This document shows positions 1-64,000 of a stretch of DNA of 64,000 nucleotides, piece after piece. The DNA is taken from positions 3,410,001-3,474,000 of the forward strand of contig OX337233.1 of NCBI GenBank assembly GCA_946965045.2, in the 5' to 3' direction. The translations under genes were made by a program, and so were the position numbers. This DNA is from Epithemia pelagica (lineage: Eukaryota; Protista; Bacillariophyta). Under the pieces are notes generated by a model. It ran no database searches. It was not told the origin of the DNA and saw only the letters and a program-made list of their open reading frames with translations. Positions within the stretch are counted from its first letter, which is position 1. Every line of letters begins with the position of its first letter.

Positions 1-333
1 ATAGGTCTACATACTTTCATACTTTTTCACCCATGAACCTGTATTTTATAGTCGTCTACATGGCTATCCTCGTTTCCGTTCCTTTGGACTCTGTCTTGGA
101 CTCTGTCTCGGTTGTGCCTCTCTCATCGAGGGAGTATGCACAAGTTTGTTGGTCATCGTGTACGCCATATCTTCGGATGGGACCTTCCCTTCGGTTCCAA
201 CTCTGTGACGCTTGAAACCCGTCGTCGTTAATACCCCAGGCAAAGCAAAAGAGACACAGGATCCTGTCACAAGACCATTCCATCTCGCCGCGCCACCCAA
301 CCTGAATCTTCACATGGAATGTTTTGGATCATC
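1..333. repeat. Left arm (partial) of ~410 bp imperfect inverted repeat flanking the CRN-like kinase gene, unit 1
   Basis: Reverse complement of ~8159-8566. The two ORF-track translations share FQAS..WNRREG.IRRYGVHDDQQTCA.SLDERGTTETESK on opposite strands. Confidence 0.85.
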
Positions 334-349
334 TGCCAGATGTTGGGTG

Positions 350-565
350 TGCGGTACCCCTGTATGGATCCCGCCATACGTGTCACCACGTTCCATTCCC
401 GGTTCGCGTTCTTGACACTGCGATATGAATCTTCCGCCATCTGGCTGTTCCTCCTCCAGTCATTTCTCGTCGCACGTGGCTGTGGATTCCTCATTCCCCC
501 TAATTCCTCGTAAATTCCTAAAGATCACAATTTTTTATACCGTGCTATTTTACATGGGTATGGCA
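350..565 (+). repeat. Gypsy 5' LTR
   Basis: tgcggtaccc...gggtatggca; only 2 visible differences from the 3' LTR. Confidence 0.95.
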
Positions 566-693
566 CTCTGATCAGAAGCTCGAAAACTTCCCCCAACACT
601 CTTTCACCATAACCACCTGCCGTTCTTTGGCCGATCCTCGTTGATCTTATCATCCTTTGATTCCTTTCCTTTTCTTTCTTTTGCAGTCTCATC

Positions 694-3600
694 ATGAGCA
701 CAGGATCTTCCCTCGTCTCCCTTGCGGATGTTCAACGCTTCCAAAAGCGCTTCGATCAAGCCTCGGCTTCAGATTCTTCCTCTGCTCTTTCCACCCTCAA
801 GTTGAAAGACGACGACGATGACAAGTACTACGTCCGTCTCTTGCCATTCCGAGATGGCGTGGATGAAGAGCCCTCGAATCTCTTCCTGTGGGTCCTCCAT
901 TTTGTTGACAAGGTCAAGATCTCCGGTCATCCAGAGCCCTTTGCTGCCTGCTGCACCTACTTTCCCCGTGTTACCACAAGTCTCGTAGCGGACAAGTTCC
1001 ATGATGCATTCCAGGCCTTGCCTGATGGCGCCGACCTCGATGAGGCGTGTTTCAAACGGTTGATTGCTATGATCTTCGAACCCAAGTTGACGGTTTCCGA
1101 AGTCAATGCCTTTCGGGCACACCTTCTTAGCGGTCCTCGCAAGCCACCTGATATGAACGTGGATATCCATTATCACACCCTCCAGAAGATTTCCAACGGT
1201 CTCCGTTACTTGTCTAACGACAACGCTGTCCAAGCCCTCACTGACGATGAGTTGAAGCAAGCCTTCTATCTCGGCTCCCCTGTTGCTTGGCGCAACGAGT
1301 TCAAGACGGCCAATCCCTTGGTTGCAGATTTGGTGAATCATTTCAACATCACCGACCTTCTTCATGCGATGCGTGGCTATCAAAAGGTCTCCCAAGAAAA
1401 GATGGCTGCCAATGCACAGTCCCAGGCCAAGTCCCGCAATCCTCGCGATGATTCCACTTCTCGCGGTTCCACGAAGCGTTTTCGCTCCTCTAATGGTGGC
1501 CGTGGCGGTCTCCGCGGCGGCAATCGCCAGTCCAATGGTGGACGCCAAGCGTCCGGTGATCGTCCCGTCAATGACGGCGATGCCTGTCCTTACAAGGACG
1601 CGATTCCTTCGCACGCCAATCATACTTGGGCCAACTGCATCTACAACCCGCAGTCCTCCAATTTTAACCAAGAGCGTTTCAACGCCTTTCTTGCCCGTAC
1701 CGGGTCTGGTCTTCGTACCGCTACTGGGTCTCATCCCAACAATGGTTCTCAGAACCAAGGCCGTAACGGCCAAGGCTCTCGTAGCCAGGGAACTCCCTCG
1801 TCTGAAGGATCGCGCCCTATTGGTTCCAGTTGGGGCGCTGTTCCCCGTCGTTCTGGATCTGGCTCAGACCAGCATGCCTCTGAAGGCACCAGCACAGGCG
1901 ACAATCCACCGGTTGATCCGTCGTTGGCCGAGCCGTTGCCTTCTGTGCAAGACGCGGCTTATCGTGCTCGTCAACGCCCTCTCACTGATATCCGTGATTG
2001 GTCAAGTCTCCGCAATGCCGATCGAACGGTCCCCGGTATGTGTTCTTCTTCCTTTTTTACCTCATCCTCTCCGGATATTTCTCATCATCTTGATGTTCTT
2101 TTTGCTCAGCAATGTCACATCCAGACTGGCCCTCCACAGGCTATGCCGGCCGAGAATGCCATCCTCAGGCCCCAATTCTCGAGGTCCGCGAACAATTGTA
2201 CAAGATCTACGGGCGTAACATGGACATCGCCCACATCTACGACTTGTCCTCCCCTGGAGGCAACGACGAATACTGTCGCTTCCCCTTGTCTTAATCCTAC
2301 GGATGCTGTCATCGCTGACATCGTTGATCCCAATAATGGTTTTTTATCTAACCTAGATCTCTATGAAGATGTCTACTCATCTAGTTCTGTCTCTGACGCT
2401 CCTAGTTTATCTAGTCCCCTTTCGGTCGCTCCCTCTGAGCCTCCGTCTGTTCCCCTCACCATTTTGATGGCTCGGTCCATTGGTGGAGTCGAGAACACCG
2501 TCCCGTTGCGTGCCCTGCTCGATTCAGGCGCCGACAAAACGATCCTGCACGCGCGCTGTCTTCAGCCCGGCATGCATCCACGTGTAACCAATCGGTCTGT
2601 CAATACCACCATGGGTACACGCGACCACGTCTCCGAGATTCTTCTCGAAGATTTGGTTCTCCCCGAGTTTTCTCGGACCAAACACATTTCATACCCCCTT
2701 TGGGCCGATATCTTTGATGCCCCCACTTGTCGTTATGACATCATTATTGGTCGCGATCTTTTGCGTCGTTTGGGCATTGTGCTCAACTTTCACACTGGTC
2801 TCACAACTTGGGACTCCGTTGATGTCGCTATGCGCCATCGCGATTCATTCGCCACTGACCAGACATTCATGTCTCATTTCATCGACATCTTTGCCGACGA
2901 TCCCATTATTGGTGATCAATTCCTCTTGGATTCGAACTACGTTCCTACGGATCTACAAGATCTGATTGACAAACAACATCATCTTACCGATGCCCAAAAG
3001 CAAGATCTTCTTGCTATTTGGCAAGACTGTGGCAAAATCTTCGATGGCGAGCTCCGTGAATATCCGGACCGAACGCTCCATCTTCATCTCAAGCCTGATG
3101 CCCAGCCTGTCCATCATCGTCACTTTTCAGTGCCCCGCAATATACATGATACTTTCACGAAGGAGCTGTGGCGCTTCGTCGACATTGGTATCCTTGAGCG
3201 CGTCGGTTCTACCGAATGGGCTGCTCCTCACTTTGCCATTCCCAAAAAGGATGGTCGTATCCGAATGATTTCGGACTTTCGTTCTTTGAACGCCCAACTC
3301 TACCGTCGGGTCTACCCCTTTCCTCGTATCGAGGACATGCTCCGTAAACGGAAAGGCTACACGTATTCTACAAAGTTAGACATCTCCATGTGTTTTTACA
3401 CATTCCGCCTCGATGAGGAATCCAGCAATCTTTGCGTCATTACTACGCCTTTTGGCAAATTCCGTTACCGTCGCTTACCGATGGGTGTTAAACAGTCTCC
3501 TGACTTCTGTCAAGAGATTATGGAAGACGTCCTCAAGGACTTCAGCGACCATGTCGAAGTCTATATTGACGACATTGGCATCTTCTCCAATTCTTGGGAA

Positions 3601-5763
3601 GAACACGTGGACATCTTGTCCAAAGTTCTCCAACGTCTTCAAGACAAGAACTTCTCCATCAACCCTTCCAAATGTGAATGGGCCGTTAAAGAAACGGAAT
3701 GGCTCGGCCATTGGCTCACGCCCACTGGGGTCAAGCCCTGGAAAAAGAAGATTTCTGCCATCTTGGCATTGGCTCCGCCAAAAACCATGAAAGAACTTCG
3801 TTCCTTCATTGGCATGATCAATTTCTATCGCCACATGTATCCGCAACGATCACATATTCTTGCTCCCCTCACATCCATTACGGGTAACAAGACCCTCGTT
3901 TGGTCCCCGCAATGTCAACGTGCTTTCGAAAAAGCCAAGTCCATGCTCGCACATGATGCCTTCCTTCGGTATCCCGACCATAACCTTCCCTTCCATGTCT
4001 ATGTGGACGCCTCTGATTACCAGCTTGGTGCTGTAATCATGCAACAAGACGTTCCCGTCGCTTATTACTCTCGCAAGTTAAACCCTGCTCAACGCAACTA
4101 CACTACTATGGAAAAGGAGTTACTCTCCATTGTCGAAACTCTTAAGGAGTTCTGCTCCATGCTTCTCGGCTGTGCCGAACTGCACGTCCATACGGACCAT
4201 AAAAATCTTACTTACGCTACTCTCAACTCGCAACGGGTGCTCCGTTGGCGGTTGTTCCTCGAGGAGTATTACCTTATTTTTCACTATGTCCCTGGCCAGG
4301 ACAATGTCATCGCCGACGCATTGTCGCGTCTCCCTCTCTCTGAAGAGGAGGAGAAGAGTGTCTCTCCGTCGTCGACCTCCTCTACGGATGCCTCGCCGCA
4401 TCCACGATCGCTCTATGATCATAGCGGACAACACTCAGTGTTGCAAGTGCCTCATGGCCCTAATGATGACCCCCGCTCTCATCACTCGCGTGATCCTGAC
4501 GCTTTCGAATCTCCCATCTTCATGGATGAGGATTTGATCGATGTCTACCTCAATCATCCTCCCATCAACGCAAATCAACCATTGCCCGTCGATTACGCGA
4601 CGATCCATCAACACCAACAGAACGATGCCGCTCTTGTGGCCAAGTTGACCGAACAACCACAGAGATTCCATCTCCAACCCTTCCCTACGGAAAACCCACA
4701 ATACAACTTGATTTGTTATCGTCAGAATCCTAATGCCGCATGGCGTATTCGTATCCCAGACAGCCTCTTGGCCCATACCGTCAATTGGTATCACCTGTCC
4801 CTCAATCACTTGGGGTCTACACGTCTTCGCGAGACGATCTCTATGCACATGAGTCATCCTAATTTGGGTTTGTATTGTGAACAAGCCGTGGCTAGTTGTG
4901 CTACATGCCAACGCTCTAAAGTCATACATCGCCATTACGGTGAACTCCCTCATCGCGAGGTCCGAGGCAATCCATGGGCTGACATCTCTGTCGACCTCAT
5001 TGGGCCATGGAACGTTACCGTTCATGGGCAGAAATTAACATTTCAAGCCTTGACTATTATCGATAATGTCACTAACTTCTGCGAACTCATTCGCATCCAT
5101 GATAAGACGGCACGTCACGTGGGTCTGCAATTGGAAAACGCGTGGCTCTCACGCTATCCACGTCCCGTTCGTTGCCTTTTTGATCAAGGCGGTGAATTTA
5201 TTGGACATGCGTTCACGCAAGTGCTTCGAAACCATGGCATTAAGCCAGTGCCGTTGACGGCCAAGAATCCTCAATCAAATGCTCTTTGCGAGCGACTACA
5301 TTTGACTGTTGGCAACACTCTTCGTGTGATCACCAACTATGAACCACCACAAGATGCACAAAATGCTGCACTTGCCGTGGATACTGCTCTGCAGACTGCT
5401 GCGTATTCCACTCGCACTGCCATTCATGGCGCCTTGAAATATTCTCCCGGCAGCCTTGCGTTCCATCGCGACATGCTGTTCGACATCCCTATTATCGCGG
5501 ACATGGAAACAGTCCGTCTGAAACGACAACAGATTGTCGATGAACGCGCTCGTCTCGCAAATCGTTCTCGTGTCTTTCATGACTACGCTGTCAACGATCG
5601 TGTGTTGCTCCGCGCCACGAATCCGGACAAGCTTGAGCTCCGCACAAGCCCTAATCCCTTTCGGATTACACAAGTCCATTCCAATGGCACTGTGACTATC
5701 CAACGTGGTCCCCACGTCACTGAACGAATCAACATTCGTCGCCTTGTTCCATTTCGTGAATAA
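694..5763 (+). CDS. Gypsy gag-pol polyprotein (gag, protease, RT, RNase H, integrase)
   Basis: 1689 aa open frame. Cys/His knuckle-like CPYK..HANHTWANC, protease LLDSGA, RT YIDD, RNase H VDASD/EKELL/TDH/ADALSR, integrase H-H-CC and DLIGP..DQGGEF..ALCER. PR-RT-RH-IN order; no chromodomain seen. Confidence 0.97.
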   Translation: MSTGSSLVSLADVQRFQKRFDQASASDSSSALSTLKLKDDDDDKYYVRLLPFRDGVDEEPSNLFLWVLHFVDKVKISGHPEPFAACCTYFPRVTTSLVADKFHDAFQALPDGADLDEACFKRLIAMIFEPKLTVSEVNAFRAHLLSGPRKPPDMNVDIHYHTLQKISNGLRYLSNDNAVQALTDDELKQAFYLGSPVAWRNEFKTANPLVADLVNHFNITDLLHAMRGYQKVSQEKMAANAQSQAKSRNPRDDSTSRGSTKRFRSSNGGRGGLRGGNRQSNGGRQASGDRPVNDGDACPYKDAIPSHANHTWANCIYNPQSSNFNQERFNAFLARTGSGLRTATGSHPNNGSQNQGRNGQGSRSQGTPSSEGSRPIGSSWGAVPRRSGSGSDQHASEGTSTGDNPPVDPSLAEPLPSVQDAAYRARQRPLTDIRDWSSLRNADRTVPGMCSSSFFTSSSPDISHHLDVLFAQQCHIQTGPPQAMPAENAILRPQFSRSANNCTRSTGVTWTSPTSTTCPPLEATTNTVASPCLNPTDAVIADIVDPNNGFLSNLDLYEDVYSSSSVSDAPSLSSPLSVAPSEPPSVPLTILMARSIGGVENTVPLRALLDSGADKTILHARCLQPGMHPRVTNRSVNTTMGTRDHVSEILLEDLVLPEFSRTKHISYPLWADIFDAPTCRYDIIIGRDLLRRLGIVLNFHTGLTTWDSVDVAMRHRDSFATDQTFMSHFIDIFADDPIIGDQFLLDSNYVPTDLQDLIDKQHHLTDAQKQDLLAIWQDCGKIFDGELREYPDRTLHLHLKPDAQPVHHRHFSVPRNIHDTFTKELWRFVDIGILERVGSTEWAAPHFAIPKKDGRIRMISDFRSLNAQLYRRVYPFPRIEDMLRKRKGYTYSTKLDISMCFYTFRLDEESSNLCVITTPFGKFRYRRLPMGVKQSPDFCQEIMEDVLKDFSDHVEVYIDDIGIFSNSWEEHVDILSKVLQRLQDKNFSINPSKCEWAVKETEWLGHWLTPTGVKPWKKKISAILALAPPKTMKELRSFIGMINFYRHMYPQRSHILAPLTSITGNKTLVWSPQCQRAFEKAKSMLAHDAFLRYPDHNLPFHVYVDASDYQLGAVIMQQDVPVAYYSRKLNPAQRNYTTMEKELLSIVETLKEFCSMLLGCAELHVHTDHKNLTYATLNSQRVLRWRLFLEEYYLIFHYVPGQDNVIADALSRLPLSEEEEKSVSPSSTSSTDASPHPRSLYDHSGQHSVLQVPHGPNDDPRSHHSRDPDAFESPIFMDEDLIDVYLNHPPINANQPLPVDYATIHQHQQNDAALVAKLTEQPQRFHLQPFPTENPQYNLICYRQNPNAAWRIRIPDSLLAHTVNWYHLSLNHLGSTRLRETISMHMSHPNLGLYCEQAVASCATCQRSKVIHRHYGELPHREVRGNPWADISVDLIGPWNVTVHGQKLTFQALTIIDNVTNFCELIRIHDKTARHVGLQLENAWLSRYPRPVRCLFDQGGEFIGHAFTQVLRNHGIKPVPLTAKNPQSNALCERLHLTVGNTLRVITNYEPPQDAQNAALAVDTALQTAAYSTRTAIHGALKYSPGSLAFHRDMLFDIPIIADMETVRLKRQQIVDERARLANRSRVFHDYAVNDRVLLRATNPDKLELRTSPNPFRITQVHSNGTVTIQRGPHVTERINIRRLVPFRE

Positions 5764-5843
5764 ATGGGTTTTAATGCTGGCCGCCAAGCTTTCCCATTCT
5801 TGTCCGGCTCGAACTCCCTAGGTCCGACCAGGGAGAGGTAGAG

Positions 5844-6059
5844 TGCGGTACCCCTATATGGATCCCGCCATACGTGTCACCACGTTCCATTCCCGGTTCG
5901 CGTTCTTGACACTGCGACATGAATCTTCCGCCATCTGGCTGTTCCTCCTCCAGTCATTTCTCGTCGCACGTGGCTGTGGATTCCTCATTCCCCCTAATTC
6001 CTCGTAAATTCCTAAAGATCACAATTTTTTATACCGTGCTATTTTACATGGGTATGGCA
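5844..6059 (+). repeat. Gypsy 3' LTR
   Basis: Direct repeat of 350-565, preceded by the PPT and followed by the TSD. Confidence 0.95.
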
Positions 6060-6242
6060 GGGTGTGCCTACTTGTGGCGATTTAACGACTACCGTTACAC
6101 GACAAAGTGCTTGAGACGGGCATACGGTCAGACGGTCGTCAGAATGAATTTGCCCGAAAGAGACATCTATCGACCCGTGTGGCTTGCCATTTGCCATTGT
6201 ACAAGTATTGTATGATATCTAACGTGGACCCATTCTCTTCTC

Positions 6243-7700
6243 TTGTCCACAATGACGAGAATTAAGAGGAAGTACACGTCGACAATCCCAACGTTGGGCG
6301 AGGGAATTCCCCGGCTGAAGAGACTCGTCTCGGAGACGGGCCCTTCCATCCCTACGGACGAGGAACATGAGAAAGTTGCGTTTCGCGTGCGCGAGTTTGG
6401 GCTGTTAGGGCAGGAGACGTTCAGCGAAATCAAGGACTTTCGCACGAAGCTGGAGGTGATAGACGGGCGAATGACGTACGTCACAGAGAACGACATTGCT
6501 TTAACCGTTCGGAGCTTCGTTGCATCGATCGTCGATGCGCTTGGTCTAAGCGGCGATATCAAGGTCTACACCGCGATTGGCGTGTTTAAGCTTCGTCCAG
6601 ACTTGTGGGTCGTGACTCTTCATGCAATGCCTATCGGTGTCATTGAAGTAAAAAAACCAGACATTTTGGGAAACGAAACTGCTCTGGACCACCCAAACGT
6701 ACTCGGAGAACTATACGACTTCATGAAGCACCTGCCCAACTTTTATGGCGTATCCCCTGCATTTGGAATTGTAACGAATCTCAACGCGTGGCGTATCGCC
6801 TGGTTCCCAGACGCCGAAACGGACCGTTTTGCTGCGGAGGAAGAGGAGGTAGAAGAAGACCATGTCGATGCGCTTATCTCGCAAGTTCCTAGTGATAGCG
6901 TACTGTCTATCGCCTCGCACCAAATCGATAATGATGGCAAGGATGACGATGTTGACGGCGATGATGTGAAGTGCACGGCCGACGAAAAACCCACCGATCG
7001 GGTATTGCATGTCTCAAGAATCTTTCACAAGAATGAAAACGATAGCGTCGCCGTCAAAGCTATTGCGGCTGCTCTTCTGAAAATGTCGAAAGCCGAAAGG
7101 CGGCCGTACGGCGATCCTTTTCAAGATCTTGACAAGCGCTCGTTACTGAAATTCGAGAAAGGAGACAACGCGTCTGTGTTTTGGACTCGTCTGACGCTTA
7201 CCAATGGTCCCCAATGGGACAGAGTAGCTAACCCCAAGAGATGGCTCATCGCAATAGATGACCTTGGATATGGAGCCCACGGACGAGTTTGGTTGTGTTG
7301 CTCGAGCGGTGGCGCAGTCTGTGTGTTGAAGTTCGCACTCGATGGAAATGCGGCATCGCTAGATAAAGAAAAGGAAGTTTGGCAGAAAGTGTACCCTGCA
7401 CAAATCAAAGTTCATCGGGAGAACTGGTGTGGTGAGCCCGCCCTTCGAATGCCACACTTTGCGAAAGTTGCGGAAGCCGACCGAAACGACTTTGTCCCAC
7501 AGGTAAAGGCAACCTTAATGGCTAACTTTCACAACAGAGGCATTGTTCATAAAGATGTGTCTTGGAGAAACATTGGGCAGTACGTAACAATCGCTGGCAC
7601 CCCGAAGGCCATAGTCTTCGACATGGGGAGTGTGAGAGATCTGCAAGACGGTGAGGGAGAAGAATGGGTAACGGAGGCCTGCGACAAATTGATAGAGTAA
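6243..7700 (+). CDS. Crinkler (CRN)-like protein: PD-(D/E)xK nuclease domain plus C-terminal protein kinase domain
   Basis: N-half RPDLWVV..IGVIEVKKP..GELYDFM..FGIVTNLNAWRI fits the REase fold of CRN-type effectors. C-half has LGYGAHGRVW, VLKF, HKDVSWRNI and DMG kinase motifs. First ATG at 6252. Confidence 0.8.
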   Translation: MSTMTRIKRKYTSTIPTLGEGIPRLKRLVSETGPSIPTDEEHEKVAFRVREFGLLGQETFSEIKDFRTKLEVIDGRMTYVTENDIALTVRSFVASIVDALGLSGDIKVYTAIGVFKLRPDLWVVTLHAMPIGVIEVKKPDILGNETALDHPNVLGELYDFMKHLPNFYGVSPAFGIVTNLNAWRIAWFPDAETDRFAAEEEEVEEDHVDALISQVPSDSVLSIASHQIDNDGKDDDVDGDDVKCTADEKPTDRVLHVSRIFHKNENDSVAVKAIAAALLKMSKAERRPYGDPFQDLDKRSLLKFEKGDNASVFWTRLTLTNGPQWDRVANPKRWLIAIDDLGYGAHGRVWLCCSSGGAVCVLKFALDGNAASLDKEKEVWQKVYPAQIKVHRENWCGEPALRMPHFAKVAEADRNDFVPQVKATLMANFHNRGIVHKDVSWRNIGQYVTIAGTPKAIVFDMGSVRDLQDGEGEEWVTEACDKLIE

Positions 7701-7718
7701 CACGGACTTTGATTTCGG

Positions 7719-8010
7719 TACGATTCGGTTCAATATCCCAGTCACGTTCCCATTTCAGAGCAGTCACAAAACTTGATTGAGAGTATGTTGCATTCGGATC
7801 CCAAACAGCGACCGTCGTTGGAGTAAGTTGCCAATCATCCATTCTTGTTTCATCGTTGCATCCCACAGTCGGCGCCATTGATGGCGTTACAAGCACCACC
7901 GACCTGGACGTTTGACGATCGTAAGTTTCTTTAATAGCATGATCGGGTTGCTTCAGTTCCTCTCATCTCACCCGCTCTCCTTCTAGATGTTCGCCGATAT
8001 TGTCGGATTC
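7719..8010 (+). pseudogene. Fragment of a Ser/Thr (Polo-like) kinase gene with a premature stop and a retained intron
   Basis: Reads YPSHVPISEQSQNLIESMLHSDPKQRPSLE*VANHPF (kinase subdomain XI; TAA at 7824-7826), then a gtaagt...ttctag intron at 7921-7986. Confidence 0.6.
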
Positions 8011-8158
8011 ACTGCATGGAGTTCAGCCCGAGAGCCCAAACAAGTTTTTCTTTTATCGGAGACAATCTATCAAGAGTTTGACCCCATGTGAGTACAACAT
8101 GTATGCATAGGCCCTCACCTTCATGATATTTCAACAGCTCACACAGTTGGTGGATTTT

Positions 8159-8566
8159 GATCCAAAATATCCGGTTCCCTTCCATGTCAAGATTCAGGTT
8201 GGGTGTCGCGGCGAGATGGAATGGTCTTGAGACAGGAGTCTGTGTCTCTTTTGCTTTGCCTAGGGTACTACCTAGTTACGACGGGGTTCAAGCGTCACGG
8301 TTTTGGAACCGAAGGGAAGGGTCCATCCGGAGATATGGCGTACACGATGACCAACAAACTTGTGCATGCTCCCTCGATGAGAGAGGCACAACCGAGACAG
8401 AGTCCAAAGGAACGGAAACGAGGATAGCCATGTTGTAGACGACTATAAAATACAGGTGCATGGATCAAAAAGTATCTAGTAGACCTATTGTCATTGTCGC
8501 TTCTCTCATAGACACCAAAAACCCTGAGCTGCAATATGAAGCAATGCCAGAGTTGGAACTCCAGGC
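8159..8566. repeat. Right arm of the inverted repeat, unit 1
   Basis: Imperfect reverse complement of the left arm (full-length left arm visible at 23682-24089). Confidence 0.85.
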
Positions 8567-8755
8567 AGCGTTGGATTTTGAAATAGAAATAGAAATGAGA
8601 AGGTCTATGCAACGGATCTAAAAGCTATACTAAAAAAAAAAAGGAACAATCTATTTTAACGCTGCCGCGCGTACCCGCTAGGGTATCGTCGACCGACGCG
8701 CCCGGCCTCAGAAAACTAAGGCGAGGACTAACAAATCAAGAAAAAGGTTGGAACA

Positions 8756-11700
8756 TTACGGGAAAGGGTGTGCAGACCGGAGGATGACTGGGCGCCAAGT
8801 GTTGAGCCAGTTCCTCAGTTGGATGGACGTAGTAGAGAAGGTAAAATGGATTTCAGGAGAATCGTAGAAAAGGATGGTATCAGAGGGATTGACTTGGGGT
8901 TTGAGGAGGTAGAGAGCTCGAACTTCGCGTTGAGCTTGAGAATATGCGGCAGCTTCAATCGTTGCAGGATTATCGCCGTGAAGATTCTGATTGCGTTGGA
9001 GCCACAGACGATACGCATGATGCCAGAGAACAGTGATGGTAGAAGACACTAGACGGACACGAGAAAATTTAGGGGAAGAGATGCCTTGGGAGCGAAGAAA
9101 CTGATCTTGTAAGCGAGACCAGTGAGAAGAGAATCGGCCCATGAAGAGCTGATCGATGCCGATGGTAATTTGCGACAAAAGAGCGCGTTGATAGACGGAA
9201 GGAACAAGGGAAATGGAAGGGGACGTATCTTGAAGCCACGAGCGAAGACATTCGGAGAGAAGTAGGGTGATAGTCGGATCAGCATGAAGGGAATTCCACA
9301 ATTTATCCAGATCAGAAAACAAGGGGACAGACCATTGTCGATGTGGACAACGAAGAAAATGTGACCACGTTTCAAGTGTTGTGGGACATAACGGACATGA
9401 GTCTTGATAAAAGGAAGCATATCGTGAGCGCAGATGTCCAAGTGGTAGCCAATCGTGAATGTACTTGATAATGAAATGACGGTGTGGGAAGTTGGCGTTA
9501 ATGGCTCGTCCATGTGCTACCCAATCAACCGAATTAAAAGTATCGTTAGACCAGTTGAATTTGTTGCATAGGTAGTGAGAAGAACGTTCAAATGTAGACA
9601 ATCGACGTAATATCGAGCGGTACTTGGACGTGATCGTGCCGTCTTGGCAATGAAGGATTGCTCTGCTACCAGTAACCAGAGGAGCCAACGTAGAGGACAC
9701 ATTAGACGGATAGGTATACGAAGAAGCCAGACCATCAGCGTCAATATTCAGTTGAGATGGCAACGGAAGCGTTGTGTAATCATGAGCATCATCCTGGTGC
9801 CCTTTAACATGTTGAATATGAGGCATACGGTCAAAGAGTCGTAGAGATGATGAAATCGACTGTTGTAGATCCCAATCAGCCGACATAGTGGAATATGGAA
9901 ATTCCACTAGCCACTCTAACCGTTTGTGAATTGTAGTGATCAAGCTTTCCGAGTCTGTATAAAGCCGTAAGTCACGAGGCAGTGGGATCTCAGAGAATGA
10001 GCAGAAGTGAACCAAGAATCGGAGTAAAGCTAGGAAACCGTAGCTTTCAGCTCTAAACGAAGAAGTACGGTAACCTGGTGCGGGCCCGTGAATCATAAAC
10101 AATCGCTGACCAGAGTCAGTTGCACACGTACACCCGAAAGTGCCTTGAAATTGCGCTGCAGATCCGTCGCTGCAAAGAAGCAGAGGACAAGATGGTCGCG
10201 TCAGATAATCGATCAGTTCCACGTCGGTGCACACCAGCGTGTGTAGATCCAATAGTAGTTTCTCCCAGGAGGGCAATCGTCTAACATAAGCATCAAAAGT
10301 GTTCAGTGGAGGAGTCAGTTGAGTTGCGACAACGGAACGCGAAGGAAGAACCATTCTCGCAGGTCCGGTGTTGGCGGTAGCCACTGGGCAGGCAGTTGAG
10401 GGGACATCACCGCGGATAGTATTAGTTGCGATAAACAATGGACCAGTACAGCGAAATTCCTGCCATTGGTTTGCAGCGACATGAACAAACAGAGTGGAAC
10501 GATCTTGAGAAAGATAGGAGAACCATTGTCGTATTGTTGTAGTACCTCCAAATAACCATCGACACAAAGGAGAGGCAAGTCGACGAGCAGAGTGCGGAGC
10601 CAAGAAGGATTGAAGGAACCGTCGCCATGTGCTCCAGGCCCGAGGTCCAGGACGGGACTGGTATGGCGTCAGATAAGTGCAACTTGATTTGTTGTCGATA
10701 CGGCCGTCGATTGCCGCAAGAGTCAATGTACTACCATCTGGAGTGACAAGATCGCTGAGCATTGTAACTTGGAGATACAAACGGCACGCGTTGATCAATT
10801 TGAGCTCGGTCGATGAGGCAGTAAATTCCAGTGCGCTATCCATTAAGAACACATCGTTCTCGCGTTGCAGTTTTGGAACAAAGGTTTCTTCTAATTCCAC
10901 ACGGCAATCAACCTCGGACAAGAATTTACGTAGTTGTGGAACCCATTGCATGGGGGACAAGTGCGGAAGAGGAGTATGAACATCCTCCAAAATAGGTACG
11001 CCTGTTCCAGCAAGAAACTGACCCCAAGACATCGTGATCGATGCGAGTTTATACGGTACTCCAGTTGACCGAATACATGCGAGAAGAAGATACAGCTGTG
11101 CAATCCCTCTCTCGATAGATAATGTGCGTAAACCGAGACCACCATAATCAGAGGAACCATACACCACAGCGTTGGGCATATTTCTGTTGAATCCATACTT
11201 TGGTAAGAATGCGCGTTTGAACTGACGTTGTAAAGCGTTGCAATACCCGGTGGAAAGTGTCGACGACGGAAATGGGTAGCAAATACTCGGAAGATAAATG
11301 ACATGATAGTACGACCATGCTTCCGTACGGGTGAAGGGACTTCTTGCCATAACACGGCTGTGCGCGAGATTCCGTTTTGATAGAGCAGTGAACAGCCCGG
11401 TGTTAGTAGCATGGGGCGATTTCTGCACTCCGAGTGTTTTGTGACTCTTAAACGAGGATAGTTGCTTCAAAGGGACACTAGGATTCCCGTCCTTGAAAGA
11501 GATTGTGATTGTTGGGCCAAAGCTGCCATCTTTTAAAAGGGGTAACCCGTCGACAGAGAAAGTGTAGTAAAGAAAATGGTATGAGCACTTGAGAGGGTTC
11601 AGAGCTCCTCCAGAGAGGTCCAGTAGGTCATTCCAACGTTGGGCATCTGACTGGGCTTTTGCAAGATAATGTTCTGGGCAAGCCGCTTGCGGTAATGTGA

Positions 11701-14662
11701 AGTCGTTCACACTACCGCTAGTGTCGTCGACGAATCCAATCATATATACCGAAGTGTGTACCGATCCGTCAGGAGAGACAAACGTTGCTCCATTGGCTTT
11801 CGCTTCATATGTTTCGAACAGGATGCTAGAAACAACACACCAAATGGCAGGAGAATTTCCAGCACCCTGGCCAGAACCGTAGATTGGATATATCGTGCAG
11901 TGTTTGTAAGATTGTTCAGATACTCCCAATTGCGTTTTGAGAAAGTATTTTGCCTCTGCCAAAGTTGTTGCATTGATAAACACGATTGACCGATTTTGCC
12001 CGTAGCTGCGAGACGCGAGACTGCCGAAAGAGAGAATAATCCTGTCGTAGCAGGCTGTTGCGTCGTAGTCGAGGTGTACCAAAGGGCGCTTGCTGGCCCG
12101 AGAAATTTCATACTGAAATTCTTCACACAACGTTGGAATCACGGCGTCTCGTCCTGGAACTCCACCAAACTGGGTAGGATGCAAAACTTGTTGGTTTGTT
12201 GCGAGCTGAATCATATGGCGCCACTTTAGAGCGAGGACTAAGTTATAGTCCTGTTCGTAAAGATGTATGACTCGAAGACGATGGATGCGTAAGTCGTCTG
12301 GTTCTTTCAGAATCATGACGTTCACAATGTGTTTCCATCTAGCAAACGAGTATCGGTTCTCCAATGCACAATTCAGTAAACCGATGTGCCAATCAATCAA
12401 GTCATTCCTTTGTTGTTCTAGAACTTGCCCTTCTTCTGTACTTGGATCGATATCGTGTTCAGCAATAAGAGCTTTGCTGTGTCCTAAATGAAAGCCGGAT
12501 GGCGACGTTGTAGTAGACTCTGGCCAGGAACGCATCTTCCCAATCCAATCTTCTTTGCTAATTGCACACGGAATTGCATCAATAGCCACTCTCGACTTCA
12601 TATGGTCCAGTAGGCTTTGTTGCATTTCGTCTAATTCATCTGATTGCCATTCTCCCTCTAAGATCAATTCCGCTGTGTGCGTTGAGGCACCCCAATCGCA
12701 CCATTCCGAGAAGGGTGGTTTCGTAGGAAAAGTTCCATCCGCTTGGCCAAAGTGGCGTCTGTTTCGTTGAAGTAGGCGTTCTTCAATCTCTGCTGGCGTA
12801 TCTATGGTAATCCAGCTTGAGCAGTTGTTGTAATCGGTTGTCGTAGGATCTGCTGGAACGTCTAGGCGCGTAATCCCCGATTTCTTACTCCCCCGATACT
12901 GTCGAAGCTTCGCATACATTGCTTTTGTCCTTTCTGCTGCGATTCGATGCTTTAAAGTTTTTGATTGTTGTTTATCGCCTCGATCTATAGCATCTTGAAG
13001 TGCAAGTTGGAGTTCATTTTGACGCCTGAATACAGCCTGTTTCGTCATGCTCTTAATCTTTTGTTGTGTTAGCCGAAGTTCAGTACGGCATGCAGAAAGT
13101 GTTGATGGAAATCCCCCGACATGTCCTTGATTTGTGATGTGTGCAATTCCGTCATCGAAAGATCGTTTCAGGCGGGTAGCAGAGATCAATTTCTGTAGTA
13201 AGTTCTTGCGTTGTCGAAGTTCAGCTAACTCAGTGACGTAAGGTACGTCGCGAGGTTTCTTTGCACACTGTTTAGCAGCATGCTCGCCTGCACGCTGGAA
13301 GTCTTGATCTAACCGTTCTGCCAACTCAGGATCCCATGATGTTTTGAGACGCTCTAGTCTTTGTTGAAAGTTGTGATCCCGGCAGTACTTGTGTTTAGCT
13401 GAGAGATATACGCGGTTTGAAGCCTTATCCTTGCTTGTGAAATCTCGACTGGAAATAGGGCCCAATTCTTGTGTTTTATTGCCGAAAAGTCGTTCCACAT
13501 TGAAGTCGATGAAAATGTTTCGATGATCACCACGAGACCGTTGTCCAAAAGGCTCGTAACATCCGTCTTCAACAGCTTCAGCTACCCAATCGGATGCTAA
13601 AACATAATCAATTCGCTCTCTTCCTCGCACATGTGTTGCAAATTCCGCTGTCCCGAGGATTTGATACATTACATCGCATAAATCGAGTTCGGTACATAGT
13701 TGCGACATCCCTCTGTTCTCATCATTCAGAGGCTCGTTAAAATCTCCCATCAGGAGAATGCCAGATTGTCCTGCCTGTTTATCTTTGATGAAGGTAGATA
13801 AATCGGTAACAAATGCTTCACGGGGGCTACAATTCCGTCGTGCTTGCCGTAGCATTGATGTTTGTTGTGCGGATGCAGATAAGGACCGGATCTGACCAGT
13901 TGTTCCATCGACGATTGTTTGTTTACATACTTGATAGGCGGTAATGATCGTTAGCGATTTGTGTCCGCGGCACGAGAATGTTTGATAAGCCCAGCGTCCG
14001 AGAGGATCTCGACCCTGGGCGGTAACTCTACCAGTTGAGCGTCCTTGTGTCACTTGTAATACGCCGCCTGGTTTGTAGTCACGGCATCTTGGTGATGGAA
14101 TTGCGCTGCTGGCAACTGTTAGTCTCGAATGGTCAGTCTGTCTTCTCAATGTCGTCTCGAGCCGATTTCTCACTCCGTGTTCCATAGTATCTAAATTGAT
14201 CTCGTATAAGGCCCATGTGTCCACTTGGAGATTCGTCATTTCCAGGCATAATTCTGCAAACTCTCCTCCATCATGACCGATTTTTAAACCGTTCGGATTA
14301 CATCCGAATACCCGGAAGATCCCGTCTTCTTTCCTTGGATTCCGAGGCTGTCCAATGAACCCGTTGGTTGCATAGTTTTCTTGTCCTTCCAATGCTGTTT
14401 CTTCTGGTGCTTGATAATAAAAATTGTCCTCGTGATTTGAATGATAGTTGTTGATATTGTTATTGATATGAGAAGGCGATGTACTGATGTTGATGTTGTT
14501 GTGGTGGTAAGATGTTGTCTGTGATGATGATTGATAGGAATCTTGCGATTGTGATTCTTGTTGATCTACGTAGGAGTTAACTGTGCTATTACAATCGTGA
14601 CTCATGACTAAACACGCTGGTGTTGGCCATGGACTCGTCCGCTGCACTGGTTGAGTTGCCAT
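8756..14662 (-). CDS. LINE ORF2: APE endonuclease, reverse transcriptase, RNase H, C-terminal Cys/His motif
   Basis: APE motifs GCNPNG, LYEIN, MGDFNE, RIDYVL, GDHR. RT motifs QGAGNSP and FVDD. RNase H motifs CSDGSA, RAESYG, YTDSES, HVKGHQD, ADGLA. C-terminal CPLC..ETWSHFLRC. Confidence 0.95.
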   Translation of the reverse strand: MATQPVQRTSPWPTPACLVMSHDCNSTVNSYVDQQESQSQDSYQSSSQTTSYHHNNINISTSPSHINNNINNYHSNHEDNFYYQAPEETALEGQENYATNGFIGQPRNPRKEDGIFRVFGCNPNGLKIGHDGGEFAELCLEMTNLQVDTWALYEINLDTMEHGVRNRLETTLRRQTDHSRLTVASSAIPSPRCRDYKPGGVLQVTQGRSTGRVTAQGRDPLGRWAYQTFSCRGHKSLTIITAYQVCKQTIVDGTTGQIRSLSASAQQTSMLRQARRNCSPREAFVTDLSTFIKDKQAGQSGILLMGDFNEPLNDENRGMSQLCTELDLCDVMYQILGTAEFATHVRGRERIDYVLASDWVAEAVEDGCYEPFGQRSRGDHRNIFIDFNVERLFGNKTQELGPISSRDFTSKDKASNRVYLSAKHKYCRDHNFQQRLERLKTSWDPELAERLDQDFQRAGEHAAKQCAKKPRDVPYVTELAELRQRKNLLQKLISATRLKRSFDDGIAHITNQGHVGGFPSTLSACRTELRLTQQKIKSMTKQAVFRRQNELQLALQDAIDRGDKQQSKTLKHRIAAERTKAMYAKLRQYRGSKKSGITRLDVPADPTTTDYNNCSSWITIDTPAEIEERLLQRNRRHFGQADGTFPTKPPFSEWCDWGASTHTAELILEGEWQSDELDEMQQSLLDHMKSRVAIDAIPCAISKEDWIGKMRSWPESTTTSPSGFHLGHSKALIAEHDIDPSTEEGQVLEQQRNDLIDWHIGLLNCALENRYSFARWKHIVNVMILKEPDDLRIHRLRVIHLYEQDYNLVLALKWRHMIQLATNQQVLHPTQFGGVPGRDAVIPTLCEEFQYEISRASKRPLVHLDYDATACYDRIILSFGSLASRSYGQNRSIVFINATTLAEAKYFLKTQLGVSEQSYKHCTIYPIYGSGQGAGNSPAIWCVVSSILFETYEAKANGATFVSPDGSVHTSVYMIGFVDDTSGSVNDFTLPQAACPEHYLAKAQSDAQRWNDLLDLSGGALNPLKCSYHFLYYTFSVDGLPLLKDGSFGPTITISFKDGNPSVPLKQLSSFKSHKTLGVQKSPHATNTGLFTALSKRNLAHSRVMARSPFTRTEAWSYYHVIYLPSICYPFPSSTLSTGYCNALQRQFKRAFLPKYGFNRNMPNAVVYGSSDYGGLGLRTLSIERGIAQLYLLLACIRSTGVPYKLASITMSWGQFLAGTGVPILEDVHTPLPHLSPMQWVPQLRKFLSEVDCRVELEETFVPKLQRENDVFLMDSALEFTASSTELKLINACRLYLQVTMLSDLVTPDGSTLTLAAIDGRIDNKSSCTYLTPYQSRPGPRAWSTWRRFLQSFLAPHSARRLASPLCRWLFGGTTTIRQWFSYLSQDRSTLFVHVAANQWQEFRCTGPLFIATNTIRGDVPSTACPVATANTGPARMVLPSRSVVATQLTPPLNTFDAYVRRLPSWEKLLLDLHTLVCTDVELIDYLTRPSCPLLLCSDGSAAQFQGTFGCTCATDSGQRLFMIHGPAPGYRTSSFRAESYGFLALLRFLVHFCSFSEIPLPRDLRLYTDSESLITTIHKRLEWLVEFPYSTMSADWDLQQSISSSLRLFDRMPHIQHVKGHQDDAHDYTTLPLPSQLNIDADGLASSYTYPSNVSSTLAPLVTGSRAILHCQDGTITSKYRSILRRLSTFERSSHYLCNKFNWSNDTFNSVDWVAHGRAINANFPHRHFIIKYIHDWLPLGHLRSRYASFYQDSCPLCPTTLETWSHFLRCPHRQWSVPLFSDLDKLWNSLHADPTITLLLSECLRSWLQDTSPSISLVPSVYQRALLSQITIGIDQLFMGRFSSHWSRLQDQFLRSQGISSPKFSRVRLVSSTITVLWHHAYRLWLQRNQNLHGDNPATIEAAAYSQAQREVRALYLLKPQVNPSDTILFYDSPEIHFTFSTTSIQLRNWLNTWRPVILRSAHPFP

Positions 14663-16598
14663 GTTCCATGCTCACATCAAGGGATGTGGCCGGCTGCTTT
14701 GAGTCACCATAGGAGGTCACATTGCCGTCCTGACTCATTTCGTTGGGTTTCCGTTTGTTGGCTTGGTTTGGTGTTTGTGGCATGTTCAGTTGGGAGGGAG
14801 AAATCTGTTCCACTTGGTTCGAGGCGTGTGGGGTTTGTCCTTGATGAGGAGCCGGTCCTTGATGATACTGAGGATGACCTGGAGTGTATCCTTGTTGCTG
14901 TACTGTCGGATGTCCATGGATTTGAGACTGAGGGTACATAGCTTGATTCGGTGGATGGAACGGTGGTTGTCCTTGTGGTAGGAAAGAAGGTTGTCCTTGG
15001 GGATAGTACGGGGGAGGCAATGGCATTTGGTTCTGTTGGAATGATATCATTTGTTGCTGCATAGCCATCATAATCGTATCCACTAATTCTTTCTTGTCTC
15101 GTTCTTGTTGTTCTTTTTGATCGTGAATATACTGTTGGAATCGTTCATCAAGCTCATCGAATCTTGTTTGAAGTTTGTCCCTCTCATCTTTCATCTTGTC
15201 ATAATCTTCTTGGCTCACCTGGCTTGATTCCATGTCCGAAGAGCGTCCTTGCATTATTACCGTTTTAATTGGGACTGCGCTCGTCCAAGCTTGTGTGCTC
15301 GGGCCAGATGCATGAGGTGGAGCAACGTATTTATCATGTTTGAGGCCACTTTCAACTTTGCCATACGCCTTGTCAAGAGCTGTCATGTAGGTTGCATATG
15401 AGCCTGCATGGGAGGCTGATGCCGAGGAGTCTTCGTCTTCATCTTGATCAGAATAAATGTTGCGCTTGAAGGCAACTCTAGGTGGTTGGTCGAATGGAGT
15501 CGGTGTCAGGTTTCGGAGACGCATTTCTTGTTTCGTGAGAGATTCGATGTTCATTCTCAAGAAGCCTTTGATCGCATCAAAATGTTCTCTGGTTGTATGA
15601 ACGTTGTAGCGCCCAATTCGATCGCTGTCCTTGTGTTTGGTGACTCGTTGCACTCCCTCCATGGAGCAAATCTTAGAACTGAGATACCACATTACAGATG
15701 AATGAATACCAGCCACTGGAACGATTTGACATTCGCCCAGATATCGATTCTGTTCTATCATGGCATTGATATATTTTTGTTTGCTTGACGTATGGCGTAG
15801 CCGGTGGAAAAGAAATTCGGGATTGTCTTCGTAGGTTATATGGAGTAGCTGGAGAAGGCTCTTTGCATCTTGTTGTCGGCACTGTAAGTCGAAGGCTTTT
15901 GTAGAAAATGGCTGACGACCAGGTTCAAAAAGCATGGGCGACGAATAGTTGCAGCAGAACTTAGGAATTTTCTTTTCCGGAGTGCGTGTCTTTCTCGAAA
16001 TCTCTTTCAATACAATTTCTACCATTTCTTCCGGTAGAATATTACTTGGGTCATACCCAACAAAAAATCCCAAGTTGGAAATCCGAATCTCATCTTCCTT
16101 CCACATATGTTTTGTCATCTTAGCGTTCGAGTGCTTGAGTTTCTCATCAACCGAAAAATGGCGGCGAATTTCGCTTAGGGGAATACGCGAGAGCACACGA
16201 TGTACGACCATATATATTGGTGTCCTGTTCTTGTTCTTGTTGCCTTTTGAGTAGTGTAGGTCGTAGTGTCGGAGGTACGCTGAATAGGTTTCAAGAGAAT
16301 CAATCTTGCGTCGGTTTAACTTCGTGCCTCTGTTGTCATAAATTTTTACTTCGGGATACACTTTTGCAATAGTTTGTAGGATAGCAAAATGATATCGTGC
16401 AACCTCCGTGCTCTGTTTGTCATCTTTCGGACGGAACATGAATTTGATTGTATATTGTTGTTCTTCACCTTCATATGCGATAGGTTGGTTAGTTGTTGTT
16501 GCTGTAGCGGCACTGGCAGCGTCATCGTCGTTGGCATGGTTGTTATTGTTATTGTTATCGTTGTTGGAGTTGTTATCTGTTGCTGCACTTGTGCTAGT
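14589..16598 (-). CDS. LINE ORF1 (N-terminally truncated; coiled-coil and Q/P-rich tail)
   Basis: Long open frame directly upstream of ORF2, overlapping it by 74 bp. The track's 16603-16835 N-terminus is an out-of-frame read of a duplicated segment. Confidence 0.8.
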   Translation of the reverse strand, partial: TSTSAATDNNSNNDNNNNNNHANDDDAASAATATTTNQPIAYEGEEQQYTIKFMFRPKDDKQSTEVARYHFAILQTIAKVYPEVKIYDNRGTKLNRRKIDSLETYSAYLRHYDLHYSKGNKNKNRTPIYMVVHRVLSRIPLSEIRRHFSVDEKLKHSNAKMTKHMWKEDEIRISNLGFFVGYDPSNILPEEMVEIVLKEISRKTRTPEKKIPKFCCNYSSPMLFEPGRQPFSTKAFDLQCRQQDAKSLLQLLHITYEDNPEFLFHRLRHTSSKQKYINAMIEQNRYLGECQIVPVAGIHSSVMWYLSSKICSMEGVQRVTKHKDSDRIGRYNVHTTREHFDAIKGFLRMNIESLTKQEMRLRNLTPTPFDQPPRVAFKRNIYSDQDEDEDSSASASHAGSYATYMTALDKAYGKVESGLKHDKYVAPPHASGPSTQAWTSAVPIKTVIMQGRSSDMESSQVSQEDYDKMKDERDKLQTRFDELDERFQQYIHDQKEQQERDKKELVDTIMMAMQQQMISFQQNQMPLPPPYYPQGQPSFLPQGQPPFHPPNQAMYPQSQIHGHPTVQQQGYTPGHPQYHQGPAPHQGQTPHASNQVEQISPSQLNMPQTPNQANKRKPNEMSQDGNVTSYGDSKQPATSLDVSMEHGNSTSAADESMANTSVFSHESRL

Positions 16599-16845
16599 AG
16601 GAATACACTTTTGCAATAGTTTGTAGGATAGCAAAATGATATCGTGCAACCTCCGTGCTCTGTTTGTCATCTTTCGGACGGAACATGAATTTGATTGTAT
16701 ATTGTTGTTCTTCACCTTCATATGCGATAGGTTGGTTAGTTGTTGTTGCTGTAGCGGCACTGGCAGCGTCATCGTCGTTGGCATGGTTGTTATTGTTATT
16801 GTTATCGTTGTTGGAGTTGTTATCTGTTGCTGCACTTGTGCTAGT
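16356..16845. repeat. 243 bp tandem duplication (period 247) at the LINE 5' end
   Basis: 16356-16598 and 16603-16845 are near-identical, separated by the 4 bp linker agga. Confidence 0.92.
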
Positions 16846-17476
16846 CGAAGTCCTTTGATCTAAAAGCTATACTATATAATATCGATTGCCACATAACTGG
16901 AAAAGGGGCCCCCTCTTTTTCTCTTCGTCTCTCCCCGAGACAGACTCCCACATTTTTGTCAAACACTCCACAAAAAAAAAAAAGCGACGCGTCTAGATGT
17001 CTATCATATGTAATAGACGATGGACTTGAAGTTTCACATGCTTGCCTCTCTAGACCACCCTTCATAGTCCCATCCATCCTTCTATTATCCATCCTTCTAT
17101 TATTCGAAAAAGGTTGTTGATTGAACATCCATCGTGGCCAAAGTGCACCAGCATTAAGAAATTGGAGTTTGTGTTTTGACGAATCAATCACGCATATCTC
17201 GTTTGTGTTTGCTACGTTTGAGAGAGTGAAGAAAAGCCAAACACACCCGAACGAGAAATCACTGCTTGCCATCACGACAGTCACATCTATTTACAAAACC
17301 AAGTATAAAGACCTTAGACTCTACCTCTGCGATTGACACACCCACTCTCCCCCAGACTTGTGAACTTTCTCCTCTCTCCATTGATTTTCATTGAACGAAA
17401 CCATTACAGAATGAAGGCTTTGGGTGTGACTCCAAAACCAGTTGGAAAGGACGACACACTCTAATTGTCGTCCGCC

Positions 17477-18877
17477 ATGGACTCGCAATTGGATTTGACG
17501 GCCTCTTCGTCATCCGAACACTTTGTTGCTTCTCGATCGGAATTTCAACAAGTGGTGCAAAAGTACGAGGCCATTTTGGATATACCTCGCAACGAAACCG
17601 ATGGTACCTTGAATGAAACCGAAGCCTTGGCACGCATTGAAGACCTGTTCGATCCTGACTTTGTCCGTCATAGCGAAGGTGATACGGACGCCAATTTGTG
17701 TGATTTCAAGGCCGAATTGTTGCAATTGGGTCGTTATCCGTCTTTGCATTTCAAATTGTTTCGATACAAACAAGTGGCGGCCGGCATTATGGATTATTAT
17801 TTGCGCTTTTCGACGCAAGACAAGCAATTTGTCATCAAGGGTCTGGCCTACTTTCGCAAGGCTCGAATTTACAAGACCGAAGTCACACGGACGGCCTAGG
17901 ATAAAGTGTCGGGACAAAAATCGGCCACCCAAGAAACGCCCCTGACCCGAGACCGGACCGAACGACAATTTGGCTGTCGCATTTATGAATTGCCGTCCAT
18001 GGTTCATGGACAATTGTTGGGGGTCGGTGGTAACATGTTGCCCGTCGAAGAAAAGTATGAACTCTTGCGCATCTTTTTGGTCTACGATAACAAACAACAT
18101 CCAACTGACAATGACAGTGGTGTTCGCAATAGCAGTGGTGGTGGTGGTGGTTGGAACAAAATGTTGAATTTCTGGCGAGACCAGTATTCGTTGCGACTGG
18201 TGGACAGTAAAGATCAACCTTACGTCAAGGGTGCCAGTATTACCTTTTCGCGACGTGCCTGTGGATCTCGACGCATGATTTTGTGGAACGAGCGTAAGGA
18301 ACCTCTGGCCTTGGCCTATCGACACAAGAAGCACGGATTTTGGAGTATTTGTGGAACACGGCCCTTGATTCCCGGTCCTCATCACTATTCGGAACCCAAA
18401 TTAGAAGATGTGGGAGAGTCCAATGTCGTGGCCTTTTATCCCTGGTTTCGCATCAAGTTGGTCCACACGTCGGCAGGACGGTTGTACTTTGGCGAAGTTC
18501 TTACGTTTGATGTGGAGGGGACCGAACGAGACGAGTCGTCGTCTGCGGAAACAATGACAGCGACACCCGCGGAGGAGCATGCCAGTCCTACCACCCAAGT
18601 GACTCCCAGCGCCACGACTGCCCGAGTGGACTTTGAACCGATTTACAAAGTGACGGAAACCCGTGACAGTCAGGAACGGATTGTGACTATTTGTGATTAT
18701 TACAAGTCCAAGGATCATTTGGGTATTGTCAAATCCAGTTACAATCCACATCGTCGACTCACACAACTTATTCACAAAGAAAAAGAAGCGAGGCGCGTTC
18801 AAGTCGATGTCGCTCCGGGAGTGGATCCGGCCTTGATTCTGTGTATTGCCCCGTGTTTGGAAATGATGGAACTCTAG
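17477..18877 (+). pseudogene. NTF2/SnoaL-like + tubby/LURP-one-like gene, nonsense allele (unit 1)
   Basis: Same sequence as 27275-28675, but TAC>TAG at 17897-17899 splits the ORF. Confidence 0.8.
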
Positions 18878-19425
18878 TACTCTCCTCTGAGTACAGTGGA
18901 CCAAAAATCAAACGTACGCCGCCACAGGCTACAAGGTTGCTTTGTCTCCTCTCCCAGTTCTAAACCCCATTCAATCATGAAGCTGCTTCGAACACAGTAG
19001 CAAATTGAGCAATTCACACGACCAACATGCTCTTTTGCATGTCTGTGATACACTTAAAATGAAATGGCCTCACACATTTCGAGATCTGTTGGACACCTTG
19101 GGATCTGTTGGAGAGGAAGAAATCCTAACTGAAGCAGTATACCCTCTAGACAAGCGTGGATATCGCCCTTTGCACAGTATACAACGGATAATGTTAGTAG
19201 TCGCCTCAGAGGGGATCATTCCCCCTGACCGGAAACTTTGTCACCGAGATTACTCTTCCTCCAAGGCCTCTATCTCTTCCTTTCGTATAGTGTAGACAAT
19301 CGTAGAGAATGAGAGACACATCGTTTGGTCGGCCGGCTCCCAAACCAAAAATACCTACGGTAGAATAAGGAAGAAAAAACGAGATAGATGACTTTATCTT
19401 ATGCCATGAGCAGTGTTCTATTCGT

Positions 19426-19485
19426 AGTGGGGCCTTCTCGAGAGCAATCATACGAGCAAAACATGCACTGTTCTTGTCCACAAGA
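19426..19485 (-). pseudogene. Isolated duplicate of the Kelch gene C-terminal tail
   Basis: Encodes VDKNSACFARMIALEKAP, matching the ends of both neighbouring Kelch ORFs. Also at ~29224-29283. Confidence 0.7.
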
Positions 19486-19514
19486 CACCCAACGTAATGA
19501 AACTTCCACATACA

Positions 19515-20714
19515 CTATTCATATTGTTTTGGCCGAGTAGGGGCCTTGCCGAGAGTCAACATACGAGCAAAACATACACTGTTCTTGTCCACAAGAGGAA
19601 GCGTTTCAACCACATTTTCCTCTTCACAGCATGCAAAAGTTGCAATGCCATTCGAAATGGCAATCACGCTACACATGAACCGTCCAACCCTTAGTTCTGG
19701 GAGCTGCCATACCAGGTTCCGTTGCGTGTCCAAAACTTCCACAGAACGCATGTACTCGTCTTCATCTCCTTCTCCACCAACCACAACGAGACAAGATCCG
19801 ACTCGGACCATACCATGACCATGTCGAGCATTGCCAAGAACCAGATCCTTGTGCATCTTCCAGAACTGGTTTGTGAACGGGAGTGCTGATGTTGCATTTT
19901 GGGGTCCTTTGTTTTTGCTCCAGTCATTAAATTCGAGGTACTCCACAGAGTCCATGTAGTCGAGCTCTTCTCCACCCATTCCGCCTACCACATAGACACG
20001 TTGACCAACCACACCCATTCCAAAGTCCCTTCGAGCCACATTCAATGGTGGCCCGGATATAATGACGCATTGACTTTCGGAGCAGGTGTCGAGAATATCG
20101 ACAGATGCGAGAGCCTTTTCAACAGCACTTCCACCCGCCACAACAATGAATCTGTCCTGTACAACGGCTGCGGCGTGTCCCCATTTTCTGCTGGACAAGC
20201 GACACTCTAAAGTCTTCCAGCATTTGATCGTGCCATTTTTGTTGGACCGTTGCAAATCATTGATGTCAATCTTTTCAATCGTATCCAAAACTTGGTGGCC
20301 ATTTCAAGTGTCTGCGGTTTGTTGTCCACCAATGGCGTACAAAGATCCATTGCACACCACAGCTGCAGCGTAATGTCTATTTTCGTTCATGGACGGAGCT
20401 TCTCGCCAGGCCATTGGAGTCGTTTCATCATCATCATCATGGTCCAGTAGATTCACCCAAAGAACCCCATAGGTGAAAGTCAATTCATTCCGCCAACAAC
20501 CTCCCATTACAACCAAGATCCGTCCTTGATTCTTATTGTCGGGGCGATGGATCACAACCGATGCATGTCCGTCGCCCAAATCGATTGGCAAGGGAGGCCA
20601 TGGAGCTGTCCGCCAGGGTGTTGCGTCGTCTTGTTCTTCTTCTCCTGGATTATTGCTGTGGAGGTTTGTAAAAACCAGTCCAGACATCTGCGCTTCTTGT
20701 TGGACGTTGTTCAT
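19515..20714 (-). pseudogene. Kelch-repeat gene A with one in-frame TGA (unit 1)
   Basis: Kelch motifs (ILVVMGG, LYAIGG, FIVVAGG, VYVVGG, LVVVGG; R..H/F; W). Track ORFs 20304-20714 and 19515-20288 are one frame separated by TGA at 20304-20306. Confidence 0.85.
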
Positions 20715-21031
20715 GGTGTTGTTCCGCTTCTCGCGTTCTTCGTTCTCGGTTGCTTCTATGGCAACATGCCTGAGTGGTTTTATAAATTTTGTGATAAAAA
20801 AGATACCCTCCCCTACAACAAAGATTCGGAAAGATATGGACTCTATGTTAGCTGAGATCCAATCTGACTATGGAGGTTAACACACCCACACCATAGTCGG
20901 AGCATGTATCCACAAGAATTATAGTACTCCTATTCATTATTCATCTTATTACAGAGAGACTGTGTTCAACTTATTACAGAGAGACTGTGTGGTCGACGGG
21001 CAAGGAACGGAGTGGAAATCTCTCTCCTCGA

Positions 21032-22078
21032 CTAGACTGTCTGCCCACCCATCATCAGTGGGGCCTTCTCAAGAGCCATCATACGAGCAAAACATGCACT
21101 GTTCTTGTCCACAAGAGGAAGGGTTTCAATCGCATCTCCTGATCTCCAGCATGAGATTGCTGCAATGCCCTTCGAAATGGCAACCGCGCTATGGTGTCGC
21201 GGTCCAATTCCCTGCTCTGGGAGCTGCCATACCAGGTTCCGTTGTGTGTCCAAAACCTCCACAGAACGCATGTCTTCAGCACCTTCTCCTCCAACCACAA
21301 TGAGACAAGATCCCACTCGGACCACACCATGGCTATGTCGACTGGTGCCAAGAACAAGATCCTTGTGAAACTTCCAGGATTTGTTGGTGAACGGAGATGT
21401 TGCGGTTGCATTTTGGGTTCCTTCGTTTTTGCTCCAGTCATCAAATTCCAGGTACTCCACAGAGTTCATGTACTCGAGCTCTTCGCCACCCATTCCGCCT
21501 ACCACAAAGACACGTTGACCAACCACACCCATTCCAAAGTTTCGTCGAGCGGCATTTAAGGATGGTCTGGATTTAATGACGCATTGACTTTCGGAGGACT
21601 GTGTGTCTAGAATATCGACCGATGCCAGAGACGTCATGCCAGGATTTCCACCCACCACAGATGCCAGAGACGTGCCAGGATTTCCACCCGCCACAACAAT
21701 GAATCGGTCTTGTACCGCGACTGCGGCACACCCACCTCTTCCACTGGACAAACGACACTCTAAAGTCATCCATTGTTTCGTTTCATTGTCCATGCAAGAT
21801 GGACAAAGTAAATCGTCAATGTCAATCCTTTCAATCGTATCATAACCAGCACCGATATATTCAGAATATTGTCCACCAATGGCGTACAGAGCGCCATGAC
21901 ATACCACGGCTGCAAAGAACCGTCGGTCTTCGTTCATGGGTGGAGCTTCTTGCCAGTCCATTGTATCCTGGTCGACATTCAACCAAAAAACCGCATTGGA
22001 GGAAAGAAATTCATCCTCCCACGGACACAACATGTGGGTAGAAGGATTCGGATAAGAATAGCCTCCCAATACGACCAA
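21032..22078 (-). CDS. Kelch-repeat protein B (probably 5'-truncated)
   Basis: Paralogue of Kelch A, with GG-containing Kelch repeats and an internal in-frame duplication (GGNPGTSLASVV/GGNPGMTSLASV). Starts at a non-ATG codon at a chimeric junction. Confidence 0.8.
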   Translation of the reverse strand: MVVLGGYSYPNPSTHMLCPWEDEFLSSNAVFWLNVDQDTMDWQEAPPMNEDRRFFAAVVCHGALYAIGGQYSEYIGAGYDTIERIDIDDLLCPSCMDNETKQWMTLECRLSSGRGGCAAVAVQDRFIVVAGGNPGTSLASVVGGNPGMTSLASVDILDTQSSESQCVIKSRPSLNAARRNFGMGVVGQRVFVVGGMGGEELEYMNSVEYLEFDDWSKNEGTQNATATSPFTNKSWKFHKDLVLGTSRHSHGVVRVGSCLIVVGGEGAEDMRSVEVLDTQRNLVWQLPEQGIGPRHHSAVAISKGIAAISCWRSGDAIETLPLVDKNSACFARMMALEKAPLMMGGQTV

Positions 22079-22079
22079 G

Positions 22080-22511
22080 ATCAGTCCTTGATTCTTGTCA
22101 GTTCATTGGCAAACACTTCAAACTGTTTGATGCAGTCGTTCATTGTGAGGTGTGTGATGCGCCACAGTTGCTCAAGATGTACAGTTGTCCTCTTCTTACC
22201 TGGTGCTCAAATTCATTCGTCTCATCTTGGCGGACGTAATACCACGTTCCTGCAGCAGTGGCAAGGGCAAGAAGGGCCAGGACCACATATACACCAACTT
22301 TGGACCGGACGACAGCTTTGGTCTCCTCCTTGGCAATCTGGAGATTTGAAGACTCGGAAGTTTGTGTGCCGTGGCCATTCGATGATGAACCCTCGTCCAT
22401 CGGGCCATCGTCTCGATGCACCGCTCCCTCCGAAGATTCCGAGCTGTCCTCTGTTGTTACTCGACCAAGTTCGATCAAAGTAGGATCCTCATGGCTTTCA
22501 TGACGGTTCAT
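22080..22511 (-). pseudogene. 5' fragment of a receptor-type guanylate/adenylate cyclase-like gene with one intron
   Basis: IAKEETKAVVRSK-TM helix-YYVRQDETNEFEHQ | gtaag intron 22123-22199 | FEVFANEL resembles the N-terminus of the expanded diatom receptor cyclase family. Stops at TGA in the Kelch B sequence. Confidence 0.6.
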
Positions 22512-23557
22512 GATGACAAGAAAACTGAAAGCAATGTGTAGTTTGCAAGGATGAACTTTGCTTTATGAGTTTTGTGGCATGAGTTTTTTTCTCTCGACCA
22601 CTTTTACTCGTCGTTGGGTCTCTACCCTACACATTATCTTTTCATCGGGGTGTCAATGGGCATTATCCCTATCAACAACCATCTGCAATGTTCTGAGGAT
22701 CTGTTCTTTGTGCATGAGCTGGTACGGATGTGATATATACAATACCTTGACCTTACCATTGGTGCAGTCCAAAGTTGGAAGGATGCCCTGCCATATTCTC
22801 AGGAGCGGATGTAGCGAAGGCGTGTTCTCATAAGCTACGGTGATAAGTGGTGTTTGACGGTTTCAGAAAGAATGTCGATTCTCTGCAACCAACCACCAAG
22901 GGCGATCTAATCGTGTCTTGGTAGGGGGAGAAAGAAACATTTTGACAATATGATCTGAACTGATCTGAACTCACGGAGATCGATTCTTGAGAATCACTGA
23001 TGGGATTATGGCCACGGTCCTCTTTCTCTGATTTCCAAGAAGGCATGACGAAAGCGGGCATAACAGGGCGATAGAGTACCGTCGCAGCAATCGACTTGGT
23101 TCCTACGTCGAATGGCCTGCCATTCGAGGCATAACTCGCGACAGCATCACAAAAGACTAGTGAGCCCAGGATATGCGAACACTTTGGTTTGCTACGGAGT
23201 ATATGATTTGATATCGGCAATCGGAAGCCTAGTTTGAGAAGTCAGACGGGACCCGAGTCCCGTACAAAAGTCGTTCAGTCGTGGTACACGTTTCTAGTCA
23301 CGACTTTGACGCGACTTCTTTCAATTTCTGTCGTATCTTCCGCTCCGTTTTGTGAGAATGCCATGGCTCGTGTACCAGCTTGGGGTGTTTGGTACCGGGT
23401 ATGGGCCGAAATGGCAGTCGAGTAGCATTGCAAGCTAGGTGGACGGGGGAAGCGGAAGCTTGGTCCCATGGTCGTGGTTAAGCGGCTCATTCGGGTGGTG
23501 GGTGGTGGTGATGTGATTGTTTGTGTGCACTTGGTGGGACTGTGGACCTGCATGCAC

Positions 23558-23677
23558 AAGACCAATTTGTGAGAGAGTCCAACTCAACAAAAGTGAAAAA
23601 ACGATACAGAGCGTTACAATAGACTGTTCATCGGTTTTTCGGTTTTGTTGAGTGATGCGCTCTCACAAATTGGTCTT
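23558..23677. other. 120 bp fold-back palindrome (MITE-like or hairpin RNA)
   Basis: Perfect 18 bp terminal IR aagaccaatttgtgagag/ctctcacaaattggtctt, plus inner stems actcaacaaaa/ttttgttgagt and gaaaaaacgat/atcggtttttc. Confidence 0.8.
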
Positions 23678-23681
23678 TCTG

Positions 23682-24089
23682 CGAGTCCCACGCTCTGACT
23701 TTGCTTCATGTTGCAGCTCCGGGTTTATTGTCTCTATGAGAGAAGCGACAATGACAATAGGTCTACATACTTTCATACTTTTTCACCCATGAACCTGTAT
23801 TTTATAGTCGTCTACATGGCTATCCTCGTTTCCGTTCCTTTGGACTCTGTCTTGGACTCTGTCTCGGTTGTGCCTCTCTCATCGAGGGAGTATGCACAAG
23901 TTTGTTGGTCATCGTGTACGCCATATCTTCGGATGGGACCTTCCCTTCGGTTCCAACTCTGTGACGCTTGAAACCCGTCGTCGTTAATACCCCAGGCAAA
24001 GCAAAAGAGACACAGGATCCTGTCACAAGACCATTCCATCTCGCCGCACCACCCAACCTGAATCTTCACATGGAATGTTTTGGATCATC
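23682..24089. repeat. Left arm of the inverted repeat, unit 2
   Basis: Imperfect reverse complement of 26200-26607. Confidence 0.85.
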
Positions 24090-24283
24090 TGCCAGATGTT
24101 GGGTGTGCCTACTTGTGGCGATTTAACGACTACCGTTACACGACAAAGTGCTTGAGACGGGCATACGGTCAGACGGTCGTCAGAATGAATTTGCCCGAAA
24201 GAGACATCTATCGACCCGTGTGGCTTGCCATTTGCCATTGTACAAGTATTGTATGATATCTAACGTGGACCCATTCTCTTCTC

Positions 24284-25741
24284 TTGTCCACAATGACGAG
24301 AATTAAGAGGAAGTACACGTCGACAATCCCAACGTTGGGCGAGGGAATTCCCCGGCTGAAGAGACTCGTCTCGGAGACGGGCCCTTCCATCCCTACGGAC
24401 GAGGAACATGAGAAAGTTGCGTTTCGCGTGCGCGAGTTTGGGCTGTTAGGGCAGGAGACGTTCAGCGAAATCAAGGACTTTCGCACGAAGCTGGAGGTGA
24501 TAGACGGGCGAATGACGTACGTCACAGAGAACGACATTGCTTTAACCGTTCGGAGCTTCGTTGCATCGATCGTCGATGCGCTTGGTCTAAGCGGCGATAT
24601 CAAGGTCTACACCGCGATTGGCGTGTTTAAGCTTCGTCCAGACTTGTGGGTCGTGACTCTTCATGCAATGCCTATCGGTGTCATTGAAGTAAAAAAACCA
24701 GACATTTTGGGAAACGAAACTGCTCTGGACCACCCAAACGTACTCGGAGAACTATACGACTTCATGAAGCACCTGCCCAACTTTTATGGCGTATCCCCTG
24801 CATTTGGAATTGTAACGAATCTCAACGCGTGGCGTATCGCCTGGTTCCCAGACGCCGAAACGGACCGTTTTGCTGCGGAGGAAGAGGAGGTAGAAGAAGA
24901 CCATGTCGATGCGCTTATCTCGCAAGTTCCTAGTGATAGCGTACTGTCTATCGCCTCGCACCAAATCGATAATGATGGCAAGGATGACGATGTTGACGGC
25001 GATGATGTGAAGTGCACGGCCGACGAAAAACCCACCGATCGGGTATTGCATGTCTCAAGAATCTTTCACAAGAATGAAAACGATAGCGTCGCCGTCAAAG
25101 CTATTGCGGCTGCTCTTCTGAAAATGTCGAAAGCCGAAAGGCGGCCGTACGGCGATCCTTTTCAAGATCTTGACAAGCGCTCGTTACTGAAATTCGAGAA
25201 AGGAGACAACGCGTCTGTGTTTTGGACTCGTCTGACGCTTACCAATGGTCCCCAATGGGACAGAGTAGCTAACCCCAAGAGATGGCTCATCGCAATAGAT
25301 GACCTTGGATATGGAGCCCACGGACGAGTTTGGTTGTGTTGCTCGAGCGGTGGCGCAGTCTGTGTGTTGAAGTTCGCACTCGATGGAAATGCGGCATCGC
25401 TAGATAAAGAAAAGGAAGTTTGGCAGAAAGTGTACCCTGCACAAATCAAAGTTCATCGGGAGAACTGGTGTGGTGAGCCCGCCCTTCGAATGCCACACTT
25501 TGCGAAAGTTGCGGAAGCCGACCGAAACGACTTTGTCCCACAGGTAAAGGCAACCTTAATGGCTAACTTTCACAACAGAGGCATTGTTCATAAAGATGTG
25601 TCTTGGAGAAACATTGGGCAGTACGTAACAATCGCTGGCACCCCGAAGGCCATAGTCTTCGACATGGGGAGTGTGAGAGATCTGCAAGACGGTGAGGGAG
25701 AAGAATGGGTAACGGAGGCCTGCGACAAATTGATAGAGTAA
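24284..25741 (+). CDS. Crinkler-like nuclease+kinase protein, unit 2 copy
   Basis: Translation identical to 6243-7700. Confidence 0.8.
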   Translation: MSTMTRIKRKYTSTIPTLGEGIPRLKRLVSETGPSIPTDEEHEKVAFRVREFGLLGQETFSEIKDFRTKLEVIDGRMTYVTENDIALTVRSFVASIVDALGLSGDIKVYTAIGVFKLRPDLWVVTLHAMPIGVIEVKKPDILGNETALDHPNVLGELYDFMKHLPNFYGVSPAFGIVTNLNAWRIAWFPDAETDRFAAEEEEVEEDHVDALISQVPSDSVLSIASHQIDNDGKDDDVDGDDVKCTADEKPTDRVLHVSRIFHKNENDSVAVKAIAAALLKMSKAERRPYGDPFQDLDKRSLLKFEKGDNASVFWTRLTLTNGPQWDRVANPKRWLIAIDDLGYGAHGRVWLCCSSGGAVCVLKFALDGNAASLDKEKEVWQKVYPAQIKVHRENWCGEPALRMPHFAKVAEADRNDFVPQVKATLMANFHNRGIVHKDVSWRNIGQYVTIAGTPKAIVFDMGSVRDLQDGEGEEWVTEACDKLIE

Positions 25742-25759
25742 CACGGACTTTGATTTCGG

Positions 25760-26051
25760 TACGATTCGGTTCAATATCCCAGTCACGTTCCCATTTCAGA
25801 GCAGTCACAAAACTTGATTGAGAGTATGTTGCATTCGGATCCCAAACAGCGACCGTCGTTGGAGTAAGTTGCCAATCATCCATTCTTGTTTCATCGTTGC
25901 ATCCCACAGTCGGCGCCATTGATGGCGTTACAAGCACCACCGACCTGGACGTTTGACGATCGTAAGTTTCTTTAATAGCATGATCGGGTTGCTTCAGTTC
26001 CTCTCATCTCACCCGCTCTCCTTCTAGATGTTCGCCGATATTGTCGGATTC
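25760..26051 (+). pseudogene. Polo-like kinase fragment, unit 2 copy
   Basis: Same sequence as 7719-8010, same premature stop. Confidence 0.6.
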
Positions 26052-26199
26052 ACTGCATGGAGTTCAGCCCGAGAGCCCAAACAAGTTTTTCTTTTATCGG
26101 AGACAATCTATCAAGAGTTTGACCCCATGTGAGTACAACATGTATGCATAGGCCCTCACCTTCATGATATTTCAACAGCTCACACAGTTGGTGGATTTT

Positions 26200-26607
26200 G
26201 ATCCAAAATATCCGGTTCCCTTCCATGTCAAGATTCAGGTTGGGTGTCGCGGCGAGATGGAATGGTCTTGAGACAGGAGTCTGTGTCTCTTTTGCTTTGC
26301 CTAGGGTACTACCTAGTTACGACGGGGTTCAAGCGTCACGGTTTTGGAACCGAAGGGAAGGTCCCATCCGGAGATATGGCGTACACGATGACCAACAAAC
26401 TTGTGCATGCTCCCTCGATGAGAGAGGCACAACCGAGACAGAGTCCAAAGGAACGGAAACGAGGATAGCCATGTTGTAGACGACTATAAAATACAGGTGC
26501 ATGGATCAAAAAGTATCTAGTAGACCTATTGTCATTGTCGCTTCTCTCATAGACACCAAAAACCCTGAGCTGCAATATGAAGCAATGCCAGAGTTGGAAC
26601 TCCAGGC
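26200..26607. repeat. Right arm of the inverted repeat, unit 2
   Basis: Imperfect reverse complement of 23682-24089. Confidence 0.85.
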
Positions 26608-27274
26608 AGCGTTGGATTTTGAAATAGAAATAGAAATGAGAAGGTCTATGCAACGGATCTAAAAGCTATACCATATAATATCGATTGCCACATAACTGGA
26701 AAAGGGGCCCCCTCTTTTTCTCTTCGTCTCTCCCCGAGACAGACTCCCACATTTTTGTCAAACACTCCACAAAAAAAAAAAGCGACGCGTCTAGATGTCT
26801 ATCATATGTAATAGACGATGGACTTGAAGTTTCACATGCTTGCCTCTCTAGACCACCCTTAATAGTCCCATCCATCCTTCTATTATCCATCCTTCTATTA
26901 TTCGAAAAAGGTTGTTGATTGAACATCCATCGTGGCCAAAGTGCACCAGCATTAAGAAATTGGAGTTTGTGTTTTGACGAATCAATCACGCATATCTCGT
27001 TTGTGTTTGCCACGTTTGAGAGAGTGAAGAAAAGCCAAACACACCCGAACGAGAAATCACTGCTTGCCATCACGACAGTCACATCTATTTACAAAACCAA
27101 GTATAAAGACCTTAGACTCTACCTCTGCGATTGACACACCCACTCTCCCCCAGACTTGTGAACTTTCTCCTCTCTCCATTGATTTTCATTGAACGAAACC
27201 ATTACAGAATGAAGGCTTTGGGTGTGACTCCAAAACCAGTTGGAAAGGACGACACACTCTAATTGTCGTCCGCC

Positions 27275-28675
27275 ATGGACTCGCAATTGGATTTGACGGC
27301 CTCTTCGTCATCCGAACTCTTTGTTGCTTCTCGATCGGAATTTCAACAAGTGGTGCAAAAGTACAAGGCCATTTTGGATATACCTCGCAACGAAACCGAT
27401 GGTACCTTGAATGAAACCGAAGCCTTGGCACGCATTGAAGACCTGTTCGATCCTGACTTTGTCCGTCATAGCGAAGGTGATACGGACGCCAATTTGTGTG
27501 ATTTCAAGGCCGAATTGTTGCAATTGGGTCGTTATCCGTCTTTGCATTTCAAATTGTTTCGATACAAACAAGTGGCGGCCGGCATTATGGATTATTATTT
27601 GCGCTTTTCGACGCAAGACAAGCAATTTGTCATCAAGGGTCTGGCCTACTTTCGCAAGGCTCGAATTTACAAGACCGAAGTCACACGGACGGCCTACGAT
27701 AAAGTGTCGGGACAAAAATCGGCCACCCAAGAAACGCCCCTGACCCGAGACCGGACCGAACGACAATTTGGCTGTCGCATTTATGAATTGCCGTCCATGG
27801 TTCATGGACAATTGTTGGGGGTCGGTGGTAACATGTTGCCCGTCGAAGAAAAGTATGAACTCTTGCGCATCTTTTTGGTCTACGATAACAAACAACATCC
27901 AACTGACAATGACAGTGGTGTTCGCAATAGCAGTGGTGGTGGTGGTGGTTGGAACAAAATGTTGAATTTCTGGCGAGACCAGTATTCGTTGCGACTGGTG
28001 GACAGTAAAGATCAACCTTACGTCAAGGGTGCCAGTATTACCTTTTCGCGACGTGCCTGTGGATCTCGACGCATGATTTTGTGGAACGAGCGTAAGGAAC
28101 CTCTGGCCTTGGCCTATCGACACAAGAAGCACGGATTTTGGAGTATTTGTGGAACACGGCCCTTGATTCCCGGTCCTCATCACTATTCGGAACCCAAATT
28201 AGAAGATGTGGGAGAGTCCAATGTCGTGGCCTTTTATCCCTGGTTTCGCATCAAGTTGGTCCACACGTCGGCAGGACGGTTGTACTTTGGCGAAGTTCTT
28301 ACGTTTGATGTGGAGGGGACCGAACGAGACGAGTCGTCGTCTGCGGAAACAATGACAGCGACACCCGCGGAGGAGCATGCCAGTCCTACCACCCAAGTGA
28401 CTCCCAGCGCCACGACTGCCCGAGTGGACTTTGAACCGATTTACAAAGTGACGGAAACCCGTGACAGTCAGGAACGGATTGTGACCATTTGTGATTATTA
28501 CAAGTCCAAGGATCATTTGGGTATTGTCAAATCCAGTTACAATCCACATCGTCGACTCACACAACTTATTCACAAAGAAAAAGAAGCGAGGCGCGTTCAA
28601 GTCGATGTCGCTCCGGGAGTGGATCCGGCCTTGATTCTGTGTATTGCCTCGTGTTTGGAAATGATGGAACTCTAG
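27275..28675 (+). CDS. Protein with an NTF2/SnoaL-like N-terminal domain and a tubby C-terminal/LURP-one-like domain (intact copy)
   Basis: Open frame (470 aa in the track from 27263). N-part LARIEDLFDPDFVRH. C-terminal DVAPGVDPALILCIA motif typical of tubby/LURP-one/scramblase folds. Confidence 0.65.
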   Translation: MDSQLDLTASSSSELFVASRSEFQQVVQKYKAILDIPRNETDGTLNETEALARIEDLFDPDFVRHSEGDTDANLCDFKAELLQLGRYPSLHFKLFRYKQVAAGIMDYYLRFSTQDKQFVIKGLAYFRKARIYKTEVTRTAYDKVSGQKSATQETPLTRDRTERQFGCRIYELPSMVHGQLLGVGGNMLPVEEKYELLRIFLVYDNKQHPTDNDSGVRNSSGGGGGWNKMLNFWRDQYSLRLVDSKDQPYVKGASITFSRRACGSRRMILWNERKEPLALAYRHKKHGFWSICGTRPLIPGPHHYSEPKLEDVGESNVVAFYPWFRIKLVHTSAGRLYFGEVLTFDVEGTERDESSSAETMTATPAEEHASPTTQVTPSATTARVDFEPIYKVTETRDSQERIVTICDYYKSKDHLGIVKSSYNPHRRLTQLIHKEKEARRVQVDVAPGVDPALILCIASCLEMMEL

Positions 28676-29312
28676 TACTCTCCTCTGAGTACAGTGGACC
28701 AAAAATCAAACGTACGCCGCCACAGGCTACAAGGTTGCTTTGTCTCCTCTCCCAGTTCTTAACCCCATTCAATCATGAAGCTGCTTCGAACACAGTAGCA
28801 AATTGAGCAATTCACACGACCAACATGCTCTTTTGCATGTCTGTGATACACTTAAAATGAAATGGCCTCACACATTTCGAGATCTGTTGGACACCTTGGG
28901 ATCTGTTGGAGAGGAAGAAATCCTAACTGAAGCAGTATACCCTCTAGACAAGCGTGGATATCGCCCTTTGCACAGTATACAACGGATAATGTTAGTAGTC
29001 GCCTCAGAGGGGATCATTCCCCCTGACCGGAAACTTTGTCACCGAGATTACTCTTCCTCCAAGGCCTCTATCTCTTCCTTTCGTATAGTGTAGACAATCG
29101 TAGAGAATGAGAGACACATCGTTTGGTCGGCCGGCTCCCAAACCAAAAATACCTACGGTAGAATAAGGAAGAAAAAACGAGATAGATGACTTTATCTTAT
29201 GCCATGAGCAGTGTTCTATTCGTAGTGGGGCCTTCTCGAGAGCAATCATACGAGCAAAACATGCACTGTTCTTGTCCACAAGACACCCAACGTAATGAAA
29301 CTTCCACATACA

Positions 29313-30512
29313 CTATTCATATTGTTTTGGCCGAGTAGGGGCCTTGCCGAGAGTCAACATACGAGCAAAACATACACTGTTCTTGTCCACAAGAGGAAGC
29401 GTTTCAACCACATTTTCCTCTTCACAGCATGCAAAAGTTGCAATGCCATTCGAAATGGCAATCACGCTACACATGAACCGTCCAACCCTTAGTTCTGGGA
29501 GCTGCCATACCAGGTTCCGTTGCGTGTCCAAAACTTCCACAGAACGCATGTACTCGTCTTCATCTCCTTCTCCACCAACCACAACGAGACAAGATCCGAC
29601 TCGGACCATACCATGACCATGTCGAGCATTGCCAAGAACCAGATCCTTGTGCATCTTCCAGAACTGGTTTGTGAACGGGAGTGCTGATGTTGCATTTTGG
29701 GGTCCTTTGTTTTTGCTCCAGTCATTAAATTCGAGGTACTCCACAGAGTCCATGTAGTCGAGCTCTTCTCCACCCATTCCGCCTCCCACATAGACACGTT
29801 GACCAACCACACCCATTCCAAAGTCCCTTCGAGCCACATTCAATGGTGGCCCGGATATAATGACGCATTGACTTTCGGAGCAGGTGTCGAGAATATCGAC
29901 AGATGCGAGAGCCTTTTCAACAGCACTTCCACCCGCCACAACAATGAATCTGTCCTGTACAACGGCTGCGGCGTGTCCCCATTTTCTGCTGGACAAGCGA
30001 CACTCTAAAGTCTTCCAGCATTTGATCGTGCCATTTTTGTTGGACCGTTGCAAATCATTGATGTCAATCTTTTCAATCGTATCCAAAACTTGGTGGCCAT
30101 TTCAAGTGTCTGCGGTTTGTTGTCCACCAATGGCGTACAAAGATCCATTGCACACCACAGCTGCAGCGTAATGTCTATTTTCGTTCATGGACGGAGCTTC
30201 TCGCCAGGCCATTGGAGTCGTTTCATCATCATCATCATGGTCCCGTAGATTCACCCAAAGAACTCCATAGGTGAAAGTCAATTCATTCCGCCAACAACCT
30301 CCCATTACAACCAAGATCCGTCCTTGATTCTTATTGTCGGGGCGATGGATCACAACCGATGCATGTCCGTCGCCCAAATCGATTGGCAAGGGAGGCCATG
30401 GAGCTGTCCGCCAGGGTGTTGCGTCGTCTTGTTCTTCTTCTCCTGGATTATTGCTGTGGAGGTTTGTAAAAACCAGTCCAGACATCTGCGCTTCTTGTTG
30501 GACGTTGTTCAT
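29313..30512 (-). pseudogene. Kelch-repeat gene A with in-frame TGA, unit 2 copy
   Basis: Same TGA, at 30102-30104. Confidence 0.85.
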
Positions 30513-30829
30513 GGTGTTGTTCCGCTTCTCGCGTTCTTCGTTCTCGGTTGCTTCTATGGCAACATGCCTGAGTGGTTTTATAAATTTTGTGATAAAAAAG
30601 ATACCCTCCCCTACAACAAAGATTCGGAAAGATATGGACTCTATGTTAGCTGAGATCCAATCTGACTATGGAGGTTAACACACCCACACCATAGTCGGAG
30701 CATGTATCCACAAGAATTATAGTACTCCTATTCATTATTCATCTTATTACAGAGAGACTGTGTTCAACTTATTACAGAGAGACTGTGTGGTCGACGGGCA
30801 AGGAACGGAGTGGAAATCTCTCTCCTCGA

Positions 30830-31876
30830 CTAGACTGTCTGCCCACCCATCATCAGTGGGGCCTTCTCAAGAGCCATCATACGAGCAAAACATGCACTGT
30901 TCTTGTCCACAAGAGGAAGGGTTTCAATCGCATCTCCTGATCTCCAGCATGAGATTGCTGCAATGCCCTTCGAAATGGCAACCGCGCTATGGTGTCGCGG
31001 TCCAATTCCCTGCTCTGGGAGCTGCCATACCAGGTTCCGTTGTGTGTCCAAAACCTCCACAGAACGCATGTCTTCAGCACCTTCTCCTCCAACCACAATG
31101 AGACAAGATCCCACTCGGACCACACCATGGCTATGTCGACTGGTGCCAAGAACAAGATCCTTGTGAAACTTCCAGGATTTGTTGGTGAACGGAGATGTTG
31201 CGGTTGCATTTTGGGTTCCTTCGTTTTTGCTCCAGTCATCAAATTCGAGGTACTCCACAGAGTTCATGTACTCGAGCTCTTCGCCACCCATTCCGCCTAC
31301 CACAAAGACACGTTGACCAACCACACCCATTCCAAAGTTTCGTCGAGCGGCATTTAAGGATGGTCTGGATTTAATGACGCATTGACTTTCGGAGGACTGT
31401 GTGTCTAGAATATCGACCGATGCCAGAGACGTCATGCCAGGATTTCCACCCACCACAGATGCCAGAGACGTGCCAGGATTTCCACCCGCCACAACAATGA
31501 ATCGGTCTTGTACCGCGACTGCGGCACACCCACCTCTTCCACTGGACAAACGACACTCTAAAGTCATCCATTGTTTCGTTTCATTGTCCATGTAAGATGG
31601 ACAAAGTAAATCGTCAATGTCAATCCTTTCAATCGTATCATAACCAGCACCGATATATTCAGAATATTGTCCACCAATGGCGTACAGAGCGTCATGACAT
31701 ACCACGGCTGCAAAGAACCGTCGGTCTTCGTTCATGGGTGGAGCTTCTTGCCAGTCCATTGTATCCTGGTCGACATTCAACCAAAAAACCGCATTGGAGG
31801 AAAGAAATTCATCCTCCCACGGACACAACATGTGGGTAGAAGGATTCGGATAAGAATAGCCTCCCAATACGACCAA
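30830..31876 (-). CDS. Kelch-repeat protein B, unit 2 copy
   Basis: Near-identical to 21032-22078. Confidence 0.8.
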   Translation of the reverse strand: MVVLGGYSYPNPSTHMLCPWEDEFLSSNAVFWLNVDQDTMDWQEAPPMNEDRRFFAAVVCHDALYAIGGQYSEYIGAGYDTIERIDIDDLLCPSYMDNETKQWMTLECRLSSGRGGCAAVAVQDRFIVVAGGNPGTSLASVVGGNPGMTSLASVDILDTQSSESQCVIKSRPSLNAARRNFGMGVVGQRVFVVGGMGGEELEYMNSVEYLEFDDWSKNEGTQNATATSPFTNKSWKFHKDLVLGTSRHSHGVVRVGSCLIVVGGEGAEDMRSVEVLDTQRNLVWQLPEQGIGPRHHSAVAISKGIAAISCWRSGDAIETLPLVDKNSACFARMMALEKAPLMMGGQTV

Positions 31877-31877
31877 G

Positions 31878-32314
31878 ATCAGTCCTTGATTCTTGTCAGT
31901 TCATTGGCAAACACTTCAAACTGTTTGATGCAGTCGTTCATTGTGAGGTGTGTGATGCGCCACAGTCGCTCAAGATGTACAGTTGTCCTCTTCTTACCTG
32001 GTGCTCAAATTCATTCGTCTCATCTTGGCGGACGTAATACCACGTTCCTGCAGCAGTGGCAAGGGCAAGAAGGGCCAGGACCACATATACACCAACTTTG
32101 GACCGGACGACACGACAGCTTTGGTCTCCTCCTTGGCAATCTGGAGATTTGAAGACTCGGAAGTTTGTGTGCCGTGGCCATTCGATGATGAACCCTCGTC
32201 CATCGGGCCATCGTCTCGATGCACCGCTCCCTCCGAAGATTCCGAGCTGTCCTCTGTTGTTACTCGACCAAGTTCGATCAAAGTAGGATCCTCATGGCTT
32301 TCATGACGGTTCAT
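31878..32314 (-). pseudogene. Receptor cyclase-like 5' fragment, unit 2 copy, frameshifted
   Basis: A 5 bp insertion near 32107-32116 breaks the frame before the TM helix. Confidence 0.6.
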
Positions 32315-33360
32315 GATGACAAGAAAACTGAAAGCAATGTGTAGTTTGCAAGGATGAACTTTGCTTTATGAGTTTTGTGGCATGAGTTTTTTTCTCTCGA
32401 CCACTTTTACTCGTCGTTGGGTCTCTACCCTACACATTATCTTTTCATCGGGGTGTCAATGGGCATTATCCCTATCAACAACCATCTCCAATGTTCTGAG
32501 GATCTGTTCTTTGTGCATGAGCTGGTACGGATGTGATATATACAATACCTTGACCTTACCATTGGTGCAGTCCAAAGTCGGAAGGATGCCCTGCCATATT
32601 CTCAGGAGCGGATGTAGCGAAGGCGTGTTCTCATAAGCTACGGTGATAAGTGGTGTTTGACGGTTTCAGAAAGAATGTCGATTCTCTGCAACCAACCACC
32701 AAGGGCGATCTAATCGTGTCTTGGTAGGGGGAGAAAGAAACATTTTGACAATATGATCTGAACTGATCTGAACTCACGGAGATCGATTCTTGAGAATCAC
32801 TGATGGGATTATGGCCACGGTCCTCTTTCTCTGATTTTCAAGAAGGCATGACGAAAGCGGGCATAACAGGGCGATAGAGTACCGTCGCAGCAATCTACTT
32901 GGTTCCTACGTCGAATGGCCTGCCATTCGAGGCATAACTCGCGACAGCATCACAAAAGACTAGTGAGCCCAGGATATGCGAACACTTTGGTTTGCTACGG
33001 AGTATATGATTTGATATCGGCAATCGGAAGCCTAGTTTGAGAAGTCAGACGGGACCCGAGTCCCGTACAAAAGTCGTTCAGTCGTGGTACACGTTTCTAG
33101 TCACGACTTTGACGCGACTTCTTTCAATTTCTGTCGTATCTTCCGCTCCGTTTTGTGAGAATGCCATGGCTCGTGTACCAGCTTGGGGTGTTTGGTACCG
33201 GGTATGGGCCGAAATGGCAGTCGAGTAGCATTGCAAGCTAGGTGGACGGGGGAAGCGGAAGCTTGGTCCCATGGTCGTGGTTAAGCGGCTCATTCGGGTG
33301 GTGGATGGTGGTGATGTGATTGTTTGTGTGCACTTGGTGGGACTGTGGACCTGCATGCAC

Positions 33361-33480
33361 AAGACCAATTTGTGAGAGAGTCCAACTCAACAAAAGTGAA
33401 AAAACGATACAGAGCGTTACAATAGACTGTTCATCGGTTTTTCGGTTTTGTTGAGTGATGCGCTCTCACAAATTGGTCTT
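33361..33480. other. 120 bp fold-back palindrome, second copy
   Basis: Same as 23558-23677. Confidence 0.8.
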
Positions 33481-33559
33481 TCTGCGAGTCCCACGCTCTG
33501 ACTTTGCTTCATGTTGCAGCTCCGGGTTTATTGTCTCTATGAGAGAAGCGACAATGACA

Positions 33560-33908
33560 ATAGGTCTACATACTTTCATACTTTTTCACCCATGAACCTG
33601 TATTTTATAGTCGTCTACATGGCTATCCTCGTTTCCGTTCCTTTGGACTCTGTCTTGGACTCTGTCTCGGTTGTGCCTCTCTCATCAAGGGAGTATGCAC
33701 AAGTTTGTTGGTCATCGTGTACGCCATATCTTCGGATGGGACCTTCCCTTCGGTTCCAACTCTGTGACGCTTGAAACCCGTCGTCGTTAATACCCCAGGC
33801 AAAGCAAAAGAGACACAGGATCCTGTCACAAGACCATTCCATCTCGCCGCGCCACCCAACCTGAATCTTCACATGGAATGTTTTGGATCATCTGCCAGAT
33901 GTTGGGTG
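33560..33908 (+). repeat. Start of tandem repeat unit 3, up to the Gypsy insertion
   Basis: Near-identical to 1-349, including the GGGTG left target site. Confidence 0.9.
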
Positions 33909-36900
33909 TGCGGTACCCCTATATGGATCCCGCCATACGTGTCACCACGTTCCATTCCCGGTTCGCGTTCTTGACACTGCGATATGAATCTTCCGCCATC
34001 TGGCTGTTCCTCCTCCAGTCATTTCTCGTCGCACGTGGCTGTGGATTCCTCATTCCCCCTAATTCCTCGTAAATTCCTAAAGATCGCAATTTTTTATACC
34101 GTGCTATTTTACATGGGTATGGCACTCTGATCAGAAGCTCGAAAACTTCCCCCAACACTCTTTCACCATAACCACCTGCCGTTCTTTGGCCGATCCTCGT
34201 TGATCTTATCATCCTTTGATTCCTTTCCTTTTCTTTCTTTTGCAGTCTCATCATGAGCACAGGATCTTCCCTCGTCTCCCTTGCGGATGTTCAACGCTTC
34301 CAAAAGCGCTTCGATCAAGCCTCGGCTTCAGATTCTTCCTCTGCTCTTTCCACCCTCAAGTTGAAAGACGACGACGATGACAAGTACTACGTCCGTCTCT
34401 TGCCATTCCGAGATGGCGTGGATGAAGAGCCCTCGAATCTCTTCCTGTGGGTCCTCCATTTTGTTGACAAGGTCAAGATCTCCGGTCATCCAGAGCCCTT
34501 TGCTGCCTGCTGCACCCCGTGTTACCACAAGTCTCGTAGCGGACAAGTTCCATGATGCATTCCAGGCCTTGCCTGATGGCGCCGACCTCGATGAGGCGTG
34601 TTTCAAACGGTTGATTGCTATGATCTTCGAACCCAAGTTGACGGTTTCCGAAGTCAATGCCTTTCGGGCACACCTTCTTAGCGGTCCTCGCAAGCCACCT
34701 GATATGAACGTGGATATCCATTATCACACCCTCCAGAAGATTTCCAACGGTCTCCGTTACTTGTCTAACGACAACGCTGTCCAAGCCCTCACTGACGATG
34801 AGTTGAAGCAAGCCTTCTATCTCGGCTCCCCTGTTGCTTGGCGCAACGAGTTCAAGACGGCCAATCCATTGGTTGCAGATTTGGTGAATCATTTCAACAT
34901 CACCGACCTTCTTCATGCGATGCGTGGCTATCAAAAGGTCTCCCAAGAAAAGATGGCTGCCAATGCACAGTCCCAGGCCAAGTCCCGCAATCCTCGCGAT
35001 GATTCCACTTCTCGCGGTTCCACGAAGCGTTTTCGCTCCTCTAATGGTGGCCGTGGCGGTCTCCGCGGCGGCAATCGCCAGTCCAATGGTGGACGCCAAG
35101 CGTCCGGTGATCGTCCCGTCAATGACGGCGATGCCTGTCCTTACAAGGACGCGATTCCTTCGCACGCCAATCATACTTGGGCCAACTGCATCTACAACCC
35201 GCAGTCCTCCAATTTTAACCAAGAGCGTTTCAACGCCTTTCTTGCCCGTACCGGGTCTGGTCTTCGTACCCCTACTGGGTCTCATCCCAACAATGGTTCT
35301 CAGAACCAAGGCCGTAACGGCCAAGGCTCTCGTAGCCAGGGAACTCCCTCGTCTGGAGGATCGCGCCCTATTGGTTCCAGTTGGGGCGCTGTTCCCCGTC
35401 GTTCTGGATCTGGCTCAGACCAGCATGCCTCTGAAGGCACCAGCACAGGCGACAATCCACCGGTTGATCCGTCGTTGGCCGAGCCGTTGCCTTCTGTGCA
35501 AGACGCGGCTTATCGTGCTCGTCAACGCCCTCTCAGTGATATCCGTGATTGGTCAAGTCTCCGCAATGCCGATCGAACGGTCCCCGGTATGTGTTCTTCT
35601 TCCTTTTTTACCTCATCCTCTCCGGATATTTCTCATCATCTTGATGTTCTTTTTGCTCAGCAATGTCACATCCAGACTGGCCCTCCACAGGCTATGCCGG
35701 CCGAGAATGCCATCCTCAGGCCCCAATTCTCGAGGTCCGCGAACAATTGTACAAGATCTACGGGCGTAACATGGACATCGCCCACATCTACGACTTGTCC
35801 TCCCCTGGAGGCAACGACGAATACTGTCGCTTCCCCTTGTCTTAATCCTACGGATGCTGTCATCGCTGACATCGTTGATCCCAATAATGGTTTTTTATCT
35901 AACCTAGATCACTATGAAGATGTCTACTCATCTAGTTCTGTCTCTGACGCTCCTAGTTTATCTAGTCCCCTTTCGGTCGCTCCCTCTGAGCCTCCGTCTG
36001 TTCCCCTCACCATTTTGATGGCTCGGTCCATTGGTGGAGTCGAGAACACCGTCCCGTTGCGTGCCCTGCTCGATTCAGGCGCCGACAAAACGATCCTGCA
36101 CGCGCGCTGTCTTCAGCCCGGCATGCATCCACGTGTAACCAATCGGTCTGTCAATACCACCATGGGTACACGCGACCACGTCTCCGAGATTCTTCTCGAA
36201 GATTTGGTTCTCCCCGAGTTTTCTCGGACCAAACACATTTCATACCCCCTTTGGGCCGATATCTTTGATGCCCCCACTTGTCGTTATGACATCATTATTG
36301 GTCGCGATCTTTTGCGTCGTTTGGGCATTGTGCTCAACTTTCACACTGGTCTCACAACTTGGGACTCCGTTGATGTCGCTATGCGCCATCGCGATTCATT
36401 CGCCACTGACCAGACATTCATGTCTCATTTCATCGACATCTTTGCCGACGATCCCATTATTGGTGATCAATTCCTCTTGGATTCGAACTACGTTCCTACG
36501 GATCTACAAGATCTGATTGACAAACAACATCATCTTACCGATGCCCAAAAGCAAGATCTTCTTGCTATTTGGCAAGACTGTGGCAAAATCTTCGATGGCG
36601 AGCTCCGTGAATATCCGGACCGAACGCTCCATCTTCATCTCAAGCCTGATGCCCAGCCTGTCCATCATCGTCACTTTTCAGTGCCCCGCAATATACATGA
36701 TACTTTCACGAAGGAGCTGTGGCGCTTCGTCGACATTGGTATCCTTGAGCGCGTCGGTTCTACCGAATGGGCTGCTCCTCACTTTGCCATTCCCAAAAAG
36801 GATGGTCGTATCCGAATGATTTTGGACTTTCGTTCTTTGAACGCCCAACTCTACCGTCGGGTCTACCCCTTTCCTCGTATCGAGGACATGCTCCGTAAAC

Positions 36901-38189
36901 GGAAAGGCTACACGTATTCTACAAAGTTAGACATCTCCATGTGTTTTTACACATTCCGCCTCGATGAGGAATCCAGCAATCTTTGCGTCATTAAAACAGT
37001 CTCCTGACTTCTGTCAAGAGATTATGGAAGACGTCCTCAAGGACTTCAGCGACCATGTCGAAGTCTATATTGACGACATTGGCATCTTCTCCAATTCTTG
37101 GGAAGAACACGTGGACATCTTGTCCAAAGTTCTCCAACGTCTTCAAGACAAGAACTTCTCCATCAACCCTTCCAAATGTGAATGGGCCGTTAAAGAAACG
37201 GAATGGCTCGGCCATTGGCTCACGCCCACTGGGGTCAAGCCCTGGAAAAAGAAGATTTCTGCCATCTTGGCATTGGCTCCGCCAAAAACCATGAAAGAAC
37301 TTCGTTCCTTCATTGGCATGATCAATTTCTATCGCCACATGTATCCGCAACGATCACATATTCTTGCTCCCCTCACATCCATTACGGGTAACAAGACCCT
37401 CGTTTGGTCCCCGCAATGTCAACGTGCTTTCGAAAAAGCCAAGTCCATGCTCGCACATGATGCCTTCCTTCGGTATCCCGACCATAACCTTCCCTTCCAT
37501 GTCTATGTGGACGCCTCTGATTACCAGCTTGGTGCTGTAATCATGCAACAAGACGTTCCCGTTGCTTATTACTCTCGCAAGTTAAACCCTGCTCAACGCA
37601 ACTACACTACTATGGAAAAGGAGTTACTCTCCATTGTCGAAACTCTTAAGGAGTTCCGCTCCATGCTTCTCGGCTGTGCCGAACTGCACGTCCATACGGA
37701 CCATAAAAATCTTACTTACGCTACTCTCAACTCGCAACGGGTGCTCCGTTGGCGGTTGTTCCTCGAGGAGTATAACCTTATTTTTCACTATGTCCCTGGC
37801 CAGGACAATGTCATCGCCGACGCATTGTCGCGTCTCCCTCTCTCTGAAGAGGAGGAGAAGAGTGTCTCTCCGTCGTCGACCTCCTCTACGGATGCCTCGC
37901 CGCATCCACGATCGCTCTATGATCATAGCGGACAACACTCAGTGTTGCAAGTGCCTCATGGCCCTAATGATGACCCCCGCTCTCATCACTCGCGTGATCC
38001 TGACGCTTTCGAATCTCCCATCTTCATGGATGAGGATTTGATCGATGTCTACCTCAATCATCCTCCCATCAACGCAAATCAACCATTGCCCGTCGATTAC
38101 GCGACGATCCATCAACACCAACAGAACGATGCCGCTCTTGTGGCCAAGTTGACCGAACAACCACAGAGATTCCATCTCCAACCCTTCCC
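33909..38189 (+). mobile_element. Ty3/Gypsy copy 2, degenerate and interrupted
   Basis: 5' LTR at 33909-34124 after GGGTG. 8 bp deletion near 34516 and 47 bp deletion near 36993 frameshift gag-pol. Homology to copy 1 stops at 38189, where the Copia begins. Confidence 0.95.
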
Positions 38190-39008
38190 TGTTAGAATTC
38201 TCACCGTCTATGGTGGTTAGATTCTACATCTCATCGATTCCCCATGTCACATAGCCTCGTGCTATCGCATCATGCCATCTAGCTTCGAGCTATGTTCCCT
38301 AGCTTCGCGCTATATCGACCTATATTTCTTTGCAAATCATGAAAAGTGAGAATAGATTGATGAACTCATTCTCAAGACTAAACTGGGTCGTGCAGTATTA
38401 CAACGGACGTAAATTTGGCCGTTGCTCGGACATTATACTAACGCCCTAAGCGTACGCGCCCGAAATCATCGAGCGCGCCCAAGCGACATCCGAGCGCTGT
38501 CGGCATCTATCCGACCCAACGGTCTAAGTATCCCAAGAACGACACACGATCACGCGAGACCATATTTCCATTCCCACAATCTCCAAATTGTCAACAAGCT
38601 GCGCGCCATGAAAACAACTATGCCAACCCAAAGCAAGAGCTGTTGACCCTGTATATGTTATCCGCCCACATATACATGTCATATACATCACATGAATCGA
38701 CTCCAACTATTCCAAACCTGTTGCCGCCAAGAACCTATGACACATGACCCTTGGCAGGACCGAACATTTCACGTAGACCTATCGTAGTAATCAACACACA
38801 ATCTAACAATATCACCATTTATCACATCTTCTTTTGTGTCCCGACTATCCTTCTGATAGACTTCGACTTGCTTGCTTCTCTGACCCTGAGAAGCTTGTAT
38901 CGGTTGGTGACCTACCTGATTGTCTGCTCTACCGAGCATCAATGTCCCTACGATTCAGAAAGAATTGTAACAGATTAACAGTCTCAAAGCTTATTTCCTT
39001 GTGGTTTC

Positions 39009-39788
39009 ATGGATACTAACAAGCTTATCACTCCTGTACGACAGATCTATCGAGCCAAACTGCATCCCGGGCAGCCCGATACCCTGGTGCAGCAGGAACT
39101 GGTGCCGACGCCGAAGGCAGCCAACACATCGGTCAACATCTCCGTCGACAGTTCCAACAGCAACCCATTCGAGACTCCAACCCAGCCTCACGCTCCGATC
39201 CCTGCGCCGTTGCTTCGGCCCCCGAGTCCGCCTCGTCGGCTCGTCCCTTCTCAATCCCGTCGTACCACCCGGTTGATTGCTGATCATATCAAGTACTTCC
39301 GTCAACCAACTTGTTCGACCTTCGATCCCGAGATCATCCGTGGGGAGACCCAGATCGAACGCCAGTTCCAATCGGTGACCCACATCGTCGACCAAGAAGA
39401 CATTGACCGTCTGAACGACCAACTTCACCGTTCTCCGAGGCATCGCCTCATCTTGGCCGCCCTCTCGGGCAACCCCATCCGTACTGTCCACCTCCGCTTC
39501 CTAACCTTCGAGCGCCCAACTGGATACTACAATACCATCTACGTCGTGAACACGACGACTTGCCCTCTGCCTCCTAACGTTGTACGCCTAGATAACTACG
39601 TTGCCTACATCCACGAGGCCCATACCATCGAGGACCATCGTGCAACTATCTACCCTTTGCGTACCGAGGTCGAGAACCACCTGGCTGAAGGTGATACACC
39701 TTCTTCTGTTGCTTGTGCTGCCCCATCTGAGCCTGGAAACGACTCTGATTATTCGGAAGAGAGTGGGGATTCGGAGACCGAAGCTTAA
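39009..39788 (+). CDS. Unknown 259 aa ORF upstream of Copia gag
   Basis: ATG-initiated and stop-free. P/S-rich N-terminus, globular-looking middle, acidic tail. No family recognised. Confidence 0.6.
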   Translation: MDTNKLITPVRQIYRAKLHPGQPDTLVQQELVPTPKAANTSVNISVDSSNSNPFETPTQPHAPIPAPLLRPPSPPRRLVPSQSRRTTRLIADHIKYFRQPTCSTFDPEIIRGETQIERQFQSVTHIVDQEDIDRLNDQLHRSPRHRLILAALSGNPIRTVHLRFLTFERPTGYYNTIYVVNTTTCPLPPNVVRLDNYVAYIHEAHTIEDHRATIYPLRTEVENHLAEGDTPSSVACAAPSEPGNDSDYSEESGDSETEA

Positions 39789-40108
39789 TTACTCATAGTT
39801 AACTCCCGTCCTCTCAAAACCTTTCCAAGACTTAAACTCAACGCACATCCGGGTACCCTTGGTCGCACAACACGCCACACATTCCCGTCAAATCGCGAAA
39901 ATTCGGCGAAAATTTGTTGAAACTCGGCGAAAATTTGTCGAAATCAACGGAAATTTCCAGGAGTCGCACATCACAACACACATCCGGGTATCACATACGT
40001 GGTACATACGTGGCACACGTGGTACATCCGGGTTCACATCACATCACACATTAAATAAACCCCATCACACCGCACATTAAATAAACATCGAACCAACCAA
40101 ATAACACC

Positions 40109-41407
40109 ATGGATCCTCAATCACCCAAGACACCTACGACTCCTAAGGGAGAAGATAACCAAGACAATGTCTCGGACACAGACCTATTCGACCACATCAT
40201 ATTTACTGTCTGCCAATTCTTTACCAAAGAAAGGGCCGACTACTTAATGAAGTGGATGAAATACCATGGTTTTGAGAACATTACCCATGTTATCTTGTAT
40301 ATGCAAACTAATACCGAGGAATCCATGAAGGAACTGACACAATACAAGGTCAATAAACAGACACATGATCTACAAGGCCCCACAAGACAGCAGATCAAGC
40401 TCTTGGCTTATTGGGCCATATACAAGACCAATGAAATTCAAGACGAGCTATCCAATAGCGACTGGATGAACCTAACGAGGAAAGAGTTCAACACTTGGAG
40501 GATCAACACAGATTTCTCTAAGGGACCACCTAGCCAAGTTCCAGTCTCGCCAATGAAGTCACCGTCATCTGTGAAATCTGTCAGCACAGTTACTGCCGCA
40601 TCCCAATCTCAACAAGACCTGACAGCATTCAGAAAGGGAACTAAGCGCGACGCAACTGCATATGAGGTATTCAAGGATGAACGATACTACGATTCATTCT
40701 GGCGTGTATTCAAGACTACAGCTAAGGCTCAAGGCCTATCCAACGTTCTGAATTTCAAATATACACCACCCCATGATGATGAGTATGCCGAAGAACTTTT
40801 TCAAGAGCAACAAGTATTTCTTTACTCCGTTCTTGTCCGTATCATTCAGACTGACCAAGGTCGAGCCTATGTACGTGAACATGAACATGATGAAGATGCG
40901 CGTGCCGTATTGCAGAAGTTACACTCTTTGCATACCGAATCCGACCTAGCAAAGCGAGAAGTCCTCCGTTTAACCAACTACATTTCCAATCTACGTCTTG
41001 ACGACACATGGCGCGGAACAACACGTCAATTTCTTCTACACTTTCAAGAGCAGCTACGTTTGCTAGACAATCTAGTGACATTGTCTGATCGCATCCCTGA
41101 TCATACCAGGATGACCTTCCTCATGCAAGCTGTAGAAAAGGTACCTGATCTCCGCCGAGTCAAGATCTTGGATAATGTGGTGAACACCAAATCCGGTGCA
41201 AAATCCCTTTGCTATCAATCATACTTCCGTCTCCTTCTAGACGCAGCTTATGACCATGATCAAGCAACCCAGTCATCTGTTCATAGTCGCCGTCGACATG
41301 TCAAACAACATGAATCACTATATGGCCAAGATACAGATGCTGACATAACCTCACAAGATGATATGGAGTATCATGTCCACAACACCGAAGTCATTTCACT
41401 TTTTTAG
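40109..41407 (+). CDS. Copia gag (truncated by insertion)
   Basis: CoDi-like gag: FRKGTKRDATAYEVFKDERYYDSFWR..AKAQGL..QQVFLYSVL..DQGRAYVREHE..DARAV. Frame ends in inserted sequence. Confidence 0.85.
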   Translation: MDPQSPKTPTTPKGEDNQDNVSDTDLFDHIIFTVCQFFTKERADYLMKWMKYHGFENITHVILYMQTNTEESMKELTQYKVNKQTHDLQGPTRQQIKLLAYWAIYKTNEIQDELSNSDWMNLTRKEFNTWRINTDFSKGPPSQVPVSPMKSPSSVKSVSTVTAASQSQQDLTAFRKGTKRDATAYEVFKDERYYDSFWRVFKTTAKAQGLSNVLNFKYTPPHDDEYAEELFQEQQVFLYSVLVRIIQTDQGRAYVREHEHDEDARAVLQKLHSLHTESDLAKREVLRLTNYISNLRLDDTWRGTTRQFLLHFQEQLRLLDNLVTLSDRIPDHTRMTFLMQAVEKVPDLRRVKILDNVVNTKSGAKSLCYQSYFRLLLDAAYDHDQATQSSVHSRRRHVKQHESLYGQDTDADITSQDDMEYHVHNTEVISLF

Positions 41408-42446
41408 TGACCGCACAAACTACTTAACAAAAAAGTCAAAATACTCTATGGGTATGTCAATCCACGTCACTCCACGTATGCCTAATCTATAGGGAGTGTT
41501 TGCCCAGGACTCACCTCCTCTTCGTTTGAAAGTGATCATTGATCTTGTGATACCATAGGAGACCATGGACTCTACAAGAGAGAAGAGAGTCGGGTTGTCC
41601 ATTGGTGTTGATGAGAAGTGGTTTTTGGGGTTTTGTATGAAAATGGGAAATTGGCGATTTCAGAACAAGCAGCCGTCAAAATACGAAGTTCTGACTATCG
41701 TACGAAAGTACATTACAATACGCTTCATATGTGACAAACAGTAGGCCTATAACATATTGGTCATTGACATATGATCGTTGCAAAATCACAAATTTGGAAA
41801 ATGCAATACGAGCTTTTGATGTCGCTCAGGAGGAACCTTTTCAGACCAACTGTCATATCCAGTCCTGCCGGCGCACCAGTGTCTCGGCTGGCGACCTTAA
41901 ACAAATAGAAACTACGACATACAAAACCCCGGTTCACACTTAACGAAAAACTATCTTTTTCCTTAATCCATGTCCTGTTTCTATCCGGCACTCACAAACT
42001 TTTGGTCGCAGAACGGGGGGGGGTCGTTTTCTATTTCAAATACGAAAGCAATAGAAGACTGGAAACTCTCAGGAAACGACGCATTCGACTTCTATGTTTT
42101 ATGAAGATAAGTTGGGAACTTGGTCCTGAGAGATTTAGTCTTTTATTCCTGGAGATATGAGCGTTCAAAGTTAGACAGTCGGTTTTCAGGTCTTATATTT
42201 AACATGTAGGTTGTGTACAGTTTGGATCATAGTTGATGAAATAGTTTCGGGACGTGTCTGAGGATAGCGCGCGGGCCCGTTCGGTAACAAAAGCTCGTAT
42301 TGGACGATATTATCATCATTTTTTGAATCACGAGTTGTTGGTCATAACTCACGTGGCATTTTGTTAATTGGATTGCAATTTTGGTATGTATTTTTGGTGA
42401 CAAATTTGTCAGTGACCGGGCCAAAAAAAGTGCCGGGCTGAAAGGG
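41393..42446 (-). mobile_element. Probable 5' fragment of a piggyBac-like DNA transposon
   Basis: Minus strand begins TTAA|CCCTTTCAGCCCGGCAC (TTAA at 42447-42450). Short ORF 41420-41602 ends IPIEYFDFFV, resembling the start of piggyBac transposases. No second terminus seen. Confidence 0.5.
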
Positions 42447-42450
42447 TTAA

Positions 42451-43630
42451 GTTATTGTAGTTAGGGTCTTCAAACTTAGGTAAATGAAATTTTTGCTTAA
42501 CTTGCTATGAAATTTAGGCTAAGTTTAGGTTTTGAAGTTTAGGTAGTTTAGGTGGCTATGGAATGCGGCTATGGAGTCTCATTTTTCAATACATAGAAAT
42601 CGAACCAAACAAGTCATCATCACAATGATCCACAACTTGTTCATTCGTTGCTTTACGGACAGTGGATCTTACCTTCATTAAATGCCGTAAGTTCAGCCCA
42701 GCTCGCAGACAGACTTCCACCTTGTCTTGCCCAAGATTACTGCGCAACTTACTCCAAACGTTGTTTTTGAGTGGCTTGGCAACTCGCTCGACAGAGATAG
42801 AGCCAGTCGAACGAACCGAAAGAAGTGGTTCAATCACAAGATCGTACAACTTACTTGGAGGAGCAATGCTAAAAAACTCCAGCCTCCCTTGGTGGCCACC
42901 TGTGGTACTCACCCACTGACTCACCATTTGGATCGTGAGTTCGCGCTCTTCCTGGAATCGATCAGAAGGTGGACGTGGGCTCTCTGTGGGGAAGAGATCA
43001 ATCCACTTCCCTGTGCGACCAATATAGGACCTGAACTCCTGATCCACAATCAACCTGATGTCCCTTGTGTCCGGAGCTTCGACCCTTCCCCACACAGTGG
43101 GACGCATATTGGGTGGCTCGACAGGTCCAGCATTCGGTGGTGGGGGTGGAGGTGGTTCCTGTGAAGGAATCACAAAGAACTCAATTGCATCCTGCATGCA
43201 ACGAGCAATTGATGGGTGAATGATAGGTCGCTTGGGGATTCTGTACCTGAAGGGATCCACGAGAAAAGCCCAGATTTGGTACTTGTCTAAGAGACCAACT
43301 TTCCGTCCAGGTGGTTCCGATCCATCATAGTTGAACCGATTGTCGCAGAACTCAACAATGGAGTTCCGTGCCCCACGGAGATTGAAGATTGCATCAATGG
43401 ATCTGCTGCCACTTGCTGTTCCTGAACCCAATACACCATTCAACTCGTTGCGCATGGCAACAATCACGGGGTAGTACGCGGAGATTGGAAAGTCATCGTC
43501 CGACACAAGCTTTGTTGCATGTTCAATCACAGCATAAATCTTGGTAACAACTTCCACCTTAGCCCATAGATCACGTGTAACTAGTTGAAGGGTTGCATCA
43601 ATCTTTTCCTTACGCCTCTGTGTTCGCGGA
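42451..43630 (-). mobile_element. 3' fragment of a hAT DNA transposon (transposase C-terminus and subterminal repeats)
   Basis: ORF 42586-43557 (frame open to ~43650) with W.KVEVVTKIY..IEHATKLVS, FLVDPF and the hAT dimerisation motif SISVERVAK..RSNL..KVE. Clustered (T)TTAGG repeats at ~42472-42552. Confidence 0.75.
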
Positions 43631-46600
43631 CATCTGAATCTCCATCCTCTTCGTCCAAGGTTAGTCTACCGCGTGACCTATGGTTCAAACTTTCTGAAGA
43701 AGATCGCAAGTTGATAATTGAGTATAACAAGATGATTCAAGCACCTTCATCGACAACACCGAGGAAAGTGCAAACACATGCCCTCGACATTGATCCGGAA
43801 CCTGATCCTGACCCCAACCAAGTTGCATCTGATGACGACTCACCTGGCGTAGTCCCTGAGCATCCAGATGATTCAGATCCGGTTACACAATTTATCAACC
43901 AAGCCATGACGACTGATATCAATCACTCGGCAACTGACCTGACTAGTGTTCTTTCTAACGCCAAGTCCAAGACGAGCAAGAAGGTTACTTTCAAAGCCAA
44001 CATGCATAAACAAGCAGGACATGTTCCACGCTATTTGTTTTCCAGGAAATCTACTTTACCAGGAAATCAATTGATTGACCGTGGTGCTAATGGAGGACTT
44101 GCTGGTTCTGACATGCGCATCCTTTCTAAGACTGGCCGCCATATCACTATTGTGGGTATTGATAACCATGAACTTACTGGACTTCCTGTCGTCATATGTG
44201 CCGCAAAGTTTGAGACCAATGATGGACCTGTTGTCGGCATCTTCAATGAATATGCTTATTATGGAAAGGGCTTATCTATCCATGCTCCTGGTCAATTCGA
44301 GCATTTCGGACTTGCTGTTGATGAACGATCTGTTAAAGTTGATGGTAAACAACGCATCACTACACTTGATGGTCGTGCTATACCCCTTCACATTAAGGAT
44401 GGGTTAGCCTACATCCACTCCTTGGGTATCCCCAACGACAATGACATGGATACCTTACCTCAGATCATCTTCACGTCACCCGACACATGGGATCCTGGTG
44501 TTCTGGACCATTCGTATTCTCCCACACCCTCTGACAATGATCCTGATTGGAAACACGTCAAGACTGATGGTAGTATGTCAAACCATCCATATGACAACTA
44601 TGGGGAGTACACTGATCGTGTTGTTTGTAACCTCAATCTCCTTTTGGATCTCCCATATGATCATGGACCTGACGATGCACCCTTCTTTTCTATCTATGCT
44701 GACACAGAAGGTAATGATCCTACACTTCATGCCTCTGTCCACCGTCGTTACCAGGAAGCGTATGACTGGAAGAAGTTCCGTCCATTCTTTGGTTGGCAAT
44801 CTGAAGATGTTATTGCCGATACGTTCAAGCACACTACACGTAATGGTAGCATTACTTTTGACCACGACACCCTCAAGAAACATTTCAAGGCTCGCAATCC
44901 GGTCCTTAATATACCTCGACGCCATGAACCCGTTGCTACTGACTCGGTTTTCTCCGACACCCCTGCTGTTGACCATGGCGGTAAAGTCGCACAAATCTTT
45001 GTTGGTCGAGATACTCTGGTTACTGATATCTATGGGATCAAGTCAACCAAACAGTTTGTCAATACTCTTCAGGACAACATCCGGTTTCGTGGTGCCATGG
45101 AGACTCTTATCAGTGATGGTGGTTCATCTCTCATCTCTCAAAAGGTCAAAGACATTCTTCGCACTTTGCTTATTGGGGAGTATCGATCCGAACCTTATCA
45201 TCAACACCAGAATAAGGCTGAAAACCGTTACCAGACCGTTAAACGTATGACCAACGCTCTCATGAATGCCACTGGTTGCCCTGCCAACACCTGGCTTCTT
45301 TGCCTTGAGTATGTCTGTGACTTATTGAACCATACGTCATCACCCACCCATTCCGGTCGCACTCCTCTTGAGGCTCTCTCCGGACGCCCACCCGACATTA
45401 CTCATCTCTTGTTCTTTCCTTTCTGGGATGAGGTTTACTACCGTGTCGACCCCGCTGAACCCAATTCTGGTTCATATCCATCTTCTTCTGATGAGAAACT
45501 TGGCCACTGGGTTGGTTTTGCTCACAACGTTGGTGATTCTTTTACTTGGAAGATTCTCACCCAGGATAACCAGATAATCTACCGTTCTGCCGTTCGCCGT
45601 GTTGAGTCCACTACACCTAACCTACGTGTGGATCGACCTTCAGGGGAGGATTCGTCTGAGAAGGATGACAATGATAAGCAAGCTGACACTGTCTTCATTT
45701 GCAGTGATAGTGAAGATCCATCCAAACCAATGCCCACGATCGATTTTGACGACATGATAGGACGCACATTCCTATGCGACACAGAAGAAAATGGGGAGCG
45801 ACACCGTGAGCGTGTCATCAAACGAGTCATTGATCTTAATGAAGAAGCAACGAAACAGGAAGAACGTGTCAAGTACATCTACCGAAAGACAAATTCTGAT
45901 GTTGATGAGATGATATCCTATAATCAACTCATGGAGTATATCGAACGAGATAACCAAGCTCAAACCTCTGGAGATAATCTTTTCAGGTTCAGGGACGTCA
46001 TTGCCCATCAAGGCCCACTGAACACAACTGATCCAGATTACAAGGGGAGCAAATATAATTTGCTTGTTGATTGGGAAACTGGGGAGACTACCTATGAACC
46101 TTTATCACTCATCGCCAATGATGATCCGATCACTGTAGCAATTTATGGAAAGAAACATGGTTTACTCAACGAACCTGGATGGAAGCATTTGAAACGTTAT
46201 GTCAAAACAAGCAAACGTCTCATTCGAGCAGCCAAACAGTCAAGGATTAAACAAGTTCACCATTCCGTCAAGTATAAGTTTGGATTCCAAGTACCACGCA
46301 ATTATGAGGAAGCTGTCGCTCTTGATAAACAACATGGCAACACAAAGTGGCAGGATGCAACAGAATTAGAATTGTCACAGATCCAGTCCTACAAGACATT
46401 CAAGGATTTTGGGAAAGCCATCTTCATTAAAGGGAAAGTATCCAATGCACCTGAAGGATATCATAAGATACGTGTACATCTTGTCTTTGACGTAAAACAT
46501 GATGGACGACATAAAGCAAGACTTGTCGCAGATGGACATCTCACAAAAGAACCTGTTGAGACAATCTATTCAGGTGTTGTTTCCATTCGCAACCTCCGCA

Positions 46601-48033
46601 TTGCCTTATTCCTGGGTACTTTGAATGACTTGGAAATATGGGGAGCAGATATTGGAAACGCATATCTGGAAGCCTTGACAGGGGAGAAAATTTTCATTGT
46701 CGCAGGACCTGAATTCAAGGAATTAGAAGGTCACATCCTGATTATATACAAGGCACTTTATGGATTGAAGTCATCAGGCGCACGCTGGCATGATGTCTTA
46801 TTCGATGTTTTGGCAGACATGGGATTTTCACCAAGCAAAGCAGATCCGGATATCTGGATGAGAAAAGCACCTGGAGAAGACTGTTACGAATACATTGCCG
46901 TATACGTTGATGACTAAGCCATTATTTCTACTGATCCTGGGAATATCTGCAAGATCCTGAAGGAGAAATACAACTTTAAACTCAAAGGAGATGGACCTAT
47001 TGATTTCCACTTGGGATGTTGATACACCAAGGATTCTGATGGAACATTAGTAGCAGATCCAAGACGCTACATTGGTAAGATGATGGACACTTTCGAACGA
47101 ATCTTCAAGGAGAAACCCAAGAAAGCCAAAACACCTCTTATTGGTGGAGACCATCCTGAATTGGATGATTCTGAGCTCCTTGATGAAGAAGGTACTAGCC
47201 ATTTCCAAACTCTGATTGGACAACTCCAATGGGTGATCACTATTGGTCGTTTCGACGTCTTCACCGCTACAATGACGCTATCACGCTTTCGTGCTGCTCC
47301 GAGGAAAGGACATCTTGATAGAGCCAAGCGTATCTATGGATACCTTGCACATCTACCAGAAGGCGCAATCAGATTTAGGATTGGAGAGCCTGATTATTCA
47401 AGTCTTCCTACCCAAGAATTTGATTGGACTCGCACTGTCTATTCGAATGCAAGTGAACGTATTCCTGAAGACTGCCCAACACCTCTTGGCCGCTATGTTA
47501 CCACAACTCATTATGTTGATGCCAATCTCATGCATGACATAGTCACTGGTGAATCCGTCACTGCTGTTCTACATTTGTTGAACGGAACACCTATTGACTG
47601 GTACAGCAAGAGACAGAGCACGGTGGAAACTGCTACCTATGGATCCGAGTTTGTGGCTGCAAGGACAGCAATAGATCAGATTACAGAATTACGACATTCT
47701 CTCCGCTACCTTGGAGTACCTATCCGAGAGCGAAGTTACATGTACGGAGATAACAGATCTGTTGTGCTCAATGCAACCGTTCCTCATTCCATACTATCCA
47801 AGAGACACCATCTTCTGTCATACCACCGAGTTCGTGAAGCCATCGCAGCAAAGTATGTTGCATTCTACTGGAAAGATGGAAAGACCAACCCTGCCGATAT
47901 CCTTAGCAAACATTGGGATTTCGTATCTATTTGGCCCATGCTCAAGCCACTGTTGTTTTGGAAAGGAGAAGTTCAAGACCTCAACAAATCCAATGATGAC
48001 AAGGCTGAAACGACGAGTTGTGGGGAGTGTTAG
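43631..48033 (+). pseudogene. Copia pol (protease, integrase, RT, RNase H) with two nonsense codons
   Basis: Protease LIDRGANGG, integrase ATDSVF/ISDGGS/AENRY, RT YVDD followed by TAA at 46915-46917, second in-frame TGA near 47020, RNase H YVDAN..AEFV-like GSEFVAA..DNRSV..NPADILSK. Confidence 0.92.
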
Positions 48034-48178
48034 AATTCTCACCGTCTATGGTGGTTAGATTCTACATCTCATCGATTCCCCACATCTAAGGAAGGAACGG
48101 TACGCCAGTTTATGGCAGTTTAATTATCGATAAGAAAGCACCCCTAAGCGCATCCTACTAGAATCATCCGCGCGCAGG

Positions 48179-48390
48179 ACACGCGCACACCTACAAGAAC
48201 ACGCGCACACCTACAAGAACATGCGCATGGCCCTTCCTCACGTTATTACTAAAAATGTGCTTTCCAGAACCAGCAAGCGCATGACCCACATTTCACCAAC
48301 TTCAACACCATGCACAGTCAAGAACCAATAGTCATCACATCCCTCCACCTTCATGCACAGTCAAGAACCAACAGTCATCACATACCCTCC
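48179..48390 (+). repeat. Subterminal short tandem repeats (20 bp x2+, ~38 bp x2 with period 43)
   Basis: acacgcgcacacctacaaga twice from 48179; catgcacagtcaagaacca(a/t)..gtcatcacat..cctcc at 48309 and 48352. Confidence 0.85.
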
Positions 48391-48590
48391 TATGTATGCA
48401 CTCATCCTTGATTGTGTCACATCACCATCATGCGCATTACTCCAGCATCAAGTGCAAGCAAGTTGAACACAGTGCATTTAACTAACACCATGCACACACT
48501 CCCACTAACAACCAGCGAATGAATGGAACACAATACATGTAGCTATATAGGAGTAGTATATGAAATGAAACCAATTGTCACTCTGATCAA

Positions 48591-50586
48591 TCACTGCCAC
48601 GACCGTTTTCGTGGCCTTTTAAAAGGCCTTGTCACAGCATCATCATCTGCATACCCCATTCGAGAGCGATATTGCCCATTGAGAAACATCATGAACCAGA
48701 TACCGCGGTCGCCTGCTCTGTCTTCACGAGCGATTTTCTCTTCCATATCCTCAAAATAGTCCATACCATCCTCTTTCATACATCGACTTGAGTTCCAACT
48801 GCCTGAATATTTGAAGCGAGGATACCTTGCTGAGGATGTATCAATCATTTGATCAACACCATTTTCATTGTACCACCTTGGATTTAATTCAAATAGTTTC
48901 GCCTTGAAAGTGGTCTTGCCCATGTGAGTCCACACATCCCAGCAATCCACAAGGATGGTCAATATGAACGCCTCGTCACTTGAAGTGAATAACTTCAAGG
49001 CCTTTTCGCAATGTTCCTTTCCCTGCTGCTCAGTGTGGTCACCAAAATTGAAATCAATCACGGTTTTATGCATATTCTCACCATAGACACATGGACCAAA
49101 CAATTGCAAGAGATATGAATAGGCATAGTTGTCACACTTCTCTCCTCTCAATAACAGAAATTCTTCCAGGGTAGGCTTTGGCCCAAAGTCTTCACAGTCG
49201 TTCAAAAGGCATGGATACCTCCGCTGGAAATTACTGTCACGCCATAGATCAAGACCCACGTGTTCTAGATTCAGCAACAAATTATCTCACATCTCTTTAT
49301 GAGAAGACGACGTGATGAACCAACACATTCACTCTTCGATTGACACTTACTTATGAATGCTTTTCGCATGGAAGCCAGAACATTTGATCGTTTGCTTCGG
49401 AACTTGTCAAGCATATAAGGTGAATGTTCAATCCACCACTCCTCTTGTTGTTTTGCATCCGTAATACCTTTGCCTTTGAAATAGTGCTCAGTAAAATATG
49501 TTTTGCCATACTTCCCCCAAAGACCATTCGGATCTGCCTTAGTATCTCCGGACATGGAGAAATACTTGACATAACGCCATGCCACCTTCCGAACAAATGT
49601 ATCAAAGAACTTCTCCGATACCACCTCAGGCTTTTTCTTCGGCTTTTGCTTCTTATTCTTGTCCTTTTCAACAGAACCTTTGTGTGTAGTGGATGTTACA
49701 ATCGTACTTGTCGGGCAAGATGATTGATTATGGTGTACTGTTGTTGTCTGTGTTTCCTGTGCCAACTGATTTTGAATATCGTCTTGTAGAAGAGTTTCCA
49801 TTGCCTGATCAGGCCCTGTTGTTAGCAAAGTAGATGACGAAGATGACGACATATCCGAAAGGGAAGAAACGTCGTTAGCAAAGGTATCACCTGATGCATT
49901 CAACCCACAAACACCCCCGTCATTAGAGCCGTCTCACCGACAAATTGTCCTCCTCCATTTTGTGCATCTAACAACTTATTGACAAGTCCTCCAGCAGGAA
50001 AATGTCTCTCATTAGGATCAAAATCATCTCCATCATACTCACTGGGTCCATTGCTCATATTCTGCAATGCTCGTTGCATTTCAGGTCCAGTGAGAATATT
50101 TACACCGACGTCGTCTTCCTCCATGTTATTAACTGCCGTGTTTGTTGGTTGCGCAAAACCAGATGATGGTTGTGTTCTCAGCCCACCCTGTTCATTATTG
50201 CTATCATCTGCTGAAGTCACATCAGCTCCATCTCTTTCTGAATTTGTTGCCTGCTCCAAAAGATTACCACTCCCTTCCACAGTTGTGCCTTCTTGTGCTT
50301 GTGCTTGATCGTTGTTCATCGAGATCTGTTCCTCTTCTTCCTCGTCATCAGAACTATCTTCTTGGAGTACTAAACCTTCATTGGCTGCTGCAATAAGAGC
50401 ATCTTTGTTTGTAATTGTCCCGTCCTTGTTAGGAAGATTCTCTTTATTTCTTGTTGCCACTGCTGCCAAGATGCTTCTTCGTTGTCGTTCAACCTCTTTC
50501 TGATTACTTCCATAGTTTGCATTTCGGACTGCTAAGGGTCGACGCCTCGTTGGAGCTGCATTTCTGGTGGTGACTCCTGCCATCAT
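48591..50586 (-). CDS. Transposon-associated accessory protein (multi-exon; T-S-D-E-A-F-I-L..W motif)
   Basis: Three abutting ORFs. The gtaagt...tag intron 49265-49350 joins 49351-49903 in frame to 48591-49264. The junction near 49900 is a frameshift or an unresolved intron. Transcribed divergently from the transposase. Confidence 0.65.
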
Positions 50587-51147
50587 TTATCTTGGATGCT
50601 CCGTCTGATTTATGACAAGGATGTGAACAAGAGCAGGGTAACAACAAGTCCTCTGATGGACAACCATTCAAATTCAAATGTTGGAATGCTCCATGTTTGA
50701 ATCATAAACTCCGTGTTTGAACGATTGTCCTTTGGAGAACGTATGAAGATGAGCATAGGTGGTTTCAAGTACATCATACTTGTCAGATGGAACATTGGTG
50801 CATGGGTTTGAATGATTGTCATTTCCTTTCTAATGTCGACAGTGTCGGTATCCTCGGCATTGACACAGTGTTTGAATTCCAATCGCTGCTATCACCGTTG
50901 GTATCTAACCCGGCAGGCTGGATTGGATTAAGTAAATACACACGACCGTTTGAAAATATTATGATCCGTTCATGTACATAAGCGATTTTCAGTCGCTTTT
51001 ATGCACCAACGTCGGCCGATCCACCCAATGCGGAGAAATTCTGATATATGCCACAAGATTGACCACCGATGTCTCAATTTGCAGAAATCGATTACAGAGC
51101 ATTTTTCATTCCAAACCAAAATCTAAAACCACCAGCATCGTACCATC

Positions 51148-54100
51148 ATGGGCCAGCGTCGTAAAGTAAAAAAGAAGTCACGAAAGAGATGCTCAAATAC
51201 AAGCCAACAAGAGGAGTCCTTCATATCCTTTCAAGTGTGTCGTTTCTGTCAATCACGTTTCGATGCAAGAGGAATCAGCCGTCACGAAACAGTTTGTGAA
51301 TTGAAAATGAACACACAAAGGAAATGGCCAAATGTTGGCAATGACAACAATGATTGTGCCAGTAATATGAATGCTGATCCAATGAATATTGATATCATGG
51401 ACGATGAAACCACTATTCCGCATGCTGACCCACCAAAAGCATACTATGTACCTGGTGATACAGATAATATTATTCTGCGCAACAGCAAGGAGTGCCCGGT
51501 TGATTTTCCTGCGTTCCTTGATAGAGATGGGAAGCAATTGAAACTTCATAAACAGGATGCAGCCTTGGTCTCACTTATGATGTTACTTCGGAAAGCTGGT
51601 TGCCCCAAATATTTGTACAATTCGATCCTGGCATGGTCGAGTGACACATACTCAAGATGCGGTCCTGGGTTCTTCCTGGACAACCATTCAAAGAGGAAAA
51701 CGTTCATCGAAAAGTTTTCTACCAAAGGTTTCAATTATCCCAAGGCAAAATTTTTCCCGGTACCAATGGAATTCACCCAAAAACAGGGTGTGGTTGTACC
51801 AGAGAGTGAGAAATCAATAACAACAGCAGTATTTGATTTGATCAGTCAACTACAGCGTGTATTACAAGATCCCGATGCAACCAAGAAAGAAAATACGATC
51901 CTCGATGATGACGATCCGTATCGTCCATATGTTCCAAACAAGCACATCCAAAATATACAAGACGGAGAAGTATTTCGGAAAACAGTGGAAAAATATAGAG
52001 ATGATCCAGATGCCTTCGTGGTTGGTCTTGTCTGTTATATGGACAAAACACATGCAACAGGGGATGGAAGATATACATCGGAGCCTGTTGTAATGGTGCC
52101 ATCTTTTCTAACGGAAACACAAATGAGGAAAGCAAGGCGACAGATCATCCTTGGGACTATTACAGACATGGAAAGAAAATCATCGGCGGCAAAACATATC
52201 CTCGATAAAGGGACTCCTTGCCGAAATTATCATGCTCAATTGACTAAGATCCTCGAAGGTCTTGTCAGTATCCAAAAACAGGAAGGTTTTTGGATGAAAC
52301 TACGCCTCCATGGGATTATCAAAGTTGTCCGTTTGATATTGCCAATGATTGTTGTCAAAGGAGACGGGAAGTCTCAGGATAACCTTGCAGGTCGGTATGC
52401 CTCGCATCATCCAAGTGTTGGAAGACTATCATGGTGTTGCAACATTAAACCAAGGGATAGCAGATACCCATGGCATGAATGTTCTTATATCAACGCTGCA
52501 AGTACATACAAAATGTGCTTGAATGCATTGGGTCTTAATGAAAATCGAGAAAAACTGACTGAACAGGATGTTGATTACCAAGAGAGAGACAATGATACAT
52601 TTTCGACTTTGACTGTTCCTACCTGTTTCAGCACATCGCAAGTAAGTCAAGAAAATAGCAGAGATGGAGGGGTCAATACCCTTGTGTCAGCTGCAAAAAC
52701 CCAATTGCATGACATGGGACAATATGCAGTCGATCTTTGTTTTTCCAAGGTTTACCTGGGTGAAGGAACCAATTCTGAACATGGGATTTTCTCGGCCAGT
52801 AGTTGTGATGTTCTTCATACATTGAAATCTGGGATAATGAGATACATCATGATTGACTTTTTCACGTATATGACAAAAACTGAACGGGCCATGTTTGATT
52901 ATGTCTACAATTCAATCTTACGGGCAAGTAGACAGACTGTATTCTCCTATTCATCGAAACTTGGATATCCCGGAACATCATTCTCGACCGGGATCAGTAA
53001 CCTGTCAAAAGTAACTGCCAATGAGTGGGTAGGGATCATGTTTGCTTCAGCAGCTCTATGTGCCACTGCCAGAGGTCGCCTTATATTTGCGAAGAATATG
53101 GCAAAGAAATGGAACAAGGTGGTTGCGGAATGGAAAAAACGACAAGCAAAGCAAATATCCAAAACCACCAACAAGACATGTCAAGCGGACGTGGATCAAG
53201 TGCAAGAGACAAGTGAACCTATTGCTGACAATGAGGATGATGCTCCACCAGATGAAGAGTACAAACGTACACGTCTTGATGATGATGATAGTGTTGACAT
53301 TGATATCACTGCTGAAACTGTTTTTGATGATGACCCAGTTGCTTACAGGTCTATCTGGGATGTTGATGAGCGGGAACCATACATAGACTTCCTGCATCTA
53401 TTCGAGACTCTTTTGTGTTTCAACAGCTGGATTCGTATGGATACATTCTGGGAAACAGACCCAGACTCACAAGAAGGACAAACAACAGCATCCAAGTCTC
53501 TCGAATCAGTGCGGATTTTGATGGATGGCATCAGGAGATATGCACCCAGGCTCGATAAAAAAGGCAAATTGATGTCCAACGGGTGGATGATACCAAAATT
53601 CCACAATCTCATACACATTATACAACAGATTCAGAATTTTGGACCAGCACGACTGCTTGATGTGGAGTCAGAGGAAAGTAATCATAAGGAAATTGTGAAA
53701 TTGAATGCAAAAACGGTACAGAAACGTGGAAAAGGAATTTTTGAGTCGCAACTTGCAGAAAATATCTGGTGGATGCAAAGCTTGGAAATGCTGCAGGAAG
53801 CAACAGGTCTTGAAGAAGATCATGTCACCTTTCTCCAGGAAGGGAAGTCGCCTTATGAAATAAGGAGAAAAAAGGGATCCCAAAACCAACTCCCTACCAC
53901 ATCAACCTCAAATAGCCGTGGAACGGTCATAGTAGTATCCATGACCAGAGAAAAATGTTTGATTCCAATACCTCACACGAACGTACATACTTCTGGTGAT
54001 AATCAAGACCAGTCATCAAATGAAATAGACAAGGATCTTCTGTCTCCATTGGGTATGTCAATTCAAGTTCCAGGCATGACCAGAAAAGAACAAGACGGAT

Positions 54101-55005
54101 CAAACCGAAACCAGACGAGTAGTGTACACAGGCGATTGACAGCAGCACCACACGAGGAGGATGTGGTATCAGTGAATATCGAATTCCATTCCAAAACAAA
54201 TCATGACATGACATTGCCACAGTTTTGTAATCACTTCTTTCGATTACATTACAAACGCTTTTTTCATCATATAGACAGGATGAGTGATGATCCAACAAAT
54301 GAGACTTCAACCACACTGGAATTGTTCGGGAGCACAGAACTTAAGTTCGAAGACCCCAGGATCGGAAATATACGGGCTCATCCGAATTATCAAAGCGAGG
54401 GGCCATGGAGAGATTGGGTGATGGCTAAAGTTCCAAAGAAAAAAAGGAAACCTCTTGACGAGGTATACAACCAACCTCTCGGAGAATTTGATACCATCCT
54501 ATGTCAAACGATATGCTTCATTCAAATACCCATTACTCGAACAGACCACATACAAATACAACCATCACCGGTATGTCAACCTTCAACTTCACCCGAGATG
54601 ACCCATGTCCTTCTCCGAACGACATATGTACGGAGTGCAGCTGATATCGAGAAATCATCCGTTCTCTTTCAAAAATGGCGGAAGCGTTTTGACCTACATC
54701 GAATAGCTGAAATTGTCATGGTTCCACTCCGGAATATTGTTGAGGTTGTTGGTGTAGTGGATGAGAACCCAGAAATGATTCAAGACCGTGATTCTATCCC
54801 AACATATTTCCATTCTTCACTTGAAAAAGATTTGCTCCAAGAAGACAGTCGTAATTTGAGAAACTTTAGTGACAATGTCTGGGCCGTGCGCAACATCAAA
54901 GAATGGGCTTCCGAATTCAATGAAAGTGCCCGTGACAATCTCGAGAAACGCTGTAATGAAATGAAAGAAAGATTGAAACAATCCGTCAGCAATTCGACCT
55001 CATGA
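51148..55005 (+). CDS. Plavaka-family transposase
   Basis: 1285 aa intact ORF. N-terminal C2H2-like finger CRFC..GISRHETVC; catalytic-core motifs YMDKTH, YHAQLTKIL, KGDGKSQD; PKFHNLIH..IQNFG..ESEESNHK; C-terminal RAHPNY..WRDWV. All typical of Plavaka transposases. Confidence 0.88.
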   Translation: MGQRRKVKKKSRKRCSNTSQQEESFISFQVCRFCQSRFDARGISRHETVCELKMNTQRKWPNVGNDNNDCASNMNADPMNIDIMDDETTIPHADPPKAYYVPGDTDNIILRNSKECPVDFPAFLDRDGKQLKLHKQDAALVSLMMLLRKAGCPKYLYNSILAWSSDTYSRCGPGFFLDNHSKRKTFIEKFSTKGFNYPKAKFFPVPMEFTQKQGVVVPESEKSITTAVFDLISQLQRVLQDPDATKKENTILDDDDPYRPYVPNKHIQNIQDGEVFRKTVEKYRDDPDAFVVGLVCYMDKTHATGDGRYTSEPVVMVPSFLTETQMRKARRQIILGTITDMERKSSAAKHILDKGTPCRNYHAQLTKILEGLVSIQKQEGFWMKLRLHGIIKVVRLILPMIVVKGDGKSQDNLAGRYASHHPSVGRLSWCCNIKPRDSRYPWHECSYINAASTYKMCLNALGLNENREKLTEQDVDYQERDNDTFSTLTVPTCFSTSQVSQENSRDGGVNTLVSAAKTQLHDMGQYAVDLCFSKVYLGEGTNSEHGIFSASSCDVLHTLKSGIMRYIMIDFFTYMTKTERAMFDYVYNSILRASRQTVFSYSSKLGYPGTSFSTGISNLSKVTANEWVGIMFASAALCATARGRLIFAKNMAKKWNKVVAEWKKRQAKQISKTTNKTCQADVDQVQETSEPIADNEDDAPPDEEYKRTRLDDDDSVDIDITAETVFDDDPVAYRSIWDVDEREPYIDFLHLFETLLCFNSWIRMDTFWETDPDSQEGQTTASKSLESVRILMDGIRRYAPRLDKKGKLMSNGWMIPKFHNLIHIIQQIQNFGPARLLDVESEESNHKEIVKLNAKTVQKRGKGIFESQLAENIWWMQSLEMLQEATGLEEDHVTFLQEGKSPYEIRRKKGSQNQLPTTSTSNSRGTVIVVSMTREKCLIPIPHTNVHTSGDNQDQSSNEIDKDLLSPLGMSIQVPGMTRKEQDGSNRNQTSSVHRRLTAAPHEEDVVSVNIEFHSKTNHDMTLPQFCNHFFRLHYKRFFHHIDRMSDDPTNETSTTLELFGSTELKFEDPRIGNIRAHPNYQSEGPWRDWVMAKVPKKKRKPLDEVYNQPLGEFDTILCQTICFIQIPITRTDHIQIQPSPVCQPSTSPEMTHVLLRTTYVRSAADIEKSSVLFQKWRKRFDLHRIAEIVMVPLRNIVEVVGVVDENPEMIQDRDSIPTYFHSSLEKDLLQEDSRNLRNFSDNVWAVRNIKEWASEFNESARDNLEKRCNEMKERLKQSVSNSTS

Positions 55006-55201
55006 TCATAATTTGCCTCTATGGGGGGTTGTCACATACCAGCACTTCCCCTCCTAATCTCCCCCCCAACCGTACGCGAGCCGACCAATTCAACTCAGAG
55101 TGTCACACACAAATTGGATGAAATAGTAGATACTTTCCATCGTTTTCCAAAAGTCATCCTCAGTCTTCAGTCAGTTAGGCTATTCTACTCCTCTTCAAAC
55201 A

Positions 55202-56489
55202 ATGATCAACCCATACAAATCGAGGAAGAAAACAGTTCCACCCTTGGTGGTCAAACCAAACTTTCCAGTCACAAAGATACCTCCATCTAATGAAGAAATG
55301 ATGATCAACCCATACGAGCTAGAGGAAATAGGGACTCCCATGGTCAAAACGCACTCTCCAACCCCGAAAACTTGCGACGGTGAACATGACAAGAAGCCAC
55401 CGCCTGCGTCCAAATCAATAATCAAATGTCATCCACTTCCTTCTTCTAAGCTTGACACCAAGGAAGAAGAAGAGAAGAAACTTCCACCAATCAAGCGCCC
55501 ATCGTATCAGTTGATCCCAAACCCATATAAGAAGAAGCTCAAGGTTGCTGATCCATCTACTATTCCAATCTTGCTATTACATGACTCTCCTCCGATGTGT
55601 AAACCAAGAGCAAACCGAGATAAGCTGCATCTCGAAGTTATTCGGTTCACTGAGCTTGTCAATAAAATCTATGGATCCAATGATGTTCCCCCAGAGCCAG
55701 TCTGTCCTTGGTGTTTTGTAACCGACAACCTTTCAACAGATCGTAGACTTACAGGAAAATGTTGGCATCGCTTCGGTAAATCTCTCTCATGTGCCGATTG
55801 TTGTTATGGTTGTGGAGTGCCCATGAACGGATGTGATTCAGGTGGGAATGAACGTTGTTGCACCAAAGCCCTGTATATCCATGATTCGATGAATATCACA
55901 CGCAAAGAATCAGACATAAACAAGGTTCCATTAGTGTGTAAGTCTTGCTTAAGGCCATGCAATTCTTATTCAGAATGCGTCTTCTCGCATGGTTGTTGGA
56001 ACTCTTGCAACAAGTACTTCGTCTGGCGATTCTGTCATATTGCTGGACGGGCGTTGGTGTACTCACAATTGAAGCCCAATTGCAAAGGACCAGGCACGAT
56101 TCCCAAACATGCACAGGATATTATCAAAAACGCAACAGAGTTGATGTACAACGAACTGCGAGATCCGATGGAGTCTTCTCAGTACACATCTCCATTTTGT
56201 CATGTTCTTGACCAAGACTCCTGGTCTAAATGGCTTGTCTCCATGTCTTTTGGTCGAGTCGATTAAACATGCACAGGATATTATCAAAAACGCAACAGAG
56301 TTGATGTACAACGAACTGCGAGATCCGATGGAGTCTTCTCAGTACACATCTCCATTTTGTCATGTTCTTGACCAAGACTCCTGGTCTAAATGGCTTGTCT
56401 CCATGTCTTTTGGTCGATTCTACAATTACATGCCGTTCTTCCGTCATTGTTACACAGCCTTGATGTCTTCATCGAAACCATTGTATTAA
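55202..56489 (+). CDS. Cys-rich protein A (frameshifted by an internal duplication)
   Basis: CPWC, CADCCYGCGVP, CKSC, NKYFVWRFC, WSKWL. The conserved tail FYNYMPFF..C is displaced out of frame by the 56105-56417 duplication. Confidence 0.7.
56105..56417 (+). repeat. 153 bp tandem duplication (period 160)
   Basis: 56105-56257 and 56265-56417 are identical, with the linker gtcgatt. Confidence 0.92.
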
Positions 56490-56550
56490 ACAAACTCTCG
56501 ACTTCTTCGAAAGGCAAACTGGGAACAGATAACAAGATTTATAATATATG

Positions 56551-57603
56551 TCAATGATCATTACCATCCATATTTCCACGTTCCAACTCCGCCGTCTCAG
56601 CCATTCTTTCGAGATAATTACGGAAGCACCTGACAAAGAGTGGCATGTAGTTGCGAAAACCAGCCGTAGAATGAGGCAACGAAAGCAACCATACTGCCCA
56701 TGTTTTATCAGATGATCGGGCATAATCGTATGGGGCACAATCGTTATCATCACAATAGAAACGGGATCGCAATTCCTCAAGCCAAACGCTGCGGACAATA
56801 GTAAACATTGGCCAGGTGATTTGACGGGGAAAGTTCACACCATCGTAAAATGATGTTATTTGAAAAGTACGCGCCACAATATGGCGTATGAGCATACAGA
56901 ACTGCCACACGAAGTGCTTGTTCTCAGATTCCACACAGACACTGCATGAATCCAAATCTGGTTGTGGAATCCCAAAAGGTATTGAGCGTTTGGGAATTCG
57001 GAAACATTCCCTACACACCTGACAATGAAATGTTGGATGCCTGTGGCGGTGACATAAGTTACAACGCATCAAAAAATTCTGCTGCCAGATAACCGAATAA
57101 TCGAGATATGCCGCACGTGTTACCACTGTAGTATTTCCATGATTGCACTGGTGATGTGGTGTGGGACGACCAAGGATAACACAGTATGGACAGAGTTTCT
57201 CACCTCTAAGCATTTCGTCCACCAACCGTTTGAATTCAGTCTGGATTTCATGACCGACACGCATCTCTTCTCTGAGTTGTTCTATGACTTGTGGTACATC
57301 TTCTTCTTCATTATCGTAATCAAAAAAGATCCTCCCAGCGTCCCTGTAACAAGGCCGATCATTCACTTCCAAGTTCCTGTCGTTGATCGCCTGCATTTCT
57401 CGTCGTCGTCTACGTTCCCGAACATAAAAATCTTCTTCCTCCGATTCATCTCCCGATTCATCCTCCGGTTGGTCCTCCGGATTGTCAGCCATTCTGTTTG
57501 CAGTCTCCTTCTCTTCGTTTTGATGTGAATGCAAATACCTGTACTTGTTGCTTCTTCTTTGGATTTTTATGAAACCTCTGCTGTCATATGAACGAGAGTT
57601 CAA
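56551..57603 (-). CDS. Cys-rich protein B, paralogue of A
   Basis: CPYC, CNLC, CQVCREC, CSVC, NKHFVWQFC, WAVWL..FRNYMPLF..C; acidic N-terminus. Confidence 0.75.
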   Translation of the reverse strand: MNSRSYDSRGFIKIQRRSNKYRYLHSHQNEEKETANRMADNPEDQPEDESGDESEEEDFYVRERRRRREMQAINDRNLEVNDRPCYRDAGRIFFDYDNEEEDVPQVIEQLREEMRVGHEIQTEFKRLVDEMLRGEKLCPYCVILGRPTPHHQCNHGNTTVVTRAAYLDYSVIWQQNFLMRCNLCHRHRHPTFHCQVCRECFRIPKRSIPFGIPQPDLDSCSVCVESENKHFVWQFCMLIRHIVARTFQITSFYDGVNFPRQITWPMFTIVRSVWLEELRSRFYCDDNDCAPYDYARSSDKTWAVWLLSLPHSTAGFRNYMPLFVRCFRNYLERMAETAELERGNMDGNDH

Positions 57604-57747
57604 CTGGAAATAGATCCACGGATAACCGATCGGTCGCGTTTGTGTACAGAAATCGTCACACTATACTATTCACTGTGAGTATTACCACATACTGTGAGGA
57701 TAAGTGTAATCATTCCCAACATGGTCGCGTTTCACTCGCTGGGCTGA

Positions 57748-58017
57748 CCTATCGGTGTGCCTTTGCAAAATTCCATGGACATGGAACAATGACATGCTTC
57801 TAGAACTCGAATGGCTCCAAATTTTCGTAGAGACCATTTGGGTATCATTTGCATGGACAGTAAAGGCTCTGAACTTGTCTATCATCAACCAAAAGACTTG
57901 CAATAGACCCTACCGGTGTGGTGTTGCCGTCGTCCCAAAATTCTATGGACATGGAGCAAAGACATGCTTCTAGAACTCGAATGGCTCCAAATTTTCTAGA
58001 GACCCTTGGGGTATCAT
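57748..58017 (+). repeat. Imperfect direct repeat (~85 bp core, period ~170) in an intergenic spacer
   Basis: aaaattc(c/t)atggacatgga..gacatgcttctagaactcgaatggctccaaatttt..gagacc..gggtatcat at 57767 and 57937. Confidence 0.85.
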
Positions 58018-58083
58018 AGGCAGTGATTGATGGTAGGTAGTGGTTTGCTGATAGGTGGACATGGTCTTGTATATTAGAAATCT

Positions 58084-61000
58084 CTATTCGTCACTAGATT
58101 TCTGGTCCGACGCCAAGCCTCCAATTTCATGAGAATTGTCATCCTCGTTTTGTGTTACGGTAGCACTCAAAGATCTTGCATTTGTGCTAAAAAACCAACC
58201 AATCGTATGATTTCCCACATTCTTGTCTTTCGGTGGTATGGAGTGTGTATGGACAGATGTTCCATGTCTGATGATTCTCCCGTCCCATGCGATCGCAATG
58301 CCATGGAATAACCGGATACAAAGCCCATGATAAGTCTTGTCCTTATGCTTTATAAGGACATTGGGAAGGACGAAATACCAATCGTTGGTGCTGCCCGGGT
58401 TGGTTTCTGTCCAGATTGTAAAGGACACTGATGCATCATGAATATCATAGTGGCTTGCATTCATCAAATCGCAACTCAAAATGATGGATGATGACACACC
58501 CCTTTCGTTTCCTCCCAATTTGTTTGGGACATCCAAACCGAAGTTTGTTTCCAGGTGTCTGAAAGCCGATAACACACCAGGGAATTTCCTCTCACAGAAT
58601 CGCCGAACACCTCCACAGATTTTTGGCAATATATTCATCATGTTTGGAGATATTTTGAAAAGTTTGTCAGAAAAGAATGTACTTCTGCCACCCGTTTTTG
58701 TGCACACACCAACAGATGTCATGGTCCCCATATCACCATGGTTACACCTTGCATTGGCTGATCTCTCTAGTGTACCGCTCTGCGCGAAGTGACATGACCT
58801 CTTGTGTAACAATGAAAGTAGGTTTTTGTCATTTTGCTGAAGTGTTGTCACTTTGACATGGCTGATGGTTTCGTTTTTACCCGCGTACCCACGTGTCCGA
58901 ACAATGAATGTTGTATCTTCTCCGGTTTCCCTTACATCAAACAGGAGCGGACGGACCGAAGTATCAGGCGGAGGGGACAGGTTTCTATACAATGCTCCAT
59001 GGACGTACTTTCGGCATCCAGTCTTGTTAGCACTGGCTTTATTCAGCAGTGTTTCACGATACCACACTCTAAGAGAATGTTGGTCATTTGGTGTCATTTT
59101 TGGTCTCGACTTTTCACTTGTATAATGATCAGGGGCCCAAAGTGGAGAACCACTTTCGACATCAGACGCTTGGTAGCATTCATGGACAACTCTCTTTGCA
59201 CTTTGTGTCCAATCAATACACCAACACTTGACAACCTTTTTGAGGAATGCCCCACCACTTGGTTGGCCGTCGGAATGTCGTAAGCGCAGCCAGGATATAG
59301 GTAGTGCTACCAAAGATGAAGTGCATTCCGATGTTGCATACCCAGTATTCATTATCATTGCCGAAGTATAAAAAATACCGGCCAAAGGGATGATAACGAT
59401 CACGTCATGGAAAATATGGTCCATACAATCATCACAGTTTTTCTTGGATGTGCGACAATGGAAGATTGTATCGTCAAACGCAGACCACACGGTTTTGGGG
59501 TATTTCCGATGTCCCTTATGTCGTTGACAGCGATTCAGTACACATTCTACTAAGAAGGCACATGGAGACCGGGTTGTTAAGAACTTCGGGTCACATTCTG
59601 TCACATGAAGCTTGTTGTCTTCGAAACAACAATGGCTTGCTGGATCTTCCGTCACCTCACCAACCATGTCTTTCATTTGTTCGTACATGTTAGGTAATTT
59701 TCCCATGATTGTCTGGAGGTCTGTTGGTGTGATGTCGTAGTCTTTCAGAACCTTTGTATAGCAGATGCCGAACATTCTCCGATCATCATTGCTACTGAGA
59801 CAGAGTGATAGTAAGTCGCGTAGTCTTTTTGCTACCTTGTCCATGTCAGGAATTCCAAAAAAACACATTTCTGTATGATCGGATTCATTTGGTTTGGAGA
59901 ATTTTGTCGTCAAATGGCTAGGTTTCTCAGCCTGTCGTCTCATATACTTCTTCATCGTTTCATGTGTTAGTGTCAACTTCGATAGGCCTTCTTGTCGTCG
60001 TTGCTTGTTTGTGGGTAGTCCCCTGGATGAACCAATGGTCTTACATCCTTTTCTTTTCCTTTCCGGTGAAGTATTCTGTTCGTCGGTATCGTCATGATTA
60101 CCGTGTATTGGAGACTCGTGAATCTCCTTCGTACCTCGTTCGTCTTGTATGCGCTGATCCGTTTGTGCTGTCGTGTTGATGCTACTTCCCTTGTTATGGT
60201 CGTTTTTTGTCATTTGGTCATCGTTGTTCTTGCTGCTACCTTTTTGTTTGTCGGTACTATCCTTTCCTTCTTTGGTTTGTGTCGCATCATCTTGGTTGAC
60301 GCTGTCATTGTGACAGCTAGACGGATTATCACTGTCAGGTGTGTTGTTGGCATTCTTAGACCCGTTATCTCCTGAATTTCCGTGTTGTTCGTAAGCAACA
60401 ATCTCTTGCTTGCCACATTCCTTGCCCTTTTGTTTGTCTGTAGAACCGTTGCCATCTCTGCTTTGTATCTCTTCCCCTTGTCCACATTCATCTTGGTGAC
60501 TGGAGGTTGCTTTCTGACCGCTCTGTCTGTTCCGATCATCCCTCTCCTGATTGTCCTTGGAATTCCAACCAAGTTTGGATAGGCCATCCTGCCCTCCACG
60601 ACTCGCTGTAGTGTGATGAATGTCCTTTTCTCCCTCTCTACGAGGTGATTGATTTGGTTGACTATTACCTCTATCAGTTGAGGGACGGTTAGGCTCTCTC
60701 TGACGGGTACGCCTAGAATGATCGTTGTGTCCAGGATGACTGTCTCTAAGTGACAAATGGTGCCTGGAATGTTCGTTGTATCCAGGGAATCTCTCCCAAT
60801 CCATCGGATGTCGATTAGACCATTGATTGTGGCTATCTCTGTATACCGAATGGTGCCTTGTATGTTCTCTGGAATGTTCGTTGTATCCAGAGAATCTCCT
60901 CCAATCCATCGAATGTCGATTAGACAATTGATTTTGATTATCATGTCTTCTTTTTCTATCCCGGTAAGTGTTTTCCATGATTTGATCTCTTCTCCCTCTA

Positions 61001-64000
61001 GACTCGTCTTGGTGGTTATCATGGTATCCATGTTGGTCTTGTCGTTCAATGACTCCTCTTCTAGTTTGTTGGTTATCTTGGTCGAAATGTGAATGACGAG
61101 ACCCATGATAATCTGATGTATTAGATCCTCTCGATCCTGGATGATCATCATTGAATCGATTCTGTCCATGCTGACAATAGACTGGCCTGTCATGTTCAGG
61201 TTGCGAACCCCACTCATTTGTTCTGGGGCTTCGAGCTGTCGACAGGACGTTGTTCTGATTCCGTCCTCCCCATACCCCATGTGGATTCTCTCTCTTGTCC
61301 TTGGTTCTTTCGTTATCATGTTGGGTTTGCTCTGTTCTATGTCTTTCTTCAGGCAGCTCACTCCGGTTACCCCAATTCGCAGGCATTGCAACGGAACGTG
61401 ATAAGTTATTTCCTCCCCATTGCTGGTATTTATGCTTCTCACCCTCTGGTGACTGATAGATTGCTTTGTGTTCAGAAGGATGAGTATATGTTCTTTGAAC
61501 AGAACGTGTCATAGGACAGAAGTACAATAGACTTTGAATATCCTGGCTGCACACCATACATGTGTTGTGGCCCCGCTGCATCCAATCTCCAACACATTCC
61601 CGACAAAATGTATGTCTACAAAGAAACAGTTCGCAATCCACTTTTCTGGTCATACAAATCGAACAAACCTCGGGCTTGTATTTTGTCTCAACTCCTCTTT
61701 GTTCTAGTGTTGACGGCTTGTTACTCACAGGTGATTTTTTTGATGATTCTTCAGGGCGTCCCTCGATCGTAGTTGTAGTGTCTTCGACTGTTTTCCTATG
61801 TCCCTCTTCAGGGAATCCCTCGTTCGTAGTTGTACTTTCTTCCGCTGTTTTCTTGTGTCCCTCTATCTTCTCCGCACCAAACATGTGGATGTTACTCTTG
61901 ATCTTTTGTCCACACTGGGGACACCATACATTATGATACTTGAACCGTATTTGTAAGCAATTTCCGTGAACCAGATGTCCACATGGGATGAGGGTACAGA
62001 CTTCGCTGTCTGTATCTGTTTTCAATGCCCTGTTACAGCATAAACAAGAATCTGGACAATATACAACGGTCGGTAGCAATCGATTTATATCTCTCTTGAA
62101 AAGTTTGGAGTCAAGTAACACCTCCTTGGGTTCTAATCCCACCTTCGGGCACGGTATGAACAATATGTCACCATCCGTAGTCCACGTCTCTGAACACCCA
62201 CCATCAGATAGATCGACGTTCTCCTGGTATTCGTATTTATCGGTACCACGTGAAAACCCCACTTCAACAGGATCGTCGTCGCTGTTGCCATCGAAATTGT
62301 CAGGTCCCAACACCAAAGGAGAAATCGAATTGCCACCAACAGCATGCTCTAGTCCTCTCGAAAATTCATTATTGTACCGTATTTGATTACTCGAAAAACA
62401 ATTGGATATCGTCATACTCTTGTCTATCTGACCTTCTTTCCGACCCGGGTTTGGTCGACTACTCATTATGTTTCCAAGCATTCTGATCACAATAGCTTGT
62501 GGCATAGGCTTTGGAGTATCCTTCTTAGGTTCTGGCATTTTCACAATGCGATATCGCCACTTGTTACATTCCTTGTTTGTATCATGTGTTGTTTCATCTT
62601 CTTCCACTAATGATGGGTCATAACATAGACTGACAGGCGGGGCACCTTTTGACGTATTGACCAGGTCCCATTTCCGTAGTACATGACGCGTCGTTCCTTC
62701 CCAGTATTGGTCTGATCGATTATTTATTGGTTCGTAGATATGAAGTATCTTTTTGTCGATTTCGAAAGCCAATAAAGCTGGGTCGCTGACATTAGTTGCT
62801 GTTGTCAAGGCAATGATCGCCAATATCAGTGTGTTCGGATCCTGTTGTCTCCATGATGACATAGGAATTTTCTTAGGAAATGGGTTCCTGTTTGCTTCAT
62901 CAAATGTTACCTTGTCAACATATACTAGGTTCTGATGGTTGTGATGGACCATCAATTTCAAACAAGTATAGAAAGACTCAATCGGCATGCCCGTCCTTGA
63001 AGTGTTGTAGCAAAGATCTCTCCGACGATGTCTATGTGGGATATGCAAAACACGCGTTGTAGGGTCCTGGTCATTCATCAACCCACTGTAAGACATGCAT
63101 AGTGTGCACCTAAATAATGTCTTGATTTCGACATGCGTGTTGTCCTTCCCCATACTCTTAGCATACTGGGTTGCTAGCTTCATGGCCGACTTGATGTTCT
63201 CGTTGTTTCTGTTAGCTTGTTTTTCCGCGAACTTGTCTAAGTAACCGGCACCAATGTTGTCGATGGATTCATTCGAGTCCCATGAGTCTTTTCTTCTCTT
63301 CTGGTTTACTATAGGATCAAGAACGTGTGGAATTTCAATGAAAGGCGGTGGTACCACACCATCACCTGTCTCCTCATTTCCCTTGTTTATGGAAGCACAA
63401 CGTCTCTAAGACAAAGAGATCAATCATTTTTGAGATTGTCTAATCCTTCTCGATTCTTGGCAAGTCGCTCGAACATCTTACCTCGTTGTCTGCGGTTTTT
63501 TCATTGTCGTCGCTTATAATCTTCCTGACCTCTTCCACACGGTCTGATTTGAGGGCAACTTGGTTCGACGTTGTAATGGAAGTTGGTAGTACTTGTTCCT
63601 TTCTCTCGTCAGTAGGATCATTACCAGCGACGACCTTCTGTCTCTTTTTTGCTGGTGAGTCTGTACTCCGACGTTGCACGGCAATTTCTTTCGATTTCCT
63701 GGCAGACAGTACCTCTTGTTTTTCTATATAATGCAGTAGATCGTAGAACATACCGCCATCGTCTCCGTTTCTTCCATATTGTACCAAAGAATCTCTTTCT
63801 TCAAGGTACATCTTGAACCATGTGTCAGGCATCGTATACAACAGTGCTTTCTCCATTTGGATATTGGAAATCATGTCCATGTTCTCGTCCGATGTCGATT
63901 CTGAGATGAAACGGTGTATGGCCACCATATGTTCGATAACCCATGCGATTTTACCAACAGGTACGAGACGCGGTTTCCTGTAAAGGGAGGAATCATCTAG
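58084..64000 (-). CDS. Large RING-RING-TET/JBP-like dioxygenase protein (5' end outside the window)
   Basis: Exon 58084-63405 joins exon 63482-64000 in frame via the gtaag...ttag intron 63406-63481; the frame stays open to the window edge. RING-H2 at ~61910-62046, RING-HC at ~61549-61666. C-terminal SHYD (58444-58452)..WDGRIIRHGTS (His 58264-58266) Fe(II)-binding triad. Confidence 0.8.

Follow-up and report, generated by a model that had tools for sequence, protein, structure and literature searches.

A Plavaka-lineage transposon in a diatom genome with a predicted RING-TET fusion gene as possible anti-silencing cargo

Why would a DNA transposon of a diatom carry a giant gene that ends in a TET/JBP-like dioxygenase domain? 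Within ~16 kb of the window (the whole stretch of 64,000 nucleotides analyzed here), the original prediction placed a Plavaka transposase, an accessory gene, two Cys-rich paralogs and a gene of >1900 aa, and all of these are found where it put them (Table 1). The explanation that we consider reasonably probable as a whole is that this locus is an ~18.4-kb Plavaka-lineage transposon whose RING-TET cargo modifies 5-methylcytosine (5mC) to counter silencing. In the searchable literature, we came across neither a diatom element of this kind nor a TET-type enzyme or an active 5mC-removal pathway described for these organisms.

Table 1. Features of the transposon and its insertion site. Positions above 64000 carry the window numbering on into the next stretch of the contig.
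Feature	Position	Strand	Evidence
Copia 3' LTR stub, first 55 bp (TGTTAG...), insertion target	48028..48082	+	100% direct repeat of 38190-38244
Plavaka-lineage DNA transposon copy	48083..64000, on to 65989 past the window	+	Colinearity with six full copies
Left TIR, CATCTAAGGAAGGAA	48083..48097	+	14/15 bases match the inverted right end (...TTCCCTCCTTAGATG) of six full copies
Left accessory gene, three consecutive ORF pieces	48591..50586	-	Pieces conserved in all copies
Transposase, 1285 aa, intact	51148..55005	+	Ten or more full-length copies, 96-98% identical
Catalytic D299	52042-52044	+	Invariant in alignment
Catalytic D406	52363-52365	+	Invariant in alignment
Catalytic E843	53674-53676	+	Invariant in alignment
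Cys-rich protein A	55202..56266	+	Family 2 ortholog, 40% identity, E 1e-69
Cys-rich protein B	56551..57603	-	Ortholog in family 2
Exon 2 of giant gene, 1773 codons (1757/1773-aa ORF)	58084..63405	-	Open frames of 1757-1776 aa at eight other family 1 loci
TET/JBP-fold dioxygenase domain (modeled)	58084..59700	-	AF2 model, structure comparison, invariant residues
Distal H479	58264-58266	-	Present in 63/64 relatives
H417-x-D419-x-x-D422	58435-58452	-	HxDxxD motif
RING finger 2, C3HC4	61531..61671	-	PF13920, PF00097 and PF13639 above or near cut-offs
RING finger 1, RING-H2, C-x2-C...C-x-H-x2-H-x2-C...C-x2-C	61894..62046	-	Second zf-RING_2 stretch, Prok-RING_4 match
Predicted intron, 76 nt, GT-AG, phase 0	63406..63481	-	GAG|GTAAGA...TCTTAG|AGA keeps both ORFs in frame
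Exon 1 of giant gene	63482..64000, on to 64606 past the window	-	388/402-aa ORF in all copies

The mobile unit and its transposase

Is the locus one mobile unit? The left end of the transposon is exactly 48083: six other full copies (18.39-18.55 kb, 98.7-99.7% identical) align from 48082/48083, and their flanks are unrelated up to CATCTAAGG. These copies, which together with the window copy belong to what we call family 1, end in inverted termini of 15 bp, 5'-CATCTAAGGA..., bordered in six of six cases by target site duplications (TSDs) of 2 bp (GA, GA, AT, AG, CA, and GA); the window copy is colinear with them at 98.7-98.9% identity. With boundaries, terminal inverted repeats (TIRs) and TSDs common to the sister copies, the prediction of a single mobile unit stands. 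Family 1 has a fixed gene set, composed of a left accessory gene, a DDE transposase, two Cys-rich proteins and a giant two-exon gene. It is a family of autonomous cut-and-paste DNA transposons of ~18.4 kb that belongs to the Plavaka lineage of the CMC/EnSpm superfamily, and the near-identity of its copies indicates that it is young.

The element was also said to start where a Copia 3' LTR is cut off, and it does. The boundary lies at 48083; the segment that the LTR stub repeats starts immediately 3' of another Copia pol ORF, and there, from 38190 on, the LTR continues intact. The LTR that ends at 48082 really is cut off by the transposon insertion. The expected right terminus, by contrast, is present in six sister copies (14 of 15 bp matching, with a 2-bp TSD) but absent from the window copy, which stops at 65989, 72 bp before the family 1 right end. 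At least 25 right termini of family 1 occur genome-wide, and none of these 25 lies on the contig of the window copy; moreover, the element abuts the interior of a Copia and not the start of an LTR. On both grounds, we rejected the idea that a nested insertion removed the right end. Most simply, the last 72 bp, right inverted repeat included, were lost through a deletion that reached into the neighboring Copia element. Because it lacks this segment, the window copy is probably immobile. Two other lesions set it apart from the six full copies: a 160-bp duplication from ~56105 that alters the 3' end of Cys-rich gene A (whose product has 375 aa in other copies) and a ~607-bp deletion in the subterminal tandem array. 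Its transposase and RING-TET genes are still open.

What does the transposase tell us about the origin of the element? Queried directly, it has no match to the Plavaka profile PF18759 (E up to 10), and a whole-genome scan with this profile gives none, but its relatives supply the link: the window transposase matches a transposase on a metagenomic contig (L037; BLASTP E 4e-43, phmmer 1e-60), and the L037 and L038 transposases score 46.6 and 39.9 bits, respectively, against PF18759 (cut-off 26.3). In a five-sequence alignment with Plavaka-positive relatives, the DDE triad and H819-x3-H823 are invariant; at the C(2)C motif, the relatives have CxxC and family 1 has a degenerate SWCC, in which the second Cys (C431) alone is kept. 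The termini, CATCT..AGATG, agree at four of five terminal bases with those of PlavakaB elements, which are defined by TSDs of 2-3 bp and the termini 5'-CATCA..TGATG-3' (PMC12730594), and the 2-bp TSD fits this definition too. Transitive homology and the termini thus support the assignment of the transposase to the Plavaka lineage, and the link to the Pfam profile runs by way of the relatives, not directly. An ESM Atlas feature search, which we treat as a lead, ranks Plavaka clusters first (0.98) and Transposase_21 next (0.93). Membership in CACTA/EnSpm sensu stricto was considered and rejected: the termini read CATCT rather than CACTA, the TSD has 2 bp rather than 3, and PF02992 (Transposase_21) is not matched. 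Other searches added little: a word-indexed homolog search with the transposase, alone or as a two-sequence profile, returned nothing beyond its own 98% cluster, a metagenome scan with the transposase alignment found no relative, and an AF2 run on the transposase core from a two-sequence alignment (pLDDT 30) gave no usable fold.

The accessory genes are less readily placed. The left accessory gene is probably spliced, with a candidate GT-AG intron of 47 nt between ORF pieces c and b; it has no Pfam match and matches weakly (E 3.8e-5) a gene that adjoins the transposase on another metagenomic contig, L035. Cys-rich proteins A and B are distant paralogs (27% identity over 90 aa, E 2e-5) that cross-match in family 2, and protein B yields no Pfam match and no usable ESM Atlas match. 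Among all ORFs of the element, Pfam searches (E up to 10) return RING matches and nothing else.

The RING-TET gene and its dioxygenase domain

The giant gene would encode a protein of ~2148 aa from two exons joined by a predicted splice. Counted from its ATG, the first exon has 375 codons before the predicted donor, and its product resembles the N-terminus of the family 2 RING protein (28% identity, E 7e-28); in family 2, the parts homologous to both exons form one uninterrupted ORF. A search for RNA runs that contain this stretch found none; three runs that do contain it are genomic contigs, continuous through the predicted intron and hence silent on splicing and expression. Exon 2 encodes, in order, a conserved N-terminal region, a RING-H2 finger, a C3HC4 RING, a low-complexity linker, and the TET/JBP-like domain. 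RING2 clears the cut-offs of both PF13920 and PF00097, zf-RING_2 reaches 34.3 bits over two stretches, and the full RING-H2 ligand pattern of RING1 can be read from the translation; the eight-ligand RING cross-brace motif is thus complete in the predicted protein. The view of the giant gene as two RINGs fused to a C-terminal TET/JBP-fold dioxygenase is supported.

How good is the case for a TET/JBP fold? Sequence profiles are of little help: the window protein has no match to Pfam Tet_JBP (PF12851) or to the Tet-like family PF20515, a whole-genome PF12851 scan gives a sole match (15 bits, E 0.34) elsewhere than in the element, and PDB sequence and profile searches with the domain come back blank. 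The case is made by structure instead. An AF2 model of the domain (pLDDT 77, pTM 0.83) finds TET2, CMD1, CcTet, and NgTET1 as the best Foldseek matches (E 6.6e-8), and the VIA Z scores are 17.6 for TET2, 14.4 for CcTet, 14.1 for CMD1, and 14.0 for NgTET1, as opposed to at most 10.9 for AlkBH3, FTO, and ABH2; the TET2 alignment covers 279-283 residues with an rmsd of 4.2. An Atlas shape search has Tet_JBP and PF20515 clusters and one Bacillariophyta cluster among its matches. In this model, the fold comes out closest to TET/JBP structures, clearly above other nucleic-acid dioxygenases.

That AlkBH3, FTO, and ABH2 match the model at all, with Z of 9-11, raises the question of whether the domain is an AlkB-like repair or RNA-demethylating enzyme, or some other non-TET DSBH enzyme unrelated to 5mC, a reading to which the negative Tet_JBP result and an atypical 2OG-binding pattern also lend weight. 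Yet every TET-family structure outscores the best AlkB-family match by 3 to 7 Z units, TET structures align over 230-283 residues, a span that takes in the part upstream of the core, while the AlkB family aligns over ~190, and TET2, NgTET1, and CMD1 have the same HxDxxD spacing as the window domain. Furthermore, PF20515 (Tet-like) is the only Pfam family matched by more than one of 64 relatives scanned, although its matches are weak (4 of 64, best E 0.0014) and a genome scan leaves the element itself unmatched. We regard an AlkB-like identity as the least probable of all the readings considered here.

The active site combines canonical and atypical features. H417, D419, and D422 are invariant across the 64 relatives; an Asp or Asn three residues past the HxD Asp contacts cytosine N4 in TET2, NgTET1, and CMD1 (PMC7854593), and we equate D422 with this residue by motif spacing rather than by residue-level superposition. 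The 2OG-binding Arg of the Rx5-aromatic motif (TET2 R1896, NgTET1 R289) is replaced by His in the window domain, six residues before the conserved F/W504, and this position holds H in 23, N in 12, R in 7, and S in 7 of the 64 relatives. R478 (an Arg/Lys directly before the distal His) and R318 are conserved in the TET-like relatives, and R318 may be the counterpart of TET2 R1261 and CMD1 R244. Because the conserved Rx5-aromatic Arg is missing, the co-substrate or the chemistry may differ from those of canonical TETs, and new chemistry may be the result. The invariant HxD also rules out the PE type of fungal TETs, which has HxE. The TET-like family to which the domain belongs, with about 1180 cluster representatives, is without a Pfam model; enzymology could draw on it, and it may yield sequencing tools, a use to which NgTET1 has been put. 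Many TET-like loci (34-40% identity), for example a cluster on one contig (C5), lie away from any scored transposase match.

Cargo, selection, and methylation

Is the RING-TET gene there to do something for the element? The association seen in the window was predicted to recur at other loci, and it does: in locus lists compared by hand, the transposase and the TET-like gene occur together, at constant spacing, at 15 of 15 family 1 loci and together at ~12 of 17 family 2-like loci. Family 2 is ~45-59% identical to family 1 at the protein level, and at one of its loci (L033, an ENA contig) the transposase is accompanied by the two Cys-rich genes, the RING protein, and the TET-like gene. On four metagenomic contigs (L034, L035, L037, and L038), a TET-like gene is convergent with a homologous transposase, although the transposases are just 21-25% identical. 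The same pairing in such divergent relatives argues that the dioxygenase is a long-standing functional cargo, not a chance passenger.

Two observations are new in this analysis, a five-fold excess of CpG transitions and purifying selection on the transposase and the TET domain. Substitutions at the first, second, and third codon positions number 23/20/57 in the transposase (third-position excess, p=3e-6), 5/6/19 in the TET domain (p=0.002), and 7/4/16 in Cys-rich gene A (p=0.013), and no other coding segment in the comparison has a substitution density as low as that of the TET domain (18.6 per kb). These patterns show purifying selection on the transposase and the TET domain, as judged from codon positions; the RING-bearing N-terminal half has no third-position excess (13/26/20).

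Could the RING-TET gene nevertheless be a passenger, captured from the host as in gene-capturing CACTA and MULE elements and amplified without a role for the transposon? Capture of host fragments is common among transposons of this superfamily, the segments for the RINGs and the linker are under no clear purifying selection, and the TET-like loci away from scored transposase matches fit this reading. But a passenger would not be expected to keep its Plavaka partner across two families and four metagenomic contigs, nor to combine the lowest substitution density with a third-position excess in the TET domain and catalytic residues that are all intact in the copies examined. We therefore hold a passenger origin to be highly unlikely.

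If the cargo is functional, the element probably uses it to resist silencing by DNA methylation. An excess of transitions at CpG is the signature of 5mC deamination. Among singleton C>T/G>A changes between copies, 91 of 181 fall at CpG, a context that holds 17% of the C/G sites; this is a rate ratio of 5.0 (Fisher p=1.5e-25). The host genome has C5-DNA methyltransferase (DNMT) genes as well as at least 11 silicon-transporter (SIT) genes, which together mark it as a diatom with 5mC machinery; the CpG excess and the DNMT genes indicate that cytosine methylation is directed at the element. Transposons are where most of the cytosine methylation of the model diatom Phaeodactylum is found (PMC12344493, PMC9998398). 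The CpG signature fits the proposed conflict, and it also means that copies are methylated despite the enzyme, so that any escape is partial at best. A young, multi-copy carrier of a TET-fold gene with a CpG scar is a natural system in which to study, outside fungi, how methylation silencing and mobile DNA evolve against each other.

The proposed mechanism would run as follows: (i) the dioxygenase would flip out 5mC and then oxidize or otherwise modify it, a step suggested by the HxDxxD motif, in which the cytosine N4-contacting Asp of TET2, NgTET1, and CMD1 is retained; (ii) acting on the element's own DNA or more widely, the enzyme would weaken methylation silencing, so that the transposase stays expressed; and (iii) the RINGs would bring in a ubiquitin-ligase function, which may be turned on chromatin or silencing proteins or may serve self-regulation. 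Thymine, 6mA, and RNA can also be substrates of TET-like enzymes, and it counts against the scheme that this enzyme, too, may have a substrate other than 5mC. In a variant that we think fairly unlikely, the TET-fold enzyme without the classical 2OG Arg would, like CMD1, use another co-substrate or make a new base modification on methylated CpGs, and would be directed by the RINGs against silencing or chromatin factors or be coupled to their destruction. Should this variant be true, diatoms would possess a DNA modification system that is borne by transposons and has so far gone unnoticed, and TET and Plavaka would be ancient partners in both fungi and stramenopiles.

Alternatively, the dioxygenase could serve transposition itself. 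A distinctive base mark on element DNA (for example, a hypermodified 5mC such as 5gmC or a J-like thymine) would tune transposase binding, strand choice, or the protection of excised DNA, while the RINGs would control turnover. In maize Spm, a member of the same superfamily, transposon proteins interact with the methylation of the ends, and the position of the TET-like gene beside the transposase is strictly conserved over deep divergence. The missing Rx5-aromatic Arg and the conserved R478 and R318 can be read the same way, as can CMD1, which matches the domain in structure, uses ascorbate, and makes 5gmC (PMC7854593); D422 favors a cytosine substrate and is silent on the product. We assign a direct role in transposition a low probability. 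It and the anti-silencing role are not mutually exclusive.

Relation to known systems

Other DNA transposons also carry genes that are proposed or shown to counter host silencing of the element: VANC of Arabidopsis VANDAL elements and the SET-domain genes of Phytophthora HarbingerS and MuDR elements are such cases, with unrelated proteins and mechanisms (PMC12730594). Another parallel is offered by the giant Plavaka elements of the red alga Bostrychia moritziana with PAG1-3 cargo (bioRxiv 10.1101/2025.02.11.637652). At 17.4-19.1 kb, these are similar in size, reside in a non-fungal alga, carry tandem repeats near the cargo and several accessory genes, a 2OG-oxygenase-like domain among them, and are likewise proposed to modify their own chromatin or DNA. 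Unlike the diatom dioxygenase, the PAG3 oxygenase is fused to ParB, and its best HHpred match is of the phytanoyl-CoA-dioxygenase type, not TET; PAG2 is a 6mA-methylase-SET protein. The red-algal elements are without RINGs, and the PAG domains have no Pfam counterpart in the window genes, the two systems being compared by description, not by sequence.

With the solved TET/JBP enzymes TET2, CcTet, NgTET1, and CMD1, the window domain shares the DSBH and the elements upstream of it (Z 14-17.6 over 228-283 residues), the HxD...H ligands, and the Asp at +3. It differs from them in sequence (~8-12% identity) and in the co-substrate site, where His takes the position of TET2 R1896 and R478 is conserved instead.

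A further close system is fungal. TET-carrying PlavakaB transposons of Agaricales were reportedly first noted by Iyer et al. 2014. The original prediction tied TET genes linked to Plavaka and KDZ transposases to basidiomycetes; this is outdated, as TET-carrying transposons are now known from several fungal classes and 11 transposon lineages (PMC12730594). The TET-carrying PlavakaB elements of Agaricales fungi (Kojima 2025, PMC12730594) share with the window element a Plavaka-lineage DDE transposase, TSDs of 2 (or 3) bp, CATC termini, a TET/JBP cargo, and a proposed escape from 5mC silencing. The differences lie in the cargo and its company: the fungal Plavaka cargo is of the PE type, whose hallmark is HxE (PMC12730594), whereas HxD is invariant in the diatom domain; the diatom dioxygenase is fused to two RINGs in a protein of ~2148 aa; and the diatom element has two Cys-rich genes, a left accessory gene, and no direct PF18759 match. 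The diatom family thus extends TET-carrying Plavaka elements beyond fungi to stramenopiles and adds the RING fusion.

Ends and copies of the element

The transposase gene is present in at least 10 full-length copies in the genome (96-98% identity). When the window, together with the adjoining 10 kb to its right (L013; window numbering continued), was aligned to six sister loci on host contigs C2, C17, C16, C11, C8, and C3, colinear homology with all six opened precisely at 48082/48083: the left flanks of the sister copies share nothing until CATCTAAGGAAGGAA. The six sisters end in ...TTCCCTCCTTAGATG, giving a 15-bp inverted repeat (14/15 matching), and each is surrounded by a 2-bp target duplication (GA, GA, AT, AG, CA, and GA), an outcome with a chance probability of ~(1/16)^6. 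The common left boundary, inverted ends, and duplications bear out the original prediction of one mobile unit. Full copies are 18.39-18.55 kb long and 98.7-99.7% identical in pairs; they carry a subterminal tandem array (2-2.5 copies of ~160-197-bp units; L016:2638-3354, corresponding to ~65107 in extended window numbering), and the motif AAACTGCGCATA occurs doubled at 60-100 bp before their right end. One family copy (G000:C13:2964-12620) lies ~3 kb or less from a contig end.

Among 25 right termini of the family genome-wide, none is on contig C6, where the window occupies G000:C6:3410001-3474000. Homology of the window copy stops at 65989, 72 bp before the family's right end; the anticipated right terminus and target duplication exist in all six sisters, and the window copy has only the left end. 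The next segment (65990-68412) matches window 36550-38972 (Copia pol end and LTR start) at 99.6%, and the simplest reading of the missing 72 bp would be a later deletion reaching into a neighbouring Copia. On the left, an identical LTR start (TGTTAGAATTC...) comes after both of two Copia pol regions (34377-38244 and 43585-48082). The Plavaka insertion interrupts the second LTR after 55 bp: 48028-48082 is the beginning (TGTTAG...) of an LTR found intact from 38190 onward. Because this stub abuts the left end, the element must have inserted into a Copia 3' LTR; this earlier proposal holds on the left side, but the right junction is other than the remainder of that LTR. To the right of the element, 65990-74000 (L013:1990-10000) contains blocks 99.6-99.8% identical to window 2999-8632, 16857-18510, 24101-28308, and 36550-38972 (Copia pieces and other repeats), which point to very recent segmental duplication or repeat recombination in the region.

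The window copy has also lost ~607 bp of the tandem array present in all six sisters, differs from them by small in-frame indels, and has a private 160-bp duplication at the 3' end of Cys-rich gene A (354 aa vs. 375 aa in the copies examined). Its 91 private substitutions place it among the older copies and, lacking the right inverted repeat, it can probably no longer move; its transposase and giant-gene frames are still open.

Gene content and the RING-TET gene

Open reading frames and Pfam matches were surveyed over 48083-64000 (see table); on the large ORF, Pfam recognized RING fingers only. A predicted 76-nt GT-AG intron (minus strand, 63481 down to 63406: GAG/GTAAGA...TCTTAG/AGA) links, in phase 0, a 1773-codon frame to an upstream ORF of 375 codons whose ATG is at 64606 (extended coordinates); assuming this splice, the giant gene product has ~2148 aa. 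The join is supported by family 2, a relative ~50% identical to the window element's family (family 1), in which the homologous N-terminal and RING parts form a single uninterrupted 1003-aa ORF.

Genes of the element and parts of the giant gene product
Feature	Position	Strand	Source
Left accessory ORFs, three consecutive pieces	48591-50586	-	ORF listing
Transposase, 1285 aa	51148-55005	+	ORF listing
Cys-rich ORF A	55202-56266	+	ORF listing
Cys-rich ORF B	56551-57603	-	ORF listing
Large ORF, 1757 aa	58084-63357, frame open to 63405	-	ORF listing
Further ORF, extends off window end	window right edge	-	ORF listing
RING-H2	~residues 438-488 of 1757-aa ORF
C3HC4 RING	residues 565-603 of 1757-aa ORF
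Low-complexity linker, 600 residues	between RINGs and C-terminal domain
C-terminal TET/JBP-fold domain (predicted)	end of giant gene product

What is the C-terminal domain? A sequence search found 17 close relatives without Pfam domains, and a profile search reached 1180 representatives at E <=1e-3, some fused to DEAD-box helicases. Metagenomic relatives display another family architecture, with the TET-like domain fused to or beside DEAD/Helicase_C helicases (P0147, P0148, P0119; L036:13781-16417). An AF2 model (17 sequences, pLDDT 77, pTM 0.83), compared with the PDB, lies nearest to TET2 (VIA-align Z 17.6, 279-283 residues aligned, rmsd 4.2; Foldseek E 6.6e-8), CcTet (Z 14.4), CMD1 (14.1), and NgTET1 (14.0), with Foldseek ranking TET2 first, then CMD1, CcTet, and NgTET1; AlkBH3, FTO, and ABH2 score at most 10.9. 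An Atlas shape search returned Tet_JBP (phage) clusters, PF20515 (basidiomycete Tet-like) clusters, and one Bacillariophyta cluster; PF20515 itself matches 4/64 relatives, weakly. By its predicted fold, the domain is a TET/JBP-fold dioxygenase, as first suspected, from a family that has no Pfam model.

In residue numbers of this domain, H417, D419, and D422 are invariant among 64 relatives, H479 is kept in 63, R318 in 62, and position 478 is R or K in 61. The HxDxxD spacing is that of TET2 (H1382/D1384/N1387), NgTET1 (H229/D231/D234), and CMD1 (H345/D347/D350), in which the final residue hydrogen-bonds to N4 of the flipped 5mC (PMC7854593); among the sequence arguments for cytosine as the substrate, this match, in motif spacing alone, is the strongest. 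The motif and the Z-score gap also make an AlkB-like function a disfavoured alternative. TET2 and NgTET1 bind the 2OG C5-carboxylate through the Arg of the Rx5-aromatic motif; in agreement with a companion note to the original prediction, the window protein has His at this position, and the 64 relatives vary there (H 23, N 12, R 7, and S 7). The fungal PE-type TET, a companion of Plavaka, has HxE (PMC12730594); the window family has HxD and is therefore a different TET type, which rules out a PE-type assignment.

Plavaka placement and cargo linkage

The window transposase has no match in Pfam, including PF18759 (Plavaka) and PF02992; a whole-genome PF18759 scan was likewise negative, word-indexed searches returned only the transposase's own cluster, and an AF2 model of its core was unusable (pLDDT 30). 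Relatives were reached through the cargo: metagenomic contigs with TET-like homologues encode a convergent 1100-1263-aa homologue of the window transposase, on L037 (25% over 573 aa, E 4e-43; phmmer 1e-60), L035 (E 2e-30), L038 (E 1.5e-16), and L034 (E 2e-16). Two of these pass PF18759 (L037, 46.6 bits; L038, 39.9 bits; cut-off 26.3). A five-sequence alignment shows D299, D406, E843, and H819-x3-H823 to be invariant, while the CxxC of the relatives is SWCC in the window family; an ESM Atlas feature search put Plavaka clusters on top (0.98), a lead only. PlavakaB, to which Kojima (PMC12730594) assigns every TET-carrying Plavaka, is defined there by 2-3-bp target duplications and CATCA..TGATG termini; the window family has 2-bp duplications and CATCT..AGATG termini. 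Because the L037 and L038 homologues pass PF18759 and the ends are of this structure, the element can be placed in the Plavaka lineage; the predicted Plavaka-type transposase thus stands by transitive homology and ends, but not by direct PF18759 search.

Genome match lists for the transposase and the TET domain, compared by hand, confirm the expected co-occurrence: in family 1 the two are paired with constant spacing and orientation at 15/15 loci, and in family 2 (transposase 51-59%, TET domain 43-59% identical to family 1) at ~12/17. The convergent pair, including the four metagenomic contigs, persists down to 21-25% transposase identity. On L033, an ENA contig representing family 2, the two Cys-rich genes, the RING protein, and the TET-like gene all have orthologues; unlike in family 1, RING and TET-like proteins are separate ORFs, the latter of 647 aa. 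Also on L033 are a gene for a Ulp1-like cysteine protease (Peptidase_C48, E 7e-4) and another TET-like fragment, more divergent at 34% identity (L033:1821-4190 (-), L033:1-1107). A third group of TET-like frames (~620-650 aa, 34-40% identical) lies at G000:C5:847000-932000 (partly clustered), C2:4855230, C7:2231245, and elsewhere; the scored lists contain no transposase match nearby, and these may belong to the host or travel as cargo with other elements.

Selection, methylation, and possible function

In the seven-copy alignment, substitutions concentrate at third codon positions (positions 1/2/3) in the transposase (23/20/57, p 3e-6), TET domain (5/6/19, p 0.002), and Cys-rich A (7/4/16, p 0.013), with Cys-rich B at 6/9/16 (p 0.08); the linker (14/18/22, p 0.41) and the RING/N-terminal part (13/26/20, p 0.12) have no excess. 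Substitution density in the TET domain (18.6 per kb) is the lowest among the coding segments compared. That the RING-TET gene is a passive captured gene is unlikely because of this selection and its deep conservation.

C>T and G>A changes make up 181 of the 369 private substitutions in this alignment, and 91 of these transitions hit the 1370 CpG cytosine/guanine positions. Such positions change at a rate of 6.6%, other positions at 1.3% (a 5.0-fold difference; Fisher p=1.5e-25), the pattern classically left by 5mC deamination. The host genome encodes several C5-DNA methyltransferase domains. For Phaeodactylum, a model diatom, methylation is reportedly confined for the most part to transposons (PMC12344493). 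Full-length silicon transporter (SIT) genes, of which the host genome has at least 11, several as tandem pairs on C11 (e.g., G000:C11:1001834-1006098 and 3159754-3166955), identify the host as a diatom.

What might the cargo do? This young autonomous Plavaka-lineage family carries, as conserved and selected cargo, a TET-fold enzyme that retains its metal site intact as well as the cytosine-contact Asp, and the host methylates CpGs on its copies. The enzyme may modify 5mC and thereby weaken silencing of the element, with the RINGs contributing putative E3 activity; a rival reading is that DNA modification serves transposition itself.

A literature search linking Plavaka or TET with diatoms found nothing relevant. 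TET-carrying transposons are known from three fungal lineages (11 transposon lineages; PMC12730594), and giant Plavaka elements of red algae bear other chromatin-enzyme cargo (bioRxiv 10.1101/2025.02.11.637652). The TET-carrying Plavaka transposon described here is real, its function putative; it differs from the known ones in its diatom host, RING fusion, and atypical TET type.
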